Shown: piece by piece, positions 1-64,000 of the stretch
How the letters are laid out: each line of letters starts with the position of its first letter
Position numbering within the stretch: the first letter of the stretch is position 1
Assembly: GCA_052390235.1 (NCBI GenBank)
Contig: JBQTHB010000002.1
Coordinates: 300,543 to 364,542 of the forward strand
Source of the DNA: Deltaproteobacteria bacterium
Lineage (GTDB): Bacteria; Desulfobacterota_D; UBA1144; Nemesobacterales; CSP1-2
Reading direction: 5' to 3'
DNA length: 64,000 nt
Translations under genes and position numbers: made by a program
Notes under the pieces: model-generated
Told to the model about the DNA's origin: nothing
The model's input: only the letters and a program-made list of their open reading frames with translations
The model's database searches: none

Positions 1-3000
1 GAACCAACGGTTACAAATATAAGACCCGTCGAAGGTTCATGTTTCAATCCCTTATAGGTAGGCTAAGAACATTTAAAACTGCTCTTATTGCCGGGAAAAG
101 AGCCCGGGTTTCAATCCCTTATAGGTAGGCTAAGAACGCGGACAAAGGGAGAGAAAAAACTCCTCCCGTTTAGCGTTTCAATCCCTTATAGGTAGGCTAA
201 GAACTACGACCCCTTCGTAACCTCTTACCCTCCCAACCCCGAGTTTCAATCCCTTATAGGTAGGCTAAGAACTTTCTTTCTCCCTATACTCCGTGGTAAG
301 AATATAGGGTTTCAATCCCTTATAGGTAGGCTAAGAACCCCGGGTGGTTTACTTTTATGCGGATTATTTTTACAGTTTCAATCCCTTATAGGTAGGCTAA
401 GAACTGTTTCTCTCCACATTCGATACACCCTTGCGGTTAATGTTTCAATCCCTTATAGGTAGGCTAAGAACGACGTCTAGGGGTGTATGTAGATGGGGGT
501 TTATAACAGTTTCAATCCCTTATAGGTAGGCTAAGAACTTGTGCAAATTTGCACAAGTTGTGTTGTACTGCTCCGTTTCAATCCCTTATAGGTAGGCTAA
601 GAACCGTAGGTTATCCGTTTGGGTCGGGGGCATCGCGGAAGGTTTCAATCCCTTATAGGTAGGCTAAGAACTAAAAATCTTCCGCCCCTCCGGGAGGGGC
701 GTTGGTGGTTTCAATCCCTTATAGGTAGGCTAAGAACAATTAAAAAAATGGCTAGCTTTAGAGACCCGGGTCTCGTTTCAATCCCTTATAGGTAGGCTAA
801 GAACCAGATTATCCACCTCCCCCAAAGGGGGGAATGAATCGTTTCAATCCCTTATAGGTAGGCTAAGAACAAAATCCCAACAATGCGAGCGGGAGCGCTG
901 CCTCCCGGTTTCAATCCCTTATAGGTAGGCTAAGAACTAGTGATTATTTCCGAGTGGGACAAGGAGGTTCCGCCGTTTCAATCCCTTATAGGTAGGCTAA
1001 GAACAGGATAAAGAAAAATTTGGGGCTGACCCCACCCCGGGTTTCAATCCCTTATAGGTAGGCTAAGAACAAGGAGGTGTCAATGTTTACAAAAAAAGAT
1101 TTTTACCGTTTCAATCCCTTATAGGTAGGCTAAGAACGGTATTTCCCGCCGTACAGGTACAGTCGCACCACGGCGTTTCAATCCCTTATAGGTAGGCTAA
1201 GAACTTTCTCTAGCATCACGACATCTCCTCACTATTCTTTTGTTTCAATCCCTTATAGGTAGGCTAAGAACGAAAACATCGAACGGTGTAGGCGTATCCC
1301 CGTTCTGAGTTTCAATCCCTTATAGGTAGGCTAAGAACAGACTTCGATACCATCAATTCTGCACCCGATGTTATGTTTCAATCCCTTATAGGTAGGCTAA
1401 GAACTCCAAGATTACACCACCACCTATAGCAACCCCCGCTTGTTTCAATCCCTTATAGGTAGGCTAAGAACTATCAGACAGCCTCCGCTCCGAAGGATGG
1501 CTTCTGGAGTTTCAATCCCTTATAGGTAGGCTAAGAACGTACCGGCAAGGTTTCCGTGCTTGTTTGAGGAGTTCAAAGTTTCAATCCCTTATAGGTAGGC
1601 TAAGAACCTCCCTTGTCGAGGTTAGAGGGTTATTAGCCGAGGGGTTTCAATCCCTTATAGGTAGGCTAAGAACCCATAATTCCATCAGACACCTCAAATA
1701 TCTTTTTCGTGTTTCAATCCCTTATAGGTAGGCTAAGAACTCTTGGATAAGGTACAGCCTAGCTTTGCGAACGCAGTTTCAATCCCTTATAGGTAGGCTA
1801 AGAACTATATCTCTTTCTTCATTTTAGGATTTTCCATATTAGTTTCAATCCCTTATAGGTAGGCTAAGAACTGGTGAGCTATGATAGCGAGCGCAAGAGA
1901 TTCTATCGTTTCAATCCCTTATAGGTAGGCTAAGAACTTCCTCATTTATTTATCTCCTTTGTTTTTGTTATCTGTTTCAATCCCTTATAGGTAGGCTAAG
2001 AACACAGACGTCATACGAATAAACATCTATTTGGCTTTTGTTTCAATCCCTTATAGGTAGGCTAAGAACAAGCGAGAATCTCCTTTCGCTCCGCAGACAG
2101 CCTTGGTTTCAATCCCTTATAGGTAGGCTAAGAACCTGACAAGAAGAAGAAGAAGGGGGTGAAGTAATGAGTTTCAATCCCTTATAGGTAGGCTAAGAAC
2201 CCCGGCAACGAGTGCCATTTTAAATTCTGCCTCCGGTTTCAATCCCTTATAGGTAGGCTAAGAACTCTTGGCTAGTCTGGCTCAGTCCGACCCTTCTCTC
2301 ACGTTTCAATCCCTTATAGGTAGGCTAAGAACGCTTATTGCCCGTCGGATAACTCGCGCCAGTGAAAACGTTTCAATCCCTTATAGGTAGGCTAAGAACT
2401 ATTAGAGCATCGTTTTTGTATAGTATCGAGAGGTTCGGTTTCAATCCCTTATAGGTAGGCTAAGAACGGGATAGAGAGAAAGAAATAAGAGTTCGCAAGC
2501 CGAGTTTCAATCCCTTATAGGTAGGCTAAGAACGAGAGGTGTAGGCAGGTTATTTCGTGCATCTCTGCGAAGTTTCAATCCCTTATAGGTAGGCTAAGAA
2601 CGAGCCAGGCACGGCGGGGCAAGCGGGCGGGCGGTGGTTTCAATCCCTTATAGGTAGGCTAAGAACGCGCGCCCCGCTCGCTCCGCACTTTCGGTTGCTC
2701 CGGCGTTTCAATCCCTTATAGGTAGGCTAAGAACTAGGCTTATGTTCCTTAGCCGATTTGTACTTACCATGTTTCAATCCCTTATAGGTAGGCTAAGAAC
2801 GAACACGGCGGTAACGCTAGATGCCGGCAATACAGATATGTTTCAATCCCTTATAGGTAGGCTAAGAACTGGTGAGCTACGATACCGAGCGCAAGAGATT
2901 CTATAGTTTCAATCCCTTATAGGTAGGCTAAGAACAATTGAACCACAAATCAACTATCAGGCTGATATATTCGTTTCAATCCCTTATAGGTAGGCTAAGA

Positions 3001-4803
3001 ACCGACGCCCTGAGAAAACGGCTTTATATACGTATCCTTGTTTCAATCCCTTATAGGTAGGCTAAGAACTTGTTTGCGTTGTCGTATTCTGTACCGAGGG
3101 AACAGTTTCAATCCCTTATAGGTAGGCTAAGAACGCGGTCTAGCCACTGAGTCCGAGATTGCCTCGTTGTTGTTTCAATCCCTTATAGGTAGGCTAAGAA
3201 CGCAAGAGGGTAGGGAGATGATGATTTCCGTTGCCAGTTTCAATCCCTTATAGGTAGGCTAAGAACTTCGGAGAGGAGCTTAGAATCTGGGGTATGTTCC
3301 GGTGTTTCAATCCCTTATAGGTAGGCTAAGAACCCCCCCGCTCGCGCGCTCCTACTTCCTTCTTATTTGTTTCAATCCCTTATAGGTAGGCTAAGAACGT
3401 TGAAGGCTTGGCAGGAGTTTGTCGAAAAGAATAGGTTTCAATCCCTTATAGGTAGGCTAAGAACGGGAGGATGCAAAAACGACTGGAGTCTAACAACTTC
3501 CGTTTCAATCCCTTATAGGTAGGCTAAGAACCTATCGAAGAATTTCAAAAGTATATCCAAGAGGGAAAGTTTCAATCCCTTATAGGTAGGCTAAGAACGG
3601 GAGGGGGAGGGCGGAGTCGGCTTCATCTTCGGCGGTTTCAATCCCTTATAGGTAGGCTAAGAACGGTTTGAGCAAGGAGCTATGAAAGCCGTTCGGAACG
3701 GTTTCAATCCCTTATAGGTAGGCTAAGAACGCACTAGGGAAAGACATAGCTAGGCGCAAAGAAGCGAGTTTCAATCCCTTATAGGTAGGCTAAGAACTCG
3801 TATTCTGTACCGAGGGAACACAATAAGGCACAATAGTTTCAATCCCTTATAGGTAGGCTAAGAACAAGCCCTTTGGGAGTAATGTAATCATCGGGGATTC
3901 TGGTTTCAATCCCTTATAGGTAGGCTAAGAACTGAATATAGTTGACGGGCAATCGTACGCGGCGGTAAAGTTTCAATCCCTTATAGGTAGGCTAAGAACG
4001 AGATAAGAACTGTACGTCCGTCTGGCACATGGAAAGTTTCAATCCCTTATAGGTAGGCTAAGAACAGGGCTAGAGGCTCAGTTTATCCCTTTTGAGCTAC
4101 CGTTTCAATCCCTTATAGGTAGGCTAAGAACGCGTTGTGAATAGGCGAAATCGCGGAACAGGAGAGAAGTTTCAATCCCTTATAGGTAGGCTAAGAACAT
4201 GTATTCTCTGCCTGCGTCTTCGTCTGAAGATGAGGTTTCAATCCCTTATAGGTAGGCTAAGAACGCAGATATCCTTTATGCCCGTGAAATCGGAGATACG
4301 GGTTTCAATCCCTTATAGGTAGGCTAAGAACATGAGTAACCCTGAGAAGATAGAGAAGAATTTACGCCCGTTTCAATCCCTTATAGGTAGGCTAAGAACG
4401 ATGCTATCTCCAAACTAGAAATCACCGGAGAAGCAGTTTCAATCCCTTATAGGTAGGCTAAGAACATGAAGAGTCAAAAGCAGTCAAATCAAAGCGCCTC
4501 ACACGGTTTCAATCCCTTATAGGTAGGCTAAGAACTCGGAGATACGGTGAAAGTTTTACGCGGATGGAGCTAGTTTCAATCCCTTATAGGTAGGCTAAGA
4601 ACATTTCTCTTCGGATTTGGTGTTCGTTTTCCATTATGTGTTTCAATCCCTTATAGGTAGGCTAAGAACGCGTTTAAGGTTTCTTCTTGTGCTAGTACAC
4701 TGCGAAGTTTCAATCCCTTATAGGTAGGCTAAGAACTTTCAACGATGAGCTATTCCTACAAACCAAAGCCTAGGTTTCAATCCCTTATAGGTAGGCTAAG
4801 AAC
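1..4803 (-). CRISPR. CRISPR array, 72 complete 30-bp repeats (GTTTCAATCCCTTATAGGTAGGCTAAGAAC on the + strand) plus the last 4 nt of a further repeat at 1-4; spacers 35-38 bp; continues beyond the left window edge
   Basis: Exact repeat every 65-68 bp, counted from 41 to 4774. Bases 1-4 (GAAC) match the repeat 3' end and are followed by a 36-nt spacer. The leader and cas2 lie at the right end, so the crRNA strand is minus. The minus-strand repeat ends ...ATTGAAAC, typical of type I-B. Confidence 0.97.
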
Positions 4804-4973
4804 CCATTTCTCCCCAATAAATTCAGCATTTTCGATTATCAAAGAACAATATCTAAACTTAAACCTCTTATTTAACATTCTATGAAAACTCCCTGAAATT
4901 TCAACATTTTCCCTAAGTTTGCCTCTTCCGTCTATCCTCCGGTGTTTTTACGCTATTGGGGGTGGACGGAAAA
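4804..4973 (-). promoter_or_regulatory. CRISPR leader (AT-rich, between cas2 and the first repeat)
   Basis: 170 bp AT-rich non-coding sequence directly between the cas2 stop and the leader-proximal perfect repeat. Confidence 0.6.
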
Positions 4974-5237
4974 TCAGATGAATCTCTCTTCGCCTCCTTT
5001 TTTCACCCCTATGAGTAGCCGGTCGGTGTATTTGGTCGTCCTAAATGTGTAGAATATCAGAGAGTCGTAATCTTTGTCAATTATGGCTGTTAGCTCGTAT
5101 CTGAGCTTCTCGAATTGCGCCTCAGTGAGTTCGCCTTCGAGCACGGAATTCTGCACCCAATACAGATATTTGCGGGCGGTTTTCAGCACCTTGGCGACTC
5201 TCTTTTGCCCAACGTCATAGACTAGGATGATGTTCAT
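4974..5237 (-). CDS. cas2: CRISPR-associated endoribonuclease Cas2
   Basis: 87 aa; N-terminal MNIILVYDV...; sits between cas1 and the leader. Confidence 0.9.
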   Translation of the reverse strand: MNIILVYDVGQKRVAKVLKTARKYLYWVQNSVLEGELTEAQFEKLRYELTAIIDKDYDSLIFYTFRTTKYTDRLLIGVKKGGEERFI

Positions 5238-5274
5238 AATTCATGATACATGATGTATCGCGCATCTCGGCAAA

Positions 5275-6276
5275 TCACCACTCCCACAGAAACGGCGTAT
5301 ATTCCTCCTCCCCCATGAGGTGCTTTTCCAATTTATATAGCTCAAGCCTTATGAGCCGTCTATTCGACACGGGCTTCCCAATTTTCTTATGAGTGATGGT
5401 TGTCTCAAGCCTCTCCTCAAACTCCCTGGAAAATATCTTTGCGCCGTCTTCATTCATGACCACGCCGTCCATTTTTTTCTCGAAATGGTTTTTCTGGAGT
5501 TGCCCCTTGTTGACGAGCGAGAATATCATCCTATCAACGAAAATGGGTTTGAACACCTCCGCCACATCCAAATTGAGCGTGAATCGCCTGAAATTCGTCG
5601 TGTGAAGAAACCCGATGCGCGGGTCTAGGTGGGTTTTATAGATTTCGCTCAGCACAGTTGTGTAGAGTAGGGAGTTGCCGAAGCTGATGAGGGCGTTTAG
5701 GCGGTTTTTAGGCGGGCGGCGGGTGCGGGATTCAAATTTGAAATCGCCATCTTCAATAATCCCATCGAATGTGGAGTAATAAGCCTCTCGGATGTTCCCT
5801 TCAATCGCCATGAGGGAGTCTGTCGCCTCCTGCTTCGGGATGCTCTCGGAAAGGGCTGAGATGTAATCCGAGGTTTTGCCGATGTCCGCGCTCTCTTTCC
5901 TTCGGGCGTAGTAGTCAATGACTTTACGGATGTTGCCGACTGCGCCTTCGATGAATTTGCGGGCTATGGCGATTCTGGCTTTGGGGTCGTTGTAGTAGGT
6001 TGCCTGCTTCAGCGTCATGTAGCCTGAGTTTAGGTGTTCGCGCGGGTAGAAACTGCCGATGTAGTATTGATAGTGGTTGAAGAAGTGGAGGGTTATCTCT
6101 TTTTGCGATGCGAATTCCAGAAACCGCTTATTCAGCGTAACCTCGCCAAATATCATGAGCTCCTGCGTTCCCTCGACGGGGATAAATTTCTTCTCGCCCC
6201 GCTCGTTCTCGAAATAAATTGTGTTGTCCTTGCGCTTAAGCTCGCCGTCGCTGAAGATGAATATGCGTGTTTTCAT
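5275..6276 (-). CDS. cas1: CRISPR-associated integrase Cas1
   Basis: 333 aa with a Cas1-like sequence; adjacent to cas2 and cas4. Confidence 0.9.
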   Translation of the reverse strand: MKTRIFIFSDGELKRKDNTIYFENERGEKKFIPVEGTQELMIFGEVTLNKRFLEFASQKEITLHFFNHYQYYIGSFYPREHLNSGYMTLKQATYYNDPKARIAIARKFIEGAVGNIRKVIDYYARRKESADIGKTSDYISALSESIPKQEATDSLMAIEGNIREAYYSTFDGIIEDGDFKFESRTRRPPKNRLNALISFGNSLLYTTVLSEIYKTHLDPRIGFLHTTNFRRFTLNLDVAEVFKPIFVDRMIFSLVNKGQLQKNHFEKKMDGVVMNEDGAKIFSREFEERLETTITHKKIGKPVSNRRLIRLELYKLEKHLMGEEEYTPFLWEW

Positions 6277-6369
6277 CTTTTTCTAGGTTCTAGAGTGGTT
6301 TTCACACTAGTTTAATCCTTATGAAGCTGTCATGCCCGAAGTAGTAATTGGGCATCCATGTCTTCAACT

Positions 6370-6475
6370 ACTAGATTCCCGGCTTAAAAACTGCGGGAAT
6401 GACAACCTCTTGCATCTTGCCCAGGATACCGGAGTTTCTGTCCGGTCTCTGGATACTGCGGGAATGACATCCCGC
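6370..6475. repeat. MITE-like palindromic element copies (ATTCCC-N8-GGGAAT core, ...GGGAATGACA end) between cas1 and cas4
   Basis: ctagattcccggcttaaaaactgcgggaatgacaa and ctgcgggaatgacat; same family as 9445-9715, 10495-10570 and the others listed below. Confidence 0.8.
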
Positions 6476-6494
6476 ATCCTCCGTGCGTTACGCT

Positions 6495-7004
6495 TTAACT
6501 CCAGCAAAACTCCCGATATCCGCAGTTTGTGCAGTAGCCAATCTTTACCGCTTTTGGCGGAAGCTCCTGTGCGGCGATTCTCTTGATTTCATCAATTGCC
6601 CCCTCAAGCTCCGCAACCAACGCCTCGGTGAGCGAGACCTTCTCCTTCCTCTTCTCCTTCGGAAAAAGAAGCTCCCCTTCAGCCTCGATGCCGTAATCCC
6701 GCAGAACGTACAGATAGTAGGCAAGCTGCATCCTTGCCGCCTCTATCGCTTTTGAGCTTTTCTTAATCTCGCCGACCACGACTTTATCCTCATCGAGCCG
6801 CGTGAGGTCAATCACAACATTTTCGAGATGAATCTGCTTTTTATCTCTCTGATACGTGTTTTCGTTTATAAACCTCCCAAGCTCTATAAATGCATTGTCC
6901 TGATCCGGCACGATGTTCCTCGTCATAAGCCAAAGCTCTCGGCGGCAGATGTAGTAGCAGTCAATGAGAGTACCGTTCACTTTAAATTCGCTCTCGGCTA
7001 CCAA
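6495..7004 (-). CDS. cas4: Cas4 (RecB-like nuclease with Fe-S cysteines)
   Basis: 169 aa; N-terminal Cys and C-terminal CTNCGYREFC cluster; located between cas3 and cas1. Confidence 0.85.
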   Translation of the reverse strand: MVAESEFKVNGTLIDCYYICRRELWLMTRNIVPDQDNAFIELGRFINENTYQRDKKQIHLENVVIDLTRLDEDKVVVGEIKKSSKAIEAARMQLAYYLYVLRDYGIEAEGELLFPKEKRKEKVSLTEALVAELEGAIDEIKRIAAQELPPKAVKIGYCTNCGYREFCWS

Positions 7005-9427
7005 ATTGCCACGCCTCCTTTTAATTTATATCCGGTCTCAAAGTCGTAATACTCATCAATCTGGGAGCTTGAGACGAACGGCATTCCTTCGTCTATGGCA
7101 GGCAGGTTCACCCCCCCTCGCTTCGGCACGGAAACCGAATATTCATAAAACTTTGCCTTTATTTTATCAAACTTCTCTCTTCTCTCGAACGGATTTTGTG
7201 TTTCTCTTATATCTAAAAACTTTTCCCAAATATTTATTGCCTCATTATCAAACTGGATGAAAATATCTACTTTCTCGTAATCCTCTTCAATCAATCTAAA
7301 AGTCCATATACCGTTATCTCCATCGTAGTTCAGCCTGTAGAAGGCTTTGAGAATGTCTCTGGATTTCTGGTCGGATTTTGCCTCGGCAATAAGTTTATAG
7401 TATTCATCAATAAGGTTTAAAAACTCGCTTTCACCGATTTCCTCTCTACCGGAAAGCACTTTTCGGGTTCTGTCCAAAAGTATCGAGTCTTTGTTGTAAA
7501 TGTAGGTTGAGTATTCTCTTCCGGTTTTTCCATCTCTGAGCCTTATGACTCTTATCTCCCTGCCTGCCGATAGTCCGTTTCTGTTACATCTCCCCGCAGA
7601 CTGATTGATCGAATCAAGCGGGCAGAAGTCTCGATAAACAACGTCGAAGTCAATATCCACTCCCGCCTCGACAAGCTGAGTAGTAACGGCGATCCTCTTT
7701 TTCCTTTCTCTGATTTCGTCAATCCTCCTGAGTCTTTCTTTTGGAATCACGTGAGTTGAAAGGTATGTCATCTCTTCTCGCTTTAATCCACTTTCTCTGA
7801 GAAGGCTGTAAAATTCCTTTGCCGAGCCGATTGTGTTGAAGATGAAAAGAAATCTCTTGTCGCCCTTCAGAGCTTCAGTGATTACCGAACCTGCAAATTC
7901 TCTGATGGTTCTGGATTCGGCTATATCAGGCTTCAGAATTACTCTGTGCAAGCTACTAAAATATTTCTCTCTCTCGACAAGTGAAACTGTTTCTCCTCGT
8001 TTGAAAATCAGCGGCTCAGTTGCGGTTACAAATATGAAATATGTGCTGAATTTCTCAGCCATGAAGCGGATTATATCGCGCATGAGAAGCCAGTATTTAT
8101 GAGGGATTGCCTGAATCTCATCCAAGATTACGATGCTTCCCGCGATACGGTGAAACTTCCTTATGCTGCGGTTTTTATTGGAAATCAGCGTATGGAAAAG
8201 CTGTATGAACGTCGTAACGACAATCTCGGAGTTCCAGCCCTCAATCATAATATTCGAGGCGTCGAACTCAAAATCCTCATAATCAGTTTTCCAATGGTAA
8301 TTTACATCCGCCAGATGGTGGTGCTTGAGCAGAACCGGGCTCAGTGGCTCAATATCACTTGCCTTGAGCGCGTCCTCAAAAACTTTACAATTCTGGTCAA
8401 TTACGCTTAGGAATGGCAGAGAATAAATTATGCGAGAACTGTTGCTTCTGTCTTTCTGCATCTTCTCTCTTAGCTTCAGCGCAAAGGCAAGCGAGGTAAG
8501 GGTTTTCCCAAGACCTGTGGGAAGGTTTATTGAGTAAATCTTCTCATCAAGATTTATCTCACGGCTCAGAACTTCTTGAAACGCTTGTTCCCGAAGCTCG
8601 TCAATGTCTTTCTTTTCCCAATTCTGCTTCTGTTTATAACAGCTCACAATTTCATGGCTGAGATTAATTTTGCTCCCGAAGTTTGCTATTTCTTCTCTAT
8701 CTTTTTCTGATACGGCTACTTCATTTTTATCGGCGTCTAGCAAGAGGGAGTAAATAAGGTGAATCAGAAAGTAGTAATCGTAGCTCTCTTTCCCATACAT
8801 CGCCTCATATTCGTCTAGCATTTCGTAGCTTGCGTCTTTTATTTTCTTGAATCTCTCGCAGAGCCATTCATAAGAGAAAGGGCTGCCAAGCTTTTCAAGT
8901 AAGACGTTGAACTTTTGCTTATCGATACTTTCAAGCTGTTCCTGAAGGAGAGAAATATCACTGTCTTGAAACTCTATCTCACAGTTATATACATCCCCAA
9001 GGTTGCCGTGATGACGTTTGCACACCAGAAACGAGGCAATCGGAACAAATCTAAAAAGACCGTCGTATTTACCCTCTCTTTGCAGAAGTTCTTTTGTGAG
9101 GAAGTAAGCTATTACCGAGCCAAAAAGGGCGTGAGAGCTCTTTCTGCTTTTCAGCTTTTCCCTCTCTTCGCGAGTTTTCGCCGTAATATATTGCTGAAAA
9201 TAAGATGTAGCCTTTCCCAGATCGTGGGATGTCGTTATGATTTTTGCTACTTTCCTGAGCGTTTCTTTGTCAATAATACCAGCGGGATTATTTTCCAGAG
9301 AAAGCAGGGCGAGGTCGGTTACGGCTTGGGTGTGGTTTTCTAGGAATTTGCCCGGATGAGAAAATAATCCGGATTCTGTATTAATGCTTTCAACAATAAA
9401 GTTATTGGATTGGTTCTCATTTGCCAT
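6998..9427 (-). CDS. cas3: Cas3 HD-nuclease/helicase
   Basis: 809 aa; N-terminal HD motif (TTSHDLGK); helicase motifs (GLGKT, VILDEIQ). Confidence 0.9.
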   Translation of the reverse strand: MANENQSNNFIVESINTESGLFSHPGKFLENHTQAVTDLALLSLENNPAGIIDKETLRKVAKIITTSHDLGKATSYFQQYITAKTREEREKLKSRKSSHALFGSVIAYFLTKELLQREGKYDGLFRFVPIASFLVCKRHHGNLGDVYNCEIEFQDSDISLLQEQLESIDKQKFNVLLEKLGSPFSYEWLCERFKKIKDASYEMLDEYEAMYGKESYDYYFLIHLIYSLLLDADKNEVAVSEKDREEIANFGSKINLSHEIVSCYKQKQNWEKKDIDELREQAFQEVLSREINLDEKIYSINLPTGLGKTLTSLAFALKLREKMQKDRSNSSRIIYSLPFLSVIDQNCKVFEDALKASDIEPLSPVLLKHHHLADVNYHWKTDYEDFEFDASNIMIEGWNSEIVVTTFIQLFHTLISNKNRSIRKFHRIAGSIVILDEIQAIPHKYWLLMRDIIRFMAEKFSTYFIFVTATEPLIFKRGETVSLVEREKYFSSLHRVILKPDIAESRTIREFAGSVITEALKGDKRFLFIFNTIGSAKEFYSLLRESGLKREEMTYLSTHVIPKERLRRIDEIRERKKRIAVTTQLVEAGVDIDFDVVYRDFCPLDSINQSAGRCNRNGLSAGREIRVIRLRDGKTGREYSTYIYNKDSILLDRTRKVLSGREEIGESEFLNLIDEYYKLIAEAKSDQKSRDILKAFYRLNYDGDNGIWTFRLIEEDYEKVDIFIQFDNEAINIWEKFLDIRETQNPFERREKFDKIKAKFYEYSVSVPKRGGVNLPAIDEGMPFVSSSQIDEYYDFETGYKLKGGVAIW

Positions 9428-9444
9428 GCTGAATCTTCACCTCA

Positions 9445-9715
9445 TTCCATGAGCGGAGAAGCCATCATTCCCATGCAAACGGGAATCCGGCATTTAAAAT
9501 CACTAGATTCCCACTTTCGTGGGAATGACAACTACTGCTCTATTGTTTGCCTCTTTGTCATTCCCGCAGTCTTTTGAGCGGGAATCCAGCAGTTCTGAAT
9601 ACTGGATTATCAATTTCGTGGTAATAACGCCTAGATAGTTTGTCATTCTCGAACGCTTTATCGAGAATTCAGCAGTTCTCAAATACTAGATTCCCGTTTT
9701 CACGGGAATGACAAC
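9445..9715. repeat. Cluster of about 3 MITE-like palindromic elements between cas3 and cas5
   Basis: tagattcccactttcgtgggaatgaca; gtcattcccgcagtcttttgagcgggaatcc; gattcccgttttcacgggaatgaca. Confidence 0.85.
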
Positions 9716-9736
9716 ATAGCCAATTACCGAACCACT

Positions 9737-10462
9737 TTAGAGGAACATGATTCTTTCTCCATTTTCTATTTCCCAAAATCGCTGTGGAATAACAACAAAG
9801 GATTTTCCTTCAGCTTCGTACATCACCTCTCCGTATTCTGTAACCACTCTGTCTGTTGTCATCTCCATCGGTATTTTCTCTTTAAAATACTTTTTCCCCG
9901 GCTCAAATTTTATGCTGTCTTTCTTCTTTATAAGCCCCGAAAGAGGCACGACTGAACCAATCTCCGCTTCGGTTTCCATTTTTTCTAAAATGCCGAACTC
10001 TCCGACGTAGGAGAAATTGCATAACAACTCGCTCAAGCCTAAGCAGGGCGTATAAACCGATTTATGCCGGCTCAGATTATCTCTCAGACTTTCATAAAGC
10101 CATTGGTCGGTGTGAGAAATGTATATTCTAAACTTTGGATATTTTAAAAATTCGGTTCTAATTTGGGTTCTAGGTTCATGACCGCTCTTTTTAATCAGAG
10201 TCCAGCAGTTCCCCTTAGTGTTGATGAGGTTTATGCCGATTCTAGTCTTTTTCACAGGGTTTAAAAGCCTGATTCCTATGCTCGCATCCTTTTTAGAGAA
10301 ATGTTTAAGATATTCGTCTTTGCCTAATCCGATGATAGCCGCAAGAAGCCCTGTAACCGAAGTTCTAGGAGGAATCGAGAACGTAAGCGGCGAAGAGGTC
10401 GTGTAGAATTTCCTGAAATGTGCATAATCTCCCCACACATCAAATACAAGAACTTTGTCCAT
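9737..10462 (-). CDS. cas5: Cas5 (type I-B RAMP)
   Basis: 241 aa; N-terminal VFDVWGDYAHFR...; position between cas7 and cas3. Confidence 0.85.
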   Translation of the reverse strand: MDKVLVFDVWGDYAHFRKFYTTSSPLTFSIPPRTSVTGLLAAIIGLGKDEYLKHFSKKDASIGIRLLNPVKKTRIGINLINTKGNCWTLIKKSGHEPRTQIRTEFLKYPKFRIYISHTDQWLYESLRDNLSRHKSVYTPCLGLSELLCNFSYVGEFGILEKMETEAEIGSVVPLSGLIKKKDSIKFEPGKKYFKEKIPMEMTTDRVVTEYGEVMYEAEGKSFVVIPQRFWEIENGERIMFL

Positions 10463-10494
10463 TGTGAGCCTCTTTCTTTGTTTGTTTTTTTGTT

Positions 10495-10570
10495 TTGTTA
10501 TTCCCGAATATTTCTATCGGGAATCCAGTATTTAAAACTATGTGGATTCCCACTTTCGTGGGAATGACAA
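10495..10570. repeat. MITE-like palindromic element (TGTTATTCCCGAA...TCGGGAATCC + GGATTCCCACTTTCGTGGGAATGACA)
   Basis: Two-hairpin unit with TGTCATTCCC/GGGAATGACA-type ends. Confidence 0.85.
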
Positions 10571-10576
10571 GTTAAA

Positions 10577-10867
10577 TTATCTCGTCAACTCATCATACAA
10601 ATCCTTCCAATCAGGATTCACATTCTCAATAAGTTCGATTTTCCATTTCCGGTTCCATTTCTTCAGCCTTTTTTCTCTCTCAATGGCGCTATGTACATCG
10701 TTTGTTTGCTCATAATAAACCAAATCATGTACGCAGTATTTTTCGGTGAATCCCCTAGCTATGTTGCTTTTGTGTTCATAGACTCTCTTGAGCAAGTTAT
10801 TTGTAACGCCAATATAGAGCGTGCCGTTCTTTTTACTAGCCATAATATAAACGTAGTAAATATTCAT
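10577..10867 (-). CDS. GIY-YIG nuclease family protein (small UPF0213/COG2827-like) inserted inside the cas operon
   Basis: 96 aa; YVYIMAS...LYIGVT...RVYEHK...EREKRLKKW matches the GIY-YIG motif set. Confidence 0.8.
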   Translation of the reverse strand: MNIYYVYIMASKKNGTLYIGVTNNLLKRVYEHKSNIARGFTEKYCVHDLVYYEQTNDVHSAIEREKRLKKWNRKWKIELIENVNPDWKDLYDELTR

Positions 10868-10920
10868 ATATGCCCGCTAGTTATTAATTCACACCCTCGA
10901 CGAAAGATAACCCCTCGACC

Positions 10921-11215
10921 ATTGTCATTCCCGAACGTTTCTATCGGGAATCCACTTATTATTTAAATACTGGATTTCCACTTTAGTGGGAATGACGCCT
11001 ACATGGTTTGTCATTCTCGAACGCTCCCAGTCCAATACTTTCGGGGACAGTCCTTACCGAGAATCCATCAGTTCTGAAATACCGGATTCCCACTTTCGTG
11101 GTAATGATGCCTGTATGATTTGTCATTCTCGCAGTCTTTTGAGCGGGAATCCACTCATTCCTTCAATACTGGATTCCCGTTTTCACGGGAATGACAGACT
11201 AAAGATTGGAAATGG
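10921..11215. repeat. Three tandem MITE-like palindromic elements between the GIY-YIG gene and cas7
   Basis: ttgtcattcccgaacg...; tttgtcattctcgaacg...ggattcccactttcgtggtaatga; tttgtcattctcgcagtcttttgagcgggaatcc...ggattcccgttttcacgggaatgaca. Confidence 0.85.
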
Positions 11216-11238
11216 CATCTCACAATGACATATCGGAA

Positions 11239-12201
11239 TCACACCTTCATTTCTTGAACTGTAATCCCGTTAAATAACTCCGTGATAGGTCTCGGCGTAA
11301 TCTGAACCCTACCGTCCACTTTGTACTCCACTCTCTCTATCTTCTCTTTGTGCGTGGAAAGGGCCTTGGCAAGCTCTGTAAGGTCAAGTGAGACCTCTGA
11401 AATATCTCTTATCGCCTCGTCCTGCTTTTCTCCTTTCTCAAGTCGTACCATCTTATCCAAATCCCCAATGTGGAAATTCCCTTCTTTATAAACCACCCTG
11501 AGAAGCAACCTCGGCATCTGCCCAGCCTTCGAGCGTGAGATGAGGTTTTTCGTGCCATTCCATATCCCATCCATAAGAAGCGACATATCGCCTTCCGTAA
11601 GCCTCGTCTCTTTCGCTGCATTCTCATTGGCAACGCCCCAAAAGGCGATTAGCGAATAAGACAGGAAGTACTCTTCTCGGAATGATTTTTGCCCTTTTCC
11701 TTCTACTGCGAATGCAGCCGTACCTTTTATATACTGAAGATTTACCCTATGGAGAGAAGCGCCCATTTTAAATTGGACAGGCCCGGTATGAGTTATTGAA
11801 TCTTTGTCTAGTGGAAGTGTTGTGCCGAAGAGTCGTATATCAATACACTCTTTTAAAACATTCTCATTTATGATTTTCTTCATCTCAACTGCGCTGACAC
11901 TTCCTTTCTTCATTCTGCTTCCCGCCGAATCGGTAAAGAAGTGTTTGGCTCTCTGCTTCGCATCCTGCAATGTTCCCTTTTCTTCATCTGCAAATATTTC
12001 CCTTACAAATATTTCCTTCCCCTTAAAATCCTTCAGATAATCTCTGACAGTCCGCTTGAGTCTCACATCCGTTACGAAGTTCTTTCCGGTCTCTTCGTCA
12101 ATTCTCGGTTTGTTCTCGTCAACCGGGTCGCCGTTCGGGTTAGCGTTGCTTACGTCGTAGAGAAATAAAATCTCCGAGCGGTTTTTTATGATTTCACTCA
12201 T
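11239..12201 (-). CDS. cas7: Cas7 (type I-B, Csh2/DevR family)
   Basis: 320 aa; YDVSNANPNGDP...TGKNFVTDVRLKRTVRDY is a classic Cas7 motif. Confidence 0.9.
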   Translation of the reverse strand: MSEIIKNRSEILFLYDVSNANPNGDPVDENKPRIDEETGKNFVTDVRLKRTVRDYLKDFKGKEIFVREIFADEEKGTLQDAKQRAKHFFTDSAGSRMKKGSVSAVEMKKIINENVLKECIDIRLFGTTLPLDKDSITHTGPVQFKMGASLHRVNLQYIKGTAAFAVEGKGQKSFREEYFLSYSLIAFWGVANENAAKETRLTEGDMSLLMDGIWNGTKNLISRSKAGQMPRLLLRVVYKEGNFHIGDLDKMVRLEKGEKQDEAIRDISEVSLDLTELAKALSTHKEKIERVEYKVDGRVQITPRPITELFNGITVQEMKV

Positions 12202-13961
12202 TGCTTTCCCTCCTCCATGGTTTCTTTTTTCTCATAAACGATATTTGTTATCTCTTTAGCCAGATTCATCCCGCAGGCGAAGTAGAAATTTATTTCGTCA
12301 TTGGAGAGCTTCCATCCGTTACCGGCTTCGAGCAGGTAAAAAGAGACGGCTTCGGCAATCGCTCTTTTTCCTTTATCGAAGGATTTATACTCTTCCAGCT
12401 TGTTCTGCACCTTTGGGAGCAGTCCTTTGATTTCTTTCTCGCTCAGTTTAAGCCCCTGAAGCTGTTTTATGAACGGTTTGGACTTTTTGTCCTCATACTG
12501 CGTCCAGAAAAGCAGTTCGGTTAAAGCTCCTAAAAGGAAAATCCCTCTCGCCGCAGGTGTTGTGAAAGACTTTCCATACTTCTCGAAAAACGGAGAAAAA
12601 CTTTCTGTACTCATTGCGACCTCCTCGAATTTGATAAGACCTAGCTTTTCAAAAAAGAGCATGTCCAGTACTGCATCTCTTACGTCGAAAAAGAATTTGC
12701 CTCCTGTTTCTATATCTAAAAAATCTCTCCTTATTTTGTTCATCATAACCTGGAGAATGAAATGAAAATCGAGATTTCCTCCTTTGAAGGTTTTATCCAC
12801 TATTTCAAGGAAATATTTATCAAGGTCATTGCTCTTCTTCCCCTCATCCGACTTCTGAAAAAACTGCCTTATTCTCCTGAAGTTGAACTCAAATTTTTCG
12901 CCGAAAATCTTATCAACCTCGTCTTTCTTCTCCATTATCGTTCTGAGCCTTGAAGGAAGCACGTCTTCAACCAACAGGAGTATTCTCTCCACGCCGCCAG
13001 ATTGCTCTCTGCTTAGGAAGAAAAAGTTAAACGTCAGATAGTCGTTTTCTTGAGACAGCGTTCTCCAAATTCTGTTCTCTCTTACTACTATCTCCTTCTT
13101 GTCTGTGAGGCTTTGCTCATGTTTATTTATCATTTCAAAAATTCGGAATATTCTCTCTCTCAGTTCATCGCCGCCGAACATAAATTTAGGGACAATATAG
13201 TAACGCAGCCCGTAGAAGCTAAATCCGAGATTTGCCAAAACGAACTTCTTCCCTTCCTCAAGGCTCTGCTTGCACTCTCCGCAAACCGGATAATTCTTCC
13301 AAGCCTCTTCTTTCCTAAACCCGCCGCTTATAAATCCTGGCTTGTCATTCGTATAAAACTTGAAAATATCAACTACAAATACTGCATCTTTTGTCTTACT
13401 ACATAGCGAGCAGAGCTTGTCCTTGCTTGTTAATCTTGCATCTCTTTTAGCTGCGGCTTGAACTAGATAGCTTTGAAACGCCTCAAAGTCGCCAATATAT
13501 TTCTCATCGTCTCCGTCTTTTACCTTCACAGTTAACATCGCTTTTTTCTGTGTTTCATAACTTTTGACAGCATTTGCTATATTTTCTATATCGCTGATAA
13601 ATGCGGTTTTTAAATTTGTGAGAAACGCTTTGCCGTCTTCGCCAATTTGAAAGGGAGACAAATCCATCTTCTCAAACCATCCCTGAATTTTCCTAGGAAA
13701 AGTCTTGTCAAACTCCTTTAGCATAGCTGCAGGTGTGAAATTTACTCCATTTTTAGAGCCTGTTCTGTAGAGATACTTATTTACTTTCCCCAGATCGAAC
13801 TCCTCTAGCTTTACTTCTAAGAACTTAAAACCTTCCTCATGCTTTTCAAAAACTATGGCAATTACATTTTCAGCATTCGGTTTCTCAATAAGTGTGCTGA
13901 GAAGAGTTTTATTTCCCCTCTTTAAAATCGTGTCTCCCAGTTCTTTGACTGCTTGTATCAT
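12198..13961 (-). CDS. cas8b: Cas8b large subunit (type I-B)
   Basis: 587 aa large protein immediately upstream of cas7 with a 4-nt overlap; position and size fit Cas8b. Confidence 0.75.
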   Translation of the reverse strand: MIQAVKELGDTILKRGNKTLLSTLIEKPNAENVIAIVFEKHEEGFKFLEVKLEEFDLGKVNKYLYRTGSKNGVNFTPAAMLKEFDKTFPRKIQGWFEKMDLSPFQIGEDGKAFLTNLKTAFISDIENIANAVKSYETQKKAMLTVKVKDGDDEKYIGDFEAFQSYLVQAAAKRDARLTSKDKLCSLCSKTKDAVFVVDIFKFYTNDKPGFISGGFRKEEAWKNYPVCGECKQSLEEGKKFVLANLGFSFYGLRYYIVPKFMFGGDELRERIFRIFEMINKHEQSLTDKKEIVVRENRIWRTLSQENDYLTFNFFFLSREQSGGVERILLLVEDVLPSRLRTIMEKKDEVDKIFGEKFEFNFRRIRQFFQKSDEGKKSNDLDKYFLEIVDKTFKGGNLDFHFILQVMMNKIRRDFLDIETGGKFFFDVRDAVLDMLFFEKLGLIKFEEVAMSTESFSPFFEKYGKSFTTPAARGIFLLGALTELLFWTQYEDKKSKPFIKQLQGLKLSEKEIKGLLPKVQNKLEEYKSFDKGKRAIAEAVSFYLLEAGNGWKLSNDEINFYFACGMNLAKEITNIVYEKKETMEEGKQ

Positions 13962-13990
13962 AGGTTAGTCCTCATCTTTGTTGTCTAAAA

Positions 13991-14175
13991 GTGTCATTCC
14001 CAAATTTATTTATCGGGAATCTCATACTTTAGAACTGCCGGATTCCCACTTTCGTGGGAATGACACCCACACAATTTGTCATTTGCATGATTTGTCATTC
14101 CCGCAGTCCTTTGAGCGGGAATCCAGTGGTTGAAAAAACATGGATGCCCGATTGCTGCTTCAGGTATGACAAAAC
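13991..14175. repeat. MITE-like palindromic element cluster between cas6 and cas8b
   Basis: gtgtcattcccaaatttatttatcgggaatc; ggattcccactttcgtgggaatgaca; tttgtcattcccgcagtcctttgagcgggaatcc. Confidence 0.85.
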
Positions 14176-14197
14176 GCAAACATCGTATCTTTGGTTA

Positions 14198-14944
14198 TCA
14201 ATCCCCTCTCCCCACCACCTCAAAGCAGCCGAACCCCTGGGAGTTCTTGCCTCCCAGCCCCGCGTCATAGGCGAGCTTTATGAGTTCCCTATCTCCGCCG
14301 AGTTCATAAATCCCCATCCAGCCCTTGATGACGGTATCTCTGTAGAACATTATCTTCTCGTTCGAGTTATTCACCTTCACCGGCAGGAGCGATAACCCCC
14401 CTTCCGGCTCCCTCTCGTAGAAAGCCCTGAATTTCTTCTTGGCATTCTCGCCGATGAGTTCTGCAAATTCCCTCTCAAATGGGGTGTAGTAATAGGTTTT
14501 CTTTTTCCCATCTGCCCTGGACAGGGTGCTGTAGATAGTGGCTGGCGAGAGCATCTTGATTATGAGCTTGTCTGCCTCTACGGCGAAATCCGACATCTCT
14601 ACTGCCGCGAGCCGGAGCGTTTGCGAGTGGATTCTCCCCCGCTCCCCTCTGAGGAGTTCCTCGCCGAGTTCCTCAATAAATTCTCTCATCGGAGAGCTTA
14701 CAACGAGCCTGAACGGAGAGGCAAAGGTTATTGTCTCCTTCGATTTGTTAATTTCATATTCGCCGAGTATGCGAGAGAACGTAAAGAGCCGAAATGTTCG
14801 ACCCTGCGCGGAAAACCCCCTCGTGTGGAGCATGTCGGCGAGCTTCTGTGAGATGGAGCGATAGATAAAAGCCTGAACGTAGTGGCTGTGGTGAATGGGA
14901 AGGCTGAAGCCCGTGTCCGATGCGAATTCTAGGGTTAATCTCAT
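14198..14944 (-). CDS. cas6: Cas6 crRNA endoribonuclease
   Basis: 248 aa; C-terminal glycine-rich loop GLGGKNSQGFGCFEV; first gene of the I-B operon. Confidence 0.85.
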   Translation of the reverse strand: MRLTLEFASDTGFSLPIHHSHYVQAFIYRSISQKLADMLHTRGFSAQGRTFRLFTFSRILGEYEINKSKETITFASPFRLVVSSPMREFIEELGEELLRGERGRIHSQTLRLAAVEMSDFAVEADKLIIKMLSPATIYSTLSRADGKKKTYYYTPFEREFAELIGENAKKKFRAFYEREPEGGLSLLPVKVNNSNEKIMFYRDTVIKGWMGIYELGGDRELIKLAYDAGLGGKNSQGFGCFEVVGRGD

Positions 14945-15010
14945 TTTAGGCTACGAGTGATCTAAACTATATAGCGTATTATAATCCGCGCCATAGCCGT
15001 AATAAAGCCC
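14945..15010 (-). promoter_or_regulatory. Possible cas operon promoter (TATAAT-containing AT-rich stretch upstream of cas6)
   Basis: cgtattataatccgc about 35 nt upstream of the cas6 start on the minus strand. Confidence 0.25.
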
Positions 15011-15184
15011 CCGCAATATTTCGGCAACGTTGCGCTTCCATCTCTAAGGCTCAATCCCCAATTGCTTCCAGACAGGAGGGGGGGCGTGTGCCGTACATCG
15101 GGGGTTTTCTCGGCGCGCTTAGGCGGGATGATGGGAATTATCCCGTAGCCGCCAAAGGGTAGGGTGTGGTGAGAGCGGACTGCC

Positions 15185-15439
15185 TTATCGTCCGTCTTTA
15201 TTGAACGGGATGGATATTGAAAGCTCGTCTCTAGTGAGTCCGGTTTTAACGTTGACCTCAATGTTGTCCAAATTGAACTGAGGGTATTTCCCGAACACGT
15301 TTACTAGATCCTGCCTCACGCGCTGGGTGAAATCCGTCGGAAGGTCTTTGCGCTCGTAGGATAGTACCACCATGAGCCTCTCTTTGGCGATGTCGGCGGA
15401 TTTGGGTTTTCTGAAAAAATCGAATATTGACATAATCAA
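15185..15439 (-). CDS. minE: Cell division topological specificity factor MinE
   Basis: 84 aa with a MinE-like sequence; follows minD with a 4-nt overlap. Confidence 0.85.
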   Translation of the reverse strand: MIMSIFDFFRKPKSADIAKERLMVVLSYERKDLPTDFTQRVRQDLVNVFGKYPQFNLDNIEVNVKTGLTRDELSISIPFNKDGR

Positions 15440-16218
15440 CCTCCGAACAGACGGCTGAAGAAGCTCTTTCTCTCTTCCAGCTCTGTGAATGGAATGTCCT
15501 GACCCTCAAGCCTCTTTGCCACGTTCATAAGCGCTCTGCCCGATTTCGAGTTCTCGGCAAGCACAATTGGCTCGCCTTTGTTGGTGAAATCAACCATGCG
15601 CTCCTCGTCGGGAATGATGCCAATTTTGGGTATGTGCAAGATTTCTTCTATGTCGGCAACGGATAGCATCTCGCCCTTTCGCACCTGATGGAGTCTGATT
15701 CTGTTAATGATGAGTTTTATATTCTCTTTGCCCATGGACTCCAGAAGCCCGATGACGCGGTCTGCGTCCCTTACGGACGACACTTCGGGGTTTACGACGA
15801 TGAGGGCTTCCGAGGCTGGGGCTGAGGCGGTTCTAAATCCCCCCTCGATACCGGCTGGGGAGTCAATTATCACGTAGTCGAAGCTCTCCTTTACCTTCTC
15901 GACGATTTCAACGAGTTGTTCAGGACGCACTGAGTCTTTGTTCTTCGTCTGAGCGGCGGGAAGCAAATACAGCGACTGCCCGCGCTTGTCCTTGACGAAC
16001 GCCTTTTCGACGGCAACTGCCCCGTCAACAACGTCCACTACGTCATAGACAATTCTGTTCTCTAGCCCAAGTATCATATCGAGGTTTCTAAGCCCGATGT
16101 CGGCGTCAATGGTCAGCACCCTTTTGCCGAGGGCGGCTAGAGCCGTAGCGATGTTCGCAGTTACGGTGGTTTTACCGACTCCCCCTTTGCCCGATGTAAT
16201 TACGATAGCCCTAGCCAT
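15436..16218 (-). CDS. minD: Septum site-determining ATPase MinD
   Basis: 260 aa; deviant Walker A SGKGGVGKTT. Confidence 0.95.
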   Translation of the reverse strand: MARAIVITSGKGGVGKTTVTANIATALAALGKRVLTIDADIGLRNLDMILGLENRIVYDVVDVVDGAVAVEKAFVKDKRGQSLYLLPAAQTKNKDSVRPEQLVEIVEKVKESFDYVIIDSPAGIEGGFRTASAPASEALIVVNPEVSSVRDADRVIGLLESMGKENIKLIINRIRLHQVRKGEMLSVADIEEILHIPKIGIIPDEERMVDFTNKGEPIVLAENSKSGRALMNVAKRLEGQDIPFTELEERKSFFSRLFGG

Positions 16219-16233
16219 ATTGTGCTTACCTCA

Positions 16234-16866
16234 TTATGCTTGAATTTTTTCGATATAAATCTGGTTGTCTCTGACAAATGCCTTCTCAGGATATTCGGGG
16301 GTCTGCATATCGTCCGGGGGGCGCGTAAAACACCCGGCGATTCTAAGTTGCTGGGGTTTTAGCTTCAGCGCCATTATGACGGCCGTCTCGTCGCCCCTAG
16401 CCCCTGCGTGGACGACGCCTCTGAGGATTCCCATCACCACGATATTGCCAGAAGCGATGATATAGGCGTCGGGATTTACATCTCCGATGACCAGAACGTC
16501 TCCGTCATGCTCGATTCTCTGGCCGCTGCGCATGGTTTTATTGACGATGTGGGCGGCTTTTTTCTCGGTAACGTCGGGAAGGGATTTGCCTCTGGTGTCC
16601 TTCTCGCGGGCTGTGTCGGCGCGCACTGACTCTGAGGTTTTATAACCGAGGAAATTCGTGCCGCTTTTGCGCAGAGCCTCCTCGATATTACTCTTATCAG
16701 CCTCGGCTAGGGGAATCTCGTTGGTGTCAACGGCAACCGCCGAGTTCTTGAAAAACGCGGCGGCGAGTTTTTCGTTCATCTCGGCGATGTTGGCGTCAAT
16801 TGTCTTGGTTTTATCGAGCTTTATCAGAAGCGCAGGCACGGTGATGCCCTTGACGATGATTCCCAT
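16234..16866 (-). CDS. minC: Septum formation inhibitor MinC
   Basis: 210 aa; C-terminal beta-helix-like repeats; located upstream of minD. Confidence 0.8.
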   Translation of the reverse strand: MGIIVKGITVPALLIKLDKTKTIDANIAEMNEKLAAAFFKNSAVAVDTNEIPLAEADKSNIEEALRKSGTNFLGYKTSESVRADTAREKDTRGKSLPDVTEKKAAHIVNKTMRSGQRIEHDGDVLVIGDVNPDAYIIASGNIVVMGILRGVVHAGARGDETAVIMALKLKPQQLRIAGCFTRPPDDMQTPEYPEKAFVRDNQIYIEKIQA

Positions 16867-17009
16867 TTCGGCTTATGTCCCGCAACGCTTATAAAAGGAT
16901 ATAAATGTTTATCACATCTTCGGGGTTAAAACAAGAAATCCGCGCAGGATTTTTGAAAAACTCAAACGGCGTGATATAATCTCCGGGATTTTGATTTATC
17001 CATCCCGTT

Positions 17010-17081
17010 GCCGACGTAGCTCAGCGGTAGAGCAGCGCACTCGTAATGCGCAGGTCTGGGGTTCAAATCCCCACGTCGGCT
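17010..17081 (+). tRNA. tRNA-Thr (anticodon CGT)
   Basis: gccgacgtagctcagcggtagagcagcgcactCGTaatgcgcaggtctggggttcaaatccccacgtcggct; 7-bp acceptor stem; cloverleaf; CCA not encoded. Confidence 0.85.
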
Positions 17082-17204
17082 AATATCTGCTCGAAAATGC
17101 CAGCCAATTGCAATCTATCTAAAATAAGCCGCAAACCCTCAGGGCTAGGCTCTCTATACTCCGGATACTCCGGCGGAACTACCCACCCTTTGACATAGTT
17201 TATA

Positions 17205-17350
17205 GCGAGCGGAGTCGAACTACTCAGGGTGAAGGGAAGCGGCAGAAATATTATCTCCATCTCTCTTTGACTCACCTTACGCGCTAATGCCGCTAGTTGT
17301 GTAAAAAGCGCTGTCATTTCCGCAGAATTAAGCGGGAATCCAGTATTTGC
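17205..17350. repeat. Composite repeat: family-B element (gagcggagtcgaactactcagggtgaag) plus a MITE-like fragment (gtcatttccgcagaattaagcgggaatcc)
   Basis: Shares its sequence with 42295-42330 and 9560-9590. Confidence 0.7.
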
Positions 17351-17391
17351 CAACAGCTCAGGATGCCCGACGCCTCTCCCAATTGGGGGGG

Positions 17392-17838
17392 TTAAGCCTG
17401 CCGCTCAAATAGCTTTTTGTGGTCGTAGCTCGTTTTGGTTACGACGATTCTATCTATGAGCCACTTGCCGCCGACTTTTTTGAGGAAGTAGAACTCCTTC
17501 TCCTGTACCGTACCGCCTGAGGCGCTGATGTTGGCAAGCAGTAGCACGAGCGCTTTTTCTTTTTCCACCCTCTGCTCGATTATTTTTCCGCCCAGGTGCT
17601 TGTACTTTATTTTTTGAAGCACTGCGCTTACCTCAGCCGCCCAAACCCCCGCGGGTTTATTTTTTCTGAGGGTCGCCGTCGTGAGAGCCGCCGCTTTGTT
17701 CATATCCGTGCCGTAGAATTTCGTCCACTCCACCACGACTTCAGCCGGCTTTATCTCCTGCTGGGCGAGCGCGCCGCCGCTTCCCAGAGCCATCAAAAGC
17801 CCGATAATTATGAGAAATAATCCTAATTTATGACGCAT
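17392..17838 (-). CDS. Hypothetical secreted protein
   Basis: 148 aa; N-terminal signal peptide MRHKLGLFLIIIGLLMALGSGGALA. Confidence 0.55.
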   Translation of the reverse strand: MRHKLGLFLIIIGLLMALGSGGALAQQEIKPAEVVVEWTKFYGTDMNKAAALTTATLRKNKPAGVWAAEVSAVLQKIKYKHLGGKIIEQRVEKEKALVLLLANISASGGTVQEKEFYFLKKVGGKWLIDRIVVTKTSYDHKKLFERQA

Positions 17839-17916
17839 TTATATGCCCTCTTTCTCTGCTCCCGCGCCGCTCTGCCGGGAGGGTATTTAAAATTTCTCTT
17901 CTTCGTCTGTGAATTA

Positions 17917-18264
17917 TTATTTTCCCCCCGCGCCTACGATGACCGAATCGCAGGATACGAGGTTAGCCCCGTCGGGCGCGTTCTTCTTCTTCCCCCCGCA
18001 GGCAACGAACTCCCTGAGGCCCTTATTCTCGGCGGCGCAGCCGCATACGCTCTCCGCGCCTGGGCATCTGAGGGTTATAATCTCCACCCCAGCCGCGCCC
18101 GGCAGATTGTATTTCCCCTGACAGAACTGCACTGCCGAACTTTCGCTCTCTTTTGGAGCGGGATTCTGCGCAATCTCCACTTGCCCATCCCCGCCGCCCG
18201 CCCACACCGCCGCCGTGAGTATCAGAAATAGAGCTGAAACTTTAATACCCCGAGCAACTGCCAT
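17917..18264 (-). CDS. Hypothetical small Cys-rich secreted protein
   Basis: 115 aa; signal peptide; 8 cysteines. Confidence 0.4.
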   Translation of the reverse strand: MAVARGIKVSALFLILTAAVWAGGGDGQVEIAQNPAPKESESSAVQFCQGKYNLPGAAGVEIITLRCPGAESVCGCAAENKGLREFVACGGKKKNAPDGANLVSCDSVIVGAGGK

Positions 18265-18341
18265 CGCCCTTGTCCTCCGTGTTTAGTTTATATACGAGAA
18301 TTACTGTTATAATTCCATCACCCTGCGAGGAGACGCTCCGA

Positions 18342-18938
18342 ATGAGGAAATTACTCTATATATTACCTATAATTTTACTGATAGGTTGCATTCAATCCCC
18401 TCCGCCGAAGCCGATAATAATCCCCCCGCAAAAACCACGCACCCCCCCCGCGGTCAAGCCCCTGAAGCCTAACGACGTTTTCGACGCCTCCTATGCCGCC
18501 GTCTGGAGCGCGACGCTCCTTGGGCTTAAGTGGGTGAAGTGGCCTCCCGCCTTTAGCTCTGAGGCGCAGGGACTCATCACTCTGCGCGAGGCTTACGTCT
18601 ATCGGAGTTCCGGCAAACTCCGCCGTGTCCACAGATTTCCCACAAAAGAGGAAATCGCCGCCTCGAGAATTCCCGACTACTTAGCTAAAGTTTCCCGCGG
18701 GGCTTACGGCGCGAGCGTCCCCTTCACTCAGGAATTTATGGAGGTGCGATTCGTGAAAATATCCGAATCCAAAACGCAGGTGAAAATAACCTACTCCGTG
18801 AAGCCCTACATTGGCGCGGGCAAATTCGGCAGAGGGCTCAAATCCAGCGGCTATATCGAATCCCTATTGCTTGAGCGGATACGGGGAACTCTCGTTGGGA
18901 AAACCGTCGCCGCCGCGGAAATCCTGGACATCGAATGA
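18342..18938 (+). CDS. Hypothetical lipoprotein
   Basis: Start at MRKLLYILPIILLIGC (lipobox) with a GAGGAG RBS; the ORF track gives a longer start at 18270. Confidence 0.55.
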   Translation: MRKLLYILPIILLIGCIQSPPPKPIIIPPQKPRTPPAVKPLKPNDVFDASYAAVWSATLLGLKWVKWPPAFSSEAQGLITLREAYVYRSSGKLRRVHRFPTKEEIAASRIPDYLAKVSRGAYGASVPFTQEFMEVRFVKISESKTQVKITYSVKPYIGAGKFGRGLKSSGYIESLLLERIRGTLVGKTVAAAEILDIE

Positions 18939-19435
18939 CCTCAGCACTGATAATTCTCGGATTTATAGCGTGTATGGCGCTTTTGTTCTGGCTCGATAGG
19001 GCAGGGGAGCGGGATGTTGTTGCTAGTGACCGAGAGGGGTTCTCGGAGATATTGGATTTTATCTCGGCTGTGGATTGGAATATCGCATCAGCCGAATTAA
19101 TAGGCAATCTCCGGGAGCCTAATGTAATAGAGCGGCGGCAGGGGGAGCTTTCAGTGAGCTGTAATCTGAGTATTCAGGGCTTCGATGTGCTTGCGAGCTA
19201 TTATTTCGAGGGCGACGGGTTAGCCCGCATATCCGCCGAGATGGGGCATTTCTCGCAGGCGGATTTTGACTCTCTGTTCCGCGCCGCATACAGACGCTAT
19301 GGCACTCCCCGTACTATGTCGGGAGAAGACGAACACGGAGGGGCGCTCGTCTGGAATCTGCCCGATGGAAGCGCCCTTGCCCTAGAGGAGACATCCCGCG
19401 GCAGGGCGTCGGTTTCCGTGTCGAGAGATAGATAA
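18935..19435 (+). CDS. Hypothetical membrane-anchored protein
   Basis: 166 aa; N-terminal TM helix; 4-nt overlap with the upstream gene. Confidence 0.5.
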   Translation: MTSALIILGFIACMALLFWLDRAGERDVVASDREGFSEILDFISAVDWNIASAELIGNLREPNVIERRQGELSVSCNLSIQGFDVLASYYFEGDGLARISAEMGHFSQADFDSLFRAAYRRYGTPRTMSGEDEHGGALVWNLPDGSALALEETSRGRASVSVSRDR

Positions 19436-19522
19436 CCTCTCCGAGGCGGGGCGAATGTCTAGCGGCGGGGGAATCGGGAAGACGCCCTCTATATCCAAGC
19501 GTCCCCCCGAATCTAGGCGTAA

Positions 19523-20086
19523 TTATTTGGGCAGCAGCACTTTATCAATAACGTGAATCACGCCATTGGACTGATAAACGTCGTAAGTTGAAATATTGGC
19601 GACGTTCCCTTTGGCGTCTTTAAGCACGATACTTACTCCGCCGTTCATCATTGCCGTCAGGTTTTCTCCCTGAGCGGTTTTGATGGTGGCTTTTCCGCCG
19701 TTGTCCACAATTGCCTTCTTAATGGCGTTGTAGTCGAGGCTCCCCGGCACAACATGATAGGTCAGAACGGCAGTGAGCGTGCCTTTGTTCTCCGGCTTGA
19801 GAAGCGTCTCGACGGTTCCAGCAGGGAGATTCTCAAAAGCGTCGTTAACGGGCGCAAACACTGTGAATGGCCCTTTGCCCTTGAGGGTTTCGACGAGTCC
19901 CGCCGCTTTCACAGCCGCAACTAGCGTGGTGTGGTCTGCGGAATTTACGGCGTTATCAATGATGTCCTTTTTGGGGAACATCGCCTGCCCGCCGACCATA
20001 ACCGTCTTCTCGCCGGATACGGCAAAAGACACGCCCAGAGCTACAACCATAGCTAGGGATAAGACTGACATTCTTAATACACTCAT
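19523..20086 (-). CDS. Fasciclin (FAS1) domain protein
   Basis: 187 aa; signal peptide; FTVFAPVNDAF and VIHVIDKVLLP FAS1 motifs. Confidence 0.8.
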   Translation of the reverse strand: MSVLRMSVLSLAMVVALGVSFAVSGEKTVMVGGQAMFPKKDIIDNAVNSADHTTLVAAVKAAGLVETLKGKGPFTVFAPVNDAFENLPAGTVETLLKPENKGTLTAVLTYHVVPGSLDYNAIKKAIVDNGGKATIKTAQGENLTAMMNGGVSIVLKDAKGNVANISTYDVYQSNGVIHVIDKVLLPK

Positions 20087-20220
20087 AAAGTAATACCTCC
20101 TAAAGGGTTTTATTTACTGCCTTTTAATTTTCCGAAGTTAGGGCTTGGCGAGCGGAGCAATAGCGCACTCTGCTGCGAAGCTTGAGGTTTAGGACTGATT
20201 TTTGACTCTGATGAAAATGG

Positions 20221-20652
20221 CTATAGCGGGGGAGAGCGGGACGGGACGGGCGAATTCCCCGATGATGCGACGATAATCTCGCTCGATGATAACGGGCGCT
20301 CATTGCCAAACGCCGGGGGGAAGGGCTTCAGAATTCCAGCGGGCGCGATAAATAAGCGGCTAATGCCGAACGCCGTGCAGTAGCACTGCTTTCGCGCCCC
20401 CTCGTCGCCGTCTTGAATGAGTAGCTCAATGAACCGAGCCGTGGAACTGCCGCCCGTGTGCGATGGGCAGGTCGCTATCGAGTATGCGGCGGAGCCGCTA
20501 ACCGAGGGCGCGTACGGCTCTACGGCATAGAGAGCCAAGTTCACAGAGACTAATAACGTGAAAACGAGCGTCGCCATACAACGGGACTTTTTGGATAAAA
20601 TCTGCTGACACATACGCCCAAAAAATTTATTCGCTAGACTGAAAATAACCAT
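20221..20652 (-). CDS. Hypothetical protein (possible signal peptide)
   Basis: 143 aa ORF; weak coding signal. Confidence 0.25.
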   Translation of the reverse strand: MVIFSLANKFFGRMCQQILSKKSRCMATLVFTLLVSVNLALYAVEPYAPSVSGSAAYSIATCPSHTGGSSTARFIELLIQDGDEGARKQCYCTAFGISRLFIAPAGILKPFPPAFGNERPLSSSEIIVASSGNSPVPSRSPPL

Positions 20653-20722
20653 GCAATTATATATACGCCCCTATTGCTGCGATTGGATGATTTCGCCCGC
20701 CCGCTTTCTAGCCCTGCTTTTT

Positions 20723-21737
20723 CTAAGCCATATCACGACTCCGGTTACCGAGAGGATAACCACTATCATTCCCATAGCCGAGACGAATATACACGAGTCC
20801 CGCAGAGTGTTCTTTCCCGAACCCGACGCCCAAAACGCTGTATTCCGGAACATAGAAAATGCCGTTCGCCGGAGGGGGCAGTCCGCGTTTTTGAGCCTCC
20901 GAGCTTGCCACATTGAGTATCTCGTCGAATGAATAACTCGCCGCAACGGCTTTGTCCGGCGGCAACATCTCGCGCTTATCGAACACCGAAGGCGTTATTA
21001 TAGGAGAAATTGCCGATACCACAGGCTCGATACCTATTTGTGCAGGTTGAACGACACTCCGCTCAGGGCAAGCATAAACAGCAGTCCTCAGAACCATAAA
21101 CCTCCGGCGCGGTGAAGGTCGAAGTTGATCCTGTACCTGCTCGCATCGGGTTTAACCTTCTATGCCGGTTTCCACCTGCGCAAAAAATGGTCTGCCGCGC
21201 TGCAGAGCTAGATAAAAGCCGACGAAGCCGTCCAGCATCCAGACAAACGCAATCCCGCCCACAAGCCACAATCCCCACGTTTCAGGCAGGCGCAGCGTCA
21301 TGTGCATCTGATACATGAAAGGCATGAAATGGGCGGCATCAACTCGAAAAGCGCCCCAGTAGCGTTTGCCGAGTATCTCTCCTGTAGAGGGATTGATGAA
21401 AACCTGATTGTAGCCAGCATCAAAGAGCGCCCCGGTTTTGCGGTTGACGCGCGGCTCTACGAACACCTCGGTGGAATGACCGGGTTCAACGCTCAGAGGC
21501 AGGAATCGCGCTCTCTCTCGCCCATCGTCCCGCTCGATAATTCGCGCCAAAGCAGTCGGCGAAAGCGCCTGTCCGCCTTCAGCCGAGTGAAACAGCCGGG
21601 GGTTCAGCCATTAGTCAATCTCGTGATAAAAAGCGATAGCGCTTCCGCTAATACCTGAGACTACGAGAAAAGCGGCGAGAGCCAGCCCGGCGTAGCGGTG
21701 GAGTTTTACGAATATTTGATGCGGCGGTTTGTTTCAT
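20723..21737 (-). pseudogene. PepSY-associated TM helix protein (PiuB-like) pseudogene with multiple frameshifts and an in-frame stop
   Basis: The minus strand reads LHRYAGLALAAFLVVSGISGSAIAFYHEID*WLNP (21700-21600), then HFMPFMYQMHMTLRL...GLWLVGGIAFVWMLDG (ORF 21152-21550) and the C-terminal part (ORF 20723-21097). These sit in different frames and a TAA interrupts the conserved EIDxWLNP motif. Confidence 0.6.
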
Positions 21738-21760
21738 GGGTGAGAATCTCTGGAAAGAGG

Positions 21761-22132
21761 CTATTTTACGACTGTCTGGGCCGTTTTCAGGTAAGCCGCT
21801 CCGTGCTTTTTAGCCGCGTTGTAATCGGCTTTTTCGGATGCGAGGTGCAGCGACTCAAGCGTATCGGCAAGGGCGGCGAACTCATTATTTATCTTCTCAA
21901 GCGCGTTTTCCAGCGTATAGGTGAGTTCATGAACCATGATAATATCGTCAGGGGCGAGCTTGCTCTTGCTCAGAATCGCGGCGAGTTTGCTGTTGCCTTC
22001 CGAGAAATTCGCCACGGCCTGCTTGAGCGTTTCGGCAGGTTTGCCCTTGAAGTGATCGGGACGTTCGCCATCTGCGGCGGAGATTGCCGTGAAAGATGCA
22101 AAGAGCATCAGCAAAGCGAATATTTTACTCAT
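21761..22132 (-). CDS. Hypothetical secreted protein
   Basis: 123 aa; signal peptide MSKIFALLMLFASFTAISA. Confidence 0.5.
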   Translation of the reverse strand: MSKIFALLMLFASFTAISAADGERPDHFKGKPAETLKQAVANFSEGNSKLAAILSKSKLAPDDIIMVHELTYTLENALEKINNEFAALADTLESLHLASEKADYNAAKKHGAAYLKTAQTVVK

Positions 22133-22396
22133 AATTATTTGTCTTCTCCTGAATGATATGGTTTAGAACTCGTCTTAAAACGTCGAATAGTCCCAATTTA
22201 CGATGCCGATTTTTCTTCTCTTATTTTTTTATACAGTCTGCTAAAATATTGAAATTGATAGCAGACTTCAAAATAAAAAATTATCATGTTATAGTTCTGT
22301 GTCAAGAAAGCGGATACAGTACGCGCCCTTGTTGCCCGTTTGAGAATTCACAAACCGTTATGAAAATCCAATATTCTAGAGGATGGTGATGATAAA

Positions 22397-23428
22397 ATGA
22401 CTGAAAAACGCCCCGCCTGCTCGTTTCTTCTACTGATAATGACCTTGATACTGTCTCTTTCCTGCTCGGAGCGCAAGCCTGATGCACAGACCGCCGAAAA
22501 ACCCCTCAGCCTGACCGTCTATTCCGGCAGGAGTGAATCTCTCGTAGAGCCGATAATAGAGCAGTTTCAGGCGGCTACCGGCATACAGACTCAGGTGAAG
22601 TATGGCGGCACTGCGGAGCTTGCCGCCGCTCTGCTGGAAGAGGGAGATAGAACTTTGGCGGATCTGTTTTTCGCGCAGGATCCGGGCGGCTTGGGCGCTG
22701 TAGAGGGGATGCTTGCCCCTCTGCCTGCGGATATATCGGACTTAGTAGCCCGGCGCTATAGGTCTCCCGAAGGGAAATGGGTTGGGCTGTCGGGGCGCGC
22801 ACGGACGGTTGTCTATAACACGAACAAGCTCGGCGAGGGCGACCTTCCGAGAGATATATGGGGTTTCACAGACCCAAAATGGAAAGGGCGCATCGGATGG
22901 TCGCCGACAAACGCATCGTTTCAGGCGATGCTGACCGCCATGATTAAGCTGTGGGGCGAGGAAAAAACGGCGGCATGGCTTGCGGGGATACAGGCTAACG
23001 AAGCTAAAATTTACCCTAATAACACTTCTATCGTCTCCGCAGTAGGCTCCGGCGAGGTTGAGGTAGGATTCGTGAATCATTACTATCTGTTCCGCTTTCT
23101 TGCCGAACAGGGCGAGAGCTTCCCGGTCAGAAACTATCACCCGGCAGACGGCGGCCCGGGAGCGATTATTTTAGTTGCCGGAGCCGGTATTCTGGAAAGC
23201 TCGCGGAACAAGGAAGCCGGAGAGAGGTTTCTAAGATTCATGCTCTCCCCCGTAGCGCAGCAGTATTTCACCGGACAGAGCTATGAATATCCAGTGATTG
23301 ATGGCGTAAACACCAACCGCCTGCTCACGCCCGTATCCGAGATAAAATCCCCTGAAATCAGCTTGAGGGATCTGTCCAATCCAAATGCCGCCGTGGAGCT
23401 TCTGAGAAAGTCTGGGATAATTCCCTAA
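22397..23428 (+). CDS. Fe(3+) ABC transporter substrate-binding protein (FbpA-like)
   Basis: 343 aa; lipoprotein/signal N-terminus; followed by two-domain permease and ATPase genes. Confidence 0.75.
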   Translation: MTEKRPACSFLLLIMTLILSLSCSERKPDAQTAEKPLSLTVYSGRSESLVEPIIEQFQAATGIQTQVKYGGTAELAAALLEEGDRTLADLFFAQDPGGLGAVEGMLAPLPADISDLVARRYRSPEGKWVGLSGRARTVVYNTNKLGEGDLPRDIWGFTDPKWKGRIGWSPTNASFQAMLTAMIKLWGEEKTAAWLAGIQANEAKIYPNNTSIVSAVGSGEVEVGFVNHYYLFRFLAEQGESFPVRNYHPADGGPGAIILVAGAGILESSRNKEAGERFLRFMLSPVAQQYFTGQSYEYPVIDGVNTNRLLTPVSEIKSPEISLRDLSNPNAAVELLRKSGIIP

Positions 23429-23439
23429 GACGCGTTGAA

Positions 23440-23830
23440 AATGGTTCGACTCCGCTCACTATCAAGAGGAGAAAACCAACAAAACCCTCCTTCATCCTCA
23501 GCGGAGTCGAAGGGTGAGTAGCTGGGCTAATATCACTATAAACTACGTCGAATGCGGGGGTAGTTCGGGCGGGGTTTATCCTGAGCTTGTCTAAGGGTGA
23601 GGGGAGTCATCGGGCGGTGAATACTGGATTCCCGCTCAGTTCTGCGGGAATGACAGCGACTTTTACATAACTAGCGGCATTAGCGCGTAACGTGAGCGCG
23701 GGAGAGATAGAGATAATATTTCCGCCGCTTCCCTTCACCCTGAGCGGAGTCGAAGGATGAGTAGCTGGGCTAATATCACTATAAAATATGTCGAATGCGG
23801 GGGCGTACATCAATTGCGCCGCTCCTCCAT
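23440..23830. repeat. Repeat cluster: two about 95%-identical copies of a ~60-bp element (cctgagcggagtcgaagg(g/a)tgagtagctgggctaatatcactataaa) plus a MITE-like element
   Basis: 23488-23545 and 23742-23800 are near-identical. Inverted pair ttcgactccgctca (23449) / tgagcggagtcgaa (23492). ggattcccgctcagttctgcgggaatgaca at 23619-23650. Confidence 0.8.
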
Positions 23831-23845
23831 TATAGTGTTCAGTAA

Positions 23846-25408
23846 ATGAAAAGTTTCTTCTTCGCATCATCGGCAATTGTCGCCTTTATGACGCTACTTC
23901 CGGCGGCTTATCTGCTGTTTCGCGCGGCAGACGGCGGCGGCGAGGCTCTCGCCCTCCTTTTTCGATGGAGAACCTGGGAGATTATCCAAAGGTCGCTTGT
24001 GCTGACTGTAGCGGTAACCTTTTTCTCCATGCTGATTTCCGTGCCTTTGGCATGGCTTCTCGTCCGCACCGACCTGCCAATGAAACGGATGTGGACGGCG
24101 CTGACGACAGTTCCGTTGGTTGTCCCGTCCTATGTCGGAGGGTTCGTACTGGTTGCCGCGCTCGGTCCTAAGGGGATGCTGCAGCAGTTTCTAGCCCCGC
24201 TTGGCGTGGAGAGACTGCCGGAGATATACGGCCTGGCAGGAGCCGCCCTCACGCTGACGCTTCTTAGGTTTCCATTTATGCTCATTCCCATCCGCGCATC
24301 GTTGTCGAACCTCGACCCATCGCTGGAAGAAAGCTCTCAGAGCCTGGGAATGAGACGCATCAAGACGTTTATCAGAGTGGTCATGCCTCAGCTAAAACCC
24401 GCCGTTGCCTCCGGCTGTTTGTTCACCGCGCTTGCCGCGCTGACGGACTTCGGCGCGGTATCGCTCCTGCGCTATGAAACATTCACTTGGGCTATATATC
24501 TGCAGTATCAATCTGCGTTTGATAGAACCGGCGCGGCGGCGCTGTCGGCGGCGCTAATAGTGATTGGCTCGATATTCCTGCTTCTCGAGGGCAGAACGAG
24601 AAAGTCGGCGGCGCACTACGGGGCGAATCACGGCAGAAGGGCGCCATTGAGTCCCGTGAGGCTGGGCGGGTGGAGGATTCCTGCGCTTCTGTTCTGCGGC
24701 GCTCTCGCGTTTGCGAGTCTCGTTATGCCTGCGTGTATATTGATTTATTGGCTACTCAGAGGGCTGGCTTCGGGAGAATATTTCCCCGGCATTTGGGCGG
24801 ATACGGCGAATTCCCTGCTCATTGCCTCAGCCGCCGCCTTTATAACGCTCATCGCGGCGTTTCCCATTGCCTATATCTCCTGCCGCTATTCGGGACGCAT
24901 GGTTACATTAATGGAGAGGGCGGCTTATATCGGATTCGCTCTGCCGGGAATAGTGGTTGCGCTGGCGCTGGTGTTCTTTGGCGTGCGTTATCTGACCCCG
25001 CTCTATCAGACTCACGCGCTCCTCATCGCCGCTTATGTCATTCTGTTCATTCCGGCGGCGGCGGGGGCGCTTCGGGCGGTACTGCTTCAGATGAACACCA
25101 GACTAGAAGAGGCGGCTTACAGCCTCGGGCGGAGTAAATTCGCCGCTTTGACGAGAGTTACCCTGCCATTGACGAGGCCGGGAATCGCTGGAGGATGGGC
25201 TATGGTGTTTCTGCTCACGATGAGAGAGCTTCCCGCGACTTTGATTCTGTCCCCTATAGGGTTCGGCACTCTCGCCGCATCTATCTGGTCTTCCGCTTCC
25301 GAGGCGTTTTTCGCCAGGTCGGCGGCCTATTCGCTGATTTTAATCGCCGCCGCATCCATTCCTTCGATTTTCATAGCTATAGCCGAGAGGAGGCAGAGCG
25401 GCGCATGA
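23846..25408 (+). CDS. Fe(3+) ABC transporter permease (fused two-domain, FbpB-like)
   Basis: 520 aa; about 12 TM segments; two EAA-like loops. Confidence 0.8.
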   Translation: MKSFFFASSAIVAFMTLLPAAYLLFRAADGGGEALALLFRWRTWEIIQRSLVLTVAVTFFSMLISVPLAWLLVRTDLPMKRMWTALTTVPLVVPSYVGGFVLVAALGPKGMLQQFLAPLGVERLPEIYGLAGAALTLTLLRFPFMLIPIRASLSNLDPSLEESSQSLGMRRIKTFIRVVMPQLKPAVASGCLFTALAALTDFGAVSLLRYETFTWAIYLQYQSAFDRTGAAALSAALIVIGSIFLLLEGRTRKSAAHYGANHGRRAPLSPVRLGGWRIPALLFCGALAFASLVMPACILIYWLLRGLASGEYFPGIWADTANSLLIASAAAFITLIAAFPIAYISCRYSGRMVTLMERAAYIGFALPGIVVALALVFFGVRYLTPLYQTHALLIAAYVILFIPAAAGALRAVLLQMNTRLEEAAYSLGRSKFAALTRVTLPLTRPGIAGGWAMVFLLTMRELPATLILSPIGFGTLAASIWSSASEAFFARSAAYSLILIAAASIPSIFIAIAERRQSGA

Positions 25409-26472
25409 GCTTGGCGCTTCGGTGCATAGACCTATCAAAGCACTTCGGCGGCGTCCCCGCAGTGCAGAGCGTATCCCTATCGCTCGAATCCGGTCAAATC
25501 CTCTGCCTGCTCGGCTCAAGCGGATGCGGGAAAACCACGACTCTTAGGCTCATAGCCGGATTTGAACAGCCCTCCGGCGGCTCTATAGAAATAGCCGGAG
25601 CGATTGTGTCCGATGCCCAGACACTCATCCCCCCCGAAAAGAGAAGGGTCGGGATGGTGTTTCAGGACTACGCACTTTTTCCGCATCTGACCGTAGCCGA
25701 AAACATCGCTTTCGGCATGGATAAGGCGGCGAGAAAATCCGGGCGGGTAGAGGAACTGCTGTCTCTCGTGGGCATAAAGGGGTTCGGTGCGCGGATGCCG
25801 CACAGACTCTCCGGCGGCGAGCAGCAGAGGGTCGCCATAGCGCGGGCGCTTGGGGCAAAACCAGAGCTGATGCTCCTCGACGAGCCGTTTTCTAATCTCG
25901 ACCCGACGCTTCGGCTTCGGATACGCGAAGAGATAAAAACCCTCCTAAAAAGCTCTGGAGCCGCCGTAATCTTCGTTACCCATGACCAGGAAGAGGCGTT
26001 TTTCATGGGCGACCTCGTCGGAGTCATGAACCGCGGACGGCTTGAGCAGATTGACACTCCGTACCGAATTTACCACAGCCCCGCATCGCGCTACGTCGCA
26101 GAATTCGTGGGAACGGCGGATTTCCTGCCCGTCTGCATCGCTGAAGGCGGCGTTTCCACCGACTTGGGGTTTCTAGGGCGCGCAGAAAAACCGCAAGGGG
26201 CGATGATAGACAATATTCGCCTCGACGATATTCGCCTCATGGTGCGCCCCGACGACATCTCTATGACGCCGTCGGAAAAAGGGCAGGGCGTTGTCGTTTC
26301 CAGAGTGTTTCAAGGGGTTACATATCTATACCGAGTCGTTCTCGATTCCGGCGACACTGTCCACTCGATGCTCCTGCACAGCTCTGACGTCCATCCCGGC
26401 ACACGAGTCCATCTCGGCTTTGAGCCTCACTACGTTCCGGTTTACTTCGCAGACGGCTACAGAGTGGGGTGA
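25405..26472 (+). CDS. ABC transporter ATP-binding protein (FbpC-like)
   Basis: Start ATG at 25405 overlaps the permease stop (ATGA). Walker A GSSGCGKTT; signature LSGGEQQRVAIARAL; Walker B LLLDEP. Confidence 0.9.
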   Translation: MSLALRCIDLSKHFGGVPAVQSVSLSLESGQILCLLGSSGCGKTTTLRLIAGFEQPSGGSIEIAGAIVSDAQTLIPPEKRRVGMVFQDYALFPHLTVAENIAFGMDKAARKSGRVEELLSLVGIKGFGARMPHRLSGGEQQRVAIARALGAKPELMLLDEPFSNLDPTLRLRIREEIKTLLKSSGAAVIFVTHDQEEAFFMGDLVGVMNRGRLEQIDTPYRIYHSPASRYVAEFVGTADFLPVCIAEGGVSTDLGFLGRAEKPQGAMIDNIRLDDIRLMVRPDDISMTPSEKGQGVVVSRVFQGVTYLYRVVLDSGDTVHSMLLHSSDVHPGTRVHLGFEPHYVPVYFADGYRVG

Positions 26473-26509
26473 TTGCGGCAACTGTGGAATCCCCCACTCC
26501 CGCTCCCTT

Positions 26510-26690
26510 TGACTCTGCTCAGGATGAAGATGGAATGGATTCCCGCTCTGAGGACTGCGGGAATGACAAACAGGCTCACTACCATTCCAAGCCTCATTCT
26601 TGTCGTTTCGAGCGATAGCGAGAAATCCTGAATTAGATTCCTCATTCCTGTCATTCTCACGAAAGTGGGAATCCATAGTTTCGACTCCTC
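26510..26690. repeat. Composite repeat (family-B head, MITE-like ggattcccgctctgaggactgcgggaatgacaaa, tgtcattctcacgaaagtgggaatcc)
   Basis: Near-identical to 42300-42480. Confidence 0.8.
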
Positions 26691-26974
26691 ATATCTCTAT
26701 CCTCCTTTTTTTGAACTGCTCGAACCATGCAGATACAAAGCTGGAATTGCCAGAGCGGGGCAATCCATCATATATTAAAAATATAAATCAATATCAATTT
26801 GATTCTATCGGAATGAGAGGGAATATCAAGCGGAGATTCATAGAAAATTCGGATGTAAATAGTGGGGCTTATGGCGTATTTCGATACGGTTGCCGCGCCA
26901 GCGACGGTTTGCCAGCCGCCGCGAGAAGGGGCTAATTTTGTGAACTGCTATAATTATTTCTCTTCTTCCCAGCG

Positions 26975-27120
26975 CCTCTGCCCCGCCTAAGCCCCGTGTG
27001 CCAGGCGACGACCCCGACCGAGCGCCCCGAGACTTACCCATGCAACGGCGAGGTGGTCTCCGAGCAGGGCGGAGAGAAGCCCGGTCAAGCTGACTATTGC
27101 AATAATCATCGGGGCGCAAA
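26975..27120. repeat. Direct-repeat copy 1 (about 150 bp, about 85% identical to 28243-28400), containing the 3' part of a small membrane protein gene
   Basis: cgagcagggcggagagaagcccggtcaagctgactattgcaataatcatcggggcgc is identical in both copies. Confidence 0.8.
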
Positions 27121-27125
27121 GCGGG

Positions 27126-27149
27126 TTCGGCTTGAGTGGATTGTTAGGC
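27126..27149. repeat. Orphan attC-like half site (L'-R' with GTTAGGC core)
   Basis: cggcttgagtggattGTTAGGC matches cggcttgaatgaattGTTAGGC of the attC at 35643-35664 at 19/21 positions. Confidence 0.45.
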
Positions 27150-27315
27150 GCCGCTGCCATGAGACGCTGGCTTAGGTGCGAGAGGCAGGCAGGCCGCCAG
27201 AGCAAAGCACAACGCCGCCGCAACAAGCAATGCGACGCCAGCGAAGAAACCCGCGAACGAAAAAACCAGAACGGCATCTGCTGCAACCACTAGTTCGGCG
27301 CCATTGCCGGCGCGA

Positions 27316-27711
27316 CTAGAACGCCGCCGCCCCGGACTCCGCCACCGCGTGGTCTTGCTCGCCTGAGCCACCGCTGACCCCGACAGCCCCAATGACCTTG
27401 CCGTCGCGCTTCAACGGAATGCCGCCGGCAAATATCATGATTCGTCCGCCATTTGACGCGTGGATCCCAAAGAATTGCCCTCCGGATTGGCTGTGCCCGG
27501 CCAGATCCTTGGTCGCGATGTCGAAGGCTCGCGATGTGTACGCCTTGTTGATGGAGATGTCAATACTCCCGATCCACGCCCCATCCATTCGCGCGTGCGC
27601 GACGAGATTGCCACCTGCGTCGGCCACAGCGATGTTCATCGGCTGACCGATCTCACCGGCTTTCGCTTCAGCGGCCGAGATTACGCGCCGCGCGTCTCTG
27701 AGTGTCATCAT
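27316..27711 (-). CDS. GlcG/HbpS-like heme-binding protein (DUF336)
   Basis: Start taken at MMTLRDARRVISAAEAKAGEIGQPMNIAVADAGGNLVAHARMDGA; typical GlcG-family sequence. Confidence 0.7.
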   Translation of the reverse strand: MMTLRDARRVISAAEAKAGEIGQPMNIAVADAGGNLVAHARMDGAWIGSIDISINKAYTSRAFDIATKDLAGHSQSGGQFFGIHASNGGRIMIFAGGIPLKRDGKVIGAVGVSGGSGEQDHAVAESGAAAF

Positions 27712-27852
27712 AGCTCCTCCGTTCCTGACCTGATTGCGCTCGACTGGAGCGATGCGGCAAAGTATGCCGAAGTAGCGCCGACTCCGCAAGCGTTCTGACG
27801 CGAGACTGTGGCGAAGGCGCCGAACGCCCAAGCTCAGCCTTGTTGGTATTGC

Positions 27853-28155
27853 TTACCCAGGCATCTTAGCCGCGAGAACGTCAACTTTCTCGATGGACGG
27901 CGGTGTGGAGAATAACTCGCCCGCCTTTGCCATAAGCGCCGCAGCGACCTTGCCAGAGAGGTGAGCTTCCCGGCCCGCTTCGTTGGGAAAGGCATCGAAT
28001 ATGCCAAAGGTGCTTGGACCGAGGCGGATGCCGAACCAAGCAGTGGTGGCTGGCTCCTCCATTACGAGAGGGAGCCCACTAAGTAGAAAACTCTCGACCT
28101 CCTGCTCCTTACCGGGTTTTGCCTCTAGACGAACAAACAACGCTACTTTCACCAT
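27853..28155 (-). CDS. Antibiotic biosynthesis monooxygenase (ABM) domain protein
   Basis: 100 aa; MVKVALFVRLEAKPGKEQEVESFL... shows the ABM ferredoxin-like fold signature. Confidence 0.65.
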   Translation of the reverse strand: MVKVALFVRLEAKPGKEQEVESFLLSGLPLVMEEPATTAWFGIRLGPSTFGIFDAFPNEAGREAHLSGKVAAALMAKAGELFSTPPSIEKVDVLAAKMPG

Positions 28156-28242
28156 GACGTGCCTCCTGTGGTTGCGACGATAAAACGATATATCAAACGA
28201 TTTCCAGTAAGCCTAACACAACATCAAGCCTAACACAACATC

Positions 28243-28443
28243 TCAGCCTCTGCCCCGCCTAAGCGCCGCGTGCCAGGCGGCGACCCCGACCGGCGCGCCG
28301 AGAGTTGCCCATGAAACGGCGTCCCACAGGTGGTCTCCGAGCAGGGCGGAGAGAAGCCCGGTCAAGCTGACTATTGCAATAATCATCGGGGCGCGGAACA
28401 CGGCGAGAAGGCTTGTCTTTGCCGGTGAATTATATTTTTTCAT
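28243..28443 (-). CDS. Small hydrophobic membrane protein; its 3' half is duplicated at 26987-27120
   Basis: 66 aa; ...APMIIAIVSLTGLLSALLGDHL...; 4-nt overlap with the upstream PepSY gene. Confidence 0.45.
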   Translation of the reverse strand: MKKYNSPAKTSLLAVFRAPMIIAIVSLTGLLSALLGDHLWDAVSWATLGAPVGVAAWHAALRRGRG

Positions 28444-29603
28444 CCGACCTCGCCCTCCGCCGGTCTGCGCTCCTGCCTCTCAAGCTCTTCGATTCGCGCC
28501 TCAACGGGCGATTTGCGCCTCGCGAGCCAGAGATATAAGCCGCTTCCCAGCACGATAATTGTGATAACATCGAGCGCCGTCCAGATGATTTTCATCGGCA
28601 TCCCGCCGTAATCCCCAAAGTGAAGCGGCTGCGAGATGAGAAGCGCCGTTAGATACCACGGCAACTCGCCACTCACTGCGACATCTCCGTTTCGGGCATC
28701 GAGGAGGACGGGCTTCAGCAATTTAGAGGTCAAAGGCGTATCGCCCTTCATGAAAGCGGCAAAATGATGGGGGCTTGCAAAATTGGTTTGGGGGAAAGCG
28801 ATGAACGCTATGTCCATATCCGGCTCGACTGTTTTCAGAGCGTCTATACCCTTTTGAATCCGGTACTCGCCCGGGAAGATGGGCGGCAAATCTCTGTAAG
28901 GCGCGGTCATCGCGGCAAGCTCAGTTGACTGCCAATAAGCCAAAAGCGGCGCGGCTAGGGTGTTAATCACTCCCGTAAACCCGACTACCAGCGCCCACGC
29001 AAGCGTAACTATGCCGAGCAGATTATGTAAATCCAGCCACTTAGTGCGGGATGAAATCTCGCCTCGCACCGCCCCGAAGGGCAGTCTCTTCATAAATGGT
29101 CCATAGACAACCGCTCCCGAAACCAGCGATACCACCAGAAGCAGTCCCATGAATCCCAAGAACAGCGCCCCCGGAAGTCCAACGAAAAGGTCTGTGTGAA
29201 ACTCAAACATATAGTACATAAACCCCTGCCTGAGCGGGTACTCAAGCAGTAATTCGCCGGTGCGAATGTCGTAGGTGTAGAAAGCCGTTGATTCTTCGGC
29301 GTCGGGGGTTTTAGCCATAGTCAGCCCCCAAATGTCCGGCTCGTCCTCTTCCTGAAAGACAAACTGCACGGCTTCGCCCGGGCGTCTCGAGCGCGCGTCG
29401 TCAACTATTCGGTCGAGGCTCAGGTGAGGAGCGCCTTCGGGCAGGGCGGGGGCTTCGGGGGCATTGCCGAGCAGATGGTCAATTTCATGATGAAAAATCA
29501 GCGGCAGTCCCGTCAAACACAGAAGAAGCATAAACACCGTGCAGACGAGGCTTGTCCACTTGTGAACCAGATACCATGATTTGATTGTTCTAGCCGTGAG
29601 CAT
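28440..29603 (-). CDS. PepSY-associated TM helix protein (PiuB-like), intact
   Basis: Start at MLTARTIKSWYLVHKWTSL with a GGAGAT RBS; HFGDYGGMPMKIIWTALD C-terminal motif. The ORF track's longer 565-aa version reads through the upstream pseudogene. Confidence 0.75.
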   Translation of the reverse strand: MLTARTIKSWYLVHKWTSLVCTVFMLLLCLTGLPLIFHHEIDHLLGNAPEAPALPEGAPHLSLDRIVDDARSRRPGEAVQFVFQEEDEPDIWGLTMAKTPDAEESTAFYTYDIRTGELLLEYPLRQGFMYYMFEFHTDLFVGLPGALFLGFMGLLLVVSLVSGAVVYGPFMKRLPFGAVRGEISSRTKWLDLHNLLGIVTLAWALVVGFTGVINTLAAPLLAYWQSTELAAMTAPYRDLPPIFPGEYRIQKGIDALKTVEPDMDIAFIAFPQTNFASPHHFAAFMKGDTPLTSKLLKPVLLDARNGDVAVSGELPWYLTALLISQPLHFGDYGGMPMKIIWTALDVITIIVLGSGLYLWLARRKSPVEARIEELERQERRPAEGEVG

Positions 29604-29620
29604 GGGGATATCTCCTTTTT

Positions 29621-30137
29621 TTAAAACTCCACCCTGAGCGTCCCAATCACCGCCCGAGCCGCCGCGCGTTCTACTTCTGTTGTGCCTCCTCCGATGAAAA
29701 AGAATTCCTCGTCGAATAGGTTTTTCACGTTCACCTGAAGCGAGATACGTTCGCGCCTGTAAAAGAGCAGCGCGTCGGTCTGAACCCAGCCGTCCGCATT
29801 GCTGGTGTTGGCTTTGGACAACCGCTTCCGCAGTCTCGTCAAAGTCGGTCAGGCACATCTGCACGCTGTACCCTGGACTGATCAACTCTTCTTCGGAGGA
29901 CTTGAGACCGGCGAGTACCTTCGTAGCGTCCATGCCGGGCGCATAGCCGGGTTGCGAGAAATCGATCAATGTTGGATCCAGCCCGATCACGAACACACTC
30001 TTCTCATTTGGCACAGCTGCCCCCATCTGGTTGGAGTTAACGTCAAGACCTACCTTCGGCCCTATGAAGGTCGCGGCACGGATCGTCCTTCGTCTCTGGT
30101 GCTCCTCGATATCCGCCCAACGGGCTGGGTGGGGCAT
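29621..30137 (-). pseudogene. TonB-dependent receptor 3' remnant (5' part missing, frameshifted)
   Basis: C-terminus ...FFFIGGGTTEVERAAARAVIGTLRVEF ends with the terminal aromatic residue typical of TonB-dependent receptors. Upstream barrel-like sequence is in another frame. The gene is cut off at the attC at about 30115-30185. Confidence 0.5.
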
Positions 30138-30185
30138 CAGCTGCGGCGCGTTTTGTGCGCCGTCAGCTGCATGCTGTTGTTAGGC
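30115..30185. repeat. attC-like site (integron cassette recombination site): GCCCAAC...GTTAGGC with imperfectly paired internal arms
   Basis: R''-type GCCCAAC (30115-21) and R'-type GTTAGGC (30179-85). The arms catcagctg-cggcgc and gcgccgtcagctgcatg pair with extrahelical bases. Confidence 0.55.
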
Positions 30186-30260
30186 GCTCACTTGATGTGT
30201 CCGCGTATCACTGCGAGGACACATCAACCTGCTCCAGTCCCTGCTGAGTCACGCGACACA

Positions 30261-33200
30261 CTACTTGCGGATACCATTCAGGAACTCGTCCACGTACGGG
30301 AAACTCCTCTCGATAACTTCCAGCAACGTCGTGCCGACCTGCGTGGTCAGCCGACTGAGATCAAAGCACTCCAAAACCGCACGCAGATGTTCGTCGCTGC
30401 CAGATTGAACACCGTGTCGCTCCAACAGATACCTGGCAACAACTTGCAGCTCGCTCGGAGGAATCTCCTCGAATGATCGCGGCCCCCTGGTTCGCAACCT
30501 GATCGGCGGGCTTCCCGTCATTCTGACAATGGAGAAAAGGATGCCGCTCTTACCAGCCTCATCTTCACAAACAACACGTCCCTGCCAAATGGCATGGGAC
30601 AGCACCTTGTTCATAGTGCTCTTGAGATCATGGCCCATTCGCTTGATGCCGCAGCCTCTCAGGTAGATGTCGTAGGCTCGTTTCGCAACCACTGGACCTT
30701 CGACCTCGACGATCCGGACAATGCCTTCCGAGACTCCATGCTCGTTGACGCTGCGAGGGTCATTCCCTGGAGGGCCGACATACTCCACATAATCGCTGAA
30801 TGGCAGATTGGCGTCTCGCGAGGTGACCGAAGAAACGATCAATCCCGTGCGGCCAAAGGGAATCCCGTCGTCGTTCGACGGATTCAGGCGAGCCTCTGCT
30901 GAAGGCGCGTCTCCTTTTGCTGAAGTGGTTCGTGCCGGCGGTACCTCAGAAAGCCATGCGTGAGCACTCTCGACAACCGCCGGCTCGATGAGAGAAGACA
31001 CGACGCGGTGCTCGGTATGCACGCTCCTCGGCGCGCCTTCGGCCCCAATCGGTTCGATGCCGCGTTCGGCTAACGTCTTCATGAGGTCGTCCAGGATGTC
31101 CTTGCGCCGCCGGATGAAGGCGGAGGCGAAACACCGCCAGAACACCCAACCGGCGCGCTCCAGGACGCGCTGGCGCTGCATGTCGTCGGCCCACTTGTCC
31201 GCTCCGTGGTACTTGTCGCCGTCGCATTCGACCGCCAGCCGCGCATCGTTGTGTCCCTCAACGACCATGTCGATGCGGTACTGGCCGACACGCACTTGTG
31301 GGGTGACCCAGTAGCCACGTTGCGTTAGTGCATCGTACATCTCGCCCTCGAAGGGGGACTCGCAAAGTGTGCGCAGATCCGCCACGCGAAGCTCATCCTG
31401 GGCGAAGGGTGTTGCGAAGTGCGCGATGAGACTGCGGCGCAACCGATCCGCATCGCTCAGATGCTCCAGTGCCACCGAGCGCACTAGGTACATCCGGTCC
31501 CTCGCGCGCGACGCTGCCACGTTGAAACGCTGGGCAAAAGTGTCGCGGGAGAGCGGCGCACCGACCTCGTTGGGCGCAGACACCATCGAGAGAAACATGA
31601 TGTCCCGCTCTTTACCCTGAAACGTGCGTGCATCGCCGCAAGCGATCTGATGGCGCTGCGTTAGTTCCGGTCCGAGTTCGGCGGTTAGCCGCTCCCATAT
31701 CAAAAGAGCCTGCTTGTCGGCGAGCAGCGAGACGACCCCGATTGAGCGCCGGGCCATGTTTGGGTCAGACACAATCGCCTTGATTTCATCGACGATGAAG
31801 CGCGCTTCGGACACATTGACGTCGCCATTGCGGTAGCCGTCTTCCACCACCACGTCCACGAGGGGCGGGTCGAGCCGCTCGGAGGCTTTGGGCATGCGCA
31901 GTGGCCGGAGCTCGTGATTGTAGAACTCCCGCTTAGAGTACTCGATGATCGGGCCGACGCAGCGGAAATGCTCCTTCAACATCACGGCGCTCTTGGCAAA
32001 GACTACTTTGAACAGATCATAGATGGAGCGCTCAGGAGACATCTGCGGGCGGTACGTTTCCACCTGATTGCCGAGGAAGCGACTCATAAGACTGCGAATC
32101 TTCTCTTCCTCAAGTCCGACGCCCTCTGGGGAGACTTGCTTGTCGTCGCCGACGATGAGGACTTTCTTCCCCCGTAACAAGGAAGGCAATGCCGTTAGGT
32201 CGGACTGCGACGCTTCGTCGATGATGACGAGGTCGAAGCAGCCGAGTTCTGCAGGCAGCGATTCGGACACGCGATAGTGCGGCATGATCCAGCACGGCAC
32301 GGCAGGATTCGCCTGCGATGCTGCCATCCGCGCATCCTGTCGATAGCGCACCGCACGCTTGCCAGTGCCCTTGCCGATTTTCTGAATGGCGTTGAGATAC
32401 GCCTGCAGGGCCGCCCGAATGCTGGGCGAAGCATTCTCTGCGAGCTTCAGCCACGTCCGCTTCACAACGATATCGCGATAGGCGCGCGACAAATCGCTCT
32501 CCACTTCGTGGCGATCCTTCGCCAGCTTCTTTAGCGCCTCCTGAGCGTCAATCAATTCGAGGTGGGTGGCGAGGCGCCTCAGGCGCCAAGCGGTGCGCCA
32601 GTTGTCCGGTAGAAGGCTATCCGCCGTGCTCTCAAGGGGTCGCCTGAGTGCATCCGCGTACTTGGGCGCCCCCGAGGACTCGATTTTTCCGCAAACCTCA
32701 TGCACGGCGGCGAGTTGCGTTCCCAAGCCAAGTACGCGCGACAGCTCCGCCATCAGCGCCGTCCAATCAGCCTGCATCCGGGTGTATTCAATCTCTGGGT
32801 TGCCGAGCGTCTCCGCAAGAAACCGACGAATGTCCTCTATGACGCGGCCCGTGCGGCCTACTAGTATCTTCTGAAACCGCTCTTTTTGGTACCAGACGTT
32901 GGCGAGTCGGTTTTTGGTGAGGTGGTGCCGCAGTGCCCTCTCCAGCTCAGCGAGTCGCTGCGTGTCATCCGCCAGCTGGCGGACGTGAGCCCAGTTGGGG
33001 AAGACGAGAGAAGCTGCGCCGCAGACTTCTCCTTCCGCTTTCACTACGCCCTTCACCTTGAGGTAGAGAGCGTAGTCTTGGGCGGCGGCCAGTCCGCCTT
33101 CCGGCTTGTCCCCCGGTAGGGCTTCAAGCTGTAGCTCGGGGGCAAGGGCGTTCCAGCGCAGGGCCAGCTCGCGCAGGGACTTCAACAACGCCAGATGCTC

Positions 33201-35117
33201 CGCGACATACTCCCAGCTCTCGGCGTTGGGAGGGGGATGGCCGAGAACCCGAATGCTGTCCAGCTGCTTCTTCTGGGTCGACTTGCCGAACAGTCCTTTC
33301 ACACCAAAGGGCCTTCGGCCCTTGGCGAGATTGCTCACGGCCTCTGCGATCTCGGCATCAAGCTCGATGCCTTCGGGTGTGGTAACCGGCCGCTCAAGAA
33401 ACGTCTTGCGCCGGTCGACAGCCTGCTCAAGCTCGGCGCCGAGAGCTTCTAGAATCGGCACCATGTTGTCGTTGCCGCCGCGCCGCAGACGTTCTCGCAT
33501 GGCGACGGTCCATGGTCGATGCGCCTGCGCGACTTCATCGCGTAGGCGCCGAAGGGCTTCGATGTCCGTGAGAAGTGTTTGAGCGAGGGCGAGCGTCTCC
33601 TGGCTCGAATCGGCGAGCGCCGGAACGTCGCCGCTCTCCACGCCCTGTTTCAGTTTTTCGAACTGCGACAGATCCTGGTGGACTTCGAGTACTGCCTTGG
33701 AGTCGGGAAACTCCACGAGTTGCGGAAGCGACGCATCGAGGTAGTCGATGTCTTGGCCTAGCGCACGCCTTGCATCCCGTAGCCGCACAACATCCGCGTC
33801 CACGAACTGCGGGGCGAACTCTGGAGTGACTCCAAGCGTGTCAGGAATCCACTCAAACTGGTCGACGTTCCTGGCCACTTCTCGCGCCGCGTCTTGAGGG
33901 TCAATCTCTTCGGTTTCCATCTTGACCGTGGCGAGGTTCCGCTGCGCCCATTCACCAATCTTGCGGTCAATGCTGGCAAGCTTGCCGTGGAGGGCATCAA
34001 TGGACTCTCCAAGATGGTTGATGGCTCTCGCGGTGCTGGCGCGGTCGAGGCCCTGCACCTCGGAGGCAATCTTCTGGATCGCATACTCGAACTGCTTCAT
34101 CCCTTCCTGTTCGCTGGTCAGCAGCGAAATGGCGAGCGGACGGATTTCCTGAGGGAGCTGGTCTTGGAGCACCGCCAATGCCGGGTCCTTCATGGAGGTC
34201 ACAAGCACCCGTTTGCCTTCAGCCAGGTAGTGACAGATGACGTTGGCGATCGTGTGTGTCTTGCCAGTGCCAGGTGGACCCTGCACGACTACGCCATCGG
34301 AGTTATCCAGCAGCTGGATGATGCGGACCTGCTCGTCGTTAAAGGCTTTGGGGAAGTAGAGGTCACGAGCCTTCTTGCCGCTCGCGTTGTCCTGTGGTTG
34401 ATATGAAGCGGAGACCCCACGGAACGTCAGCAGTTCGACGACCGGGTTGGAGGTGTCCGGGTCGGTCACAACGGCAGCCACTGCGGGTGGGTAGGACTTC
34501 GCTTCTTCGGCGCGTTTCTTCAGCTTCTCCAGGTCCTGCAGAAACAAGCTGTTGGTGCGCGGACGCGCAAAGAGCACCCACGTATCAGTGACTTTGAGTT
34601 TGTCGTCGGACTTCGGCAGCGTCCGGTCGGCATCCGACACTTCGTTCGGCCAGTAGATGCCGTTCGCGTCGAGGTTGGTAGCCGCGGTGCGAAGCAAGGG
34701 CTCGAAGGTTCCGCGGTCGTACGGCGAAAACGTTGTTGTAGCCTTCCCGAAGAACTCCTTCGCCGCTTTCTCCAGCTCGGCAACGCCGGGGTTATCGACG
34801 GATGCGTACCAGTCCACCTCTATACGAGCATCGACATCCCGAGGTCGGATTTCCATTTCAGCCGTCACAGGGTTGAGCGACATTTCGGCCAGCCGCCCGA
34901 CCAAGGGATAGCTCACAGTGGCGCCTTTGGAGTTCCAGATTCCGAGCCCCAGGAGAGTTCGAGTTGCGCTTCGACGATGCTGCCATCGAGTTGCTGCTTG
35001 AGCGTGAAAAGCTGGGAGTAAAGGCGAATGGTCTTGCGCCGGAGTTTCTCTTCTTCGGCCCAGGGGCGCCACTTCGTGTCGAGGTACGTGGCGAACTGGG
35101 ACCTGACCATGGCACAT
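30261..35117 (-). CDS. SF1 helicase (AAA_11/AAA_12, Upf1/Dna2-like) fused to a Vsr-like/DUF559 restriction-endonuclease-fold domain and DUF3320; defence-type protein; about 63% GC
   Basis: Walker A VVVQGPPGTGKTHT; Walker B DLVIIDEASQ; VGDDKQVSP; endonuclease-fold motif RIDMVVEGHNDARLAVECDGDKYHG; C-terminal DUF3320-like tail. The N-terminal 60 aa as called are probably out of frame (see 34913-35590). Confidence 0.8.
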   Translation of the reverse strand: MCHGQVPVRHVPRHEVAPLGRRRETPAQDHSPLLPAFHAQAATRWQHRRSATRTLLGLGIWNSKGATVSYPLVGRLAEMSLNPVTAEMEIRPRDVDARIEVDWYASVDNPGVAELEKAAKEFFGKATTTFSPYDRGTFEPLLRTAATNLDANGIYWPNEVSDADRTLPKSDDKLKVTDTWVLFARPRTNSLFLQDLEKLKKRAEEAKSYPPAVAAVVTDPDTSNPVVELLTFRGVSASYQPQDNASGKKARDLYFPKAFNDEQVRIIQLLDNSDGVVVQGPPGTGKTHTIANVICHYLAEGKRVLVTSMKDPALAVLQDQLPQEIRPLAISLLTSEQEGMKQFEYAIQKIASEVQGLDRASTARAINHLGESIDALHGKLASIDRKIGEWAQRNLATVKMETEEIDPQDAAREVARNVDQFEWIPDTLGVTPEFAPQFVDADVVRLRDARRALGQDIDYLDASLPQLVEFPDSKAVLEVHQDLSQFEKLKQGVESGDVPALADSSQETLALAQTLLTDIEALRRLRDEVAQAHRPWTVAMRERLRRGGNDNMVPILEALGAELEQAVDRRKTFLERPVTTPEGIELDAEIAEAVSNLAKGRRPFGVKGLFGKSTQKKQLDSIRVLGHPPPNAESWEYVAEHLALLKSLRELALRWNALAPELQLEALPGDKPEGGLAAAQDYALYLKVKGVVKAEGEVCGAASLVFPNWAHVRQLADDTQRLAELERALRHHLTKNRLANVWYQKERFQKILVGRTGRVIEDIRRFLAETLGNPEIEYTRMQADWTALMAELSRVLGLGTQLAAVHEVCGKIESSGAPKYADALRRPLESTADSLLPDNWRTAWRLRRLATHLELIDAQEALKKLAKDRHEVESDLSRAYRDIVVKRTWLKLAENASPSIRAALQAYLNAIQKIGKGTGKRAVRYRQDARMAASQANPAVPCWIMPHYRVSESLPAELGCFDLVIIDEASQSDLTALPSLLRGKKVLIVGDDKQVSPEGVGLEEEKIRSLMSRFLGNQVETYRPQMSPERSIYDLFKVVFAKSAVMLKEHFRCVGPIIEYSKREFYNHELRPLRMPKASERLDPPLVDVVVEDGYRNGDVNVSEARFIVDEIKAIVSDPNMARRSIGVVSLLADKQALLIWERLTAELGPELTQRHQIACGDARTFQGKERDIMFLSMVSAPNEVGAPLSRDTFAQRFNVAASRARDRMYLVRSVALEHLSDADRLRRSLIAHFATPFAQDELRVADLRTLCESPFEGEMYDALTQRGYWVTPQVRVGQYRIDMVVEGHNDARLAVECDGDKYHGADKWADDMQRQRVLERAGWVFWRCFASAFIRRRKDILDDLMKTLAERGIEPIGAEGAPRSVHTEHRVVSSLIEPAVVESAHAWLSEVPPARTTSAKGDAPSAEARLNPSNDDGIPFGRTGLIVSSVTSRDANLPFSDYVEYVGPPGNDPRSVNEHGVSEGIVRIVEVEGPVVAKRAYDIYLRGCGIKRMGHDLKSTMNKVLSHAIWQGRVVCEDEAGKSGILFSIVRMTGSPPIRLRTRGPRSFEEIPPSELQVVARYLLERHGVQSGSDEHLRAVLECFDLSRLTTQVGTTLLEVIERSFPYVDEFLNGIRK

Positions 35118-35590
35118 CTGTCGTAGTCGGAGAGCATGACAGTCGCCTCGGGGGCGATGACCGGTCTGCCCTGCTCTGGTGAACTTGCCGATGAATAATA
35201 TGTGCCCTCTGCAATCAGGCTGGCGCCGTCCGTGGCCTCGCGCAGCCGCGGCTCTTCAGTTGTCCCCTGCGCCATCTGCACCCAAGGCCGCAGTAACGGG
35301 CTGGCAATACCCGGAGGCCTCATCTCGTGCAGCCGCTCAACGGCAAGCCAAATCTCGTCCTCGCTCTCGGGGCCGTTGACGTTAAGGCGAATGCCTGGCA
35401 GTCCTTGAATCTCGTGCTCGTAGAGTGCGAAGAGACCGTGTGCGGCAACGGTAGCGGCTGGCTTGCCTCGCAGCCGCGCGGACTGCTGAGAGAATTCGAT
35501 GAGGGAGAGAAGCCGAGTCTTTTCCTCGTTCATGAGGCTTCTCATGTCATTGTCTGGGGTTTCAAAACATCGCATTCTTATCACCCGCAT
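34913..35590 (-). CDS. Probable N-terminal (DUF4011-like) segment of the helicase gene, in a different frame, implying a frameshift near 34950-35000
   Basis: 225-aa ORF starting 13 nt after the attC and overlapping the helicase ORF by about 200 nt in another frame. Confidence 0.45.
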   Translation of the reverse strand: MRVIRMRCFETPDNDMRSLMNEEKTRLLSLIEFSQQSARLRGKPAATVAAHGLFALYEHEIQGLPGIRLNVNGPESEDEIWLAVERLHEMRPPGIASPLLRPWVQMAQGTTEEPRLREATDGASLIAEGTYYSSASSPEQGRPVIAPEATVMLSDYDRCAMVRSQFATYLDTKWRPWAEEEKLRRKTIRLYSQLFTLKQQLDGSIVEAQLELSWGSESGTPKAPL

Positions 35591-35604
35591 CAGGCGTCAG
35601 GTGC

Positions 35605-35664
35605 GCCTAACGCCTGAATTAAGCCGCGCCGCGAAGCGGCATCGGCTTGAATGAATTGTTAGGC
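35605..35664. repeat. attC site (about 60 bp): GCCTAAC...GTTAGGC core and inverse core with internal imperfect palindrome
   Basis: GCCTAACgcctgaattaagccgcgccgcgaagcggcatcggcttgaatgaattGTTAGGC; begins 2 nt after the stop of the upstream cassette ORF. Confidence 0.65.
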
Positions 35665-35665
35665 A

Positions 35666-36169
35666 CTACTTGCCTACCAGTACGGCGTCCATGTCGTACT
35701 GGTAGTAGGCACGGTCAGCACATTTGGCGTTGAACCTAGCGACAGCGGCATTGACTTGCTCCACGCGTGCGTTTGCGTCAGGTAAGCGATTGTTATGGGC
35801 TGCTACGAGCTGTCGATGGCGATCAACAAGGGCGTTAAAACTATCAATGGAGTCTTGGCTATAAACGTCGACCAGACCTTCCTGTGCAGTAATTTCTGTC
35901 TCTAACCGATTGATTTTTACTGCATTTGCGGCAATTGAAGCCTGAAGTTGATCAACTTGGTCGCCACTCGCGTTAATCGCATTTTGCTCTTTGACGCATT
36001 GCGACAGTTGATCGCGTGCAAGCACTGGCCCTTTGTGCCGCGCGCCAATTGATAGACCACGAGTACGAAAGCCAGCACGACGGCGTCCGCGAGCATCTGC
36101 ATCTTGGATGATCAATGTGATAGCAAACCCGAACAAGCCAAAAAGTGCGGCTCTTCTACTAACGGACAT
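35666..36169 (-). CDS. Hypothetical secreted coiled-coil protein (first integron cassette ORF)
   Basis: Start MSVSRRAALFGLFGFAITLI with a GGGGAG RBS, about 25 nt after the attI junction core ACCCAAC (36191-97). Confidence 0.55.
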   Translation of the reverse strand: MSVSRRAALFGLFGFAITLIIQDADARGRRRAGFRTRGLSIGARHKGPVLARDQLSQCVKEQNAINASGDQVDQLQASIAANAVKINRLETEITAQEGLVDVYSQDSIDSFNALVDRHRQLVAAHNNRLPDANARVEQVNAAVARFNAKCADRAYYQYDMDAVLVGK

Positions 36170-36190
36170 GATTGAACTCCCCACTGTAGC

Positions 36191-36324
36191 ACCCAACTTA
36201 TGATTGAGCGGAATCATTCCGCCTAATCACCGAATTTTGTGTATTATCTGAAACAATTCGGGATAATAATCTTAATATCCAGAATGAAAGTAAACTCTTT
36301 TCGGGAGTTTCGCAAGAGCAATTT
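36191..36324. promoter_or_regulatory. Putative attI region with cassette promoter, between the intI' start and the first cassette
   Basis: The junction core ACCCAAC reads GTTGGGT on the cassette strand; AT-rich 130 bp upstream of the intI fragment. Confidence 0.35.
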
Positions 36325-36673
36325 ATGGAAAATAAGCCAAAAATGTTGGAACAAGTCAGAATGGTCGCCAGAGCAAGACATTTGAGTCATAAGACCGAAG
36401 ACGTTTATCATAATCGCATCAAGCGGTTTATTTTGTTTCACAACAAACAACATCCGAAGGAAATGAGCAATGGCAGGGGTTGAGAAATTCTTGACCTATC
36501 TTGCCGTAGAGAAATATGTGTCTGCCTCTACCCAGAATCAGGCGTTCAGCGCCTTATTGTTCCTTTACCGAGAGGTACTCAATAAACCCTTGGAAGGTCC
36601 AATCAACTCTTTGCGTGCGAAGCGACCTAAAAGACTGCCGACAGTTTTGACCCGGGAGGGTAGCTTTGCCTGA
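36325..36673 (+). pseudogene. intI: Integron integrase (IntI) N-terminal fragment, frameshifted at about 36470 and truncated after about 117 aa
   Basis: MENKPKMLEQVRMVARARHLSHKTEDVYHNRIKRFILFHNKQHPKEM, then GVEKFLTYLAVEKYVSASTQNQAFSALLFLYREVLNKPLEGPINSLRAKRPKRLPTVLTREG. This closely matches the IntI N-terminal domain, for example the FHNKKHP...EEFLTYLAV...STQNQALNALLFLY...RLPVVLT pattern of Vibrio IntIA. No catalytic domain is present. Confidence 0.75.
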
Positions 36674-36866
36674 TTCTGGGCTTCCTCCTTGGGCGAGGGG
36701 GATATTCAAGTCCTGCGACGGGGTTTCCAGCCAGCCCTCTGTATCGCCCGCCGCTAGACCGGAGGATTCAAAAACCAGCGTCAGAGCGAATAGAATCTGC
36801 GCTACCCGGAAAATTCTGGATTTTTTCATCTGCTCCTCCTAGAGGCGGGGTGCCGCCATTTGACTG

Positions 36867-37328
36867 TTAATTCAGCGTTACTGCCATTGGGACTCTGAGC
36901 GTGTTGGCAAAATATGCCTCATAGCCGCCGTCCCCGTATAAAAACGCCGAGCCGTCGTCGAACACTACTGTCAGCGCGTTCTCTGCCTTGAAGGCATCGC
37001 TTTGGCTCACGCGCTGCCACTCTCCCATGGCGGCAGGATGAGCCGAGTCCACGTCCGCCGCCGAGACTTCTCTATCAATAAAATTGACGATTCTCTCTTT
37101 TATATTGTGGATAAATCCCTCGATAATATCTCTGCGCTCATTAGGGGAAATCTCCTCTGCGCCTGAGCGTGTGTTCCACTGCGAATCCGCCGGGAATATT
37201 CTGCGACAGCGCCGCGCAACGCATCCCGCCACTCCGTAGCCGCAGAATGTCTCCGCGTCCGGGGATTTGCGGCTCAGTTCAAGCCCGATGTCTCCTGCGG
37301 TTCTCTGGCGTTTTTCCACACGTTTCAT
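36867..37328 (-). CDS. Hypothetical protein
   Basis: Start MKRVEKRQRTAGD with a GGAGG RBS; 154 aa. Confidence 0.45.
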   Translation of the reverse strand: MKRVEKRQRTAGDIGLELSRKSPDAETFCGYGVAGCVARRCRRIFPADSQWNTRSGAEEISPNERRDIIEGFIHNIKERIVNFIDREVSAADVDSAHPAAMGEWQRVSQSDAFKAENALTVVFDDGSAFLYGDGGYEAYFANTLRVPMAVTLN

Positions 37329-37553
37329 TAAATAATCTCCTCTTAATGGTACTCTGATACTGATATTGATAATCAATCTGAATCTACATCGGCTCGGCGG
37401 CTGTGTCAAGGGTTTCCGGGAGGAATTTTGAAGCCGCTGGCGTGGGCTGATTAGATAATTCCAAATAAATATGTCAGGATATAGCGGTATCTGAACTTTC
37501 CTGGTGAACCGCTCGCGGCTGGGCGGCAATTTCAATGTAATGGAGGAATATCT

Positions 37554-38327
37554 ATGGCTATTGGTGTCTGTCCTACATTTTGGCTCGATAAACCGCAAAC
37601 CGATAGGCTCAAGGCTCTGGCTAGGGCGGGAGGCGACGGCGCGATTGAACTATTGCGCGGGACTCAACCGGCGCCGCGACCTGGTCAATATGAAGACTTG
37701 AGCTTGAAGCTGTATTTCAGCGCTGGGGGTGATCCATCGGGCGGGCCCGATACAATGGTAGTAACTCTGCTAATTGTAAACCTCGGCGCTGAACCGTTGC
37801 TTTTGTCGGAACCCCCCGCTGACCCCTGGGGACAACTCCGCTACGCCCCAGTGGTGATGAATCGCCTCGATGCGTTTGATAAACCGCGGGGTTCTGACCG
37901 TGTTGGCGACCCCCTGCCATCTGGCTTTGTGAAGCAGGAGAGCTATAGTTGGGACAAACATAGCGAGTGGGTACAATTCTGGATTGACCCCGCCCCGATA
38001 GACGCCCTAGGAGCGGGCTCGTCGTCGGTCGGGGTATTTCAAATTGTCAAAGATTACGGGATGTACTCAGGCGCGGGAGGCGCGGTTAAATTATCTAGCT
38101 CCGGGCGTTTTGACCACTGCTATATCGGGGGCGAATACAACTATAATAGCGTTAAAAACTGCGGCGCTATCGGTATGAAAGACTGCGGCACTGCGCGGGA
38201 CTTCTTTGATAAATTTGTCGCCGGCGCTGAGCGTTATACCGATACCGATGCCTCAGGCTCTGGGGCTTACTGCGCTTGCAGTAGCATAAACGGTCCTTTC
38301 AACTGTATAACGGCGGTGATTCCATAA
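37554..38327 (+). CDS. Hypothetical Cys-rich protein, first gene of a three-gene operon
   Basis: 257 aa; C-terminal Cys cluster (CYIGG...NCGAIGMKDCG...YCACSS...NCI). Confidence 0.5.
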   Translation: MAIGVCPTFWLDKPQTDRLKALARAGGDGAIELLRGTQPAPRPGQYEDLSLKLYFSAGGDPSGGPDTMVVTLLIVNLGAEPLLLSEPPADPWGQLRYAPVVMNRLDAFDKPRGSDRVGDPLPSGFVKQESYSWDKHSEWVQFWIDPAPIDALGAGSSSVGVFQIVKDYGMYSGAGGAVKLSSSGRFDHCYIGGEYNYNSVKNCGAIGMKDCGTARDFFDKFVAGAERYTDTDASGSGAYCACSSINGPFNCITAVIP

Positions 38328-47867: not shown

Positions 47868-49451
47868 ATGATTAGGAGGCACTCTCTCATTCTCATAATA
47901 CTGCTTTTTTTCCCGACCACGGTTTATGCCGCCGTGCGGTATGTGGTTAAAAAGGGGGACACGCTGTACGGTTTGTCGAAAAAATTCGGGGTCTCGCTTG
48001 ATGAAATTAAAGAAGCAAACAGAATTCAGGGTGAAAATTTAAAAATCGGGAGCGTCATATTTGTTCCCGAAACAGTTGCGGCTAATAGCCTATCCGCTCC
48101 GAAAAAGAGCGAGGCGGATAAACTCCAGTACGTCGTTATTAAAGGCGACACTTTATACGGGATTGCAAGCGGATTTCGCGTATCCGCCGGGGATATAAGA
48201 GAATTAAACAACATTAAAGGCGATGGGCTTCGCATTGGGCAGAAGCTCCTCATACCTATCGCCAAAACCGATGCGAGCGGCATTGTCTCGCGCATTATTC
48301 ACGAGAGTAAAACCCAGGGCGCAGGCATAGCCCCGCCCCCGTCCGCCCCTCCCTATGACTCCGGGGCGGATAATGACGGAATCAGCCGCGACATTCCAAA
48401 TCCCATTGGGCGTCTGGGCTCCGATAACTCCTTTAGCAGCGTCGCCGCGGCGGATAAACCCATTCCCCCCGCTCCGCCGGATGCCGATAGCCCCAAACCC
48501 GACTCAAAGCCCATTCATATCACCCGCAGATACATCGCCAAAACCGGAGACAGCCTCGATAAAATAGCTAAAGAATTTGAAGTGTCGCCGGAGGTTATCA
48601 CCGAGGCAAACGGGCTCGATGGCAATAAGCTCGACGCAGGAAGCGTTCTGCTGATTCCAAATGCGGATGCGTTAGCCCCAGTTCCCGTCAGCGTGCCTGC
48701 GCCCTCGGGCGACGGTTTTTACAATCAAACCGAGTACAAGAAAAAAACCATCGTCGTAAAACGAAAGCCCATAACCGGCGCTAATGCCGCCTCGTACGTT
48801 GTCCGAAAAGGGGATACGGCGTTTTCAATAGCTAAGAAATTCAATATTCCCCTTGCTGAGCTCAGAGAGATGAACAATATCCCTGAAGATGGCATAATGG
48901 CGGGACAGACGCTTATAGTTCCTGCAAGCGCCTCTGTCAAATCCCCCCCGCCCGGGAACGGCCCCCAGACAATCGCTGAAAAACGGGCCGCAAAAAAGAA
49001 GCAACCCCAACTGGACGGGCTTTTAACCAGAGATAACATCATCAGCATAGCCAAGCGATACCTCGGAGTTCCCTACAGATTTGGCGGCACGTCGCTCATT
49101 ACCGGACTCGACTGCTCGGCTTTTATTAGCAGGGTATTCGGATTCTTCGATATAAAACTGCCGAGAACCGCCAGAGAGCAGTTTGCCTTCGCCGAGGATG
49201 TAAAGCGGGATGATATGGTCGTAGGAGACCTCGTATTTTTTAAGACTTATGCTAGGTATCCCTCTCACGTCGGGATTTATATGGGCGAGAACGAGTTTAT
49301 TCACGCCTCGTCGGGGGCTAAGATGGTAACGATTACTAACCTCGATGACCCGTACTACAGAAAGCGGTATTTGGGGGCAAAGAGGGTAGAGGTCGGAGGG
49401 CTGTTCTACGGCGATATGGCGCGGGATTACAAGGGGTTCGACTCGAAGTAG
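47868..49451 (+). CDS. Peptidoglycan endopeptidase with 4 LysM repeats and a C-terminal NlpC/P60 domain
   Basis: 527 aa; signal peptide; LysM YVVKKGDTLYGL repeated four times; NlpC/P60 DCSAF...H motif. Confidence 0.85.
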   Translation: MIRRHSLILIILLFFPTTVYAAVRYVVKKGDTLYGLSKKFGVSLDEIKEANRIQGENLKIGSVIFVPETVAANSLSAPKKSEADKLQYVVIKGDTLYGIASGFRVSAGDIRELNNIKGDGLRIGQKLLIPIAKTDASGIVSRIIHESKTQGAGIAPPPSAPPYDSGADNDGISRDIPNPIGRLGSDNSFSSVAAADKPIPPAPPDADSPKPDSKPIHITRRYIAKTGDSLDKIAKEFEVSPEVITEANGLDGNKLDAGSVLLIPNADALAPVPVSVPAPSGDGFYNQTEYKKKTIVVKRKPITGANAASYVVRKGDTAFSIAKKFNIPLAELREMNNIPEDGIMAGQTLIVPASASVKSPPPGNGPQTIAEKRAAKKKQPQLDGLLTRDNIISIAKRYLGVPYRFGGTSLITGLDCSAFISRVFGFFDIKLPRTAREQFAFAEDVKRDDMVVGDLVFFKTYARYPSHVGIYMGENEFIHASSGAKMVTITNLDDPYYRKRYLGAKRVEVGGLFYGDMARDYKGFDSK

Positions 49452-49521
49452 AATAGCTGATAATCCCCCCCGCTTATCTGTCATTGAAATATACGGCGGG
49501 CGTGTATATATTAATTGTCAC

Positions 49522-50424
49522 GTGAACTCAGCGCCAGATAACATCGCTAAATTTAGGTATTATCTCTGCTCCGAAAGGGGATATTCCAAGCACACTCTAA
49601 GGGCTTACATCTCGGATATTCGTCAATTTGCCTCATTCCTCGGGGAGAGAAAGAGCGCCGAGGCATCCCTCGTGTCCGTGGAAGAAATTGACGTAAGGGC
49701 GTACCTAGCCCGCATTCACAGGAAAAATAGCAAAACCTCGATTTCCCGCAAGCTCACATCCATAAGAGCGCTTTTTGAGTTTCTCCTGCGAGAGGGCATC
49801 GTCGCCAAAAATCCAGCGAAATTGCTCCCTACGCCCAAGGCTGAGAAAAAGCTCCCGTCTTTCCTCACAGTGGACGAGGCTTTTCGGCTTCTCGACTCCC
49901 CCGGCTGGGACGCAAAACCCCTCGCGCTGAGAGATGCGGCAATTCTCGAGCTTCTGTACTCCAGCGGACTTCGCGTGAGCGAGCTTACGGGGATAAAAAT
50001 CACCGAGCTTGACCTCTCCGAGGCTGTGGTGAAGGTGCTGGGCAAGGGGGCGAGGGAGAGAGTAGTACCCGTAGGCTCGAAGGCGGCGGCGGCGCTTGGG
50101 CGATATATTGAGCGCAGAGAATTGCTTGGGCCCAGGTCGGACTCGCTCTTTCTCAATTCCAGAGGGGGGGCGCTTACGCCCAGAAGCGTCGCCGTAATCG
50201 TGAAGAAATGCTCCCTTCTATCAGGCATAGCCAAGAACGTAAGCCCTCACGTGCTGAGGCACACATTCGCAACGCACCTGCTCGGAGGAGGCGCCGACCT
50301 TCGCGCCATTCAAGAGATGCTAGGACACAAGAGCCTTTCAACCACTCAGCGCTACACTCACACCTCCATAGAGAAAATCATGGAGATTTACGATAAAACC
50401 CATCCGAGAGCAAACAACAAATGA
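49522..50424 (+). CDS. xerC: Tyrosine recombinase XerC
   Basis: 300 aa; [12 protein letters not shown]...[14 protein letters not shown]; located upstream of hslVU. Confidence 0.85.
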
Positions 50425-50954
50425 CAACATTTCACGGAACTACAATTCTCTGCGTTAAGAGAAACGGCGAAGTCGCCATTGCCGCCGACGGACAGGTAAC
50501 CCTGGGCCATGCCGCCGTAAAGCACACGGCTAAAAAAGTGCGCAGAATTTACGGAGGCAAAGTGCTCGTGGGGTTCGCCGGGGCTACCGCTGACGCCATA
50601 ACGCTTTTCGATAAATTCGAGGGGAAGTTAGAGGAGTTCAGAGGGAATCTCAGAAGGGCGGCTGTCGAGCTTGCCAAGGACTGGCGCACCGATAGGATTT
50701 TGCGCCGCCTCGAAGCCCTGCTCGCCATTGCCGATAAAGAGAGTATGTTTCTCATATCCGGCAGCGGAGACGTTCTCGAACCCGACGACGAGGTCATAGG
50801 CATCGGCTCAGGTGGGTCATTTGCTCAAGCCGCCGCCAAAGCCCTCCTCAGGCACTCCGAGCTTGACGCACGCCAAATCGCCGAGGAATCTGTCAAAATC
50901 GCGGCTGAAATCTGCATTTACACAAACGATAAAATCAACGTAGAGGTTCTATAA
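50421..50954 (+). CDS. hslV: ATP-dependent protease subunit HslV
   Basis: 177 aa; N-terminal Thr after Met ([10 protein letters not shown]). Confidence 0.95.
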
Positions 50955-50957
50955 CTC

Positions 50958-52316
50958 ATGAATAGGGAAGCGTTCTTTACTCCGAGAGAGATAGTCTCAG
51001 AACTCGATAAATACATCATTGGGCAAAATAAAGCCAAGAGAGCCGTCTCCATCGCCCTTAGAAACCGCTGGCGCCGCCAGAGGGTGTCCCCGGAGCTAAG
51101 AGACGAAATCGCGCCGAAAAATATCCTCATGATAGGCCCCACGGGGGTCGGAAAAACCGAGATTGCAAGGAGGCTTGCGAAGCTCTCACAAGCCCCGTTC
51201 ATCAAGGTTGAAGCCTCGAAATTCACCGAAGTCGGCTACGTAGGGCGGGACGTGGAGTCCATGGTCAGAGACCTAACGGACATCGCAGTGAAGCTCATCA
51301 CGGACGAAGAGAAGTTCACCGTGCGCGCCAAAGCCGAAGACCTCGCCGAGGAGAGAATCCTAGACCTCCTCTATCCGAAAAGCGGCAAGCCGGAAGAGGC
51401 GGCGGCGTCTTCTTCGGTTTCTGTATCCTCTGTTGCTTCCGGCGAGACGAGAGAGAAATTGAGAAAACTCCTCAGGGAGGGCAAGCTCGACGACCGCTAC
51501 GTTGACGTCGAGACAACGTCCAAAAACTCGCCGATACAGCTATTTAGCCCATCCGGCGTCGAAGAGATGGACGTGAACATCTCTGATATGCTCGGAAACC
51601 TCTTCCCGAAGAAAACCAAGAAGAGAAAGGTGAAAGTCCCGGAGGCGATAGAAATCCTCGCCCAGCAGGAAGCCGACAAGCTCATTGACATGGACAAGGT
51701 CATAAAGCTCGCCATCGAGAGGGTCGAGCAGGCGGGGATTATTTTTATTGACGAGATTGATAAAATCGCAGGACGAGAGAGCGCCGCAGGGCCCGACGTA
51801 TCGCGCGAGGGCGTGCAGAGGGATTTACTGCCCATCATCGAGGGATGCACGGTCAACACCAAGCACGGAATGGTCAAAACAGACCACGTGCTTTTTGTCG
51901 CCGCAGGGGCGTTTCACGTCTCAAAACCCTCCGACCTCATCCCGGAGCTTCAGGGCAGATTTCCCATCAGAGTGGAACTCGACCCGCTCACGAAAGAGGA
52001 TTTCATCGGGATTCTCACCGAGCCTAAAAACGCCCTCATAAAGCAATATATAGAACTCCTCGGCACGGAAAATATCGAACTCGTCTTCAAGTCCGACGCC
52101 ATCTCCGAGATTGCCGACATTGCCGCCCAAGTGAACGAGTCAAACGAGAACATAGGCGCCAGGAGGCTCCATACAATCATCGAGAAAATCATCGAGGAGA
52201 TTTCGTTCAACGCCCCTGATATGCCGAAAGAAAAGGTCGTGATAGACGCCAAGTACGTCAGGGACAAGGTTGCGGATATTGTCAAGGACAGAGACCTGAG
52301 CCGCTATATTCTCTAA
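50958..52316 (+). CDS. hslU: ATP-dependent protease ATPase subunit HslU
   Basis: 452 aa; Walker [17 protein letters not shown]. Confidence 0.95.
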
Positions 52317-52340
52317 ATCGGCTTGGGGGCGCATAAGGCG

Positions 52341-53066
52341 CTAAATTTTTGACTGCCAGATGGCTCTGCCGATGAAAAAGGGCCCCAGTTTCTCCAAGTA
52401 CATAGAAGTTTGCTTGGTTTTGCGCATCGTCTGGATTAGAGCCGAGAGCGGGTAAAGCTCCCTGCCCAGCACTCCGATGACGAAGTCGTTGTCGCTTCTG
52501 TCCAGCCCGTGGCAGGCGAGGCGTATGTCTCTGGCAAATCCCGCTTTACCGAATTTAAACCCGATTTTGCCGTGTTCCCCTAAAACTGCCCTCTGCTCGC
52601 CCTCAGTCAAATTTTCAAAATTTTTGGCTCTCTGAAGCGGATACCAAATCGCCCAGGGAGTCGCCCCATCCAGCGCCTTGCGGCGAGGCTCGGCTATGAG
52701 AGTTGCGTGGAGGTCGGGTTCATAGCCGAGGGAATATGTCCTGCCGAACATCGCGTATTCGCCCTTCTGAGTGAGCTGCGAGAACGGCGGCTCGTTTAAT
52801 ATCTCCCTCAGCCGCGAGACGAAGAAATCCGCATCTTCGCTCATGGCAATTAGCCCGATTCCCCTGGCGTCGTTGGCATCGGCGTAGAGGGCGGCGTCAA
52901 TCCCGGAGTCTTCTAGAGCGCGGGCGAGGGGTTTTGCGTCTCGGCATCCCCCGAACGCCGTAAACTGCATAAACAGCCTGCGGTCGAGGGCGAGCGGGCT
53001 TCCGTCTTTAGCTCTGCCGCGCTCCGAGAGGTCGAGTTGTTTGTCGTCGTCAAGATAATCTGCCAT
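52341..53066 (-). CDS. Chlorite dismutase family protein (Cld/HemQ-like)
   Basis: 241 aa; GEHGKIGFKFG...RLACHGLDRSDNDFVIGVLG...TMRKTKQTSMY pattern typical of the family. Confidence 0.5.
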   Translation of the reverse strand: MADYLDDDKQLDLSERGRAKDGSPLALDRRLFMQFTAFGGCRDAKPLARALEDSGIDAALYADANDARGIGLIAMSEDADFFVSRLREILNEPPFSQLTQKGEYAMFGRTYSLGYEPDLHATLIAEPRRKALDGATPWAIWYPLQRAKNFENLTEGEQRAVLGEHGKIGFKFGKAGFARDIRLACHGLDRSDNDFVIGVLGRELYPLSALIQTMRKTKQTSMYLEKLGPFFIGRAIWQSKI

Positions 53067-53453
53067 CTGCGTGGATTCTCCTTTGTGCGGATAAATATAA
53101 CCGTCCTAGAGGATTTTTCGACTTCGAGATTTCAGTATATTCCCCGCAATCAATAGGGATAAAAATAGAGCCGCAAAGCCGCGCTAGGAAACACGATAAA
53201 CGACAATATGACAGAATGAGATTTCTCGCCGCAGGCTCAGGGGATGACACCCTCCGCCGTCATTTTGGCTCCCCGCCCGATGAGATGGGAAAATCGCTCC
53301 AGATGGCGTTTGAGCCTTCGCCGCTAGCCCCCAATGCCCGGAAAAATGCCGCTGTTTTTTGGGAATTCCTCGCCCCCTTTTTGGTTATTGAAAGAAAGTC
53401 AATTTGCTATATAATAAAACCCTTATCTTTTTTTGAGGGTGAATCGAGAGAGA

Positions 53454-54335
53454 ATGAAAGAGCTAATAAAAAAAGCCGAAATTCTGGTGGAGGCGCTTCC
53501 CTATATCAGGGAATTTTACGGCAAAACAATAGTCGTTAAATACGGCGGCAGCATCGGCGGCGCGGAGCTTCAAAATTTTGCCCGCGACATAGTGCTTATG
53601 AGCTACGTGGGGATGAATCCCGTGGTAGTTCACGGGGGCGGCCCGCAAATTGGAAACCTGCTCGGCAAACTGGGTATGAAATCCCAGTTCGTCGCAGGGC
53701 TGAGGGTTACCGACCAGCCCACGATGGAGGTGGTCGAGATGGTTCTCGTAGGCAAGGTCAACCAAGAGATAATCTCGGTTATAAACTCGCTTGGCGGAAA
53801 TGCCGTCGGAGCGTCGGGAAAAGAGGGAAAAATCTTAACCGCAAAGAAGCTGGATCTGTCTCGCTTTGCTCTGGAACACGGGATTGAAATCCCCGAAGAC
53901 GTAGATTTAGGCATGGTCGGCGATATTGAGCGCGTGAATCCCCACCTCATAAAGGTATTAGACGACGCCGGTTTTATTCCCGTGATAGCGCCGATTGGGT
54001 TCGACGAACATGGAAACACCTATAACATCAACGCAGACCACGTTGCCGGAAGCATTGCGGCGGCGCTCAAAGCTGAAAAATTCATCCTCATGACGGACGT
54101 TCCCGGCATTCTCGATGAAAATAAGGCGCTGATTTCATCCATCAACGAGGTTTCGGCGAGGGATTTGATTAAAAAAGGTGTCATCTCGCGCGGGATGATA
54201 CCAAAGGTCATGTGCGCGATAGAAGCCCTCCAGAGGGGGGTACACAAGACTCATATAATTGATGGCAGAGTCGAACACGCGCTCATCCTCGAAATATTCA
54301 CTGACGCCGGAGTCGGCACGGAGATAGTGCTTTGA
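53454..54335 (+). CDS. argB: Acetylglutamate kinase ArgB
   Basis: Start at MKELIKKAEILVEALPYIREFYGKTIVVKYGG; VVHGGGPQI. Confidence 0.9.
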   Translation: MKELIKKAEILVEALPYIREFYGKTIVVKYGGSIGGAELQNFARDIVLMSYVGMNPVVVHGGGPQIGNLLGKLGMKSQFVAGLRVTDQPTMEVVEMVLVGKVNQEIISVINSLGGNAVGASGKEGKILTAKKLDLSRFALEHGIEIPEDVDLGMVGDIERVNPHLIKVLDDAGFIPVIAPIGFDEHGNTYNINADHVAGSIAAALKAEKFILMTDVPGILDENKALISSINEVSARDLIKKGVISRGMIPKVMCAIEALQRGVHKTHIIDGRVEHALILEIFTDAGVGTEIVL

Positions 54336-55531
54336 CCACCGAGGCGATAATTCAGAAATTCGAGCGCTACGTGGTGCATAATTACGGGAGATTCCCATTG
54401 GCGATAGCGCGAGGGGAAGGCTCTTGGGTGTGGGATGTCGAAGGGAAGAGGTATCTGGATTTCATCTGCGGCATCGCGGTGAACAACCTCGGACACCGCC
54501 ACCCGGCCGTCGCCCGCGCCATCGAAGAGCAATTGGGCAGGCTCGTTCACGTCTCGAACCTCTTTCATATAGAGCCTCAGGCAAATCTTGCCGAACTCCT
54601 CGTTGAGAATTCCATTCGGGGCGCGAAGGCGTTTTTCTGCAACAGCGGCACGGAGGCAAACGAGGCGGCTATTAAGATGGCGAGGAAATGGGGCGCGGCT
54701 AACGGGGGGAAATATAAAATTCTCTCCGCCTTAGGCTCATTTCACGGGCGCACACTGGGGTCTCTGAGCGCGACGGGGCAGAGGAAATATCAAAGAGGAT
54801 TTGCGCCGCTTGTGCCGGGGTTTAAATTTGTCCCCTATGGAGACGCCGAGAGGGTCGAGCGCGCCCTTAGGGATGAGAAATTCTGCGCCGTCATCGCCGA
54901 GCCGATACAGGGCGAGGGCGGGGTGAATATCCCCTCGGACGACTACCTGCCGAAACTGCGCGAAATCTGCACGCGCCGCGGGGCGCTTCTCATACTCGAT
55001 GAGATTCAGGTCGGGCTTGGGCGGACAGGGCGTATGTTCGCCTACCAGCGCTCCGGCATCGAGCCTGACATTATTACGCTTGCCAAGGCCCTTGGCGGAG
55101 GGATTCCCTGCGGAGCGGTAATTGCCACGGATGATGCCGCGATGTACCTCACTCCCGGCTCCCACGGGACGACTTTGGGGGGAAACCCGCTTGCGATGAG
55201 CGCCGGGTGCGCCGTCGTCCGTACGATTTTAGATGAGGGGCTACTCGATAACGCCGCTCGGATGGGGGAGTATTTCCTCGGAAAACTCCGCGCCCTGAAA
55301 CTCGCCCATGGAGATACGGTGAGGGATGCCAGGGGCAGGGGGCTTATTCTCGGCGTCGAACTGTTCGATGGAGATATTGCCAAGCGCGCCGTGAGAAAAT
55401 CCCTCAACAACGGACTCCTCGCAATTCTCACCGAGGAGAGGGTGATTAGACTTCTGCCTCCGCTCAATGTACGCGCGGATGAAATTGACTTCGCCGTTGA
55501 AACTCTGGATAAATCCATTCGGGAGGCTTAA
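54332..55531 (+). CDS. argD: Acetylornithine aminotransferase ArgD
   Basis: 399 aa; PLP-dependent class III motifs; apparent TTG start overlapping the argB stop. Confidence 0.9.
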   Translation: MTTEAIIQKFERYVVHNYGRFPLAIARGEGSWVWDVEGKRYLDFICGIAVNNLGHRHPAVARAIEEQLGRLVHVSNLFHIEPQANLAELLVENSIRGAKAFFCNSGTEANEAAIKMARKWGAANGGKYKILSALGSFHGRTLGSLSATGQRKYQRGFAPLVPGFKFVPYGDAERVERALRDEKFCAVIAEPIQGEGGVNIPSDDYLPKLREICTRRGALLILDEIQVGLGRTGRMFAYQRSGIEPDIITLAKALGGGIPCGAVIATDDAAMYLTPGSHGTTLGGNPLAMSAGCAVVRTILDEGLLDNAARMGEYFLGKLRALKLAHGDTVRDARGRGLILGVELFDGDIAKRAVRKSLNNGLLAILTEERVIRLLPPLNVRADEIDFAVETLDKSIREA

Positions 55532-55533
55532 AA

Positions 55534-56451
55534 ATGGGCAGAAATCTCCTAAGCATATTTGACCTCGAAAGAGCCGAAATCGAATTCCTGATACGCAGGA
55601 CTTTCGAGCTTAAGTCGTCTAAACGAAAGAGATTTTATGAAACCATCCTGAGCCGCAAAACCGTAGGACTCATCTTCGAGAAGCACTCAACCCGCACCCG
55701 CATCTCCTTCGAGGTGGGAGCGCTTGACCTTGGCGGAAGCCCAATTTACATAAGCTCCCGCGATACTCAGCTTGGCAGGGGCGAGACAATTGCCGACACC
55801 GCGCGCGTGCTATCTGGCTACTTAGATGGGGTCGTCATTAGAACCTACGGGCAGGAGCGAATAGAGGAGTTTGCCCGATATTCCACAATTCCCGTAATCA
55901 ATGCCCTGACAGACCTCGAGCATCCGTGCCAAATCCTGACTGACGTTTTTACCGTCGTCGAATGCGGCAAGGAGCTGTCGAAAATGAAATTCGCCTACAT
56001 TGGCGACGGCAATAACATCACCAATTCCCTCATCGGAGCGGCGGGGATAATGGGATTTCACCTCGCAGTTGCCACTCCCAAGGGCTATGAACCCGATGCT
56101 GAAATCCTGCGAAGGGCGGGGCAATATCCATCAGGAGCGAAAATCGAACTCACAGACGACCCCAGCGAAGCCGCCCTCGGAGCGGACGTTCTCTACACGG
56201 ACGTTTGGGTGAGCATGGGCCAGGACGACACGAGAGAAGAGCGACTTAGGGTTTTCAGACCCTATCAGATAAACGGCTCGCTCCTACACCTGGCAAAGCG
56301 GGATGCCATTGTGATGCACTGCCTGCCGGCGCACCGCGGGGAGGAGATTACGGACGACGTGGTGGACGGGGCAAATTCAGTTGTTTTCCAGCAAGCTGAG
56401 AACCGCCTGCACATGGGCAAAGCCGTGCTTGAGATGTGCATCGGGGGCTGA
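55534..56451 (+). CDS. argF: Ornithine carbamoyltransferase ArgF
   Basis: 305 aa; STRTR and HCLPA motifs. Confidence 0.9.
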   Translation: MGRNLLSIFDLERAEIEFLIRRTFELKSSKRKRFYETILSRKTVGLIFEKHSTRTRISFEVGALDLGGSPIYISSRDTQLGRGETIADTARVLSGYLDGVVIRTYGQERIEEFARYSTIPVINALTDLEHPCQILTDVFTVVECGKELSKMKFAYIGDGNNITNSLIGAAGIMGFHLAVATPKGYEPDAEILRRAGQYPSGAKIELTDDPSEAALGADVLYTDVWVSMGQDDTREERLRVFRPYQINGSLLHLAKRDAIVMHCLPAHRGEEITDDVVDGANSVVFQQAENRLHMGKAVLEMCIGG

Positions 56452-56582
56452 CTCCGCCATTAGAGACGGTTGAGGAGGGTGTCTGTCCACTCCCGGATAT
56501 GCCCTGAGATAGGGTCGGTTTATTCGCCTAGAGCGATGTGTTATAGTTGATAATTAAGCGCGCTCAAAAGGAGGGTTTACTC

Positions 56583-56804
56583 ATGTCGGGACAAGGATCC
56601 GGCGGGAATGTTCTTGCCGCGCTCTGCAGTTTATTCATCCCAGGTCTCGGTCAACTGTTGCAGGGGCGCTTGCTTATTGCAGTGGTTCAGTTCGTGCTTG
56701 CGGCGATTCTGTGGTTTTTCCTGCTCGGGTGGCTAATTCACCTATGGTCAATTCTCGATGCCGCCCGATTTAAGCCGAGCGCCGCTCCCGACCAATCTGA
56801 ATAG
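56583..56804 (+). CDS. Small two-TM membrane protein
   Basis: Start MSGQGSGG after an AGGAGG RBS; FIPGLGQLLQGR...ILWFFLLGWLIHLWSI. Confidence 0.5.
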   Translation: MSGQGSGGNVLAALCSLFIPGLGQLLQGRLLIAVVQFVLAAILWFFLLGWLIHLWSILDAARFKPSAAPDQSE

Positions 56805-56856
56805 TGGTATTTATTCCTGCCGCGGCAAAAAAATTAGACGGAGGGCGCGAGAGAAT

Positions 56857-58407
56857 ATGCGACGAATCAGCGGTTCATTGCCGATTTCCCGATTATTATT
56901 ATTGGCGATTTTCCTATCCCTAGCCCTCGGTATTCCCGCGCAGGCGCAAAGCCCTGCCGGAGACGCCGAGCAAAGAGCGGCGCGCCGCTTTGAGACCCTG
57001 CGCAAACGCCCTCCCCAGATGCTCGCCTTCCTAAGGGCCATGCCCAAGGGAGCGGACCTGCATAGCCACCTATCAGGCGCGGTTTATGCCGAATCCTATA
57101 TTCAGTGGGCGGCCGATATGGGGCTGTGCGTAAATCAGGCGACGAGCGCCGTTGTGGATCCTCCCTGCGACGCCGCTTCCGGGCAGATTCCAGCGGCATC
57201 TGCCCTTACGGACAACGCCCTCTACGCCAAATTAGTTGACGCATGGTCAATGCGCAACTGGCGATATTCTGGGAAAACCGGACACGAGCAGTTCTTCGAC
57301 TCGTTTGGGAAATTCGGCGGGGCTACTTCAGGCAACACGGGGCGGATGCTCGCCGAGGCGCTGTCCCGCGCCGCTAGGGGAGGGGTGCTTTATCTCGAAT
57401 TGATGCTTACCCCAGACGGCTCGCTCTCCTCGAAGCTGGGGCGGACTGCGGGCTGGGACGGGGACTTCCAAGGCGCTCTCGAAAAATTGAGCGTATTGGG
57501 CATTGGCAAGTCGCTCGAAATTGGAATTAAGACGATTCGAGACGCTGAGGCTGAGAAGAACCGGATTCTTGGGTGCGGCACGTCCGCCGCCGCCGAGGGG
57601 TGCAATGTCGAGGTTCGCTACATTGCCCAGGTGTCCCGCGGCAGTGATTTGGGGGCGGTATTCGCGCAGATGGTTTCGGGATTTGCCATTGCCAACGAGC
57701 CCGGGTCTAAGGTCGTCGCGCTCAATTTGGTTCAGCCTGAGGACTGGTTTTCATCAATGAAGAATTTCCCCGCGCAGATGGAGATGCTCCGATATCTCCG
57801 CCCCCTGTATCCGAGGGCGAAAATCACCCTTCATGCCGGAGAACTCACCCCCGGAATAGCGCCGCCCGAAGCGCTCTCTTTTCACATTCGCGACTCAATC
57901 ATGATAGGCGGGGCAAGCCGGATTGGACACGGAGTCGCCGTTATGAGCGAAGACGACCCCTACGGCCTGCTTCGGGAGATGGCAAAGCGGGGCGTAATGG
58001 TTGAAATCTGCCTTACGAGCAACGACGTGATTTTGGGAATCTCTAAAGAACGCCACCCGCTCCTGACTTATATCGAGTACGGCGTGCCTGTGGCTTTGGC
58101 GACGGACGACGAGGGGGTATCGCGCTCGGACATAACCCAGGAGTTTCTAAAAGCCGCCGAAGACCACGCTCTAGGCTATATTCAGCTCAAAGCTATGGCG
58201 AGGACGAGCCTTCAGCACGCCTTCATCGAGGGGGAGAGCCTATGGGCTGACGCAGTGAAATTCACCCCTGCCCCTCAGTGCCGAAGGGATTTCGCTGCCC
58301 GTAAGTTGCAGTCCCAAGCCTGCGAGGTATTCATAGGCGGAAGCGCGAAGGCGGCGCTCCAGTGGCGGCTCGAAGAGCGTTTTCGCGTTTTTGAGAGCGG
58401 ATTTTGA
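56857..58407 (+). CDS. Secreted adenosine deaminase family protein (ADA/ADGF-like amidohydrolase)
   Basis: Start MRRISGSLPISRLLLLAIFLSLALGIPAQA (signal peptide) with a GGAGGG RBS; HSHLSG, ITLHAGE, IGHG, CLTSN, ATDDEGV metal-ligand motifs. Confidence 0.75.
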   Translation: MRRISGSLPISRLLLLAIFLSLALGIPAQAQSPAGDAEQRAARRFETLRKRPPQMLAFLRAMPKGADLHSHLSGAVYAESYIQWAADMGLCVNQATSAVVDPPCDAASGQIPAASALTDNALYAKLVDAWSMRNWRYSGKTGHEQFFDSFGKFGGATSGNTGRMLAEALSRAARGGVLYLELMLTPDGSLSSKLGRTAGWDGDFQGALEKLSVLGIGKSLEIGIKTIRDAEAEKNRILGCGTSAAAEGCNVEVRYIAQVSRGSDLGAVFAQMVSGFAIANEPGSKVVALNLVQPEDWFSSMKNFPAQMEMLRYLRPLYPRAKITLHAGELTPGIAPPEALSFHIRDSIMIGGASRIGHGVAVMSEDDPYGLLREMAKRGVMVEICLTSNDVILGISKERHPLLTYIEYGVPVALATDDEGVSRSDITQEFLKAAEDHALGYIQLKAMARTSLQHAFIEGESLWADAVKFTPAPQCRRDFAARKLQSQACEVFIGGSAKAALQWRLEERFRVFESGF

Positions 58408-58736
58408 GACTGCGTCTTATGTGCTATCTAGCGTAGAACCGAGCCCGGGGCGATGCTCCTGGTGGCTACGGGGCTACTCGGTCTTCTCGGCGCGGGTTTC
58501 CGGCGCAGAAGCGCGTAAAAAAATGCTATGAGAGGAGCGGGCAGGGCATCTAGCCGCTTCCCTTTTGCAATGGCACTTCATGATGCAAAGCGGAGTCGAG
58601 GTATGTCGTTCTCGCAAAAATGGGAATTCATGGCTCATCTCCGCTTACTATGAAGAAAAATGGACTCCTGCTCATGGGGACTACGGGATTTTGTCTGCCC
58701 CACTTCTCTCTGTCATTTTGAGCGGATAGATTCTAG

Positions 58737-64000: not shown

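What the first reader, a model, noticed from the sequence alone, without database searches (positions are those of the whole stretch)
1842..4575. Near-duplicate and overlapping spacers suggest primed adaptation against one target
The spacers at about 1872-1908 and about 2869-2905 differ at only 2 positions (ctggtgagctaTgataGcgagcgcaagagattctat versus ...Cgata C...). The spacers at about 3069-3103 and about 3796-3834 overlap by 23 nt on the target (tcgtattctgtaccgagggaaca). The spacers at about 4264-4300 and about 4535-4572 overlap by 12 nt (tcggagatacgg). Several spacers drawn from adjacent or overlapping protospacers are a hallmark of interference-driven (primed) acquisition in type I systems and show the system has been active.
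Basis: seen in the sequence. Interest (0 to 1): 0.5.

Follow-up and report, generated by a model that had tools for sequence, protein, structure and literature searches.

The report
Overlapping spacers in a type I-B CRISPR array
A long bacterial CRISPR array holds several memory snippets cut repeatedly from the same few spots of unknown invader DNA, which shows an active and otherwise ordinary type I-B immune system that may have used "primed" re-sampling, though this cannot be proven without the invader sequence.

Summary
Window 1-4803 is a CRISPR array of 72 identical 30-nt repeats and 72 spacers, cut off by the window edge. It lies next to a complete type I-B cas operon on the minus strand, with the leader at 4804-4973, so the rightmost spacers are the newest.

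- sp28 and sp43 are the same 36-nt protospacer with 3 differences, not 2.
- sp46 and sp57 dovetail by 23 nt.
- sp64 and sp68 dovetail by 12 nt (never matched in 1500 shuffles).
- I found a fourth pair: sp18 and sp51 overlap by 10 nt on opposite strands (p about 0.015).

Neighbouring spacers differ, so these are independent acquisitions, not array duplications. The overlaps reveal four upstream flanks: TTG, TCA, TCG and TCA. All fit known type I-B PAMs.

[quoted passage not shown] That is the geometry reported for type I-B priming. The newer near-duplicate differs from the older one at PAM-adjacent position 1.

No target was found in any phage, plasmid, viral, metagenome or protein database. 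Uniform naive sampling of a 20-40 kb invader would give as many overlaps. Priming is plausible but unproven, and "one target" is unsupported. This is an ordinary member of a known kind.

The parts
1..4803 (-). CRISPR array: 72 identical 30-nt repeats and 72 spacers of 35-40 nt. It is truncated by the window start and transcribed on the minus strand. The repeat in crRNA sense is GTTCTTAGCCTACCTATAAGGGATTGAAAC.
   Evidence: Rfam CRISPR-DR2 hits on all 72 repeats. Orientation rests on the cas operon direction, the leader position, a leader promoter-like site, the ATTGAAAC 3' end of the repeat, and degenerate repeats at the leader-distal end of homologous arrays.
4804..4973 (-). Leader between the cas2 stop codon and the first (newest) repeat, with a sigma-70-like site TTGAAA-16-TAGAAT at 4904..4877.
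1872..1907 (-). sp28, the older member of the near-duplicate pair.
   Evidence: 33/36 identical to sp43 in the same register.
2870..2905 (-). sp43, the newer member of the near-duplicate pair. It differs from sp28 at crRNA positions 1, 21 and 26.
   Evidence: In + frame 3 the changes are TAT/TAC (synonymous) and AGC/ACC (Ser/Thr).
3070..3104 (-). sp46, the older member of the 23-nt dovetail pair. Its upstream flank, read from sp57, is TTG.
3798..3835 (-). sp57, the newer member of the pair. Its protospacer starts 15 nt upstream (PAM side) of sp46 on the same strand.
4265..4301 (-). sp64, the older member of the 12-nt dovetail pair. Its upstream flank, read from sp68, is TCA.
4536..4572 (-). 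sp68, the newer member of the pair. Its protospacer starts 25 nt upstream (PAM side) of sp64 on the same strand.
1205..1241 (-). sp18. Its PAM-proximal 10 nt (1232-1241) are the reverse complement of the PAM-proximal 10 nt of sp51. The inferred upstream flank is TCG.
   Evidence: An exact dovetail of 10 nt or more occurs in 1.5% of shuffles.
3399..3434 (-). sp51, on the opposite target strand, overlaps sp18 head to head (3425-3434). The inferred upstream flank is TCA.
4974..7004 (-). Adaptation module: cas2 (4974-5237), cas1 (5275-6276) and cas4 (6495-7004).
   Evidence: NCBIfam TIGR01573, TIGR03641 (type I-B Cas1b, 460 bits against a cut-off of 304) and TIGR00372.
6998..14944 (-). Interference module: cas3 with HD and helicase domains (6998-9427), cas5b (9737-10462), cas7/csh2 (11239-12201), cas8b (12198-13961) and cas6 (14198-14944).
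   Evidence: NCBIfam hits, all above the curated cut-offs.

Best explanation

Shown: four spacer pairs come from overlapping or identical protospacers. They entered the array at different times, 4 to 33 spacers apart. Each protospacer whose upstream flank can be read has a T-Y-N flank.

Inferred: at least some of these events were primed. crRNA from the older spacer guided Cascade to a matching or partly matching target. Cas3 was recruited and moved 3'-5' along the displaced strand. Cas1-Cas2-Cas4 then captured new PAM-flanked fragments right next to the priming site, on its PAM side and in the same orientation (sp57 after sp46, sp68 after sp64).

For sp28 and sp43, a variant invader carrying three substitutions, one of them at PAM-adjacent position 1, would have weakened interference by sp28. 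The same protospacer was then re-acquired in its updated form as sp43.
For: - Complete I-B operon and adaptation genes.
- 72 identical repeats, and a leader with a promoter-like site.
- The overlaps are far beyond chance.
- The flanking spacers are unrelated, so these are not segmental duplications.
- The four flanks deduced from the overlaps are TTG, TCA, TCG and TCA. All are T-Y-N, which has a probability of roughly 3e-4 for four random trinucleotides. All appear in the published list of type I-B PAMs: TCA, TCN, TTG, TTN (PMC8482600).
- In both same-strand pairs the leader-proximal spacer lies on the PAM side in the same orientation. In H. hispanica I-B, 86% of upstream primed protospacers show this (PMC3936756), and P. 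furiosus I-B shows the same pattern (PMC7293040).
- Priming tolerates seed mismatches (PMC7293040), and sp43 differs from sp28 at crRNA position 1.
- In the + frame that is open in both, the sp28/sp43 differences are one synonymous and one Ser/Thr change. This fits natural alleles of a gene rather than decay within the array.
- Pair members sit somewhat closer in the array than random pairs would (P = 0.06).
Against: - No protospacer was found anywhere. The wider clustering, the PAM logo and the strand bias that define priming could therefore not be measured.
- Only two pairs are informative for the geometry, with a chance probability of about 1/16.
- The sp18/sp51 pair (PAM side, opposite strand) has the minority geometry.
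- If most of the 72 spacers came from a single 20-40 kb element, uniform naive sampling alone predicts 3-7 overlapping pairs. Spacer GC spread (sd 0.104) is no larger than that of host 37-mers (0.103), so composition does not exclude a single source.
- The pairs are separated by 3 to 32 other spacers, so they were not acquired in a single burst.
Confidence: 0.5

Rival explanations
1. Naive (unprimed) repeated sampling. The host met the same small or very abundant invader many times, or that invader has an acquisition hot spot such as a free DNA end, nick site or rolling-circle origin. Cas1-Cas2-Cas4 independently picked neighbouring PAM-flanked fragments with no guidance from existing spacers.
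For: The birthday calculation gives 72 spacers drawn uniformly from 20-40 kb an expected 3.4-6.8 pairs overlapping by 10 nt or more. PAM restriction makes exact re-use of one site (sp28/sp43) more likely. Crisp, narrow naive hot spots are documented in a I-B host (PMC7293040). The sp18/sp51 pair has a geometry not favoured by priming. The pairs are separated by many intervening spacers.
Against: It requires nearly the whole array to derive from one phage-sized pool. If only about 30 spacers did, fewer than 0.5 same-strand overlaps are expected, by scaling. It does not predict that the newer member lies on the PAM side in the same orientation, as both same-strand pairs do. In H. hispanica I-B, naive acquisition from virus was not detectable at all (PMC3936756).
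Confidence: 0.38
2. Recombination between arrays of related strains brought together spacers that different lineages had acquired independently from the same invader locus. The related spacers would then never have interacted within a single lineage.
For: Array recombination is documented as a mode of CRISPR evolution (PMC4524480, listed). All repeats are identical, which offers abundant homology.
Against: Nothing in the window points to it. It still requires independent acquisition at the same loci. No second array version was available, because the Logan contigs end at the leader. Arrays with the same repeat in a Desulfobacterales MAG share no spacers.
Confidence: 0.07
3. Duplication of a repeat-spacer unit inside the array followed by point mutation. 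This applies to sp28/sp43 only.
For: The two spacers have the same length and register, and 33 of 36 positions are identical.
Against: The neighbouring spacers are unrelated. There are 3 substitutions in 36 nt but none in 2160 nt of repeats. The substitutions look like synonymous or conservative coding changes. It cannot explain the dovetail pairs, which contain sequence absent from their partners.
Confidence: 0.03
4. The similarities are chance matches between unrelated spacers.
For: Ten-nucleotide internal words shared between spacers are common (about 3 per shuffle). The weak pairs sp1/sp33 and sp4/sp37 fall within the shuffle range.
Against: No exact dovetail of 12 nt or more appeared in 1500 shuffles. 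The 23-nt and 33/36 matches have BLAST E-values of 7e-10 and 3e-12 within the spacer set.
Confidence: 0.01

Closest known systems
Type I-B primed adaptation in Haloarcula hispanica (Li et al. 2014, PMC3936756)
   Same: The subtype and gene set are the same (Cas1, Cas2, Cas4, Cas3, Cas5-8). An older spacer with an imperfect match can prime. [quoted passage not shown]
   Different: There the target genome, the genetic requirements and about 100 mapped spacers were available. Here only 2-4 overlapping pairs exist and no target is known. The PAM there is TTC, whereas here the inferred flanks are TTG, TCA and TCG. That host is an archaeon and this one is a bacterium.
Type I-B primed adaptation in Pyrococcus furiosus (Garrett et al. 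2020, PMC7293040)
   Same: New spacers cluster around the target, with non-target-strand protospacers on the PAM side. Priming works with seed mismatches. Cas4 is involved.
   Different: P. furiosus uses an NGG PAM, has two Cas4 proteins and several effector types. It also shows naive hot spots, which are the main rival explanation here.
Natural arrays with several spacers against one mobile element, read as a footprint of priming (Nicholson et al. 2019, RNA Biol; cited in PMC9367070)
   Same: The inference has the same logic: spacers in one array that map close together on a target are taken to suggest priming.
   Different: That work mapped spacers onto known targets and tested clustering and strand bias statistically. 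Here the relatedness is visible only because the protospacers physically overlap. PMC9367070 itself notes that independent naive acquisition is an alternative.
Arrays with the identical 30-nt repeat in an uncultured Desulfobacterales MAG (CAZEOQ01; L001-L003)
   Same: The repeat sequence, spacer length (36-39 nt) and leader side are the same.
   Different: No spacers are shared, and no overlaps beyond chance occur among its 48 spacers. Its leader sequence also differs.

Membership tests
[quoted passage not shown] | Signature large subunit Cas8b together with Cas7, Cas5 and Cas6 | tested here: met
   TIGR02556/TIGR02591 (Cas8b/Csh1, 339 bits), TIGR02590 (Cas7/Csh2, 323 bits), TIGR02592 (Cas5b, 158 bits) and TIGR01877 (Cas6). 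All are above the curated cut-offs.
[quoted passage not shown] | Cas3 with an HD nuclease and an SF2 helicase | tested here: met
   TIGR01596 (HD, residues 29-234) and TIGR01587 (helicase core, residues 300-646) lie in one 809-aa protein. Pfam domains on the identical Logan protein agree.
[quoted passage not shown] | Adaptation module Cas1-Cas2-Cas4 next to a leader and array | tested here: met
   TIGR03641 (Cas1b), TIGR01573 and TIGR00372. The leader is at 4804-4973 and the array at 1-4803.
[quoted passage not shown] | A 5' PAM on the protospacer strand | tested here: inconclusive
   Only four flanks could be read from the overlaps: TTG, TCA, TCG and TCA. They agree with each other and with published I-B PAMs. 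No real protospacers were found.
Primed (interference-driven) adaptation | A pre-existing spacer matches, fully or partly, the DNA from which new spacers are taken | tested here: met
   In each pair the leader-distal (older) spacer covers the same locus as the newer one. sp28 matches the sp43 protospacer at 33 of 36 positions.
Primed (interference-driven) adaptation | New protospacers cluster around the priming protospacer more than PAM density predicts | tested here: inconclusive
   The overlaps show extreme local proximity for 3-4 pairs. The size of the target pool is unknown, and a 20-40 kb pool sampled uniformly gives the same number.
Primed (interference-driven) adaptation | Subtype-specific strand pattern. 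For I-B: same orientation on the PAM side, opposite orientation on the distal side | tested here: inconclusive
   Both strong same-strand pairs fit. The sp18/sp51 pair does not. The weak pairs sp1/sp33 and sp4/sp37 would fit. That is 4 of 5 in total, which is not significant.
Primed (interference-driven) adaptation | Dependence on Cas3 and the Cascade effector | not testable with these tools
   This needs genetics in the host or a heterologous reconstitution.

The most novel reading that the evidence does not exclude
The array may preserve a natural, ordered record of type I-B priming in an uncultivated bacterium. It would include a 'spacer update', in which an invader variant escaped sp28 through a PAM-adjacent seed mismatch and the very same protospacer was re-acquired in its new form (sp43). 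It would also include two cases in which the primed spacer was taken 15 and 25 nt upstream of the priming site. If so, primed capture in this system can start within a spacer length of the R-loop.
Probability: 0.35. Interest if true: 0.35.

Novelty: new member of a known kind. Interest (0 to 1): 0.25.

Why it matters
If the priming reading holds, the array is field evidence that type I-B priming works in a wild, uncultivated bacterium. So far it has mainly been shown in laboratory archaea. It would also show priming acting on immediately adjacent DNA and updating an escaped spacer. In practice, the overlaps yield a PAM (T-Y-N: TTG, TCA, TCG) and an array orientation without any known target. 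That is useful for host-virus linking, or for repurposing this system. Otherwise this is a normal, active-looking I-B locus, and its spacers are database 'dark matter' like most spacers.

Tried and rejected
Target searches, all negative:
- All 71 spacers joined by N's were run with blastn (word size 11, E up to 1) against 50,697 phage records and 72,556 plasmids.
- IMG/VR was scanned exactly for the sp46/sp57 23-mer, the repeat, the sp18/sp51 junction, sp71 and sp70.
- IMG/VR was also scanned with codon-degenerate patterns for the sp64+sp68 peptide YAREIGDTVKVLR and the sp28/sp43 peptide.
- JGI metagenome contigs were scanned for the 23-mer and the degenerate sp64+sp68 pattern.
- A composite of all open-frame peptides from the merged spacers was searched against the 5.8-billion-protein collection. 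It gave 103 word-sharing candidates, none with E of 10 or less. My calibration shows that only a perfect 20-aa match would pass (E about 0.8). This negative is therefore informative for sp64+sp68 and sp18+sp51 but not for the shorter peptides.
- There is no self-target in the remaining 59 kb of the window; the longest match is 14 nt. There is none in the fetched loci either.

Other attempts:
- I looked for the source genome. The exact Cas1 and HslU proteins occur only on Logan contigs of SRR34758883 and SRR34758881, which break at the array. UvrC, with my start-codon choice, is not on record.
- I tested whether spacer GC heterogeneity shows many sources. It does not: the spread equals that of host 37-mers, and the lag-1 GC autocorrelation is not significant.
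- I tested for a coding-strand bias by counting open frames. There is no asymmetry, 140 versus 142.
- Nucleotide bias at spacer ends: none was obvious.
- Cas8b has no sequence relative in the PDB, and the repeat RNA is unstructured.

Rejected explanations: duplication within the array, and chance.
Full report
**What is there.**
Window 1-4803 is one CRISPR array. It has 72 copies of an identical 30-nt repeat (GTTTCAATCCCTTATAGGTAGGCTAAGAAC on the + strand) and spacers of 35-40 nt, mostly 36-37. The window opens with the last four bases of a further repeat followed by a complete 36-nt spacer (5-40). So 72 spacers are visible and the array runs off the window. I number spacers sp1-sp71 from left to right, and sp0 is the one at 5-40.

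To the right lies a complete type I-B operon, entirely on the minus strand:
- cas6, 14198-14944
- cas8b, 12198-13961
- cas7, 11239-12201
- cas5, 9737-10462
- cas3, 6998-9427
- cas4, 6495-7004
- cas1, 5275-6276
- cas2, 4974-5237

Every gene scores above the curated NCBIfam cut-off, including the I-B-specific Cas1b, Cas5b, Cas7/Csh2 and Cas8b/Csh1 models.

**Orientation and age order.**
The 170 nt between cas2 and the first repeat (4804-4973) is the leader. It carries a sigma-70-like site on the minus strand, TTGAAA-16-TAGAAT at 4904..4877. In minus-strand sense the repeat ends in ATTGAAAC, the usual 8-nt crRNA handle of Cas6-processed I-B repeats (established knowledge). Homologous arrays with the same repeat in a Desulfobacterales MAG have their degenerate repeats at the end far from the equivalent leader. 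The array is therefore read on the minus strand. sp71 is the newest spacer, and lower numbers are older.

**Check of the observation.**
All three relationships are real.
- sp28 (1872-1907) and sp43 (2870-2905) share length and register and are 33/36 identical.
- The last 23 nt of sp46 (3070-3104) equal the first 23 nt of sp57 (3798-3835).
- The last 12 nt of sp64 (4265-4301) equal the first 12 nt of sp68 (4536-4572).

A 12-nt shared word at any position is not unusual, since shuffle maxima reached 13. An exact end-to-start dovetail of 12 nt or more, however, never occurred in 1500 shuffles of the spacer set, and one of 10 nt or more occurred in 1.5%.

The last 10 + bases of sp18 (1232-1241) are the reverse complement of the last 10 + bases of sp51 (3425-3434), so these two protospacers lie on opposite strands and overlap. 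Two further opposite-strand alignments are within the range of shuffles: sp1/sp33 at 20/25 and sp4/sp37 at 15/18. I treat them as unproven. The 48 spacers of the MAG arrays show nothing comparable.

**Not duplication.**
The neighbours of sp28 (sp27, sp29) and of sp43 (sp42, sp44) are unrelated. The pair differs at 3 of 36 positions, while 2160 nt of repeats carry no change. In the + frame that is open in both copies the peptides are VSYDSERKRFY and VSYDTERKRFY. That is one synonymous change (TAT/TAC) and one Ser/Thr change, and the third difference is a C/A at a first codon position. This looks like two natural alleles of a coding sequence. Two minus frames are also open, so the frame is not certain. 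The dovetail pairs each contain sequence their partner lacks, so they can only be separate captures from overlapping stretches of the same DNA.

**What the overlaps reveal without a target.**
Each partner supplies flanking sequence for the other. In crRNA orientation, the three bases upstream of the protospacer are:
- TTG for sp46
- TCA for sp64
- TCG for sp18
- TCA for sp51

All are T-pyrimidine-N, which has a probability of roughly 3e-4 for four random triplets. TCA, TCN, TTG and TTN are all on the published list of type I-B PAMs (PMC8482600). In the opposite orientation the two readable flanks, TTG and AAA, do not agree. This adds independent support for the orientation above.

In crRNA orientation, newer sp57 starts 15 nt upstream of older sp46, and newer sp68 starts 25 nt upstream of older sp64. 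Both are on the same strand as the older spacer. sp43 differs from sp28 at crRNA positions 1, 21 and 26, and position 1 is the PAM-adjacent seed.

**Comparison with measured type I-B priming.**
In Haloarcula hispanica, 86% of new protospacers upstream of the priming protospacer lie on its non-target strand, meaning the same orientation. 89% of downstream ones lie on the target strand. The priming spacer there matched the virus only about 73% (PMC3936756). Pyrococcus furiosus I-B shows the same PAM-side, non-target-strand preference, and priming works with seed mismatches or non-canonical PAMs (PMC7293040).

Both strong dovetail pairs have exactly this geometry. The sp28/sp43 pair fits an escape variant that was re-sampled. 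The sp18/sp51 pair (PAM side, opposite strand) has the minority geometry. With so few pairs, this is consistency and not proof. Two out of two has a chance probability of about 1/16, and 4 of 5 with the weak pairs included is not significant.

**The main rival.**
Suppose the 72 spacers were drawn uniformly from one pool of G bp. The expected number of pairs overlapping by 10 nt or more is then 6.8 for G = 20 kb, 3.4 for 40 kb and 1.4 for 100 kb. Repeated naive sampling of one small or dominant invader, or of an acquisition hot spot, would produce what is seen. Such hot spots are described in P. furiosus.

I looked for evidence that the spacers come from many sources and found none. Their GC spread (sd 0.104) equals that of 37-mers from the host chromosome (0.103). 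Pair members sit somewhat closer in the array than random pairs would: the distances are 15, 11 and 4, with P = 0.06. That fits any temporally clustered exposure.

If only a minority of spacers came from the relevant element, the naive expectation falls well below one pair and priming or a hot spot would be needed. That fraction is unknown.

**Target hunt.**
No protospacer was found.
- Negative by blastn of all spacers: phage records and plasmids.
- Negative in IMG/VR.
- Negative in JGI metagenome contigs.
- Negative in the protein collection with peptides translated from the merged spacers. My calibration shows this could only have detected the 20-aa peptides.
- No match in the rest of the window.

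The organism itself is seen only on Logan contigs of SRR34758883 and SRR34758881. It is a bacterial chromosome carrying UvrC, HslUV, MinD and TruD, with 52% GC. Those read sets are the obvious place to look for the invaders, but they cannot be searched by DNA with these tools. Nothing links the three or four loci to one element.

**Verdict.**
- Independent, PAM-consistent re-sampling of the same invader loci by an intact I-B system is well supported.
- Priming is the best single mechanism, and I put it at about 0.5.
- Naive re-sampling or a hot spot is close behind, at about 0.4.

This is an ordinary example of a known phenomenon in a previously undescribed array. Its most useful by-product is a target-free inference of the PAM and the orientation.

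Noticed in passing
sp18 and sp51 overlap by 10 nt on opposite strands at their PAM-proximal ends. An exact dovetail of 10 nt or more occurs in 1.5% of shuffles. The deduced flanks, TCG and TCA, match the other pairs.
   Followed up: yes
window 71-107 vs 2201-2235; 273-308 vs 2468-2503: Two weak opposite-strand alignments: sp1/sp33 at 20/25 and sp4/sp37 at 15/18. They could be diverged versions of overlapping protospacers, with the geometry that priming favours, but their scores fall within the shuffle range.
   Followed up: partly
window 1-40: The window starts inside the array, with the last 4 nt of a repeat followed by a complete 36-nt spacer. The array is therefore longer than the 72 repeats seen, and its oldest end and any degenerate terminal repeat lie outside the window.
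   Followed up: yes
window 10463-11238: An unusual 776-nt gap between cas7 and cas5 holds a 96-aa ORF (10577-10867, minus strand). It has a weak match to GIY-YIG/group I intron endonucleases (E = 3e-4, below the cut-off) and no PADLOC hit. It may be a small nuclease gene inserted into the cas operon.
   Followed up: partly
window 30261-35117 (-): A 1618-aa protein with AAA_11/AAA_12 helicase domains and an MTES_1575 restriction-endonuclease-like domain. It gives a strong PADLOC match to the candidate defence protein PDC-S37 (E = 9e-76) and a weaker one to Hhe. It lies about 15 kb from the cas operon, which suggests a defence island.
   Followed up: partly
window 37554-42245 (+): Three co-directional, abutting ORFs of 257, 583 and 717 aa. 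The two largest have no Pfam hit (the 257-aa ORF was not scanned against Pfam) and none of the three has a PADLOC hit. They sit between the PDC-S37-like gene and housekeeping genes.
   Followed up: partly
window 2602-2704 and 1806-2039: The two most GC-rich spacers, sp39 (83%) and sp40 (76%), are adjacent in the array. The most AT-rich, sp27 (22%), sp29 (25%) and sp30 (33%), are also neighbours. This hints at consecutive acquisitions from compositionally unusual sources, although the overall lag-1 GC autocorrelation is not significant (p = 0.25).
   Followed up: partly
L001-L003 (CAZEOQ010000020, 37, 33): An uncultured Desulfobacterales MAG carries three arrays with the identical 30-nt repeat and spacers of similar length. 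It shares no spacers with the window and has a different leader. This suggests horizontal spread or conservation of this I-B repeat type.
   Followed up: partly

Follow-up and report, generated by a model that had tools for sequence, protein, structure and literature searches.

The Neisseria repeat dRS3 was described some 25 years ago. Together with RPE-6 of Rickettsia it belongs to the CGTC-1 family of REPs, whose genomic copy number runs from tens to thousands (Di Nocera et al., BMC Genomics 2013, PMC3733652). The CGTC REPs were described in 2013 (PMC3733652), and it was 2025 before their partner enzyme, the small GIY-YIG nuclease Ssn, was identified (Chenal et al., Nat Commun 2025, PMC11893778). 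Ssn binds its hairpin in single-stranded DNA only and in one orientation only, cuts a few nucleotides 5′ of the hairpin, and is inactive on RNA (PMC11893778). Its published activity is the cleavage of single-stranded DNA, and its demonstrated phenotype is reduced transformation, not transposition (PMC11893778). In N. meningitidis, where the NTS hairpins cluster around particular genes, an NTS-gene-NTS arrangement lowers transformation about fivefold in an SsnA- and NTS-dependent manner, and a guard role has been proposed for Neisseria (PMC11893778).

Here we describe a known repeat in a new example of this recently described system, not a new kind of element. Unlike the published Ssn examples, it comes from an uncultured deltaproteobacterial MAG, and its nuclease gene sits with 10 hairpin pairs in a cas operon of type I-B, a setting that goes unmentioned in PMC11893778. 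The window, that is, the whole stretch of DNA analysed, spans 64 kb, and the contig from which it comes measures at least 573 kb. We consider it probable, from comparison with related loci, that the elements are head-to-head pairs of the Ssn-related motif (SRM) accompanied by an in-operon ssnA homologue, and that, apart from one pair that came with ssnA, they were inserted after ssnA had entered the operon, their spread presumably being the work of Ssn.

Hairpin pairs in the gaps of a type I-B cas operon

The host operon lies on the minus strand beside a CRISPR array of 72 repeats (41-4803 of the window), and its genes, assigned by Pfam, run in the order cas6-cas8b-cas7-ssnA-cas5-cas3-cas4-cas1-cas2. 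Every Cas protein of the window aligns over its full length with relatives, and no cas gene is broken.

4974-14944, minus strand: host operon, all nine genes (Pfam, full-length alignments of Cas proteins)
4974-5237, minus strand: cas2
5275-6276, minus strand: cas1
6495-7004, minus strand: cas4
6998-9427, minus strand: cas3
9737-10462, minus strand: cas5
10577-10867, minus strand: GIY-YIG gene, ssnA homologue, encoding a 96-aa single-domain GIY-YIG nuclease (Pfam GIY-YIG, E 2.4e-16)
11239-12201, minus strand: cas7
12198-13961, minus strand: cas8b
14198-14944, minus strand: cas6

Reading of the sequence, repeat search and a covariance model built here locate 10 complete two-hairpin elements, 68 to 101 bp long, along with two fragments, in the five gaps of the operon that exceed 100 bp. 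The earlier note had every intergenic gap filled, which holds for these five; the 37-nt cas2|cas1 gap is free of elements, and cas4/cas3 and cas7/cas8b overlap. Bit scores below are those of the covariance model.

6328-6404, minus strand: A1, hairpin pair in the cas1/cas4 gap (inverted-repeat search; 60.6 bits, minus strand)
6449-6469, plus strand: right-arm fragment CTGGATACTGCGGGAATGACA, cas1/cas4 gap (sequence reading, motif search)
9463-9530, minus strand: B1, cas3/cas5 gap (68.3 bits)
9556-9629, minus strand: B2, cas3/cas5 gap, one arm degenerate (63.8 bits)
9641-9713, minus strand: B3, cas3/cas5 gap (77.6 bits)
10496-10569, minus strand: C1, cas5/GIY-YIG gap, beginning 7 nt past the ssnA stop codon (85.9 bits)
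10923-10997, minus strand: D1, GIY-YIG/cas7 gap, ending 55 nt upstream of the ssnA start codon (84 bits)
11009-11109, minus strand: D2, GIY-YIG/cas7 gap, with a 36-nt loop insertion in one hairpin (partial model match, 11031-11111)
11121-11196, minus strand: D3, ssnA/cas7 gap (78.7 bits)
13992-14065, minus strand: E1, cas8b/cas6 gap (87.2 bits)
14078-14084: fragment TGTCATT, cas8b/cas6 gap
14093-14171, plus strand: E2, cas8b/cas6 gap (inverted-repeat search; 64.3 bits, plus strand)

Several gaps do hold two or three tandem copies, as first noticed (B1-B3, D1-D3, E1-E2). The unit, initially put at about 90 bp, measures mostly 73-79 bp, and 84-112 bp is the start-to-start spacing within arrays. 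Each of its halves is a hairpin that carries a TGTC tag, TGTC-ATTCCCNN-loop-NNGGGAAT-CCAG, and whose 8-bp stem starts with AT. In each of the 10 elements the outer ends read TGTC...GACA and the spacers are related, so that these are head-to-head dimers with their tags outside; the spacer between paired hairpins is short (about 17-22 bp) and conserved, and arrays comprise at most three units. The ATTCCC-N8-GGGAAT core ascribed to the elements (10 matches in the window with at most one mismatch, 0.22 expected) is confined to one hairpin per pair, where it forms the 8-bp stem and a 4-nt loop, the partner having a 9-10 nt loop instead. At the same tolerance GGGAATGACA has 31 matches against 3.1 expected. 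Tandem Repeats Finder does not report the element arrays because the copies are too diverged, and Rfam at gathering thresholds returns CRISPR repeats and tRNAs only across the whole window, with no match for the elements.

By tag, stem, loop and tail, the repeat is most probably the CGTC-1 REP, the dRS3/NTS of Neisseria and the SRM of the Ssn system. The CGTC/TGTC tag, 8-bp AT-first stem, 4-nt loop and CCA-type tail of the CGTC-1 REPs (PMC3733652) are all present in the short-loop hairpin of each pair, and the arrangement agrees as well, with mostly HH dimers, conserved spacers, heterodimers and sites downstream of ORFs (PMC3733652). Loops in that family are 4-5 nt, in contrast to the longer loop of one dimer partner here, and PMC3733652 concluded that there was no dedicated transposase, whereas here a partner gene lies among the repeats. 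With the published Ssn system (PMC11893778) the locus shares the ATTCCC...GGGAAT palindrome, repeats on both sides of the gene, clustering around genes, and the upstream GTC and downstream C that matter for cutting and binding; it departs from that system in its mostly TGTC-tagged heterodimers, half of whose hairpins have loops of 9-10 nt, beyond the published loop range.

The long-loop partners cannot fit the published degenerate SRM pattern because that pattern is restricted to short loops, and only 2 of about 22 half-units match it, namely the short-loop hairpins of B3 (TGTCATTCCCGTGAAAACGGGAATCTAG) and D3. The strict NTS consensus CGTCATTCCCGCGMAVGCGGGAATCYRG has no match among the elements' half-units; with up to three mismatches, one compensated stem pair being among them, NTS finds four short-loop hairpins against none in every shuffle, and the E1 hairpin TGTCATTCCCACGAAAGTGGGAATCCGG equals a gonococcal NTS copy but for its first base. 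When a 5′ GTC, a stem with 7 or more of its 8 positions paired and a 3′ C are demanded, 14 hairpins appear in the cas gaps and 7 elsewhere in the window; the flanking GTC and C columns are invariant across 76 aligned copies. In simulated sequence a generic finder of this kind (GTC, stem and C, with loops no longer than 50 nt) yields about 9 background matches per 64 kb, and for that reason only matches starting GTCAT were counted as family.

Outside the operon the window holds seven further family hairpins, beginning at 17313, 23627, 26538, 26650, 42337, 42460 and 42519, so that the other 50 kb or so carry 7 half-units against about 22 in the operon. The family does recur near 17310, 23619, 26530 and 42330-42620, as the first reading had it, mostly as single hairpins, with a pair only at 42457-42551.

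17313-17340, plus strand: single family hairpin, 232 nt downstream of tRNA-Thr
23627-23654, minus strand: single family hairpin, intergenic
26538-26673, no single strand: two single hairpins, 26538-26567 (minus) and 26650-26673 (plus), tags facing inward, within a mosaic repeat
42457-42551, plus strand: sole hairpin pair outside the operon (covariance model, 53 bits), with a longer spacer, within a mosaic intergenic repeat

The Neisseria intergenic mosaic elements (NIMEs), in which dRS3 flanks short RS segments, likewise form arrays of this 20-bp palindrome core, with segments of 50-150 bp in between that are shuffled among copies; the present arrays differ in their short, conserved spacers and their limit of three units.

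The embedded GIY-YIG gene and its hairpins

By homology, the GIY-YIG gene is an ssnA homologue and belongs to a family of small hairpin-binding nucleases. Its one strong Pfam match is to the GIY-YIG domain, overlapped by a weak match to the related T5orf172 model, and the protein is 53% identical over 89 residues (BLASTP; tblastn E 4e-25) to the 94-aa N. gonorrhoeae SsnA orthologue, whose sequence comes from a gonococcal chromosome entered in PLSDB as a plasmid. The gonococcal gene, too, lies amid NTS repeats. The Ssn family, assigned to CDD family cd10448, is defined by tblastn E < 1e-10 to the N. meningitidis SsnA of about 94 aa (PMC11893778); the window protein falls within these size and homology limits with the gonococcal orthologue, not the N. 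meningitidis protein, as reference. Like the published enzymes (GIY-YIG proteins of about 95 aa; PMC11893778) it conserves the catalytic residues: Y7, Y18 and E65 align with Y6, Y17 and E64, mutation of which abolishes SsnA cleavage (PMC11893778). NCBIfam and PDB sequence searches with the protein return no specific family model and no solved structure, a phage collection contains no homologue, and tblastn against the 64-kb window finds no second copy.

The association of gene and hairpin was computed prior to comparison with the published Ssn paper. At least 574 relatives of the protein occur in GTDB species genomes, mostly flanked by hairpins. In a sample of 80 homologues (61-77% identity, more than 10 phyla), a hairpin follows the stop codon within 60 nt in 57 and within 150 nt in 68, another precedes the start in opposite orientation within 60 nt in 52 and within 150 nt in 64, and 54 of the 80 have hairpins on both sides. 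The window ssnA is flanked 5′ and 3′ in the same way (D1 and C1), as published for Ssn genes. Six of the eight stem pairs show compensatory changes, a value reached in none of 500 shuffles, and the two ends of one locus resemble each other more than ends across loci do (0 of 10,000 permutations). By the covariance model, hairpin pairs adjoin ssnA in about 30 other loci, on both sides in one of them (L029), and the gonococcal ssnA locus (L098) also scores as pairs, with a spacing of about 108 bp. The GIY-YIG gene, which the earlier note had listed as a mere neighbour, is thus likely the cognate enzyme of the repeats, an Ssn-family single-stranded DNA nuclease whose published recognition motif they carry, and the window Ssn presumably recognises these copies.

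The architecture invites comparison with REPIN/RAYT systems and the BIMEs of E. coli, which share the inverted doublets, arrays alternating hairpin types, short linkers and positions in operon gaps, together with a single-copy nuclease gene flanked by its own hairpins. Classical REPINs moved by a RAYT, an IS200/IS605-type Y1 transposase, would account for inverted hairpin pairs with a conserved spacer, and we give this explanation very little weight. RAYT systems use a GTAG tag and an HUH Y1 transposase, whereas here the tag is TGTC/CGTC and the enzyme GIY-YIG; Di Nocera et al. found no CGTC-flanked RAYT (PMC3733652), and in 54 of 80 loci it is the GIY-YIG gene ssnA that these hairpins flank. 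Tag and enzyme were the grounds on which membership of the RAYT/REPIN class was rejected. In IS200/IS605 elements, moreover, both end hairpins lie on the same strand, in contrast to the inverted ends found here.

[quoted passage not shown] The N. meningitidis precedent, with its roughly fivefold lower transformation and clustered NTS, speaks for such a role, as do the cleavable hairpin on each strand of every pair and the co-transcription of the nuclease gene with the operon. The idea presupposes natural competence of an uncultured deltaproteobacterial MAG, however, and the sister locus carries one pair only; clustering is equally explained by local spread from a resident gene. Tblastn of the window Cas proteins finds a cas gene within 3 kb of ssnA in 0 of the 80 other loci, which argues against this role and indicates no general link between Ssn and cas. 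The CRISPR spacers, compared with the remainder of the window and with every locus retrieved, have no match to ssnA or the hairpin repeats, and a single 20-nt match overall, at chance level.

Insertion history of the operon

Six related I-B lineages are free of elements, with junctions that range from overlapping to at most 42 bp; L008/L009, L092, L093 and L095 were seen across the operon, and L099 and L100/L101 at cas6|cas8b only. The cas6|cas8b, cas7|cas5, cas5|cas3 and cas4|cas1 junctions of relatives overlap or measure at most about 14 bp. A seventh lineage, L004, has ssnA and a single pair at the C1 position and nothing at its other junctions, which makes C1 the oldest copy. Since the relatives are compact and free of elements, the copies are insertions and not ancestral structure. 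The initial description as MITE-like dispersed repeats thus stands as regards insertion-derived palindromes. Its proposed counter-evidence, the same structures in related I-B loci, was sought, and compact, element-free junctions were found. It is scarcely credible that structured intergenic regions ancestral to this I-B subtype, and not mobile repeats, account for these sequences: the C1 position is occupied in L004 too, but the genes of the six other lineages overlap or nearly abut, and members of the family are found beyond the operon as well as in more than 10 phyla. The comparison with related loci refutes this reading, which was rejected.

At cas5|cas3 the insertion lies just past the cas5 stop codon, within the ancestral cas3 start region; from the ancestral ATG of cas3 the reading frame now meets a stop codon, and the gene starts instead at a new ATG, at 9427, preceded by a GAGGTGA ribosome-binding site. 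The L004 ssnA appears frameshifted across its last 10 codons or so, and ssnA may therefore not be maintained everywhere. A1 and E2 represent one subfamily in opposite orientations, so spread cannot have been by tandem duplication alone, and mosaic relationships suggest recombination between element copies. As for the MITE label, the terminal inverted repeats are common to the pairs and to the hairpins that bracket ssnA (54 of 80 loci) and empty sites are present, whereas inspection of the elements' flanks revealed neither target-site duplication nor a consistent insertion target.

In the sequence of events we favour, ssnA and a downstream hairpin pair would have entered the 8-bp cas7|cas5 junction in a common ancestor with L004. 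Gene-less pairs would then have arisen at four further junctions in the window lineage, given rise to local arrays of two or three, and undergone recombination with one another. Such a pair may be viewed as the ssnA unit minus its gene, comparable to a MITE beside its IS or a REPIN beside its RAYT; the window ssnA has whole pairs beside it and not one inverted hairpin per side, so this is meant as an analogy, not as the record of a deletion. On either strand of a pair, one hairpin would stand at the outer 5′ edge, oriented for cleavage, and we infer that Ssn nicks transiently single-stranded DNA, whose repair or copying then spreads the pairs. A stronger version, in which ssnA with its inverted hairpins constitutes a self-mobilising element and the gene-less pairs its MITE-like derivatives, is possible and somewhat doubtful; we know of no element for which a transposition-like process through a GIY-YIG single-strand nuclease has been demonstrated. 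Less likely still is a co-opted role for the nuclease and its array of sites within the cas operon, in which they would protect or modulate the CRISPR locus.

The elements would be transcribed as very stable RNA hairpins with neither a canonical terminator nor a canonical promoter. The terminator or promoter role first considered finds no counterpart in the counts, with 11 terminator-like sites against 11.2 ± 3.7 expected and 19 promoter-like consensus sites against 15.4 ± 4.0; a T-rich tail, a weak one, follows one hairpin only (B3, 9690-9709). This role was rejected for lack of enrichment of either site type. Folding is strong nevertheless in the cas5|cas3 gap (-113.8 kcal/mol against -77 ± 4.6 for shuffles, z = -8), and single elements have z-scores of -0.6 to -5.0, 7 of 10 below -2.5. 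A GAAA tetraloop closes one hairpin of most pairs on the mRNA strand.

REPs between the genes of an operon can stabilise the mRNA segment upstream, as is established for E. coli malE-malF. With this precedent, the hairpin pairs could have been co-opted as REP/BIME-like RNA elements, either 3′-exonuclease barriers or processing sites, that would set separate levels of Cas6, Cas8b-Cas7, Cas5, Cas3-Cas4 and Cas1-Cas2. Their location in transcribed gaps of a single-direction operon, the GAAA tetraloops and the fold z-scores, for the cas5|cas3 gap and for most single elements, are in keeping with this role. We nonetheless regard it as unlikely: six related lineages are element-free at the junctions seen, the same hairpins are found beside ssnA in diverse phyla and in unrelated intergenic stretches of the window, terminator- and promoter-like sites are not enriched, and RNA is no substrate of Ssn. 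An effect at the RNA level, if there is one, would be a by-product of the insertions, not the reason for the elements' presence. Under the favoured insertion history, the cas operon tolerates the elements, its downstream genes having probably kept or regained ribosome-binding sites.

Significance for cas operons and the Ssn system

The understanding of CRISPR or of Ssn is unchanged by this finding, and its practical consequence is that the repeats break short-read assemblies of the locus. What it contributes is a clean comparative series, from compact empty operons through a sister locus with ssnA and one pair to the ten pairs found here, which pushed formerly overlapping genes apart and left them unbroken. 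This series supplies direct sequence evidence for the insertion of the gene and of gene-less pairs at new sites, which was only a hypothesis in PMC11893778. If the self-mobilising interpretation is true, the locus would offer a dated progression from an empty site to the gene with one pair and on to ten pairs at five junctions. A CRISPR-Cas operon of working appearance can, on this evidence, absorb about 1 kb of hairpin-repeat DNA.

Two-hairpin elements in a type I-B cas operon

The window holds a CRISPR array and a type I-B cas operon that includes a gene for a 96-aa GIY-YIG protein, here called ssnA.

Features of the CRISPR array and the type I-B operon (window coordinates)
41-4803, CRISPR array, 72 repeats
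4974-5237, minus strand, cas2
5275-6276, minus strand, cas1
6495-7004, minus strand, cas4
6998-9427, minus strand, cas3
9737-10462, minus strand, cas5
10577-10867, minus strand, GIY-YIG gene, 96 aa
11239-12201, minus strand, cas7
12198-13961, minus strand, cas8b
14198-14944, minus strand, cas6

The cas region is adjoined by minE, in the same orientation and across a 17-nt gap, and a tRNA-Thr lies nearby (17010-17081). The array has spacers of 35-40 nt, none of which has a match elsewhere in the window or in the loci fetched for comparison, and its repeat is 27/30 identical to that of a related cas locus, L004. The G+C content is 40-45% in the cas region (4800-14944) versus 52-60% in the remaining window (14945-64000); the region looks like a horizontally acquired island, and is possibly read through from minCDE.

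Ten complete two-hairpin elements (hereafter pairs) and two fragments lie in the five operon gaps longer than 100 bp. This bears out an earlier note that had placed palindromic elements in the cas operon, though not in every gap as it claimed, since the 37-nt cas2|cas1 gap is empty. The unit that it described exists, but is mostly 73-79 bp rather than ~90 bp long, and its ATTCCC-N8-GGGAAT core, found 10 times versus 0.22 expected, is present in only one hairpin per pair. The motif GGGAATGACA occurs 31 times versus 3.1 expected. Each half-unit runs from TGTC through an 8-bp stem (ATTCCCNN), a loop, and the complementary arm to CCAG, and the two halves face each other in inverted orientation, their TGTC tags at the outer ends, across a related spacer of ~17-22 nt. 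Read along the mRNA strand, a GAAA tetraloop usually closes the first hairpin, and the second carries a loop of 9-10 nt; the predicted fold is either two hairpins or a single long one (z from -0.6 to -5.0). Where pairs form arrays, a conserved linker of 11-14 nt joins neighbouring units. Lettered by gap (A, cas1|cas4; B, cas3|cas5; D, GIY-YIG|cas7; E, cas8b|cas6), the copies are mosaics of each other: the halves of B3 are like D3 and D2, those of B2 like D2 and D3, and A1 is a copy of E2 in inverted orientation.

A covariance model made from the window's own copies recovered all ten elements and, in the other ~50 kb, only one further pair (42457-42551). The family does recur elsewhere in the window, as the earlier note had stated, but the sites it listed are single hairpins except for that pair. 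Single chromosomal hairpins reach 94% identity to the operon copies, and the cas island, low in G+C, thus shares the family with the chromosome. Family hairpins also form part of an intergenic mosaic repeat of ~180 bp (26508-26688, 42314-42497, and 42499-42606; copies 84-91% identical), together with hairpins of another type (GTCATTCCGAGCGATAGCGAGAAATCC) and the motif GACTCCGCTCAGGGTGAAG; a 43-nt piece of this repeat is found again at 17192-17234. Short-read assemblies of the same organism (L001/L002, Logan SRR34758884 contig; L003) stop in or beside the repeat-filled gaps, one contig ending just beyond cas5, where the cas5|cas3 gap begins. The repeats are break points in assemblies of the cas locus.

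The GIY-YIG gene as partner of the repeats

The key link, overlooked by the earlier note, is to the neighbouring GIY-YIG gene, which is the partner of the repeats. Scanned against one genome per GTDB species, its 96-aa product has at least 574 relatives. The best 80 of these (loci L012-L091) are 61-77% identical to it over more than ten phyla, with sources in Dadabacteria, Planctomycetota, Desulfobacterota, Verrucomicrobiota, Bacteroidota, Chloroflexota, Patescibacteria and Saccharibacteria, Alpha-, Beta-, and Gammaproteobacteria, and others. Identity across phyla is far above what vertical descent permits, which implies frequent horizontal transfer. A search of 50,697 phage records gave no homologue, and a plasmid collection yielded one in only 34 records, several of which are chromosomes or megaplasmids.

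Nearly all of the 80 loci carry the family hairpin, in one constant orientation, in the DNA after the stop codon, within 60 nt in 57 and within 150 nt in 68. An inverted hairpin precedes the start codon within 60 nt in 52 loci and within 150 nt in 64; 54 loci have both, and the opposite orientations are 3-10 times rarer at these positions. Compensatory changes affect 6/8 stem pairs across 38 cells, a level reached by 0/500 shuffles, and the hairpin finder's threshold of at least 7/8 pairs inflates the percentage paired, not these counts. The two ends of one ssnA locus are more alike than ends of different loci (0/10,000 permutations), and pairs like those of the window flank the gene in ~30 of the 80 loci, on both sides in L029. 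In L015, L022, L062, and L091, two to four extra copies of the 3′ arm alone (GGGAATGACA) follow the downstream hairpin at ~20-nt spacing, and arm-only fragments are also present in the window (6449-6469, 14078-14084). The extra copies may have been left by successive rounds of cleavage and repair.

Both partners have been described. The Ssn family comprises single-domain GIY-YIG proteins, such as the 94-aa SsnA of N. meningitidis (CDD cd10448), that bind a hairpin repeat, NTS (CGTCATTCCCGCGMAVGCGGGAATCYRG, an oriented superset of dRS3, ATTCCC-N8-GGGAAT), only as ssDNA, cleave a few nucleotides upstream of it, and are inactive on the reverse strand, dsDNA, and RNA (Chenal et al. 2025, PMC11893778). 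Related motifs (SRM) lie near 71% of homologues; in meningococci, Ssn and NTS together reduce transformation by NTS-bearing DNA; and the NTS-ssnA-NTS layout was likened to an insertion sequence, as a resemblance only (PMC11893778). The same repeats had earlier been classed as CGTC-tagged REPs, whose CGTC-1 family takes in dRS3; its members have stems of 8 bp that begin with AT, loops of 4 nt, and CCA tails, and some are TGTC variants; the repeats occur mostly as HH dimers, in which the tags lie outside and the spacers are conserved, and no dedicated transposase was found (Di Nocera et al. 2013, PMC3733652).

The elements of the window agree with both accounts. A gonococcal orthologue of 94 aa, taken from a chromosome filed among plasmids in PLSDB, is 53% identical to the window protein over 89 residues and aligns at the catalytic positions (Y6/Y17/E64 with Y7/Y18/E65). 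Its gene has NTS copies all round, one of which (CGTCATTCCCACGAAAGTGGGAATCCGG) equals window positions 14038-14065 save for the first base. Agreement with the published patterns is mixed: the window has no match to the strict NTS consensus, two to the degenerate SRM pattern as published, and four to the NTS consensus with up to three mismatches, versus none in shuffles. The long-loop partner hairpins of the window fall outside the published loop range. The source record of the gonococcal locus (L098, NZ_CP119140.1) and NZ_CP119142.1 are 2.17-Mb N. gonorrhoeae entries labelled plasmid, evidently chromosomes.

Insertion history and effects on the operon

Cas8b homologues of 55-70% identity led to seven related lineages. 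L008/L009, L092, L093, and L095 have compact operons with neither GIY-YIG gene nor element, and with junctions ranging from overlaps to at most 42 bp (cas6|cas8b, overlap or 14 bp; cas7|cas5, 8 bp; cas5|cas3, 26-nt overlap; cas4|cas1, 9 bp). L099 and L100/L101, visible at cas6|cas8b only, are empty there, with a 3-bp junction. With such empty sites, the earlier note was largely correct in reading the elements as dispersed, MITE-like repeats. L004-L007 (68% Cas8b identity), whose chromosomal flanks differ from those of the window, carry the GIY-YIG gene at the same operon position (77% protein identity) and exactly one pair, directly after its stop codon, with none at other sites. The gene and one pair are therefore ancestral to both loci, and the other window copies are specific to the window lineage.

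The insertion at cas5|cas3 directly follows the stop codon of cas5. The cas3 genes of related operons begin within cas5, 26 nt before it ends (L093 4694-4719). The ancestral ATG persists in the window (9737-9775) but reads into a stop, and cas3 has a new ATG and a GAGGTGA ribosome-binding site (9427-9460) downstream of the three inserted elements, a change confined to the ~17-23 N-terminal residues of Cas3. All Cas proteins of the window are full-length in alignment with relatives.

In the sister locus L004, junctions other than that of ssnA hold small genes, not hairpins. Between cas6 and cas8b (9466-10000) lie three small ORFs of 68, 46, and 47 aa that match nothing in Pfam, and between cas4 and cas1 (16860-17166) lies one of 93 aa that weakly matches ribbon-helix-helix. 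The operon junctions of this I-B clade appear to be preferred sites of insertion. The L004 ssnA itself appears frameshifted over its last ~10 codons (13037-13069), because the C-terminal match goes on in another frame, and the gene may be decaying there.

The terminator and promoter roles suggested by the earlier note find no support, as neither kind of site is enriched: promoter-like consensus sites number 19 versus 15.4 ± 4.0 expected and terminator-like sites 11 versus 11.2 ± 3.7, and only one hairpin has a T-rich tail, a weak one. As predicted RNA, the operon gaps are very stable (cas5|cas3, -113.8 kcal/mol, z = -8), consistent with a possible role of the elements as REP-like modulators of cas mRNA stability; sister operons, however, have no such elements, and an RNA effect therefore cannot explain why they exist. 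A guard model as proposed for Neisseria, in which Ssn would cut incoming ssDNA covering the cas locus, may apply but finds no support here; none of the 80 other ssnA loci is near cas genes.

Proposed local spread and its significance

The sequence comparisons show what the repeats and the gene are, their association across phyla, their origin as insertions, and the intact operon, and the specificity of Ssn binding and cleavage for ssDNA and for one orientation is known from the literature. Beyond this, we favor local spread as the most likely mechanism. If the window Ssn recognises the window copies, each strand of a pair would present one hairpin predicted to be cleavable, at its outer edge on the 5′ side. 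Transiently single-stranded DNA could then be nicked by Ssn and repaired or copied, and such events would spread and rearrange pairs locally around the resident gene. Local spread around ssnA would explain why the 1.25 kb of operon gaps hold 10 pairs versus one in the remaining ~50 kb.

The window system is of an already published kind, Ssn/SRM or, equivalently, CGTC-1 REP HH dimers. Its contribution is the comparative evidence for insertion, both of ssnA and of pairs without the gene, and the unusual host site, a cas operon that remained intact.

Follow-up and report, generated by a model that had tools for sequence, protein, structure and literature searches.

[quoted passage not shown] Along that strand, cas6 (14198-14944), cas8b (12198-13961), and cas7 (11239-12201; PF05107, E 1.2e-62) are followed by cas5 (9737-10462; PF09704, E 4.3e-09; Cas5b in the NCBI record) and cas3 (6998-9427), and then by cas4, cas1, and cas2; the CRISPR array (41-4803, at least 72 repeats) comes last. 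Between cas7, its upstream neighbor in the host operon, and cas5, its downstream neighbor, lies an open reading frame for a GIY-YIG protein of 96 aa (10577-10867, minus strand), hereafter ssn. The gaps that separate this gene from its neighbors measure 371 nt on the cas7 side and 114 nt on the cas5 side.

GC3 is 0.45-0.50 across the block from cas8b to cas3 and 0.61-0.68 in cas6, cas4, cas1, and cas2. The jump between cas6 and cas8b coincides with a cluster of hairpin repeats (13993-14170; the SRM hairpins described below); no hairpins were found at the compositional boundary between cas3 and cas4. A scan of the cas7-cas5 interval for promoters and terminators gave no convincing candidate and nothing above shuffled sequences. 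Given this result, and as ssn is on the strand of the cas genes, it is likely transcribed by read-through with the operon. The CRISPR spacers of the window did not match ssn or the hairpins, and an Rfam search of positions 4800-15200 returned no matches.

The Nuclease and Its Family

The ssn protein matches the GIY-YIG profile PF01541 over residues 4-77 (E 2.4e-16; 60.2 bits, against a cut-off of 22.6) and contains no other domain. A preliminary description of this DNA had read the ORF as a GIY-YIG nuclease gene of 96 aa that interrupts the cas7-cas5 junction; the profile search bears out the first point, and the gene order and coordinates the second. The AlphaFold (AF2) model of the protein (pLDDT 90.9) has the GIY-YIG fold in one compact domain; among solved structures it comes nearest to BH0048, a UPF0213 protein, and to the nuclease domain of Slx1 (1zg2, 4xlg). 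The small GIY-YIG proteins of UPF0213 (BH0048, EF2693, E. coli YhbQ) and the Slx1 domain thus provide the closest solved folds; however, their sequence similarity to the window protein is marginal (24% identity). When the PDB was searched by sequence, the single protein gave no match, and a profile recovered UPF0213 weakly, at E 4e-4. We know of no hairpin association for UPF0213. The label COG2827-like, given in the preliminary description, is therefore approximate, since the match to the UPF0213 structures is weak and that to SsnA of Neisseria is strong. No Ssn structure was found among solved structures. Searches of NCBIfam, which has no Ssn family model, and of PADLOC gave no match above cut-off, and no homolog was detected in the phage collection. 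The 64-kb window contains no second copy of the gene.

The link to Ssn was traced through the hairpin sequence in the full-text literature. SsnA of Neisseria meningitidis is a single-domain GIY-YIG protein of 94 aa (cd10448; Chenal et al., Nat Commun 2025, PMC11893778), from a family that these authors treated as separate from UPF0213 (PMC11893778). It binds a 28-nt hairpin, the NTS (CGTCATTCCCGCGMAVGCGGGAATCYRG), which includes the repeat formerly known as dRS3; binding occurs only on single-stranded DNA, and the cut falls a few nucleotides upstream of the hairpin (PMC11893778). The enzyme is inactive on duplex DNA, on RNA, and on the opposite strand, and its cleavage is abolished by the substitutions Y6A, Y17A, and E64A (PMC11893778). 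SsnA reduces transformation by NTS-flanked DNA (PMC11893778). Ssn homologs across bacteria are flanked by related hairpins, termed "SRM"; the authors described the NTS-ssnA-NTS arrangement as IS-like, drew an analogy to REP/RAYT, and stated that the role outside Neisseria is unknown (PMC11893778).

Our comparison with Neisseria was made with the N. gonorrhoeae ortholog, taken from two chromosomes in a plasmid collection. This ORF has 94 aa, with Y6, Y17, and E64 as published for SsnA. The window protein is 53% identical to it (47/89 residues; blastp E 7e-36, where the similarity criterion of the Ssn paper is E < 1e-10), and in a 7.3-Gb database it matched the N. gonorrhoeae chromosomes at a tblastn E of 4e-25. 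Both are single-domain GIY-YIG proteins of about 95 aa, below the limit of 150 aa applied to the family, in which the catalytic Tyr, Tyr, and Glu align: Y7, Y18, and E65 of the window protein correspond to Y6, Y17, and E64 of SsnA, and these positions are invariant in 30 homologs. The window protein retains every family-invariant residue. Going by this homology, we assign the window ORF to the Ssn family.

More than 6,600 homologs of the ssn protein are detectable. The best 120 are 69-80% identical to it and come from MAGs labeled Dadabacteria, Omnitrophota, Berkelbacteria, Ignavibacteria, Thermodesulfobacteriota, and others, many of them on very short contigs. Between the window gene and the copy in L005, one of the related operons compared below, pN is 0.10 and pS is 0.77, with synonymous sites saturated. 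The gene is under purifying selection, and the low pN in the face of a saturated pS indicates that it has been kept functional for a long time.

Hairpins Around ssn and Its Homologs

Repeat units bracket ssn, one on the cas5 side (doublet A, 10497-10568) and three on the cas7 side (doublets B, C, and D, at 10924-10996, 11010-11108, and 11122-11195), as the preliminary description had reported. Each unit of about 75 nt comprises two hairpins and is here called an SRM doublet; each strand has one of the two hairpins in NTS orientation. On the cas-coding strand, the unit reads GTCATTCCC-stem-loop-stem-GGGAATCCA, a spacer of about 15 nt, and TGGATTCCC-stem-loop-stem-GGGAATGAC. In doublet A, located in the gap between ssn and cas5, the NTS-oriented hairpin GTCATTCCCACGAAAGTGGGAATCCAC begins 8 nt past the ssn stop and is followed on the cas-coding strand by the inverted hairpin TGGATTCCCGATAGAAATATTCGGGAATAAC; as single-stranded DNA this doublet folds at -16.7/-17.5 kcal/mol (z -4.9/-5.3). 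Doublet B lies upstream of ssn and ends 55 nt short of its start codon; oriented hairpins thus occur within 500 bp of the gene on either side. Doublet C is degenerate (family D1/D3), its first hairpin carrying a long insertion, and doublet D contains a minus-strand hairpin, TGTCATTCCCGTGAAAACGGGAATCCAG, that fits the published SRM pattern.

Additional doublets occupy other gaps of the operon. Three lie between cas3 and cas5 (9464-9529, 9557-9628, and 9642-9712), where the hairpin at 9686-9713 fits the published SRM pattern; two lie between cas8b and cas6 (13993-14064 and 14094-14170), and an SRM-like doublet is found between cas4 and cas1 (6329-6403). As single-stranded DNA, the window units fold better than shuffled sequences (z -3.3 to -5.7). 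Shuffled sequences lead one to expect 0.13 occurrences of the half-motif GGATTCCC-N8-GGGAATGAC; the window has 12. A scan for typed, oriented hairpins recovered 23 in the window, where Markov simulations gave 0.67, and 16 of the 23 fall within the cas operon of about 10 kb; the density is about 1.6 per kb in the operon versus 0.13 per kb elsewhere in the window. Hairpins of the operon subtypes also occur in the window backbone, which has a higher GC content (23628, 26539-26672, and 42338-42545), which suggests that the system acts, or has acted, genome-wide.

We counted hairpins with this oriented scan in place of the published SRM pattern. The scan requires stem complementarity, and base-pair covariation of the hairpins is for this reason partly circular and was not counted as independent proof of structure. 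The published pattern fits only two hairpins in the window, of which only the one at 11169-11196 lies within 500 bp of ssn. It misses most of the window hairpins because these have CCCAC or CCCGA stems or long loops; several loops are 9-10 nt or longer. The hairpin type GGATTCCCACTTTCGTGGGAATGAC of the window is almost identical to hairpins beside the gonococcal ssnA. We predict that the window hairpins are the cognate recognition sites of the window Ssn.

The association of gene and hairpin extends to homologous genes in about 80 other genomes from many phyla, where the genes are bracketed by such hairpins. The survey used one genome per GTDB species; more than 574 ssn loci were found and 80 were kept. 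Typically, a hairpin GTCATTCCCGCGAAAGCGGGAATCCAG ends a median of about 18 nt before the ATG, and an inverted copy, CTGGATTCCCGCTTTCGCGGGAATGAC, starts a median of about 10 nt past the stop. Both hairpins (GTCATTCC...GGAATCCAG upstream and the inverted copy downstream) accompany 47 of 81 homologous genes in GTDB genomes, and 15 further genes have one of the two; the background in the surveyed loci is 0.14 such hairpins per kb. The reversed arrangement, inverted upstream and forward downstream, was found at five genes and is also the arrangement of the window. Gonococcal ssnA has an inverted NTS about 105 nt upstream and a forward NTS 3 nt past the stop; the corresponding distances in the window are 55 and 8 nt. 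The hairpin consensus, TGTCATTCCCGCGAAAGCGGGAATCCAG, is that of the Neisseria NTS.

The preliminary description had called the repeats MITE copies that flank the gene. We read the units as doublets of the NTS/SRM hairpin, the ssDNA site recognized by Ssn nucleases, as seen at the 47 homologs, and not as a MITE family independent of the gene. Since many homologous genes lie between such ends, as they would within a parent element, a "MITE" unit of the window can be understood as the gene-flanking pair of hairpins minus the gene. The terminal inverted repeats of the units are GTCATTCCC...GGGAATGAC, and no target-site duplication is visible at the junctions. The sole protein associated with the units is a hydrolytic nuclease without known transposase activity, and no transposase was found.

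The surveyed loci were also compared with the Cas proteins. None of the eight window Cas proteins was matched in 555 kb of sequence around 84 other ssn loci. The closest relatives of ssn outside cas operons adjoin patatin, cobT-like, and methyltransferase genes.

Comparison with Related I-B Operons

Five related I-B lineages lack the insert (L007/8/9, L012, L100, L101/102, and L103). In these, the distance from the cas7 stop to cas5 is only 2-10 nt; their Cas5 and Cas7 proteins are 68-78% and 72-81% identical to those of the window, respectively. No disruption of cas genes was seen in the fetched DNA of the five lineages. The preliminary description had given cas7 directly upstream of cas5 as the usual layout and the ORF as an insertion relative to orthologous I-B operons. 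The five lineages agree with both statements: because cas7 abuts cas5 in all of them, ssn and its repeats are best read as an insertion.

A copy of ssn is present at the cas7-cas5 junction, on the matching strand, in three of eight lineages (the window, L005, and L099), a count that leaves out the close Cas5 clusters P0124, P0125, P0128, P0130-P0132, and P0134. In L005/L004, a Candidatus Dadabacteria MAG, ssn lies 30 nt past cas7, and a doublet (3300-3378) follows 8 nt past the ssn stop, in the same position as doublet A of the window; it is the only doublet in L005. In L099, a Logan contig, a doublet is followed by a 46-nt leader, ssn, and one hairpin 14 nt past the stop (about 1834-1856). 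As a conserved component of this I-B subtype, a possibility that the preliminary description had considered, the ORF therefore has a limited standing: it recurs in L005 and L099, and it is missing from the five insert-free lineages, with no cas genes at the 84 other loci.

The ssn proteins of the window, L005, and L099 are 78-79% mutually identical, and each is among the nearest relatives of the others in the full set of homologs; the Cas proteins of the three operons differ by 20-30%. In a blastn comparison, L099 and the window gave one colinear alignment that runs through doublet B, the leader, ssn, the SRM, and cas5. The window and L005 likewise align colinearly at the nucleotide level through ssn, the hairpins, and cas5. 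All three copies resemble one another in the stretch from the stop to the hairpin, and their hairpin subtypes are related. No stretch in which the window and L005 are more alike than elsewhere was found beside the junction. Judged by the colinear nucleotide alignments and the similarity of the junctions, the three cas-embedded copies share ancestry; trees do not carry this conclusion.

A tree of the 96-aa ssn proteins does not separate single from multiple insertion. By their Cas proteins, L103 branches outermost and the window after it, with a star-like pattern among the others; operons that carry ssn are not grouped as a clade. Mosaic composition is also evident. Between L007 and L008, Cas5 and Cas3 are 100% identical, Cas7 is 89% identical, and Cas8b only 64%; between the window and L099, Cas4 is 91% identical, versus 69-77% for the effector proteins. 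The closest relatives of the ssn from the Dadabacteria MAG (L005) lie in non-cas contexts.

Interpretation of the Module

We consider it most probable (roughly 0.7) that the locus harbors an Ssn nuclease with its cognate hairpins, residing as a REP/RAYT-like passenger in this I-B clade and not serving as a CRISPR component. By homology to the characterized enzymes of Neisseria, N. elongata, N. wadsworthii, and Wolbachia, the window Ssn would be a hairpin-guided ssDNA nickase. It would bind the hairpin 5'-GTCATTCCC-stem-loop-stem-GGGAATCCA-3' only when this is single-stranded, and would nick only the strand that carries it, a few nucleotides to the 5' side, leaving duplex DNA, RNA, and the complementary strand uncut. 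Because the two hairpins of a doublet are placed head-to-head, one per strand, with the NTS orientation pointing inward, the nicks are predicted just outside both doublet ends, on opposite strands; around ssn itself, they would lie in the intervals that separate the hairpins from the ORF. Together, gene and hairpins would form a self-contained module that acts like a REP/RAYT pair. Such a module may have entered the cas7-cas5 junction in an ancestor of the I-B clade, traveled since then with the effector block while being read from the cas strand, and placed further doublets in almost all intergenic gaps of the operon. That doublets are so concentrated in the operon is most simply explained by local spread near ssn, much as REP clusters lie beside RAYT genes. 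The ssn product would lack a CRISPR role and would stand outside Cascade and the adaptation machinery. The earlier proposal of a composite insertion or hitchhiking nuclease thus survives as regards an inserted passenger; a composite transposon is very improbable.

Some of the data speak against a passenger. Three diverged operons, in MAGs labeled as different phyla, keep an intact ssn at the same junction, and selection tied to cas would predict likewise; operons with ssn do not group together by their Cas proteins, and mosaicism is found among the operons; and only two window hairpins satisfy the published SRM pattern. The module might be a selected fixture of a I-B lineage, which either governs the exchange of cas8b-cas7-cas5-cas3 by nicking hairpin-studded single-stranded copies or acts on Cas3 single strands. 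We think this improbable; if true, it would give Ssn its first biological role in an organism other than Neisseria and add a CRISPR-linked nuclease of a new kind. In a reading that concerns recombination, the hairpins would expose incoming single-stranded copies of the operon to cleavage by Ssn and in this way control how the effector cassette is exchanged or replaced when DNA enters by conjugation or transformation; selection would have favored the module for its effect on the locus, rather than for immunity itself. This agrees with the finding that an NTS-flanked gene integrates less by transformation in N. meningitidis in an SsnA-dependent manner (PMC11893778). It would also suit the doublets in nearly all intergenic gaps of the operon, the GC3 break of the cas8b-cas3 block, one boundary of which falls at a hairpin cluster, and the mosaic composition of the related operons (L007 and L008; Cas4 of the window and L099). 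However, the insert-free operons are mosaic too, so that mosaicism is independent of ssn; the compositional boundary between cas3 and cas4 is without hairpins, the clustering of hairpins by ssn is also expected from simple local spread, and L005 has one doublet only. Control of recombination by the module is therefore unlikely.

A co-opted accessory nuclease, which would trim or nick Cas3 single strands or prespacer intermediates and be kept by the operon of this I-B lineage for that purpose, appears quite improbable to us. Both interference and adaptation in type I systems produce single-stranded DNA, which counts in its favor. Three operons with Cas proteins 20-30% apart have kept the gene intact, each at this junction and on the cas strand. 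Purifying selection acts on the gene, which has no evident promoter of its own, and ssDNA is the substrate of Ssn (PMC11893778). On the other hand, ssn is absent from five of the eight close lineages, whose cas genes are undisrupted in the fetched DNA, and where present it is accompanied by hairpins of its own, just as it is away from cas genes. The gaps to its neighbors are unlike the tight or overlapping junctions of true subunits, and there is no cas linkage at the 84 other ssn loci. Purifying selection is family-wide, with Ssn proteins 60-80% identical across phyla, and the enzyme requires a specific hairpin that is not normally found on invader DNA. The suggestion in the preliminary description of a co-opted accessory Cas nuclease is hence not favored by its distribution, with ssn missing from those lineages and no cas genes near the other loci.

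It does happen that free-standing homing endonuclease genes settle between conserved genes, and two models, T5orf172 and the group I intron endonuclease, weakly match the ssn protein. A chance insertion of a free-standing GIY-YIG homing endonuclease of the Seg/I-TevI type, or of a composite transposon made of unrelated MITEs, is nevertheless very improbable. The protein has 96 aa and no DNA-binding domain, it scores 20.8 bits with TIGR01453 against a cut-off of 56.05, and it has no phage matches. The repeats are cognate hairpins of Ssn that lie beside homologs in dozens of phyla, and neither a target-site duplication nor a transposase was found. Protein size, model scores, and the family-wide hairpin association together contradict both versions. 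The Seg proteins (T4 SegA-G) and I-TevI do share with the window protein the GIY-YIG domain, and the Seg/I-TevI type resembles it in having a gene lodged between two conserved operon genes. They differ in having at least 200 aa and C-terminal DNA-binding modules, and in cutting duplex DNA at the empty allele, whereas the window protein is a catalytic domain alone, from a family that cuts only ssDNA.

Returning to the passenger reading, the nearest known system is SsnA/NTS itself. The likeness includes the hairpin core ATTCCC-N8-GGGAAT with its oriented flanks GTC... and ...CCA, the inverted hairpin upstream with an NTS-oriented hairpin right past the stop, and the dispersal of hairpins that cluster in intergenic DNA. 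In contrast to Neisseria, the host of the window is an uncultured deltaproteobacterial or Dadabacteria-like MAG, the window hairpins are mostly fixed doublets of two different hairpin types, and ssn lies inside a type I-B cas operon, a context absent from PMC11893778.

REP/RAYT pairs (REPINs) and the TnpA proteins of IS200/IS605 resemble the window system in that one gene is flanked by, and tied genome-wide to, palindromes recognized as single strands. As in REPINs, the Ssn hairpins form inverted doublets, and the gene is usually single or low copy. However, Ssn is a hydrolytic GIY-YIG nuclease, whereas RAYT is a Y1 HUH transposase with a covalent intermediate. As a GIY-YIG and not a Y1 HUH gene, the window gene falls outside REP/RAYT, and the likeness is functional and architectural only. 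To our knowledge, strand transfer by a hydrolytic GIY-YIG nuclease has no precedent.

We found no relevant report in a search of the literature for GIY-YIG proteins together with cas operons or type I-B systems, or together with REPIN, REP, or MITE elements or YhbQ/UPF0213/COG2827. CRISPR appears in the Ssn paper only as a comparison from biotechnology (PMC11893778). The gene and its repeats would represent an already known pair, Ssn plus SRM/NTS, and for their location in a cas operon no report was found. Ssn nucleases have been known as a family only since 2025, and here a module of theirs appears to have been carried for a long time inside a horizontally mobile CRISPR-Cas operon. The locus offers a compact natural system for the effects of Ssn and its repeats on surrounding genes, including their expression, recombination, and transfer. 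For CRISPR annotation, the module accounts for an odd nuclease and MITE-like repeats in a I-B operon and advises caution with the label of accessory Cas protein. Searches for SRM hairpins are affected as well, since the published pattern overlooks most of the hairpins found here.

Palindromic candidate RNA structures that overlap I-B cas genes have been cataloged (PMC9067536). Together with the degenerated mini-CRISPRs that encode CreR, these I-B-embedded RNA elements resemble the window element in being small non-cas elements or palindromes in intergenic or terminal parts of the operon; they are linked to crRNA-like guides or are of unknown nature, whereas the window element consists of a protein gene and DNA hairpins.

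Mosaic structure of the I-B operons

The cas operon of the window (4974-14944) is a compositional mosaic when GC3 is calculated for each gene. The genes cas8b, cas7, ssn, cas5, and cas3 have GC3 values of 0.45-0.50; the values for cas6, cas4, cas1, and cas2 are 0.61-0.68, similar to those of the adjoining minCDE genes. By its composition, the effector block resembles a cassette that came from a lower-GC donor.

Judged by their protein identities, the related I-B operons are recombinants. Between L007 and L008, two operons in which cas7 abuts cas5 and ssn is absent, Cas7 is 89% and Cas8b 64% identical, yet Cas5 and Cas3 are 100% identical. When L008 is compared to L101, another ssn-free operon, Cas5 is 83% identical, yet the identity of Cas7 is 98.5%. 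The effector proteins of the window are 69-77% identical to those of L099, a Logan contig that also carries ssn at the cas7/cas5 junction, and the Cas4 proteins of the two are 91% identical.

In the second operon with ssn at this junction, from a Candidatus Dadabacteria MAG (L005), cas8b was called as two ORFs of 286 and 318 aa (222-1989); this split may reflect a frameshift or an assembly error. The cas3 of this operon (4138-6291) was called as separate HD and helicase genes.

Hairpins and other repeats

In ssn-free relatives, a hairpin resembling the SRM repeats of the Ssn family (GTCATTCCCGAAAGCATTAATCGAGAATCAGG) is located directly after cas5, in frame within the first codons of cas3 (L007, 3425-3449; L008, 7734-7758; L009, 3687-3711; L101, 5734-5758; L102, 4496-4520). 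The cas5/cas3 junction of the window contains three of the two-hairpin doublets. The in-frame hairpin in cas3 may be what is left of a colonisation by hairpins, since taken up into the ORF.

SRM hairpins also occur in two mosaic intergenic clusters of the window (26518-26680 and 42317-42600), alongside further repeat modules, GTCATTCCGAGCGATAGCGAGAAATCCTGAATTAGATTCCTCAT among them; a 96-nt module is present three times in these clusters, which are similar to BIME/NIME arrays. Further direct repeats have no relation to the hairpins: an exact 67-nt stretch with a 47-nt companion repeat (26974-27117 and 28246-28394, copies 1,277 nt apart), and a 61-nt pair (23500-23560 and 23743-23803, 243 nt apart).

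The CRISPR array (41-4803), which extends to the start of the window, comprises at least 72 repeats (GTTTCAATCCCTTATAGGTAGGCTAAGAAC) and 71 spacers of 35-40 nt. None of these spacers had a meaningful match among the hairpins, the fetched ssn loci, or the remainder of the window.

ssn loci outside cas operons

An Ignavibacteriaceae MAG (L072) contains a tandem ssn pair (3130-3408 and 4001-4279, about 870 nt apart). The same long-loop hairpin precedes each copy and an inverted copy of it follows each; the first ssn appears to be interrupted.

The ssn homolog P0003, at 79% identity among the closest ssn relatives, is flanked in L095 (neighbourhood at 4588-7713) by a nucleotidyltransferase gene on one side and by an N6/N4 methyltransferase and HNH pair on the other, and six hairpins surround it. 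This setting is another defence-type neighbourhood, not a cas operon.

The Neisseria ssnA locus used in the test for Ssn membership was taken from two 2.17-Mb N. gonorrhoeae records, NZ_CP119140.1 (L104) and NZ_CP119142.1. PLSDB lists both among its plasmids, and they carry almost no annotation; they are evidently chromosomes.

What the first reader, a model, noticed from the sequence alone, without database searches (positions are those of the whole stretch)
27126..36673. Remnant chromosomal integron: truncated intI, attI junction and attC sites with GTTAGGC/GCCTAAC cores
The plus-strand fragment at 36325-36673 has strong similarity to the integron-integrase N-terminal domain but is frameshifted and lacks the catalytic domain. 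Upstream lies an attI-like junction (ACCCAAC at 36191-97). Two full attC-like sites follow the minus-strand ORFs: GCCTAAC...GTTAGGC at 35605-35664 and GCCCAAC...GTTAGGC at 30115-30185. A half site lies at 27126-27149. The ORFs 36169 to 35666 and 35590 to 30261 each begin 13-25 nt after a core site and end just before the next attC, which is the arrangement expected for integron cassettes. With intI inactivated the array would be frozen.
Basis: partly seen in the sequence, partly recalled or inferred. Interest (0 to 1): 0.8.

Follow-up and report, generated by a model that had tools for sequence, protein, structure and literature searches.

The report
Decayed chromosomal integron with dead integrase
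This is the wreck of an integron, a bacterial gene-capture device: one third of its integrase gene, its insertion site and a short row of captured gene cassettes survive in an uncultured deltaproteobacterium, and this is an ordinary kind of find, made a little more notable by one very large captured gene.

Summary
The intI fragment at 36325-36658 (+) matches the integron-integrase model TIGR02249 at E 2.6e-33, against about 1e-5 for XerC/D. It has a 1-nt frameshift near 36468 and stops after about 110 residues; no IntI catalytic part exists elsewhere in the window. Homology to two related loci starts exactly at the proposed attI core (36191-36197).

- The 5.5-kb cassette gene, an SF1 helicase-nuclease resembling a candidate anti-phage protein, is frameshifted near 34940.
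- The third cassette is a stub fused to a TonB-receptor remnant.
- Two more cassettes lie at 27150-28216, one with an internally deleted attC (27819-27847).
- The attI lacks 41 nt.
- "Frozen" is an inference: a trans-acting IntI is untested.

This is a new member of a known kind and of low-to-moderate interest. The mildly unusual points are the cassette size, an attC 90-94% identical to clinical aadA-type attCs, and a chimeric intI.

The parts
36325..36658 (+). intI pseudogene: N-terminal approximately 110 codons only, +1 frameshift near 36468, truncated after ...PTVLTRE; chimeric (36210-36468 is 87% identical in DNA to locus L084, the rest is not)
   Evidence: TIGR02249 E 2.6e-33, positions 1-105/315, against XerC/D about 1e-5. 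Frames. tblastn with five full-length IntIs finds only 36325-36658 plus the separate XerC. Chimerism.
36191..36324 (-). attI region. Recombination core GTTGGGT (minus strand) at 36191-36197. Inverted-repeat motifs at about 36199-36230 and 36240-36270. One of two direct repeats, 41 nt, is missing relative to L084/L085.
   Evidence: Three-way alignment A6: homology to L084 and L085 begins exactly at the core and is absent on the cassette side.
35611..36196 (-). Cassette 1 (586 bp). ORF 36169->35666, 167 aa, with a signal-like N-terminus and no family match. The stop codon lies 1 nt before attC_A.
35605..35664 (-). attC_A, 60 nt and canonical: a 7-bp R box and extrahelical T and G on the bottom (+) strand. 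90-94% identical to the attCs of aadA/aac(6')/catB8 cassettes.
   Evidence: R1 87 bits, R2 63.7 bits. 3733 plasmid records match, 3470 over at least 80% of the query. Compared with sequences extracted. Fold z -3.4/-3.9.
30121..35610 (-). Cassette 2 (5490 bp). A single approximately 1776-aa SF1 helicase + MTES_1575/DUF559 nuclease + DUF3320 gene (PDC-S37/ProA/Hhe-like), broken by a frameshift at about 34934-34952. The likely start is ATG 35533 and the stop is at 30261. A hairpin lies at about 30192-30227.
   Evidence: Pfam/NCBIfam. PADLOC PDC-S37 7.5e-76. Homologues are continuous across the frame switch. Hairpin.
30115..30185 (-). attC_B, 71 nt. All modelled pairs are standard, with two single-base bulges on the correct arm spaced 6 bp apart as in attC_A. 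The 3' spacer is 7 nt longer than consensus.
   Evidence: R1 19.9 bits E 0.021, R2 39.4 bits E 2e-8. Fold z -3.4/-4.6. No significant match in plasmids.
29819..30120 (-). Cassette 3 stub: 5' end of a cassette with an ORF starting at ATG 30026 (unknown family), cut off near 29820-29840.
29621..29818 (-). Last approximately 65 codons of a TonB-dependent siderophore receptor gene (ends ...RVEF*), fused to the cassette stub.
   Evidence: TIGR01783 positions 582-649/649, E 3.5e-6. Translation.
28243..29603 (-). PepSY_TM gene (29603->28440) and a 66-aa small membrane ORF (28443->28243). These show no cassette features and have no attC of their own. They sit between parts of the array.
   Evidence: Pfam PF03929 8.6e-56. 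Gene calls of an independent contig.
28209..28242 (-). Perfect 17-nt tandem duplication, each copy carrying a GTTAGGC core (minus strand). The proximal core (28211-28217) is the 5' boundary of the next cassette.
   Evidence: TRF. Alignment A5 with Xanthomonadaceae cassettes.
27819..28216 (-). Cassette 4. ABM/quinol-monooxygenase-like gene 28155->27853. Its attC (27847->27819) has lost the whole stem by internal deletion, leaving R'' + spacer and spacer + R' (GTTCGGC).
   Evidence: The protein sits in a >=90% identity cluster of 82 members, one named member from a Xanthomonadaceae bacterium. In loci carrying that member's protein the gene is followed 2 nt after its stop by an attC of 30-32 bits. 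Both cassette ends align. Weak CM hit of 9.5 bits.
27150..27818 (-). Cassette 5: HbpS/GlcG-like gene 27711->27316 plus 166 nt of non-coding tail.
   Evidence: Pfam PF03928 4.4e-43. Gene call.
27121..27149 (-). Left half (R''-L''-loop) of an attC of the same family as attC_A, broken after ...CCCGCTTTGCG.
   Evidence: R1 23.6 bits, with the score carried by the left arm. R2 truncated match 15.7 bits, model positions 1-29. Compared with the aac(6')-Il attC.
26974..27117 (-). Partial second copy of the small ORF. It is a direct repeat of 28246-28394 (91% identity, last 67 nt identical) and, with it, brackets cassettes 4-5.
   Evidence: blastn.

Best explanation
This is a decayed chromosomal integron in an uncultured bacterium that NCBI labels a Deltaproteobacteria MAG.

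How a live integron works (established knowledge): IntI recombines the folded bottom strand of a cassette's attC with the double-stranded attI. New cassettes enter next to attI, and attC x attC recombination excises them.

What is shown here: the platform and array have the standard layout. intI is on the + strand, attI lies about 130 nt upstream, and the cassettes run divergently on the minus strand. Almost every part is damaged:
- intI is chimeric, frameshifted and cut after its N-terminal DNA-binding third.
- attI has lost 41 nt.
- Cassette 1 and its attC are intact.
- Cassette 2 is a 5.5-kb helicase-nuclease gene, resembling candidate anti-phage proteins, with a frameshift. Its attC has an over-long spacer.
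- Cassette 3 is a stub fused by deletion to a TonB-receptor remnant.
- Two more cassettes follow, one with an internally deleted attC and one with a half attC. They are bracketed by a roughly 145-nt direct repeat.

What is inferred: no integrase is made from this locus, so the array cannot rearrange by itself. It is being eroded by ordinary deletions, frameshifts and homologous recombination.
For: - IntI identity of the fragment. Full-length relatives that are 55-62% identical over this stretch score 411-494 bits on TIGR02249, above the cutoff of 265.
- No catalytic part anywhere in the window.
- attI boundary from three-way homology.
- attC models trained without window sequences pick the three sites.
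- Model validation: R2 recovers all 8 class 1 attCs in two plasmid arrays on the correct strand at 24.8-68 bits. R1 finds 40 sites in loci that encode IntI homologues, 32 of them upstream of intI and divergent from it, as in the window.
- attC_A is 90-94% identical to aadA-type attCs over its full length.
- The ABM gene is a true cassette elsewhere, and both of its boundaries align.
- Helicase frameshift.
- Receptor remnant.
- Independent contigs from public read sets are 100% identical over 28328-36327 and 36303-42327.
Against: - The feature that defines IntI, the extra segment in the catalytic domain, cannot be checked because that part of the gene is gone.
- attC_B has a 3' spacer 7 nt longer than the model, and its R box does not form in the free-energy minimum.
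- At 5.5 kb, cassette 2 is well beyond usual cassette sizes.
- Its homologues at 60-86% DNA identity lie outside integrons and have no attC.
- No sigma-70-like promoter facing the cassettes was found.
- The order of the pieces around the 67-nt exact repeat (27051-27117 and 28328-28394) rests on the MAG assembly. Independent contigs stop at that repeat.
- No recombination activity or inactivity was measured.
Confidence: 0.9

Rival explanations
1. The array is not frozen. A second, intact IntI elsewhere in the genome, or arriving on a plasmid, still excises and inserts cassettes here in trans, at least at attC_A.
For: attC_A is structurally perfect and scores as high as clinical attCs. According to the IntegronFinder paper (PMC4889954), about 20% of integron-bearing genomes encode more than one IntI, and half of the attC clusters that lack an integrase are in genomes with an IntI elsewhere. 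Assembly graphs of two read sets break at 36303-36327, next to attI, which could reflect array variants in the population.
Against: Only 64 kb of a 574-kb contig was visible, and no second intI is in it. Every other site is damaged: attI lacks 41 nt, attC_B has an over-long spacer, and the other two attCs are a relic and a half. Reported recovery of cassettes falls with size, and one whose attC sites lay 4 kb apart was not recovered (10.64898/2026.03.17.712381).
Confidence: 0.15
2. The attC sites are a cluster created by cassette insertion at secondary chromosomal sites, and the tyrosine-recombinase fragment next to them is unrelated debris. On this reading there never was an integron platform here.
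For: attC clusters lacking an integrase are common, and secondary-site insertion is documented (PMC4889954). Cassettes 4-5 do lie apart from the main array, behind genes that show no cassette features.
Against: The fragment is IntI-type. The sequence between it and cassette 1 is homologous to the intI-proximal region of two related integrons up to the exact crossover core. In L084 that region is followed by four attCs. Orientation and spacing match a standard platform.
Confidence: 0.03
3. The locus is a metagenome-assembly chimera that joins DNA from different organisms: 60% GC cassettes against a 53% GC chromosome.
For: GC is 0.60 for cassette 2 and 0.42 for attI+intI, against 0.53 for the flanks. 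No single independent contig spans 36303-36327 or the 67-nt repeat.
Against: Compositional jumps are expected for horizontally acquired cassettes. Homology to L084 runs continuously across the 36303-36327 break, from 36195 to 36468. An 8-kb independent contig covers 28328-36327 with 100% identity.
Confidence: 0.04

Closest known systems
Chromosomal integrons with inactivated intI, and attC clusters lacking an integrase (CALIN), as catalogued by IntegronFinder (Cury et al. 2016, PMC4889954)
   Same: The layout is the same: an intI remnant, attI, and a divergent array of promoterless cassettes, each ending in an attC. Decay of intI is a known fate. The two closest relatives found here, L084 and L085, also carry truncated intI genes.
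   Different: Here only the N-terminal third of intI survives. The published pseudogene screen, which looks for the C-terminal IntI segment and PF00589, would therefore not see it. The two full attCs are 5.4 kb apart, beyond that program's default 4-kb clustering distance. That the locus would be missed by default settings is my inference and was not run.
attC sites of class 1 integron resistance cassettes (aadA1, aadA10/24, aac(6')-IIa, catB8)
   Same: attC_A is the same 60-nt site at 90-94% identity. It has an identical stem architecture and the same extrahelical bases.
   Different: Here it belongs to a cassette encoding a 167-aa protein of unknown function, in an environmental MAG. It does not accompany a resistance gene on a plasmid.
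Phage-resistance integron cassettes (BRiCs; 10.1101/2024.07.02.601719)
   Same: Cassette 2 encodes a protein related to candidate and known anti-phage helicase-nucleases: PADLOC PDC-S37 at 7.5e-76, NCBIfam ProA at 4.4e-77 and Hhe, all below the family cutoffs. As reported for BRiCs, its homologues also occur outside integrons.
   Different: At 5.5 kb it is much larger than usual cassettes, and the gene is frameshifted. No defence activity was tested, and no family cutoff is met.
Xanthomonadaceae integron cassette encoding an ABM-type (quinol monooxygenase-like) protein
   Same: The protein falls in the same >=90% identity cluster, the DNA aligns along the whole gene, and both cassette ends (R' core + TTNCNGGAAA, R'' + spacer) line up.
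   Different: The window copy has lost the attC stem by internal deletion, so it is fused to the next cassette.

Membership tests
Integron integrase (IntI) | N-terminal SAM-like DNA-binding domain closer to IntI than to XerC/D or phage integrases | tested here: met
   TIGR02249 115.7 bits, E 2.6e-33, against XerD 24.2 and XerC 23.6 bits. Full-length relatives score 411-494 bits, above the cutoff of 265.
Integron integrase (IntI) | IntI-specific additional segment within the C-terminal catalytic domain, and the catalytic RKHRHY residues | tested here: not met
   The gene ends at about 36658. tblastn with five full-length IntIs finds no C-terminal part in the window. The fragment is a pseudogene and does not encode a functional member.
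Integron (platform plus array) | attI adjacent to intI, with the crossover in a GTTRRRY core at the first cassette boundary | tested here: met
   The GTTGGGT core is at 36197->36191, 128 nt from the intI ATG. Homology to L084/L085 ends exactly there. 41 nt is missing relative to the relatives.
Integron (platform plus array) | At least one cassette ending in an attC detected by a covariance model, on the strand divergent from intI | tested here: met
   Two full attCs and one half attC, all on the minus strand. The models were home-made and not IntegronFinder's own, but they were validated on known arrays.
Integron (platform plus array) | Cassette promoter Pc reading into the array | tested here: inconclusive
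   A simple sigma-70 consensus scan found no minus-strand site between 36197 and 36750. Promoter rules for this lineage are not known to me.
attC recombination site | R''/R' inverse cores (RYYYAAC / GTTRRRY) that pair | tested here: met
   Site A GCCTAAC/GTTAGGC gives 7 bp. Site B GCCTAAC/GTTGGGC gives 7 bp with one G-T pair.
attC recombination site | Imperfect stem with extrahelical bases on the R''-L'' arm, which marks the bottom strand | tested here: met
   Site A has T and G bulged on the + (bottom) strand, and site B has T and C. In both, the bulges are 6 bp apart and the second is followed by 6 bp, as in aadA1.
attC recombination site | Short, roughly symmetric unpaired central spacer (about 5 and 6 nt) | tested here: inconclusive
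   Met for site A (5/6 nt). Site B has 4-5 nt on one side and 12-13 nt on the other, scored by the models as a 7-nt insertion.
attC recombination site | Recombination by IntI as a folded single strand | not testable with these tools
   This needs a suicide-conjugation or excision assay.
Anti-phage helicase-nucleases (ProA, Hhe, PDC-S37) | Whole-protein score above the family cutoff | tested here: not met
   ProA 259.8 bits against a cutoff of 1500. Hhe 155.3 bits against a cutoff of 2000. PDC-S37 scores 254 bits over the C-terminal half only. The protein is related but is not a member by the curated thresholds.

The most novel reading that the evidence does not exclude
The 5.5-kb helicase-nuclease gene was really captured and moved as a single integron cassette. 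That would put it well above the approximately 2 kb quoted as the largest known cassettes in 2016, and above the 4-kb attC spacing reported as no longer recoverable. A near-copy outside any integron (L185) shares DNA homology starting at the R' core, so this pair could capture a step of how a large chromosomal defence gene becomes, or stops being, a cassette.
Probability: 0.25. Interest if true: 0.5.

Novelty: new member of a known kind. Interest (0 to 1): 0.3.

Why it matters
Dead integrons are common, and this one changes nothing fundamental. It is useful in four modest ways.

- It shows what standard integron detection is likely to miss. Only the N-terminal third of intI survives, and the attC sites lie more than 4 kb apart or are reduced to relics.
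- It places an attC almost identical to that of clinical aadA/aac(6')/catB cassettes in an uncultured environmental deltaproteobacterium. That bears on where resistance-cassette recombination sites circulate.
- It offers a candidate for an unusually large defence-gene cassette.
- It shows one small cassette shared between this MAG and Xanthomonadaceae, with conserved boundaries.

Tried and rejected
- A strict pattern-plus-fold scan (RYYYAAC...GTTRRRY with a forced R box) found only site A in the window and nothing in the related arrays. It was too rigid, so I replaced it with covariance models.
- The one genome-contig scan, with TruD as query, found no close relative: best hit 49% (an Ignavibacteriales MAG), the rest below 40%, most of the strongest hits archaeal. 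No syntenic locus with an intact integron could therefore be compared.
- Site B has no significant relative among plasmid sequences.
- The window's 1618-aa ORF is not on record as a called gene.
- I tested whether the helicase is two translationally coupled genes, because a GTGA overlap at 34913-34916 was called that way in an independent contig. Rejected: homologous proteins run straight through the frame switch.
- I looked for attCs around five helicase homologues and found none. A 66-nt stretch upstream of the L185 copy pairs at its ends but does not fold like an attC.
- I considered that the small ORF copy at 26974-27117 is the long variable loop of an attC that starts at 27149. Rejected: no L'/R' partner exists, and neither model gives a convincing full-length hit there.
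- A weak hit at 27207-27299 (9.1 bits, E 4.3) was not accepted as an attC.
- No Pfam, NCBIfam or PADLOC family was found for cassette 1 or the cassette 3 stub, and no Pfam or PADLOC family for the three large ORFs at 37554-42245.

Full report
**Source and setting.**
- The window is chromosomal. It carries uvrC, hslU, xerC, truD, an acetylornithine-type aminotransferase, an iron ABC transporter and a type I-B CRISPR-Cas locus.
- Exact protein look-ups place it on a 573,721-bp contig of an NCBI MAG labelled 'Deltaproteobacteria bacterium', locus tags ACT4NX_.
- No close relative exists among species-representative genomes. The best TruD match is 49%.
- Independent contigs assembled from public read sets are 100% identical to 28328-36327 and 36303-42327.

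**The integrase fragment.**
- 36325-36483 and 36470-36673 are two + strand frames.
- The frame change sits in codon 49, at ...CCG AAG GAA ATG AGC A|ATG GCA GGG..., and is a 1-nt insertion relative to homologues.
- The repaired 111-115 aa sequence matches NCBIfam TIGR02249 (integron integrase) at 115.7 bits, E 2.6e-33, over model positions 1-105 of 315. XerD and XerC score 24.2 and 23.6 bits. Pfam Phage_int_SAM_4 scores 1e-26.
- 2183 database proteins match at E <= 1e-10, the best at 70% identity.
- Four full-length relatives from metagenomes, 55-62% identical to the fragment over this stretch, score 411-494 bits on TIGR02249, above the cutoff of 265. The family the fragment belongs to is therefore IntI.
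- Similarity ends at 36658 (...PTVLTRE). tblastn with IntI1 and four environmental IntIs finds nothing further in the window except the housekeeping xerC at 49522-50424, which scores 340.7 bits on TIGR02224.
- The fragment is also chimeric. 36210-36468 is 87% identical in DNA to locus L084. After the frameshift, no similarity to L084 is detectable by blastn, although L084 and L085 stay alike in the three-way alignment. The second half resembles a different IntI lineage, such as P0002.

**attI.**
- The three-way alignment of the window with L084 and L085, the loci of the two closest IntI fragments, shows homology from inside intI leftwards through a set of inverted-repeat motifs.
- The homology stops exactly at ...CACCCAAC|T (window), ...CATCGAAC|T (L084) and ...CCCAAC|T (L085).
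- To the left of that point the sequences are unrelated cassettes. This is the expected signature of the attI crossover at G|TT of GTTGGGT, read on the minus strand at 36197->36191.
- The core lies 128 nt from the intI ATG. By my position count on the sequence printed, attI1 of a class 1 integron lies about 137 nt from its intI1 ATG.
- The window lacks 41 nt that in L084 and L085 hold one of two direct repeats (GTGTATTATCTGGAATNATTCGGGATAATA). By analogy with attI1 these could be accessory integrase-binding sites; that is inference.

**attC sites.**
- I extracted eight attCs from two annotated class 1 arrays on plasmids and built model R1 from six of them, giving the canonical structure explicitly.
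- Run on the whole window, both strands, filters off, R1's best distinct hits are:
  - 35605-35664 (-): 87 bits, E 1.4e-19.
  - 27088-27149 (-): 23.6 bits, E 0.0024, with the score carried by the left arm.
  - 30115-30185 (-): 19.9 bits, E 0.021, with every modelled pair standard.
  - The next hit has E 0.9.
- R1 then found 40 sites in 82 loci that encode IntI homologues. 32 of them lie upstream of intI and divergent from it, as in the window. Seven lie downstream of intI on the same strand, the reverse of the window's arrangement.
- Model R2, built from those 40 sites, recovers all eight class 1 attCs at 24.8-68 bits on the correct strand. Two of these were never used in training.
- In the window R2 gives 63.7 bits (E 4e-15) for site A and 39.4 bits (E 2e-8) for site B. 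The half site scores 15.7 bits as a 3'-truncated match to model positions 1-29.
- Site A is 90-94% identical over its full length to the attCs of aadA, aac(6')-IIa and catB8 cassettes. 3733 plasmid records match it.
- Read on the minus strand, the two sites have the same stem plan:
  - Site A: GCCTAAC-AATTC-ATT[C]AAGCCG[A]TGCCGC-loop-GCGGCG-CGGCTT-AAT-TCAGGC-GTTAGGC.
  - Site B: GCAT[G]CAGCTG[A]CGGCGC.
  - In both, the bulged bases are 6 bp apart and are followed by 6 bp. They therefore fall on the + (bottom) strand as T and G in site A and as T and C in site B.
- Site B departs from the consensus in a 3' spacer that is 7 nt too long.
- Both sites fold better than shuffled controls, with z between -3.4 and -4.6.

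**The cassettes.**
- Cassette 1 (36196->35611, 586 bp) holds a 167-aa ORF with a signal-like N-terminus and no family match.
- Cassette 2 (35610->30121, 5490 bp):
  - It holds an SF1 helicase (AAA_11/AAA_12) with an MTES_1575/DUF559 nuclease domain and DUF3320.
  - It is related to NCBIfam ProA (4.4e-77) and Hhe, and to PADLOC PDC-S37 (7.5e-76). All scores are below the family cutoffs.
  - It occupies two frames. Eight of ten homologous proteins align continuously from frame -1 (35533-34934) into frame -3 (34952 onwards). The window gene is therefore frameshifted near 34940, and its likely start is ATG 35533.
  - Homologues at 60-86% DNA identity lie in ordinary chromosomal or island contexts, are often broken themselves, and have no attC nearby.
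  - According to the IntegronFinder paper the largest known cassettes were about 2 kb in 2016 (PMC4889954). A 2026 preprint reports that cassette recovery falls with size and that one cassette whose attC sites lay 4 kb apart was not recovered (10.64898/2026.03.17.712381).
- After attC_B:
  - A cassette 3 stub begins, with an ORF from ATG 30026.
  - It gives way near 29820-29840 to the last 65 codons of a TonB-dependent siderophore receptor...NLFDEEFFFIGGG...RVEF*, TIGR01783 positions 582-649 of 649.
  - A PepSY_TM gene and a 66-aa ORF follow. These show no cassette features and sit beside an iron ABC transporter.
  - My reading is that a deletion joined the array to them. That is inference.

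- The 100-aa ABM-type protein (28155->27853) belongs to a >=90% identity cluster of 82 members; one named member is from a Xanthomonadaceae bacterium.
- In six loci that carry that member's protein, the gene is followed 2 nt after its stop by an attC of 29.7-32.5 bits.
- The DNA alignment shows conserved cassette ends:
  - Upstream: GTTAGGC|TTACTGGAAA in the window against GTTGGTC|TTCCCGGAAA.
  - Downstream: the window keeps R'' + spacer (ACCAAC AAGGC) and spacer + R' (TTGGGC GTTCGGC) but has lost the stem between them.
- This relic at 27819-27847 is also a weak R2 hit of 9.5 bits.
- The next gene is HbpS/GlcG-like (27711->27316). It is followed 166 nt later by the half attC.
- The half attC breaks after its loop and is joined to a partial second copy of the 66-aa ORF.
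- That copy (26974-27117) and the full one (28246-28394) form a direct repeat of 91% identity. The last 67 nt are identical. Together they bracket cassettes 4-5.
- This pattern fits insertion or duplication by homologous recombination. I could not reconstruct the order of events.

**Mechanism and status.**
- Shown: the parts, their order and their orientation are those of an integron, and most parts carry lesions.
- Inferred from established integron biology: without the catalytic domain no integrase is made here, so cassettes cannot be excised or inserted in cis.
- Not tested: whether another IntI acts in trans, whether attC_A and attC_B still recombine, and whether the cassettes are transcribed. 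A simple promoter scan found no minus-strand site facing the array.

**Comparison and novelty.**
- Integrons with decayed integrases, and attC clusters without an integrase, are well documented (PMC4889954). The two nearest relatives found here are decayed as well.
- The locus is a new member of a known kind.
- By inference from the published method, default IntegronFinder settings would probably not report it. The method uses a C-terminal IntI profile plus PF00589, and it clusters attCs within 4 kb.
- Points of some interest:
  - The size and content of cassette 2.
  - The near-identity of attC_A to clinical attCs.
  - The chimeric intI.
  - The cassette shared with Xanthomonadaceae.

Noticed in passing
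window 240-3700 and 5275-13961: A CRISPR array (repeat GTTTCAATCCCTTATAGGTAGGCTAAGAAC) sits next to a type I-B cas operon (Cas1, Cas3, Cas8b/TM1802). The whole block has about 42% GC, against about 53% for the rest of the chromosome. The repeat's GGCTAAGAAC gives a chance-level hit to the attC model at 2725-2754.
   Followed up: partly
window 36210-36658 against L084:9958-10480: The intI fragment is a mosaic. The attI and the first 47 codons are 87% identical in DNA to L084. From the frameshift onwards, similarity to L084 is no longer detectable by blastn, and the protein resembles another IntI lineage (P0002). The frameshift sits at the junction and could be a recombination scar.
   Followed up: partly
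L084:10001-10668 and L085:10001-10516: The two closest relatives of the intI fragment are themselves truncated (157+64 aa and 171 aa). Each still has attCs upstream: four sites of about 113 nt in L084, with toxin-antitoxin cassettes, and one in L085. Integrase loss seems recurrent in this IntI lineage.
   Followed up: partly
window 35605-35616 against L185:6666-6677: A helicase homologue in a non-integron context (L185, 85% DNA identity) shares homology that starts at or just before the R' core of attC_A (GTCAGGC against GTTAGGC). The 66 nt upstream in L185 pair at their ends but do not fold like an attC. This could be a decayed cassette boundary or a trace of cassette origin.
   Followed up: partly
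window 26974-27117 and 28246-28394; 28209-28242: A direct repeat of about 145 nt (91% identity, last 67 nt identical) brackets cassettes 4-5. A perfect 17-nt tandem duplication carrying two GTTAGGC cores sits at the upstream cassette boundary. The order of the rearrangements is unresolved, and independent contigs end inside the exact repeat.
   Followed up: partly
window 36303-36327: Two independent short-read contigs (L001, L003) end here and overlap by only 25 nt, right between attI and the intI start. This may reflect a branch in the assembly graph, that is, strain variants at the insertion site.
   Followed up: no
window 37554-42245 (+) and 36867-37328 (-): Three consecutive large ORFs (257, 583 and 717 aa) and a 153-aa ORF lie directly beside the truncated intI. 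None has a Pfam or PADLOC match. The 717-aa protein, the only one looked up, is the sole member of its 90% identity cluster. The deletion that cut intI also appears to have cut the 3' end of a small signal-peptide ORF (36554-36829).
   Followed up: no
window 26473-26960: A 45% GC non-coding spacer lies between the iron ABC transporter and the integron debris. It contains short inverted repeats of the type CATTCCCGC...GCGGGAATCC. It has no attC hit, and its function is unknown.
   Followed up: no
window 30192-30227: An 11-bp perfect inverted repeat (TTGATGTGTCC...GGACACATCAA), with fold z -3.8, lies between the helicase stop codon and attC_B and may be a transcription terminator carried inside the cassette.
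   Followed up: partly

Follow-up and report, generated by a model that had tools for sequence, protein, structure and literature searches.

In a 64,000-nucleotide stretch of bacterial DNA (the window, as the whole stretch is called below), an unusually long gene with the features of a helicase-nuclease is interrupted by a frameshift and flanked by attC sites. This raises the question whether an integron can carry a gene of this size as a cassette, what the product of the gene might do, and whether the copy at hand is still functional. Integron cassettes are usually regarded as small, in the range of 0.5-1 kb. The largest known cassettes have been put at ~2 kb, and the threshold for clustering of attC sites in IntegronFinder is 4 kb (PMC4889954). 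Moreover, cassette size has been reported to hamper recombination, a 4-kb cassette being effectively immobile (bioRxiv 10.64898/2026.03.17.712381). A preliminary description of the locus had suggested that the cassette would be unusually large. Indeed, its 5,490 bp are over twice the length commonly cited as the maximum. Our best explanation, to which we assign a probability of about 0.72, is that the window contains a mobile cassette of this size with a gene for a putative defence helicase-nuclease, and that this gene was inactivated in the source genome by a 7-nt slippage. This is a joint figure, which includes the order of elements in a short, decayed chromosomal integron, namely a truncated intI pseudogene, a cassette of no matched family and, as the second cassette, that of the helicase.

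In the mechanical ORF list, the gene is represented by two minus-strand ORFs, 34913-35590 (225 aa, the 5' part) and 30261-35117 (1618 aa, the 3' part), whose overlap at 34913-35117 is exactly as had been described. Together, they form a single gene of ~1,760 codons. The frameshift between them, which had also been noted, is real in the sequence, and a DNA alignment of the window with the homologous loci L001, L009, L010 and L003 showed that it is caused by a 7-nt deletion at 34947-34950 (minus strand). Here the window reads TGGGG followed by CTCGG, at a site where the aligned homologs all read TGGGGCGTGGGGCTCGG; the undeleted form would read TGGGGCGTGGGGC. The deletion has taken away one unit of a TGGGGCG/TGGGGC direct repeat, which is kept in every relative examined. 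Compared with the aligned homolog DNAs (4/4), two conserved codons (the V-G of ...LELSWGVGLGIWN...) and one further base are gone. This finding rules out that the frameshift represents a G lost from a G-run, as in a homopolymer sequencing error. Alignment with full-length homologs also revealed that the start codon favoured by most of them is located at 35533 and not at 35590. There is thus indeed a separate fragment in another frame, but it comprises ~197 homologous codons instead of the ~225 that had been proposed. The 5' gene fragment thus extends from the start to the deletion point (34951..35533, minus strand), and the 3' fragment in the second frame (30261..34946, minus strand) runs from ...LGIWNSKG to the stop at 30261 and is otherwise intact. 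Among the 120 closest database proteins, the window copy alone is truncated at the deletion point. As written, the gene in the source genome is predicted to be inactive. We propose that slipped-strand loss of one 7-nt TGGGGCG/TGGGGC unit would have removed two conserved residues of the N-terminal domain and, at the same time, shifted the frame.

It may be argued that the organism has an intact gene encoding a functional 1,76x-aa protein, the 7-nt gap being an artefact of the assembly or consensus, for instance due to a minority variant. This is unlikely, but it deserves to be taken seriously, since the sequence comes from a metagenome-assembled genome, an environmental MAG with the label Deltaproteobacteria, and since the ORF shows no damage elsewhere. 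Of 577 highly conserved columns, the window gene deviates in just 6, one of the 6 being a placeholder residue that was put in at the deletion site; the other members of the family have a median of 3 and a maximum of 30 such deviations. Likewise, the dN/dS of the window gene is about 0.2, which equals the value between intact homologs. This lack of decay in the rest of the gene implies that the lesion is either very recent or limited to part of the population or of the assembly. On the other hand, the exact loss of one 7-nt repeat unit is a signature of replication slippage and does not resemble a homopolymer miscall, so that a simple base-calling error becomes less likely. Furthermore, the integron around the gene is decayed too, with intI truncated and frameshifted and a third attC site halved, and the NCBI annotation of the same sequence contains only the downstream ORF (1540 aa, P0005). 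We therefore favour the view that the gene itself is broken.

The product of this broken gene, when read across the deletion, is predicted to be one polypeptide of ~1,760 aa composed of an N-terminal domain, an SF1/Upf1-like helicase, an MTES_1575-type nuclease and an optional wHTH/DUF3320-like tail. The N-terminal domain (~370 aa; 34431..35533, minus strand), which is interrupted by the deletion, belongs to no Pfam family and has no relative among the solved structures. The preliminary description had regarded this part as DUF4011-like. This assignment had to be abandoned, as DUF4011 (PF13195) was detected neither in the full-length homolog P0001 (E≤5) nor in any of 33 diverse N-terminal domains (E≤0.01). 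With an alignment of 33 sequences, AlphaFold2 produced a model of the domain with a pLDDT of 87.1; the model from a single sequence (pLDDT 34.7) was unusable. In the confident model, the deletion maps to strand 191-204, a core β-strand, and it removes or adjoins W195, G196 and G198, which are invariant or nearly so. The N-terminal domain is widespread and specific to this helicase-nuclease family.

The SF1 (Upf1-like) helicase core is located at 31482..34343 (minus strand) and was recognised by Pfam matches to AAA_11 (E 1.1e-16, 61.8 bits) and AAA_12 (E 4.2e-13, 49.7 bits), for which the cut-off is 27 bits, as well as by matches to PDB sequences, the nearest being IGHMBP2, Upf1 and Sen1. The SF1 motifs I, II, III, V and VI are all intact. 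On the minus strand, these motifs include Walker A GPPGTGKT (34257-34280), motif II VIIDEASQ (32205-32228), GDDKQ (32127-32150), TFQGKERD (31602-31625) and NVAASRAR (31494-31526), and Walker A and motif II, between which a long insert is located, are ~680 residues apart. The helicase is followed by a Vsr-fold REase domain, REase_MTES_1575 (PF18741; 31071..31352, minus strand), which contains ...RIDMVVEGHNDARLAVECDGDKYH... and matches profile positions 1-96 of 96 with an E-value of 1.5e-30 and 105.5 bits (gathering score 38.2). The succession of an AAA_11/AAA_12 helicase and a REase-fold domain had thus been correctly recognised. For DUF559, the window ORF scored 20.8 bits against a cut-off of 20.6, and P0001 scored 19.7 bits, which is below that cut-off. 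The whole C-terminal module corresponds to approximately the last 240-250 aa and, according to length classes, is missing in 29 of the 120 closest homologs. Most of this tail lies at 30261..30731 (minus strand), where it begins with a weak match of DUF3320 type (30621-30731) and ends at the stop codon. The proposed DUF3320-like character of the tail therefore holds as a weak similarity, but with 18.5 bits for the window ORF and 20.3 bits for P0001, DUF3320 (PF11784) stays below the gathering score of 25 bits. DUF3320 has been described as overlapping wHTH domains (PMC3710099).

The top named family matches of the protein are anti-phage, i.e. NCBIfam ProA (9.1e-77) and Hhe (3.4e-45). The best PADLOC match was PDC-S37 (E 9.3e-76 to 8e-78), which is a PADLOC candidate, PDC systems being untested candidates. 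Of the Pfam and PADLOC models that had been named for a profile search, AAA_11, AAA_12 and, in the window ORF, DUF559 were thus recovered, with PDC-S37 as the best PADLOC hit, but DUF4011 was absent and DUF3320 sub-threshold. The protein had been likened to Hhe (NCBIfam NF042953, PADLOC PDLC02194), and the two indeed have in common that a single large polypeptide combines an AAA_11/AAA_12 SF1 helicase with a C-terminal Vsr-fold nuclease. However, membership in Hhe is ruled out by the score of 154 bits, compared to a curated cut-off of 2000, and by the missing DUF4011, Hhe being a DUF4011 helicase. The alignable part comprises the second helicase lobe and the nuclease (residues 1061-1491 of P0001 to profile positions 1242-1682), and the PADLOC match is likewise partial (profile positions 1337-1782 of 1911). 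In contrast, the N-terminal 400 aa and the long insert within the helicase are unaligned, and the C-terminal tail is different.

The cassette protein scores higher against ProA and PDC-S37 than against Hhe. Its residues 404-1740 align to positions 654-1903 of the ProA profile (NF058533, 'anti-phage protein ProA') and residues 865-1755 to positions 705-1532 of 1550 of PDC-S37, which shows that helicase, nuclease and tail are collinear with those of the cassette protein. Yet the ProA score of 258.8 bits falls far below the curated cut-off of 1500, and positions 1-653 of ProA as well as about 700 N-terminal positions of PDC-S37 are unmatched, indicating that the N-terminal domain differs. Within the literature library consulted, no paper describing ProA or PDC-S37 was found. 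The so-called MTES_1575-type conflict proteins, for which a transglutaminase, HEPN, SF1 helicase, Vsr REase and two wHTH have been described (Anantharaman et al. 2013, PMC3710099), resemble the cassette protein in having the PF18741 nuclease after an SF1 helicase, together with a DUF3320/wHTH-type tail, but no HEPN or transglutaminase domain was detected with Pfam in the window ORF or P0001. Lastly, the C-terminal lobe of the Upf1-like helicase of Mokosh MkoA/MkoC is similar to residues ~1096-1354 (E about 1e-29). However, only ~260 residues align, the cassette protein has no PLD nuclease according to Pfam, and the architecture is another one.

By analogy with Hhe, the cassette protein is most likely a stand-alone anti-phage or anti-mobile-element nuclease. 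Hhe was reported in earlier work to be active against lambda, T3, T7 and PhiV-1, and in E. coli Hhe a mutation of the nuclease active site abolished the weak anti-T7 activity (bioRxiv 10.1101/2022.06.16.496414). We infer the defence function of the cassette protein from homology and context. In the mechanism that we envisage, the invader would be sensed or bound by the N- and C-terminal domains, its nucleic acid would serve as the track for the helicase motor, and the Vsr-fold PD-(D/E)xK-type domain would cut this nucleic acid. The protein may accordingly be viewed as a putative relative of Hhe and ProA, with its N-terminal domain as a possible new sensor module. Neighbours of homologous genes include a ParE toxin-antitoxin pair, HEPN_AbiU2, GmrSD, a DUF1156/DUF499/SNF2 locus, ArdcN, HigB and PIN toxin-antitoxin modules, and plasmid RepA. 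In the window, no recognisable defence genes were found nearby except for a type I-B CRISPR-Cas locus at a distance of ~16 kb.

Helicase-nuclease fusions act in repair too, and several of the homologs are located on plasmid-like contigs with RepA and ParA. This would be compatible with a housekeeping or element-maintenance role, for example in DNA repair, recombination, or the stabilisation or addiction of plasmids and integrons, in which the protein would not be an immune effector. Such a role is rather improbable, because the patchy spread at 75-91% identity across many phyla labels is a pattern typical of accessory or conflict genes, and because the genes nearby are of the toxin-antitoxin, Abi, GmrSD and restriction-like kinds. 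Besides generic helicases, the named families matched above noise are all anti-phage, and the MTES_1575-type architecture has been described among conflict systems (PMC3710099). The nearest plasmid-borne protein relatives, from Sphingobium and annotated as 'DUF3320 domain-containing protein', are ~42% identical.

While a defence-type role is thus favoured for the protein, the status of its gene as an integron cassette depends on the flanking attC sites. A covariance model built from ten sequences, both window attC sites among them, placed the gene between an attC at 35605-35664 (R'' GCCTAAC ... R' GTTAGGC; 69.8 bits), which belongs to the preceding cassette 1, and its own attC at 30115-30185 (GCCTAACAACAGCATGCAGCTGACGGCGC...GCGCCGCAGCTGATGC...GTTGGGC; 62.7 bits), both on the minus strand, in agreement with the arrangement originally proposed. 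As controls, the partial matches on the plus strand of both sites scored 14-15 bits, and scores elsewhere in the window did not exceed 11 bits. According to this model, the two sites are the only complete attC sites in the window. Further sites indicated by a loose regex-plus-folding scan were absent from the covariance-model matches and were discarded as false positives. The attC of the helicase cassette has two unpaired bases on its R''-L'' arm. In its fold, 87% of the cells are paired, including 8 pairs with compensatory changes, compared to at most 45% paired in slid controls, and the covariation score was 0.291 versus 0.109 in shuffles (0/500 shuffles reached 0.291). The attC of cassette 1 shares 91-98% identity with the attC sites of class 1 resistance cassettes, namely aadB, aac(6')-IIa and aadA, on more than 1000 plasmids, and a search of plasmids and E. 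coli genomes for near-identical DNA returned this 60-bp attC only.

The helicase-nuclease cassette (30121..35610, minus strand; 5,490 bp) starts with TTAGGCGCACCTGACGC... at the G|TT crossover at 35610, which lies in the GTTAGGC belonging to the attC upstream, and it ends at the G of R' GTTGGGC. In comparisons with independent loci, the DNA homology begins at this crossover and stops inside the attC. Judged by these boundaries, the region 30121-35610 is to be regarded as a genuine integron gene cassette. This view is strengthened by the intI pseudogene beside the array, by the shared boundaries in other genomes and by an intact intI beside a homologous cassette. A hairpin between the stop codon and attC (30191..30229, minus strand) is shared with L001, L009 and L010, the closest homologs, and missing in L012 and L013; a scan of the cassette for promoters and terminators gave nothing above background. 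The gene has a GC content of 60.2%, compared to 51.1% in the rest of the window. The GC content is thus elevated as had been noted, which makes the gene foreign in composition, but the figure of 63% given for it was wrong.

The homology with L001, L009, L010, L012 and L015 begins at G|TTAGGCGCACCTGACGC, and the sequences upstream of this point are unrelated. In total, at least 8 other contexts display attC or crossover signatures (L001/L014, L009, L010/L024, L012, L013, L015, L016, L019). The covariance model recovered the same attC behind the homologous genes in L009, L010, L012, L013, L016 and L019, where it should be noted that most of these sites were in the training set of the model. L013 carries an array of six attC sites, and the further sites found there lay outside the training set. 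The travelling 3' attC shows compensatory substitutions in L013, L016 and L019 relative to L009, and L016 contains two tandem copies, each with its own attC. In L015, a homolog with 91% identity to P0001 occupies the first cassette position behind an intact intI, the full-length integrase gene being located ~340 bp upstream (TIGR02249, 448 bits versus a cut-off of 265). Homologs with 75-91% identity occur in MAGs labelled Acidobacteriota, Actinobacteria, Spirochaetales, Chthonomonadales, Krumholzibacteriia, Nitrospirae, Steroidobacteraceae and Deltaproteobacteria, these labels being those of MAG bins, in which mobile DNA is easily mis-binned. The cassette is intact in other genomes, i.e. homologs are present there without the 7-nt deletion. 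A recognisable downstream attC was absent at L003-L008, L011, L017, L018, L025 and L035, which implies that the gene also persists outside integrons. With the same G|TTRRRY cut and the same attC behind differing attC or attI sites under several phyla labels, the cassette is best interpreted as mobile.

That the gene instead landed between two incidental, unrelated attC sites and forms no true mobile cassette is very unlikely. Such a scenario could draw on the size of 5.5 kb, which is far above reported cassette sizes, on the many homologs without a nearby attC, and on a capture experiment that did not recover a V. cholerae cassette whose attC sites were 4 kb from each other (bioRxiv 10.64898/2026.03.17.712381). 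However, it is largely refuted by the boundary analysis: the 5' homology boundary coincides with the G|TT crossover behind at least 5 upstream sequences that differ from each other, the 3' attC accompanies the gene and has acquired compensatory substitutions, and one copy is first after an intact intI while the tandem copies of L016 each have an attC. Still less credible is the idea that a costly defence gene is turned on and off reversibly by phase variation at the two-copy heptanucleotide TGGGGCG. The clean loss of one unit from an otherwise intact gene would fit such a switch, but there are only two repeat units, these encode the conserved WGVG residues, and none of the 119 other close homologs is truncated at the deletion point.

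The mobile cassette resides in the window in what appears to be the remainder of an integron. Upstream of the array, adjoining it and in divergent orientation, lies an integron-integrase pseudogene (delta-intI; 36325..36664, plus strand), which was identified by tblastn, translations and TIGR02249 and is cut after ...LPTVLTREG. It matches NCBIfam TIGR02249 with an E-value of 6.7e-32, but only over profile positions 1-105 of 315, and three-frame translations revealed an internal frameshift near 36470; tblastn with an IntI1 query gave a match at 36340-36580. The first cassette of the array (35611..36217, minus strand) comprises the ORF 35666-36217 (183 aa), for which no Pfam, NCBIfam or PADLOC match was found, and its attC; neither a 5' boundary of this cassette nor an attI site was recognised. 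At the other side, sequence reading and direct repeats identified half an attC (27118..27150, minus strand), of which only the R''-L'' arm is left and which is joined to a second, diverged copy of the 3' end of a PepSY_TM gene. This half site probably marks the far end of the integron island. A tyrosine recombinase encoded at 49522-50424 was considered as a second integron integrase and rejected, as it is XerC (340.7 bits versus a cut-off of 335). With no intact intI in the window, the window copy is probably no longer mobile.

Defence-type genes in cassettes with their own attC are known from Vibrio chromosomal integrons and from the BRiCs of mobile integrons, and these integron-borne systems have been described as small and 'streamlined', consisting of one or two short genes while long loci are absent (bioRxiv 10.1101/2024.07.02.601686, 10.1101/2024.07.02.601719). 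Recent work has argued that this streamlining makes them fit the size limit of cassettes. The present cassette differs from them in its 5.49 kb and its gene of ~1,760 codons. Since the two attC sites of the window are separated by 5,420 bp, more than the 4-kb clustering limit, IntegronFinder would presumably not join both into one array, and it is suggested that standard surveys miss such large cassettes. A further-reaching and tentative proposal, to which we would give somewhat less than even odds, is that IntI moves 5.5-kb cassettes in nature and that the helicase-nuclease cassette was captured repeatedly, under at least 7 phyla labels. If this is true, the 'streamlined' rule for integron-borne defence would in part be a detection artefact of the 4-kb threshold, and there would be a hidden class of large single-gene defence cassettes in environmental integrons. 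Since the window copy is broken and located in a dead integron, the interest lies in the family rather than in this locus. With its sequence signatures of repeated capture in very different bacteria, the helicase cassette is a specific example on which the size limit of recombination by IntI can be tested.

The two overlapping open reading frames on the minus strand, which the preliminary description had placed at 30261-35117 (1618 aa) and 34913-35590 (225 aa; overlap 34913-35117) and had taken for a frameshifted gene, were indeed found at these positions and represent two frames of one gene. A search with the joined protein returned more than 100 relatives with 70-91% identity, mostly of 1,760-1,780 aa. 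The first frame runs to ...AQLELSWG and the second picks up at LGIWNSKG, while all relatives read ...LELxWGVGLGIWN.... At the DNA level, the four relatives that were aligned carry TGGGGCGTGGGGCTCGG or TGGGGxGTGGGCCTCGG, the window carries TGGGGCTCGG, and the undeleted form of the site reads TGGGGCGTGGGGC. Exactly one unit of a 7-nt direct repeat is thus missing at 34947-34950. Such a loss points to slipped-strand mispairing rather than to a homopolymer miscall.

We examined the state of the remaining gene. Most relatives use the start codon that corresponds to window position 35533. Six of the 577 columns with a conservation of 97% or more deviate (family median 3, maximum 30), one of these being the placeholder residue inserted at the deletion site. 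The dN/dS ratio against the closest relatives is about 0.2, which equals the value between intact relatives, and the helicase motifs and the nuclease motif are all retained. Among the 120 closest database proteins, truncation at the deletion point was seen solely in the entry of the window's own gene (P0005; 100% identical, 1540 aa, named ‘MAG: ... [Deltaproteobacteria bacterium]’). Because the gene is elsewhere undamaged, the lesion would therefore seem to be either recent or not fixed. It is unlikely that the split gene yields two separate functional products, since the deletion lies inside the β-strand formed by residues 191-204 in an AlphaFold2 model of the N-terminal domain and hence not at a domain boundary. 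It removes or adjoins W195, G196 and G198, all of which are invariant or nearly so.

The Pfam and PADLOC searches proposed in the preliminary description matched helicase and nuclease families. In the long frame, Pfam detected AAA_11 (residues 259-419, E-value 1.1e-16), AAA_12 (residues 1041-1212, E-value 4.2e-13) and REase_MTES_1575 (residues 1256-1349, E-value 1.5e-30, 105.5 bits against a cut-off of 38.2). On the MTES_1575 stretch DUF559 scored at threshold (20.8 bits against 20.6 in the window frame, and 19.7 bits in the full-length homolog P0001), DUF3320 remained below threshold (18.5 bits against 25), and the short frame (34913-35590) had no family match. Among proteins of solved structure, those nearest in sequence are the Upf1-like SF1B helicases IGHMBP2, Upf1 and Sen1, with matching confined to the two RecA-like lobes; the Walker A motif and motif II are about 680 residues apart. 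The nuclease is of the Vsr-fold MTES_1575 type, originally reported from conflict-system proteins in which an SF1 helicase and a Vsr REase occur together with two wHTH domains overlapping DUF3320 (PMC3710099). The C-terminal tail of about 250 residues is optional: 29 of the 120 closest relatives stop at about 1513-1610 and lack most or all of it, and plasmid-borne relatives (about 42% identity) align over residues 1-1512 only. A DUF4011-like N-terminus had been suggested, but no Pfam family matched the N-terminal 370 or so residues of this protein or the corresponding domain of 33 diverse members. It is a common domain, carried by 853 clusters (50% identity) and nearly always N-terminal in proteins of 1,500-1,900 aa. 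The view that the gene is of foreign composition was upheld, though its GC content is 60.2%, against 51.1% in the remaining window, rather than the 63% given previously.

In NCBIfam the protein scored 258.8 bits against ProA (‘anti-phage protein ProA’; cut-off 1500) and 154 bits against Hhe (cut-off 2000), so that the resemblance to the Hhe type noted earlier does not amount to membership. PADLOC ranked PDC-S37 first (E-value of about 1e-76), followed by Hhe and Mokosh helicases via the common helicase lobe; PDC entries are candidate systems. Since the ProA and Hhe scores are far below the cut-offs, the protein is best described from its sequence as a relative of ProA, Hhe and PDC-S37, collinear with them from the helicase onward, that belongs to neither ProA nor Hhe and probably not to PDC-S37. 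Its N-terminal domain differs from those of Hhe and ProA, whereas the helicase-nuclease part is similar. Hhe is reported to act against lambda, T3, T7 and PhiV-1, with the E1731A substitution in the nuclease active site abolishing a weak anti-T7 activity (bioRxiv 10.1101/2022.06.16.496414). Our literature search found no papers describing ProA or PDC-S37.

The claim that the gene is an integron cassette was borne out by attC sites on both of its sides and an integrase remnant nearby. Although the window comes from an environmental MAG, the attC directly 5' of the gene (GCCTAACAATTCATTCAAGCCGATGCCGCTTCGCGGCGCGGCTTAATTCAGGCGTTAGGC; 35664 to 35605, minus strand) shares 91-98% identity with those of aadB, aac(6')-IIa and aadA/aadA1, cassettes of clinical class 1 integrons present on more than 1000 plasmids. 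Past the stop codon follow a 39-nt hairpin (GGTTGATGTGTCC...GGACACATCAAG; 30191-30229) and then the downstream attC (30185 to 30115, minus strand). The hairpin segment is kept in the closest homologous loci (L001, L009 and L010) and is absent in L012 and L013, where the attC begins 28 nt past the stop codon. A covariance model built on ten attC sites gathered in this analysis, the window's two included, gave 69.8 and 62.7 bits for these two training sequences on the minus strand, partial plus-strand matches of 14-15 bits at both sites, and at most 11 bits elsewhere in the window. Covariation backs the proposed attC fold, in which 87% of the cells are paired and eight pairs show compensatory changes; the covariation score was 0.291 against 0.109 after shuffling (none of 500 shuffles reached 0.291), and slid partners pair in at most 45% of the cells.

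Upstream of the array and on the opposite strand, positions 36325-36664 encode the first 105 or so residues of an integron integrase. This pseudogene, detected by tblastn with an IntI1 query and matching TIGR02249 over profile positions 1-105 of 315 (E-value 6.7e-32), carries an internal frameshift and is truncated. A second tyrosine recombinase gene in the window (49522-50424) was considered as an integron integrase and proved to be XerC. The order is thus the integrase remnant, a presumed attI that was not located, the first cassette (a 183-aa ORF with no family match), the upstream attC, which belongs to that cassette, the helicase cassette (35610 to 30121, 5,490 bp) and its attC. Beyond it lie a PepSY_TM gene, a small ORF, an HbpS-like gene and then half an attC (R''-L'' arm only, 27150-27118), which is joined to a diverged 144-bp copy (27117-26974) of the PepSY_TM 3' end (28394-28246), the two agreeing fully over their first 67 nt. 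A tandem GATGTTGTGTTAGGCTT repeat was observed past the PepSY_TM stop codon (about 28200-28240). As host-type REP-like repeats start again at about 26,700, the integron island would extend over about 9.7 kb (about 26,960-36,665). As it stands in the sequence, the window copy is broken and lies in a dead integron.

These repeats belong to short REP/MITE-like families built on GGATTCCC-N8-GGGAATGACA (9480-14150, 26518-26680, 42281-42594 and 58595-58659), which are crowded between the cas genes and also dispersed elsewhere; they seem to be markers of host DNA that help to delimit the island. The cas genes are of type I-B, lie on the minus strand (Cas1 5275-6276, Cas3 6998-9427, Cas5b 9737-10462, Cas7b 11239-12201 and Cas8b 12198-13961) and follow a CRISPR array of about 70 units (40-4700; 30-nt repeat GTTTCAATCCCTTATAGGTAGGCTAAGAAC). 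The region 1-14944 has 42-45% GC, below the rest of the window. The integron is adjoined by three plus-strand ORFs in a row (37554-42245; 257, 583 and 717 aa), none of which had a Pfam, NCBIfam or PADLOC match.

Comparison with loci in other genomes suggests that the helicase cassette is mobile and widespread. The DNA of the gene is 85-90% identical to loci of close relatives. Homology starts exactly at the crossover (G)TTAGGCGCACCTGACGC, and the sequence 5' of it varies by locus: L001 and L010 each have a different attC, L015 has an attI-side junction, and L009 and L012 have unrelated DNA with no recognisable attC. On the 3' side homology enters the attC (GCCTAACAACAGCATGCAGCTGACGGCGC ... GCGCCGCAGCTGATGC) and ends there. 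The covariance model located the helicase-cassette attC immediately behind the gene in L009, L010, L012, L013, L016 and L019, most of these being training sequences, and the sites of L013, L016 and L019 carry compensatory stem substitutions. L013 (Actinobacteria MAG) has six or more attC sites in an array, and five of these lie outside the training set. In L016 (Chthonomonadales MAG) a complete cassette and attC (10974-16388) come immediately after the decayed 3' part of a second helicase cassette, which has an attC of its own (10001-10897), so that cassettes of the same family stand in tandem. In L015 (Spirochaetales MAG) the helicase gene is the first cassette, and a full-length integron integrase (8716-10001; TIGR02249, 448 bits, cut-off 265) shares its strand and ends about 340 bp before it. 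This ‘inverted’ orientation is typical of spirochaete integrons. In L001 (Vicinamibacterales MAG, 15387-16849) the cassette attC breaks off at 15411, past its L'' arm, and is followed by a 343-aa ORF without a family and a complete attC (16790-16849); half of the broken attC may have been replaced or have received an insertion.

The downstream attC is lost and the 5' crossover sequence kept in L003-L008, L011 and L017, and both boundary signatures are lost in L018, L025 and L035; L003-L008 are in plasmid-like or defence-island contexts. The hosts named in the records comprise Acidobacteriota, Actinobacteria, Spirochaetales, Armatimonadota, Krumholzibacteriia, Nitrospirae, Binatia, Verrucomicrobiota, Desulfotomaculum and several proteobacterial classes (protein identity 73-91%), with the caveat that mobile DNA may be misassigned in MAG binning. 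At loci with about 80% identity or more, the gene has about 57-63% GC and the flanks 50-71%.

The most probable role of the protein is that of an immune nuclease acting on its own. In this proposal, the variable N-terminal domain, together with the wHTH-like tail where present, would recognise the invader or control activity, and the SF1 motor would move along the nucleic acid of the invader, which the Vsr-fold domain would cut. The proposed role draws indirect support from homology to anti-phage families, from the neighbours of the homologs (among them a ParE toxin-antitoxin pair, HEPN_AbiU2, GmrSD, a DUF1156/DUF499/SNF2 locus, ArdcN, and HigB and PIN modules) and from the accessory, horizontally transferred distribution of the gene. 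Around the cassette in the window, no recognisable defence genes were found except the type I-B CRISPR-Cas system about 16 kb away.

Carriage of defence genes as integron cassettes is established, the systems reported being small and ‘streamlined’ and long loci being absent (bioRxiv 10.1101/2024.07.02.601686; 10.1101/2024.07.02.601719), and a cassette with attC sites 4 kb apart was not recovered in a capture experiment (bioRxiv 10.64898/2026.03.17.712381). The unusual size that the preliminary description had stressed is real, the helicase cassette being about 2.7 times the quoted maximum of about 2 kb (PMC4889954). We infer that default IntegronFinder settings, which cluster attC sites within 4 kb, would miss the window array, because its attC sites are 5,420 bp apart and its intI is a stub. 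Taken as they stand, the sequences point to an Hhe/ProA-like helicase-nuclease with a different N-terminal domain that has been packaged as a cassette and repeatedly captured. This cassette family bears on the size limits of integrons and on surveys of integron-borne defence.
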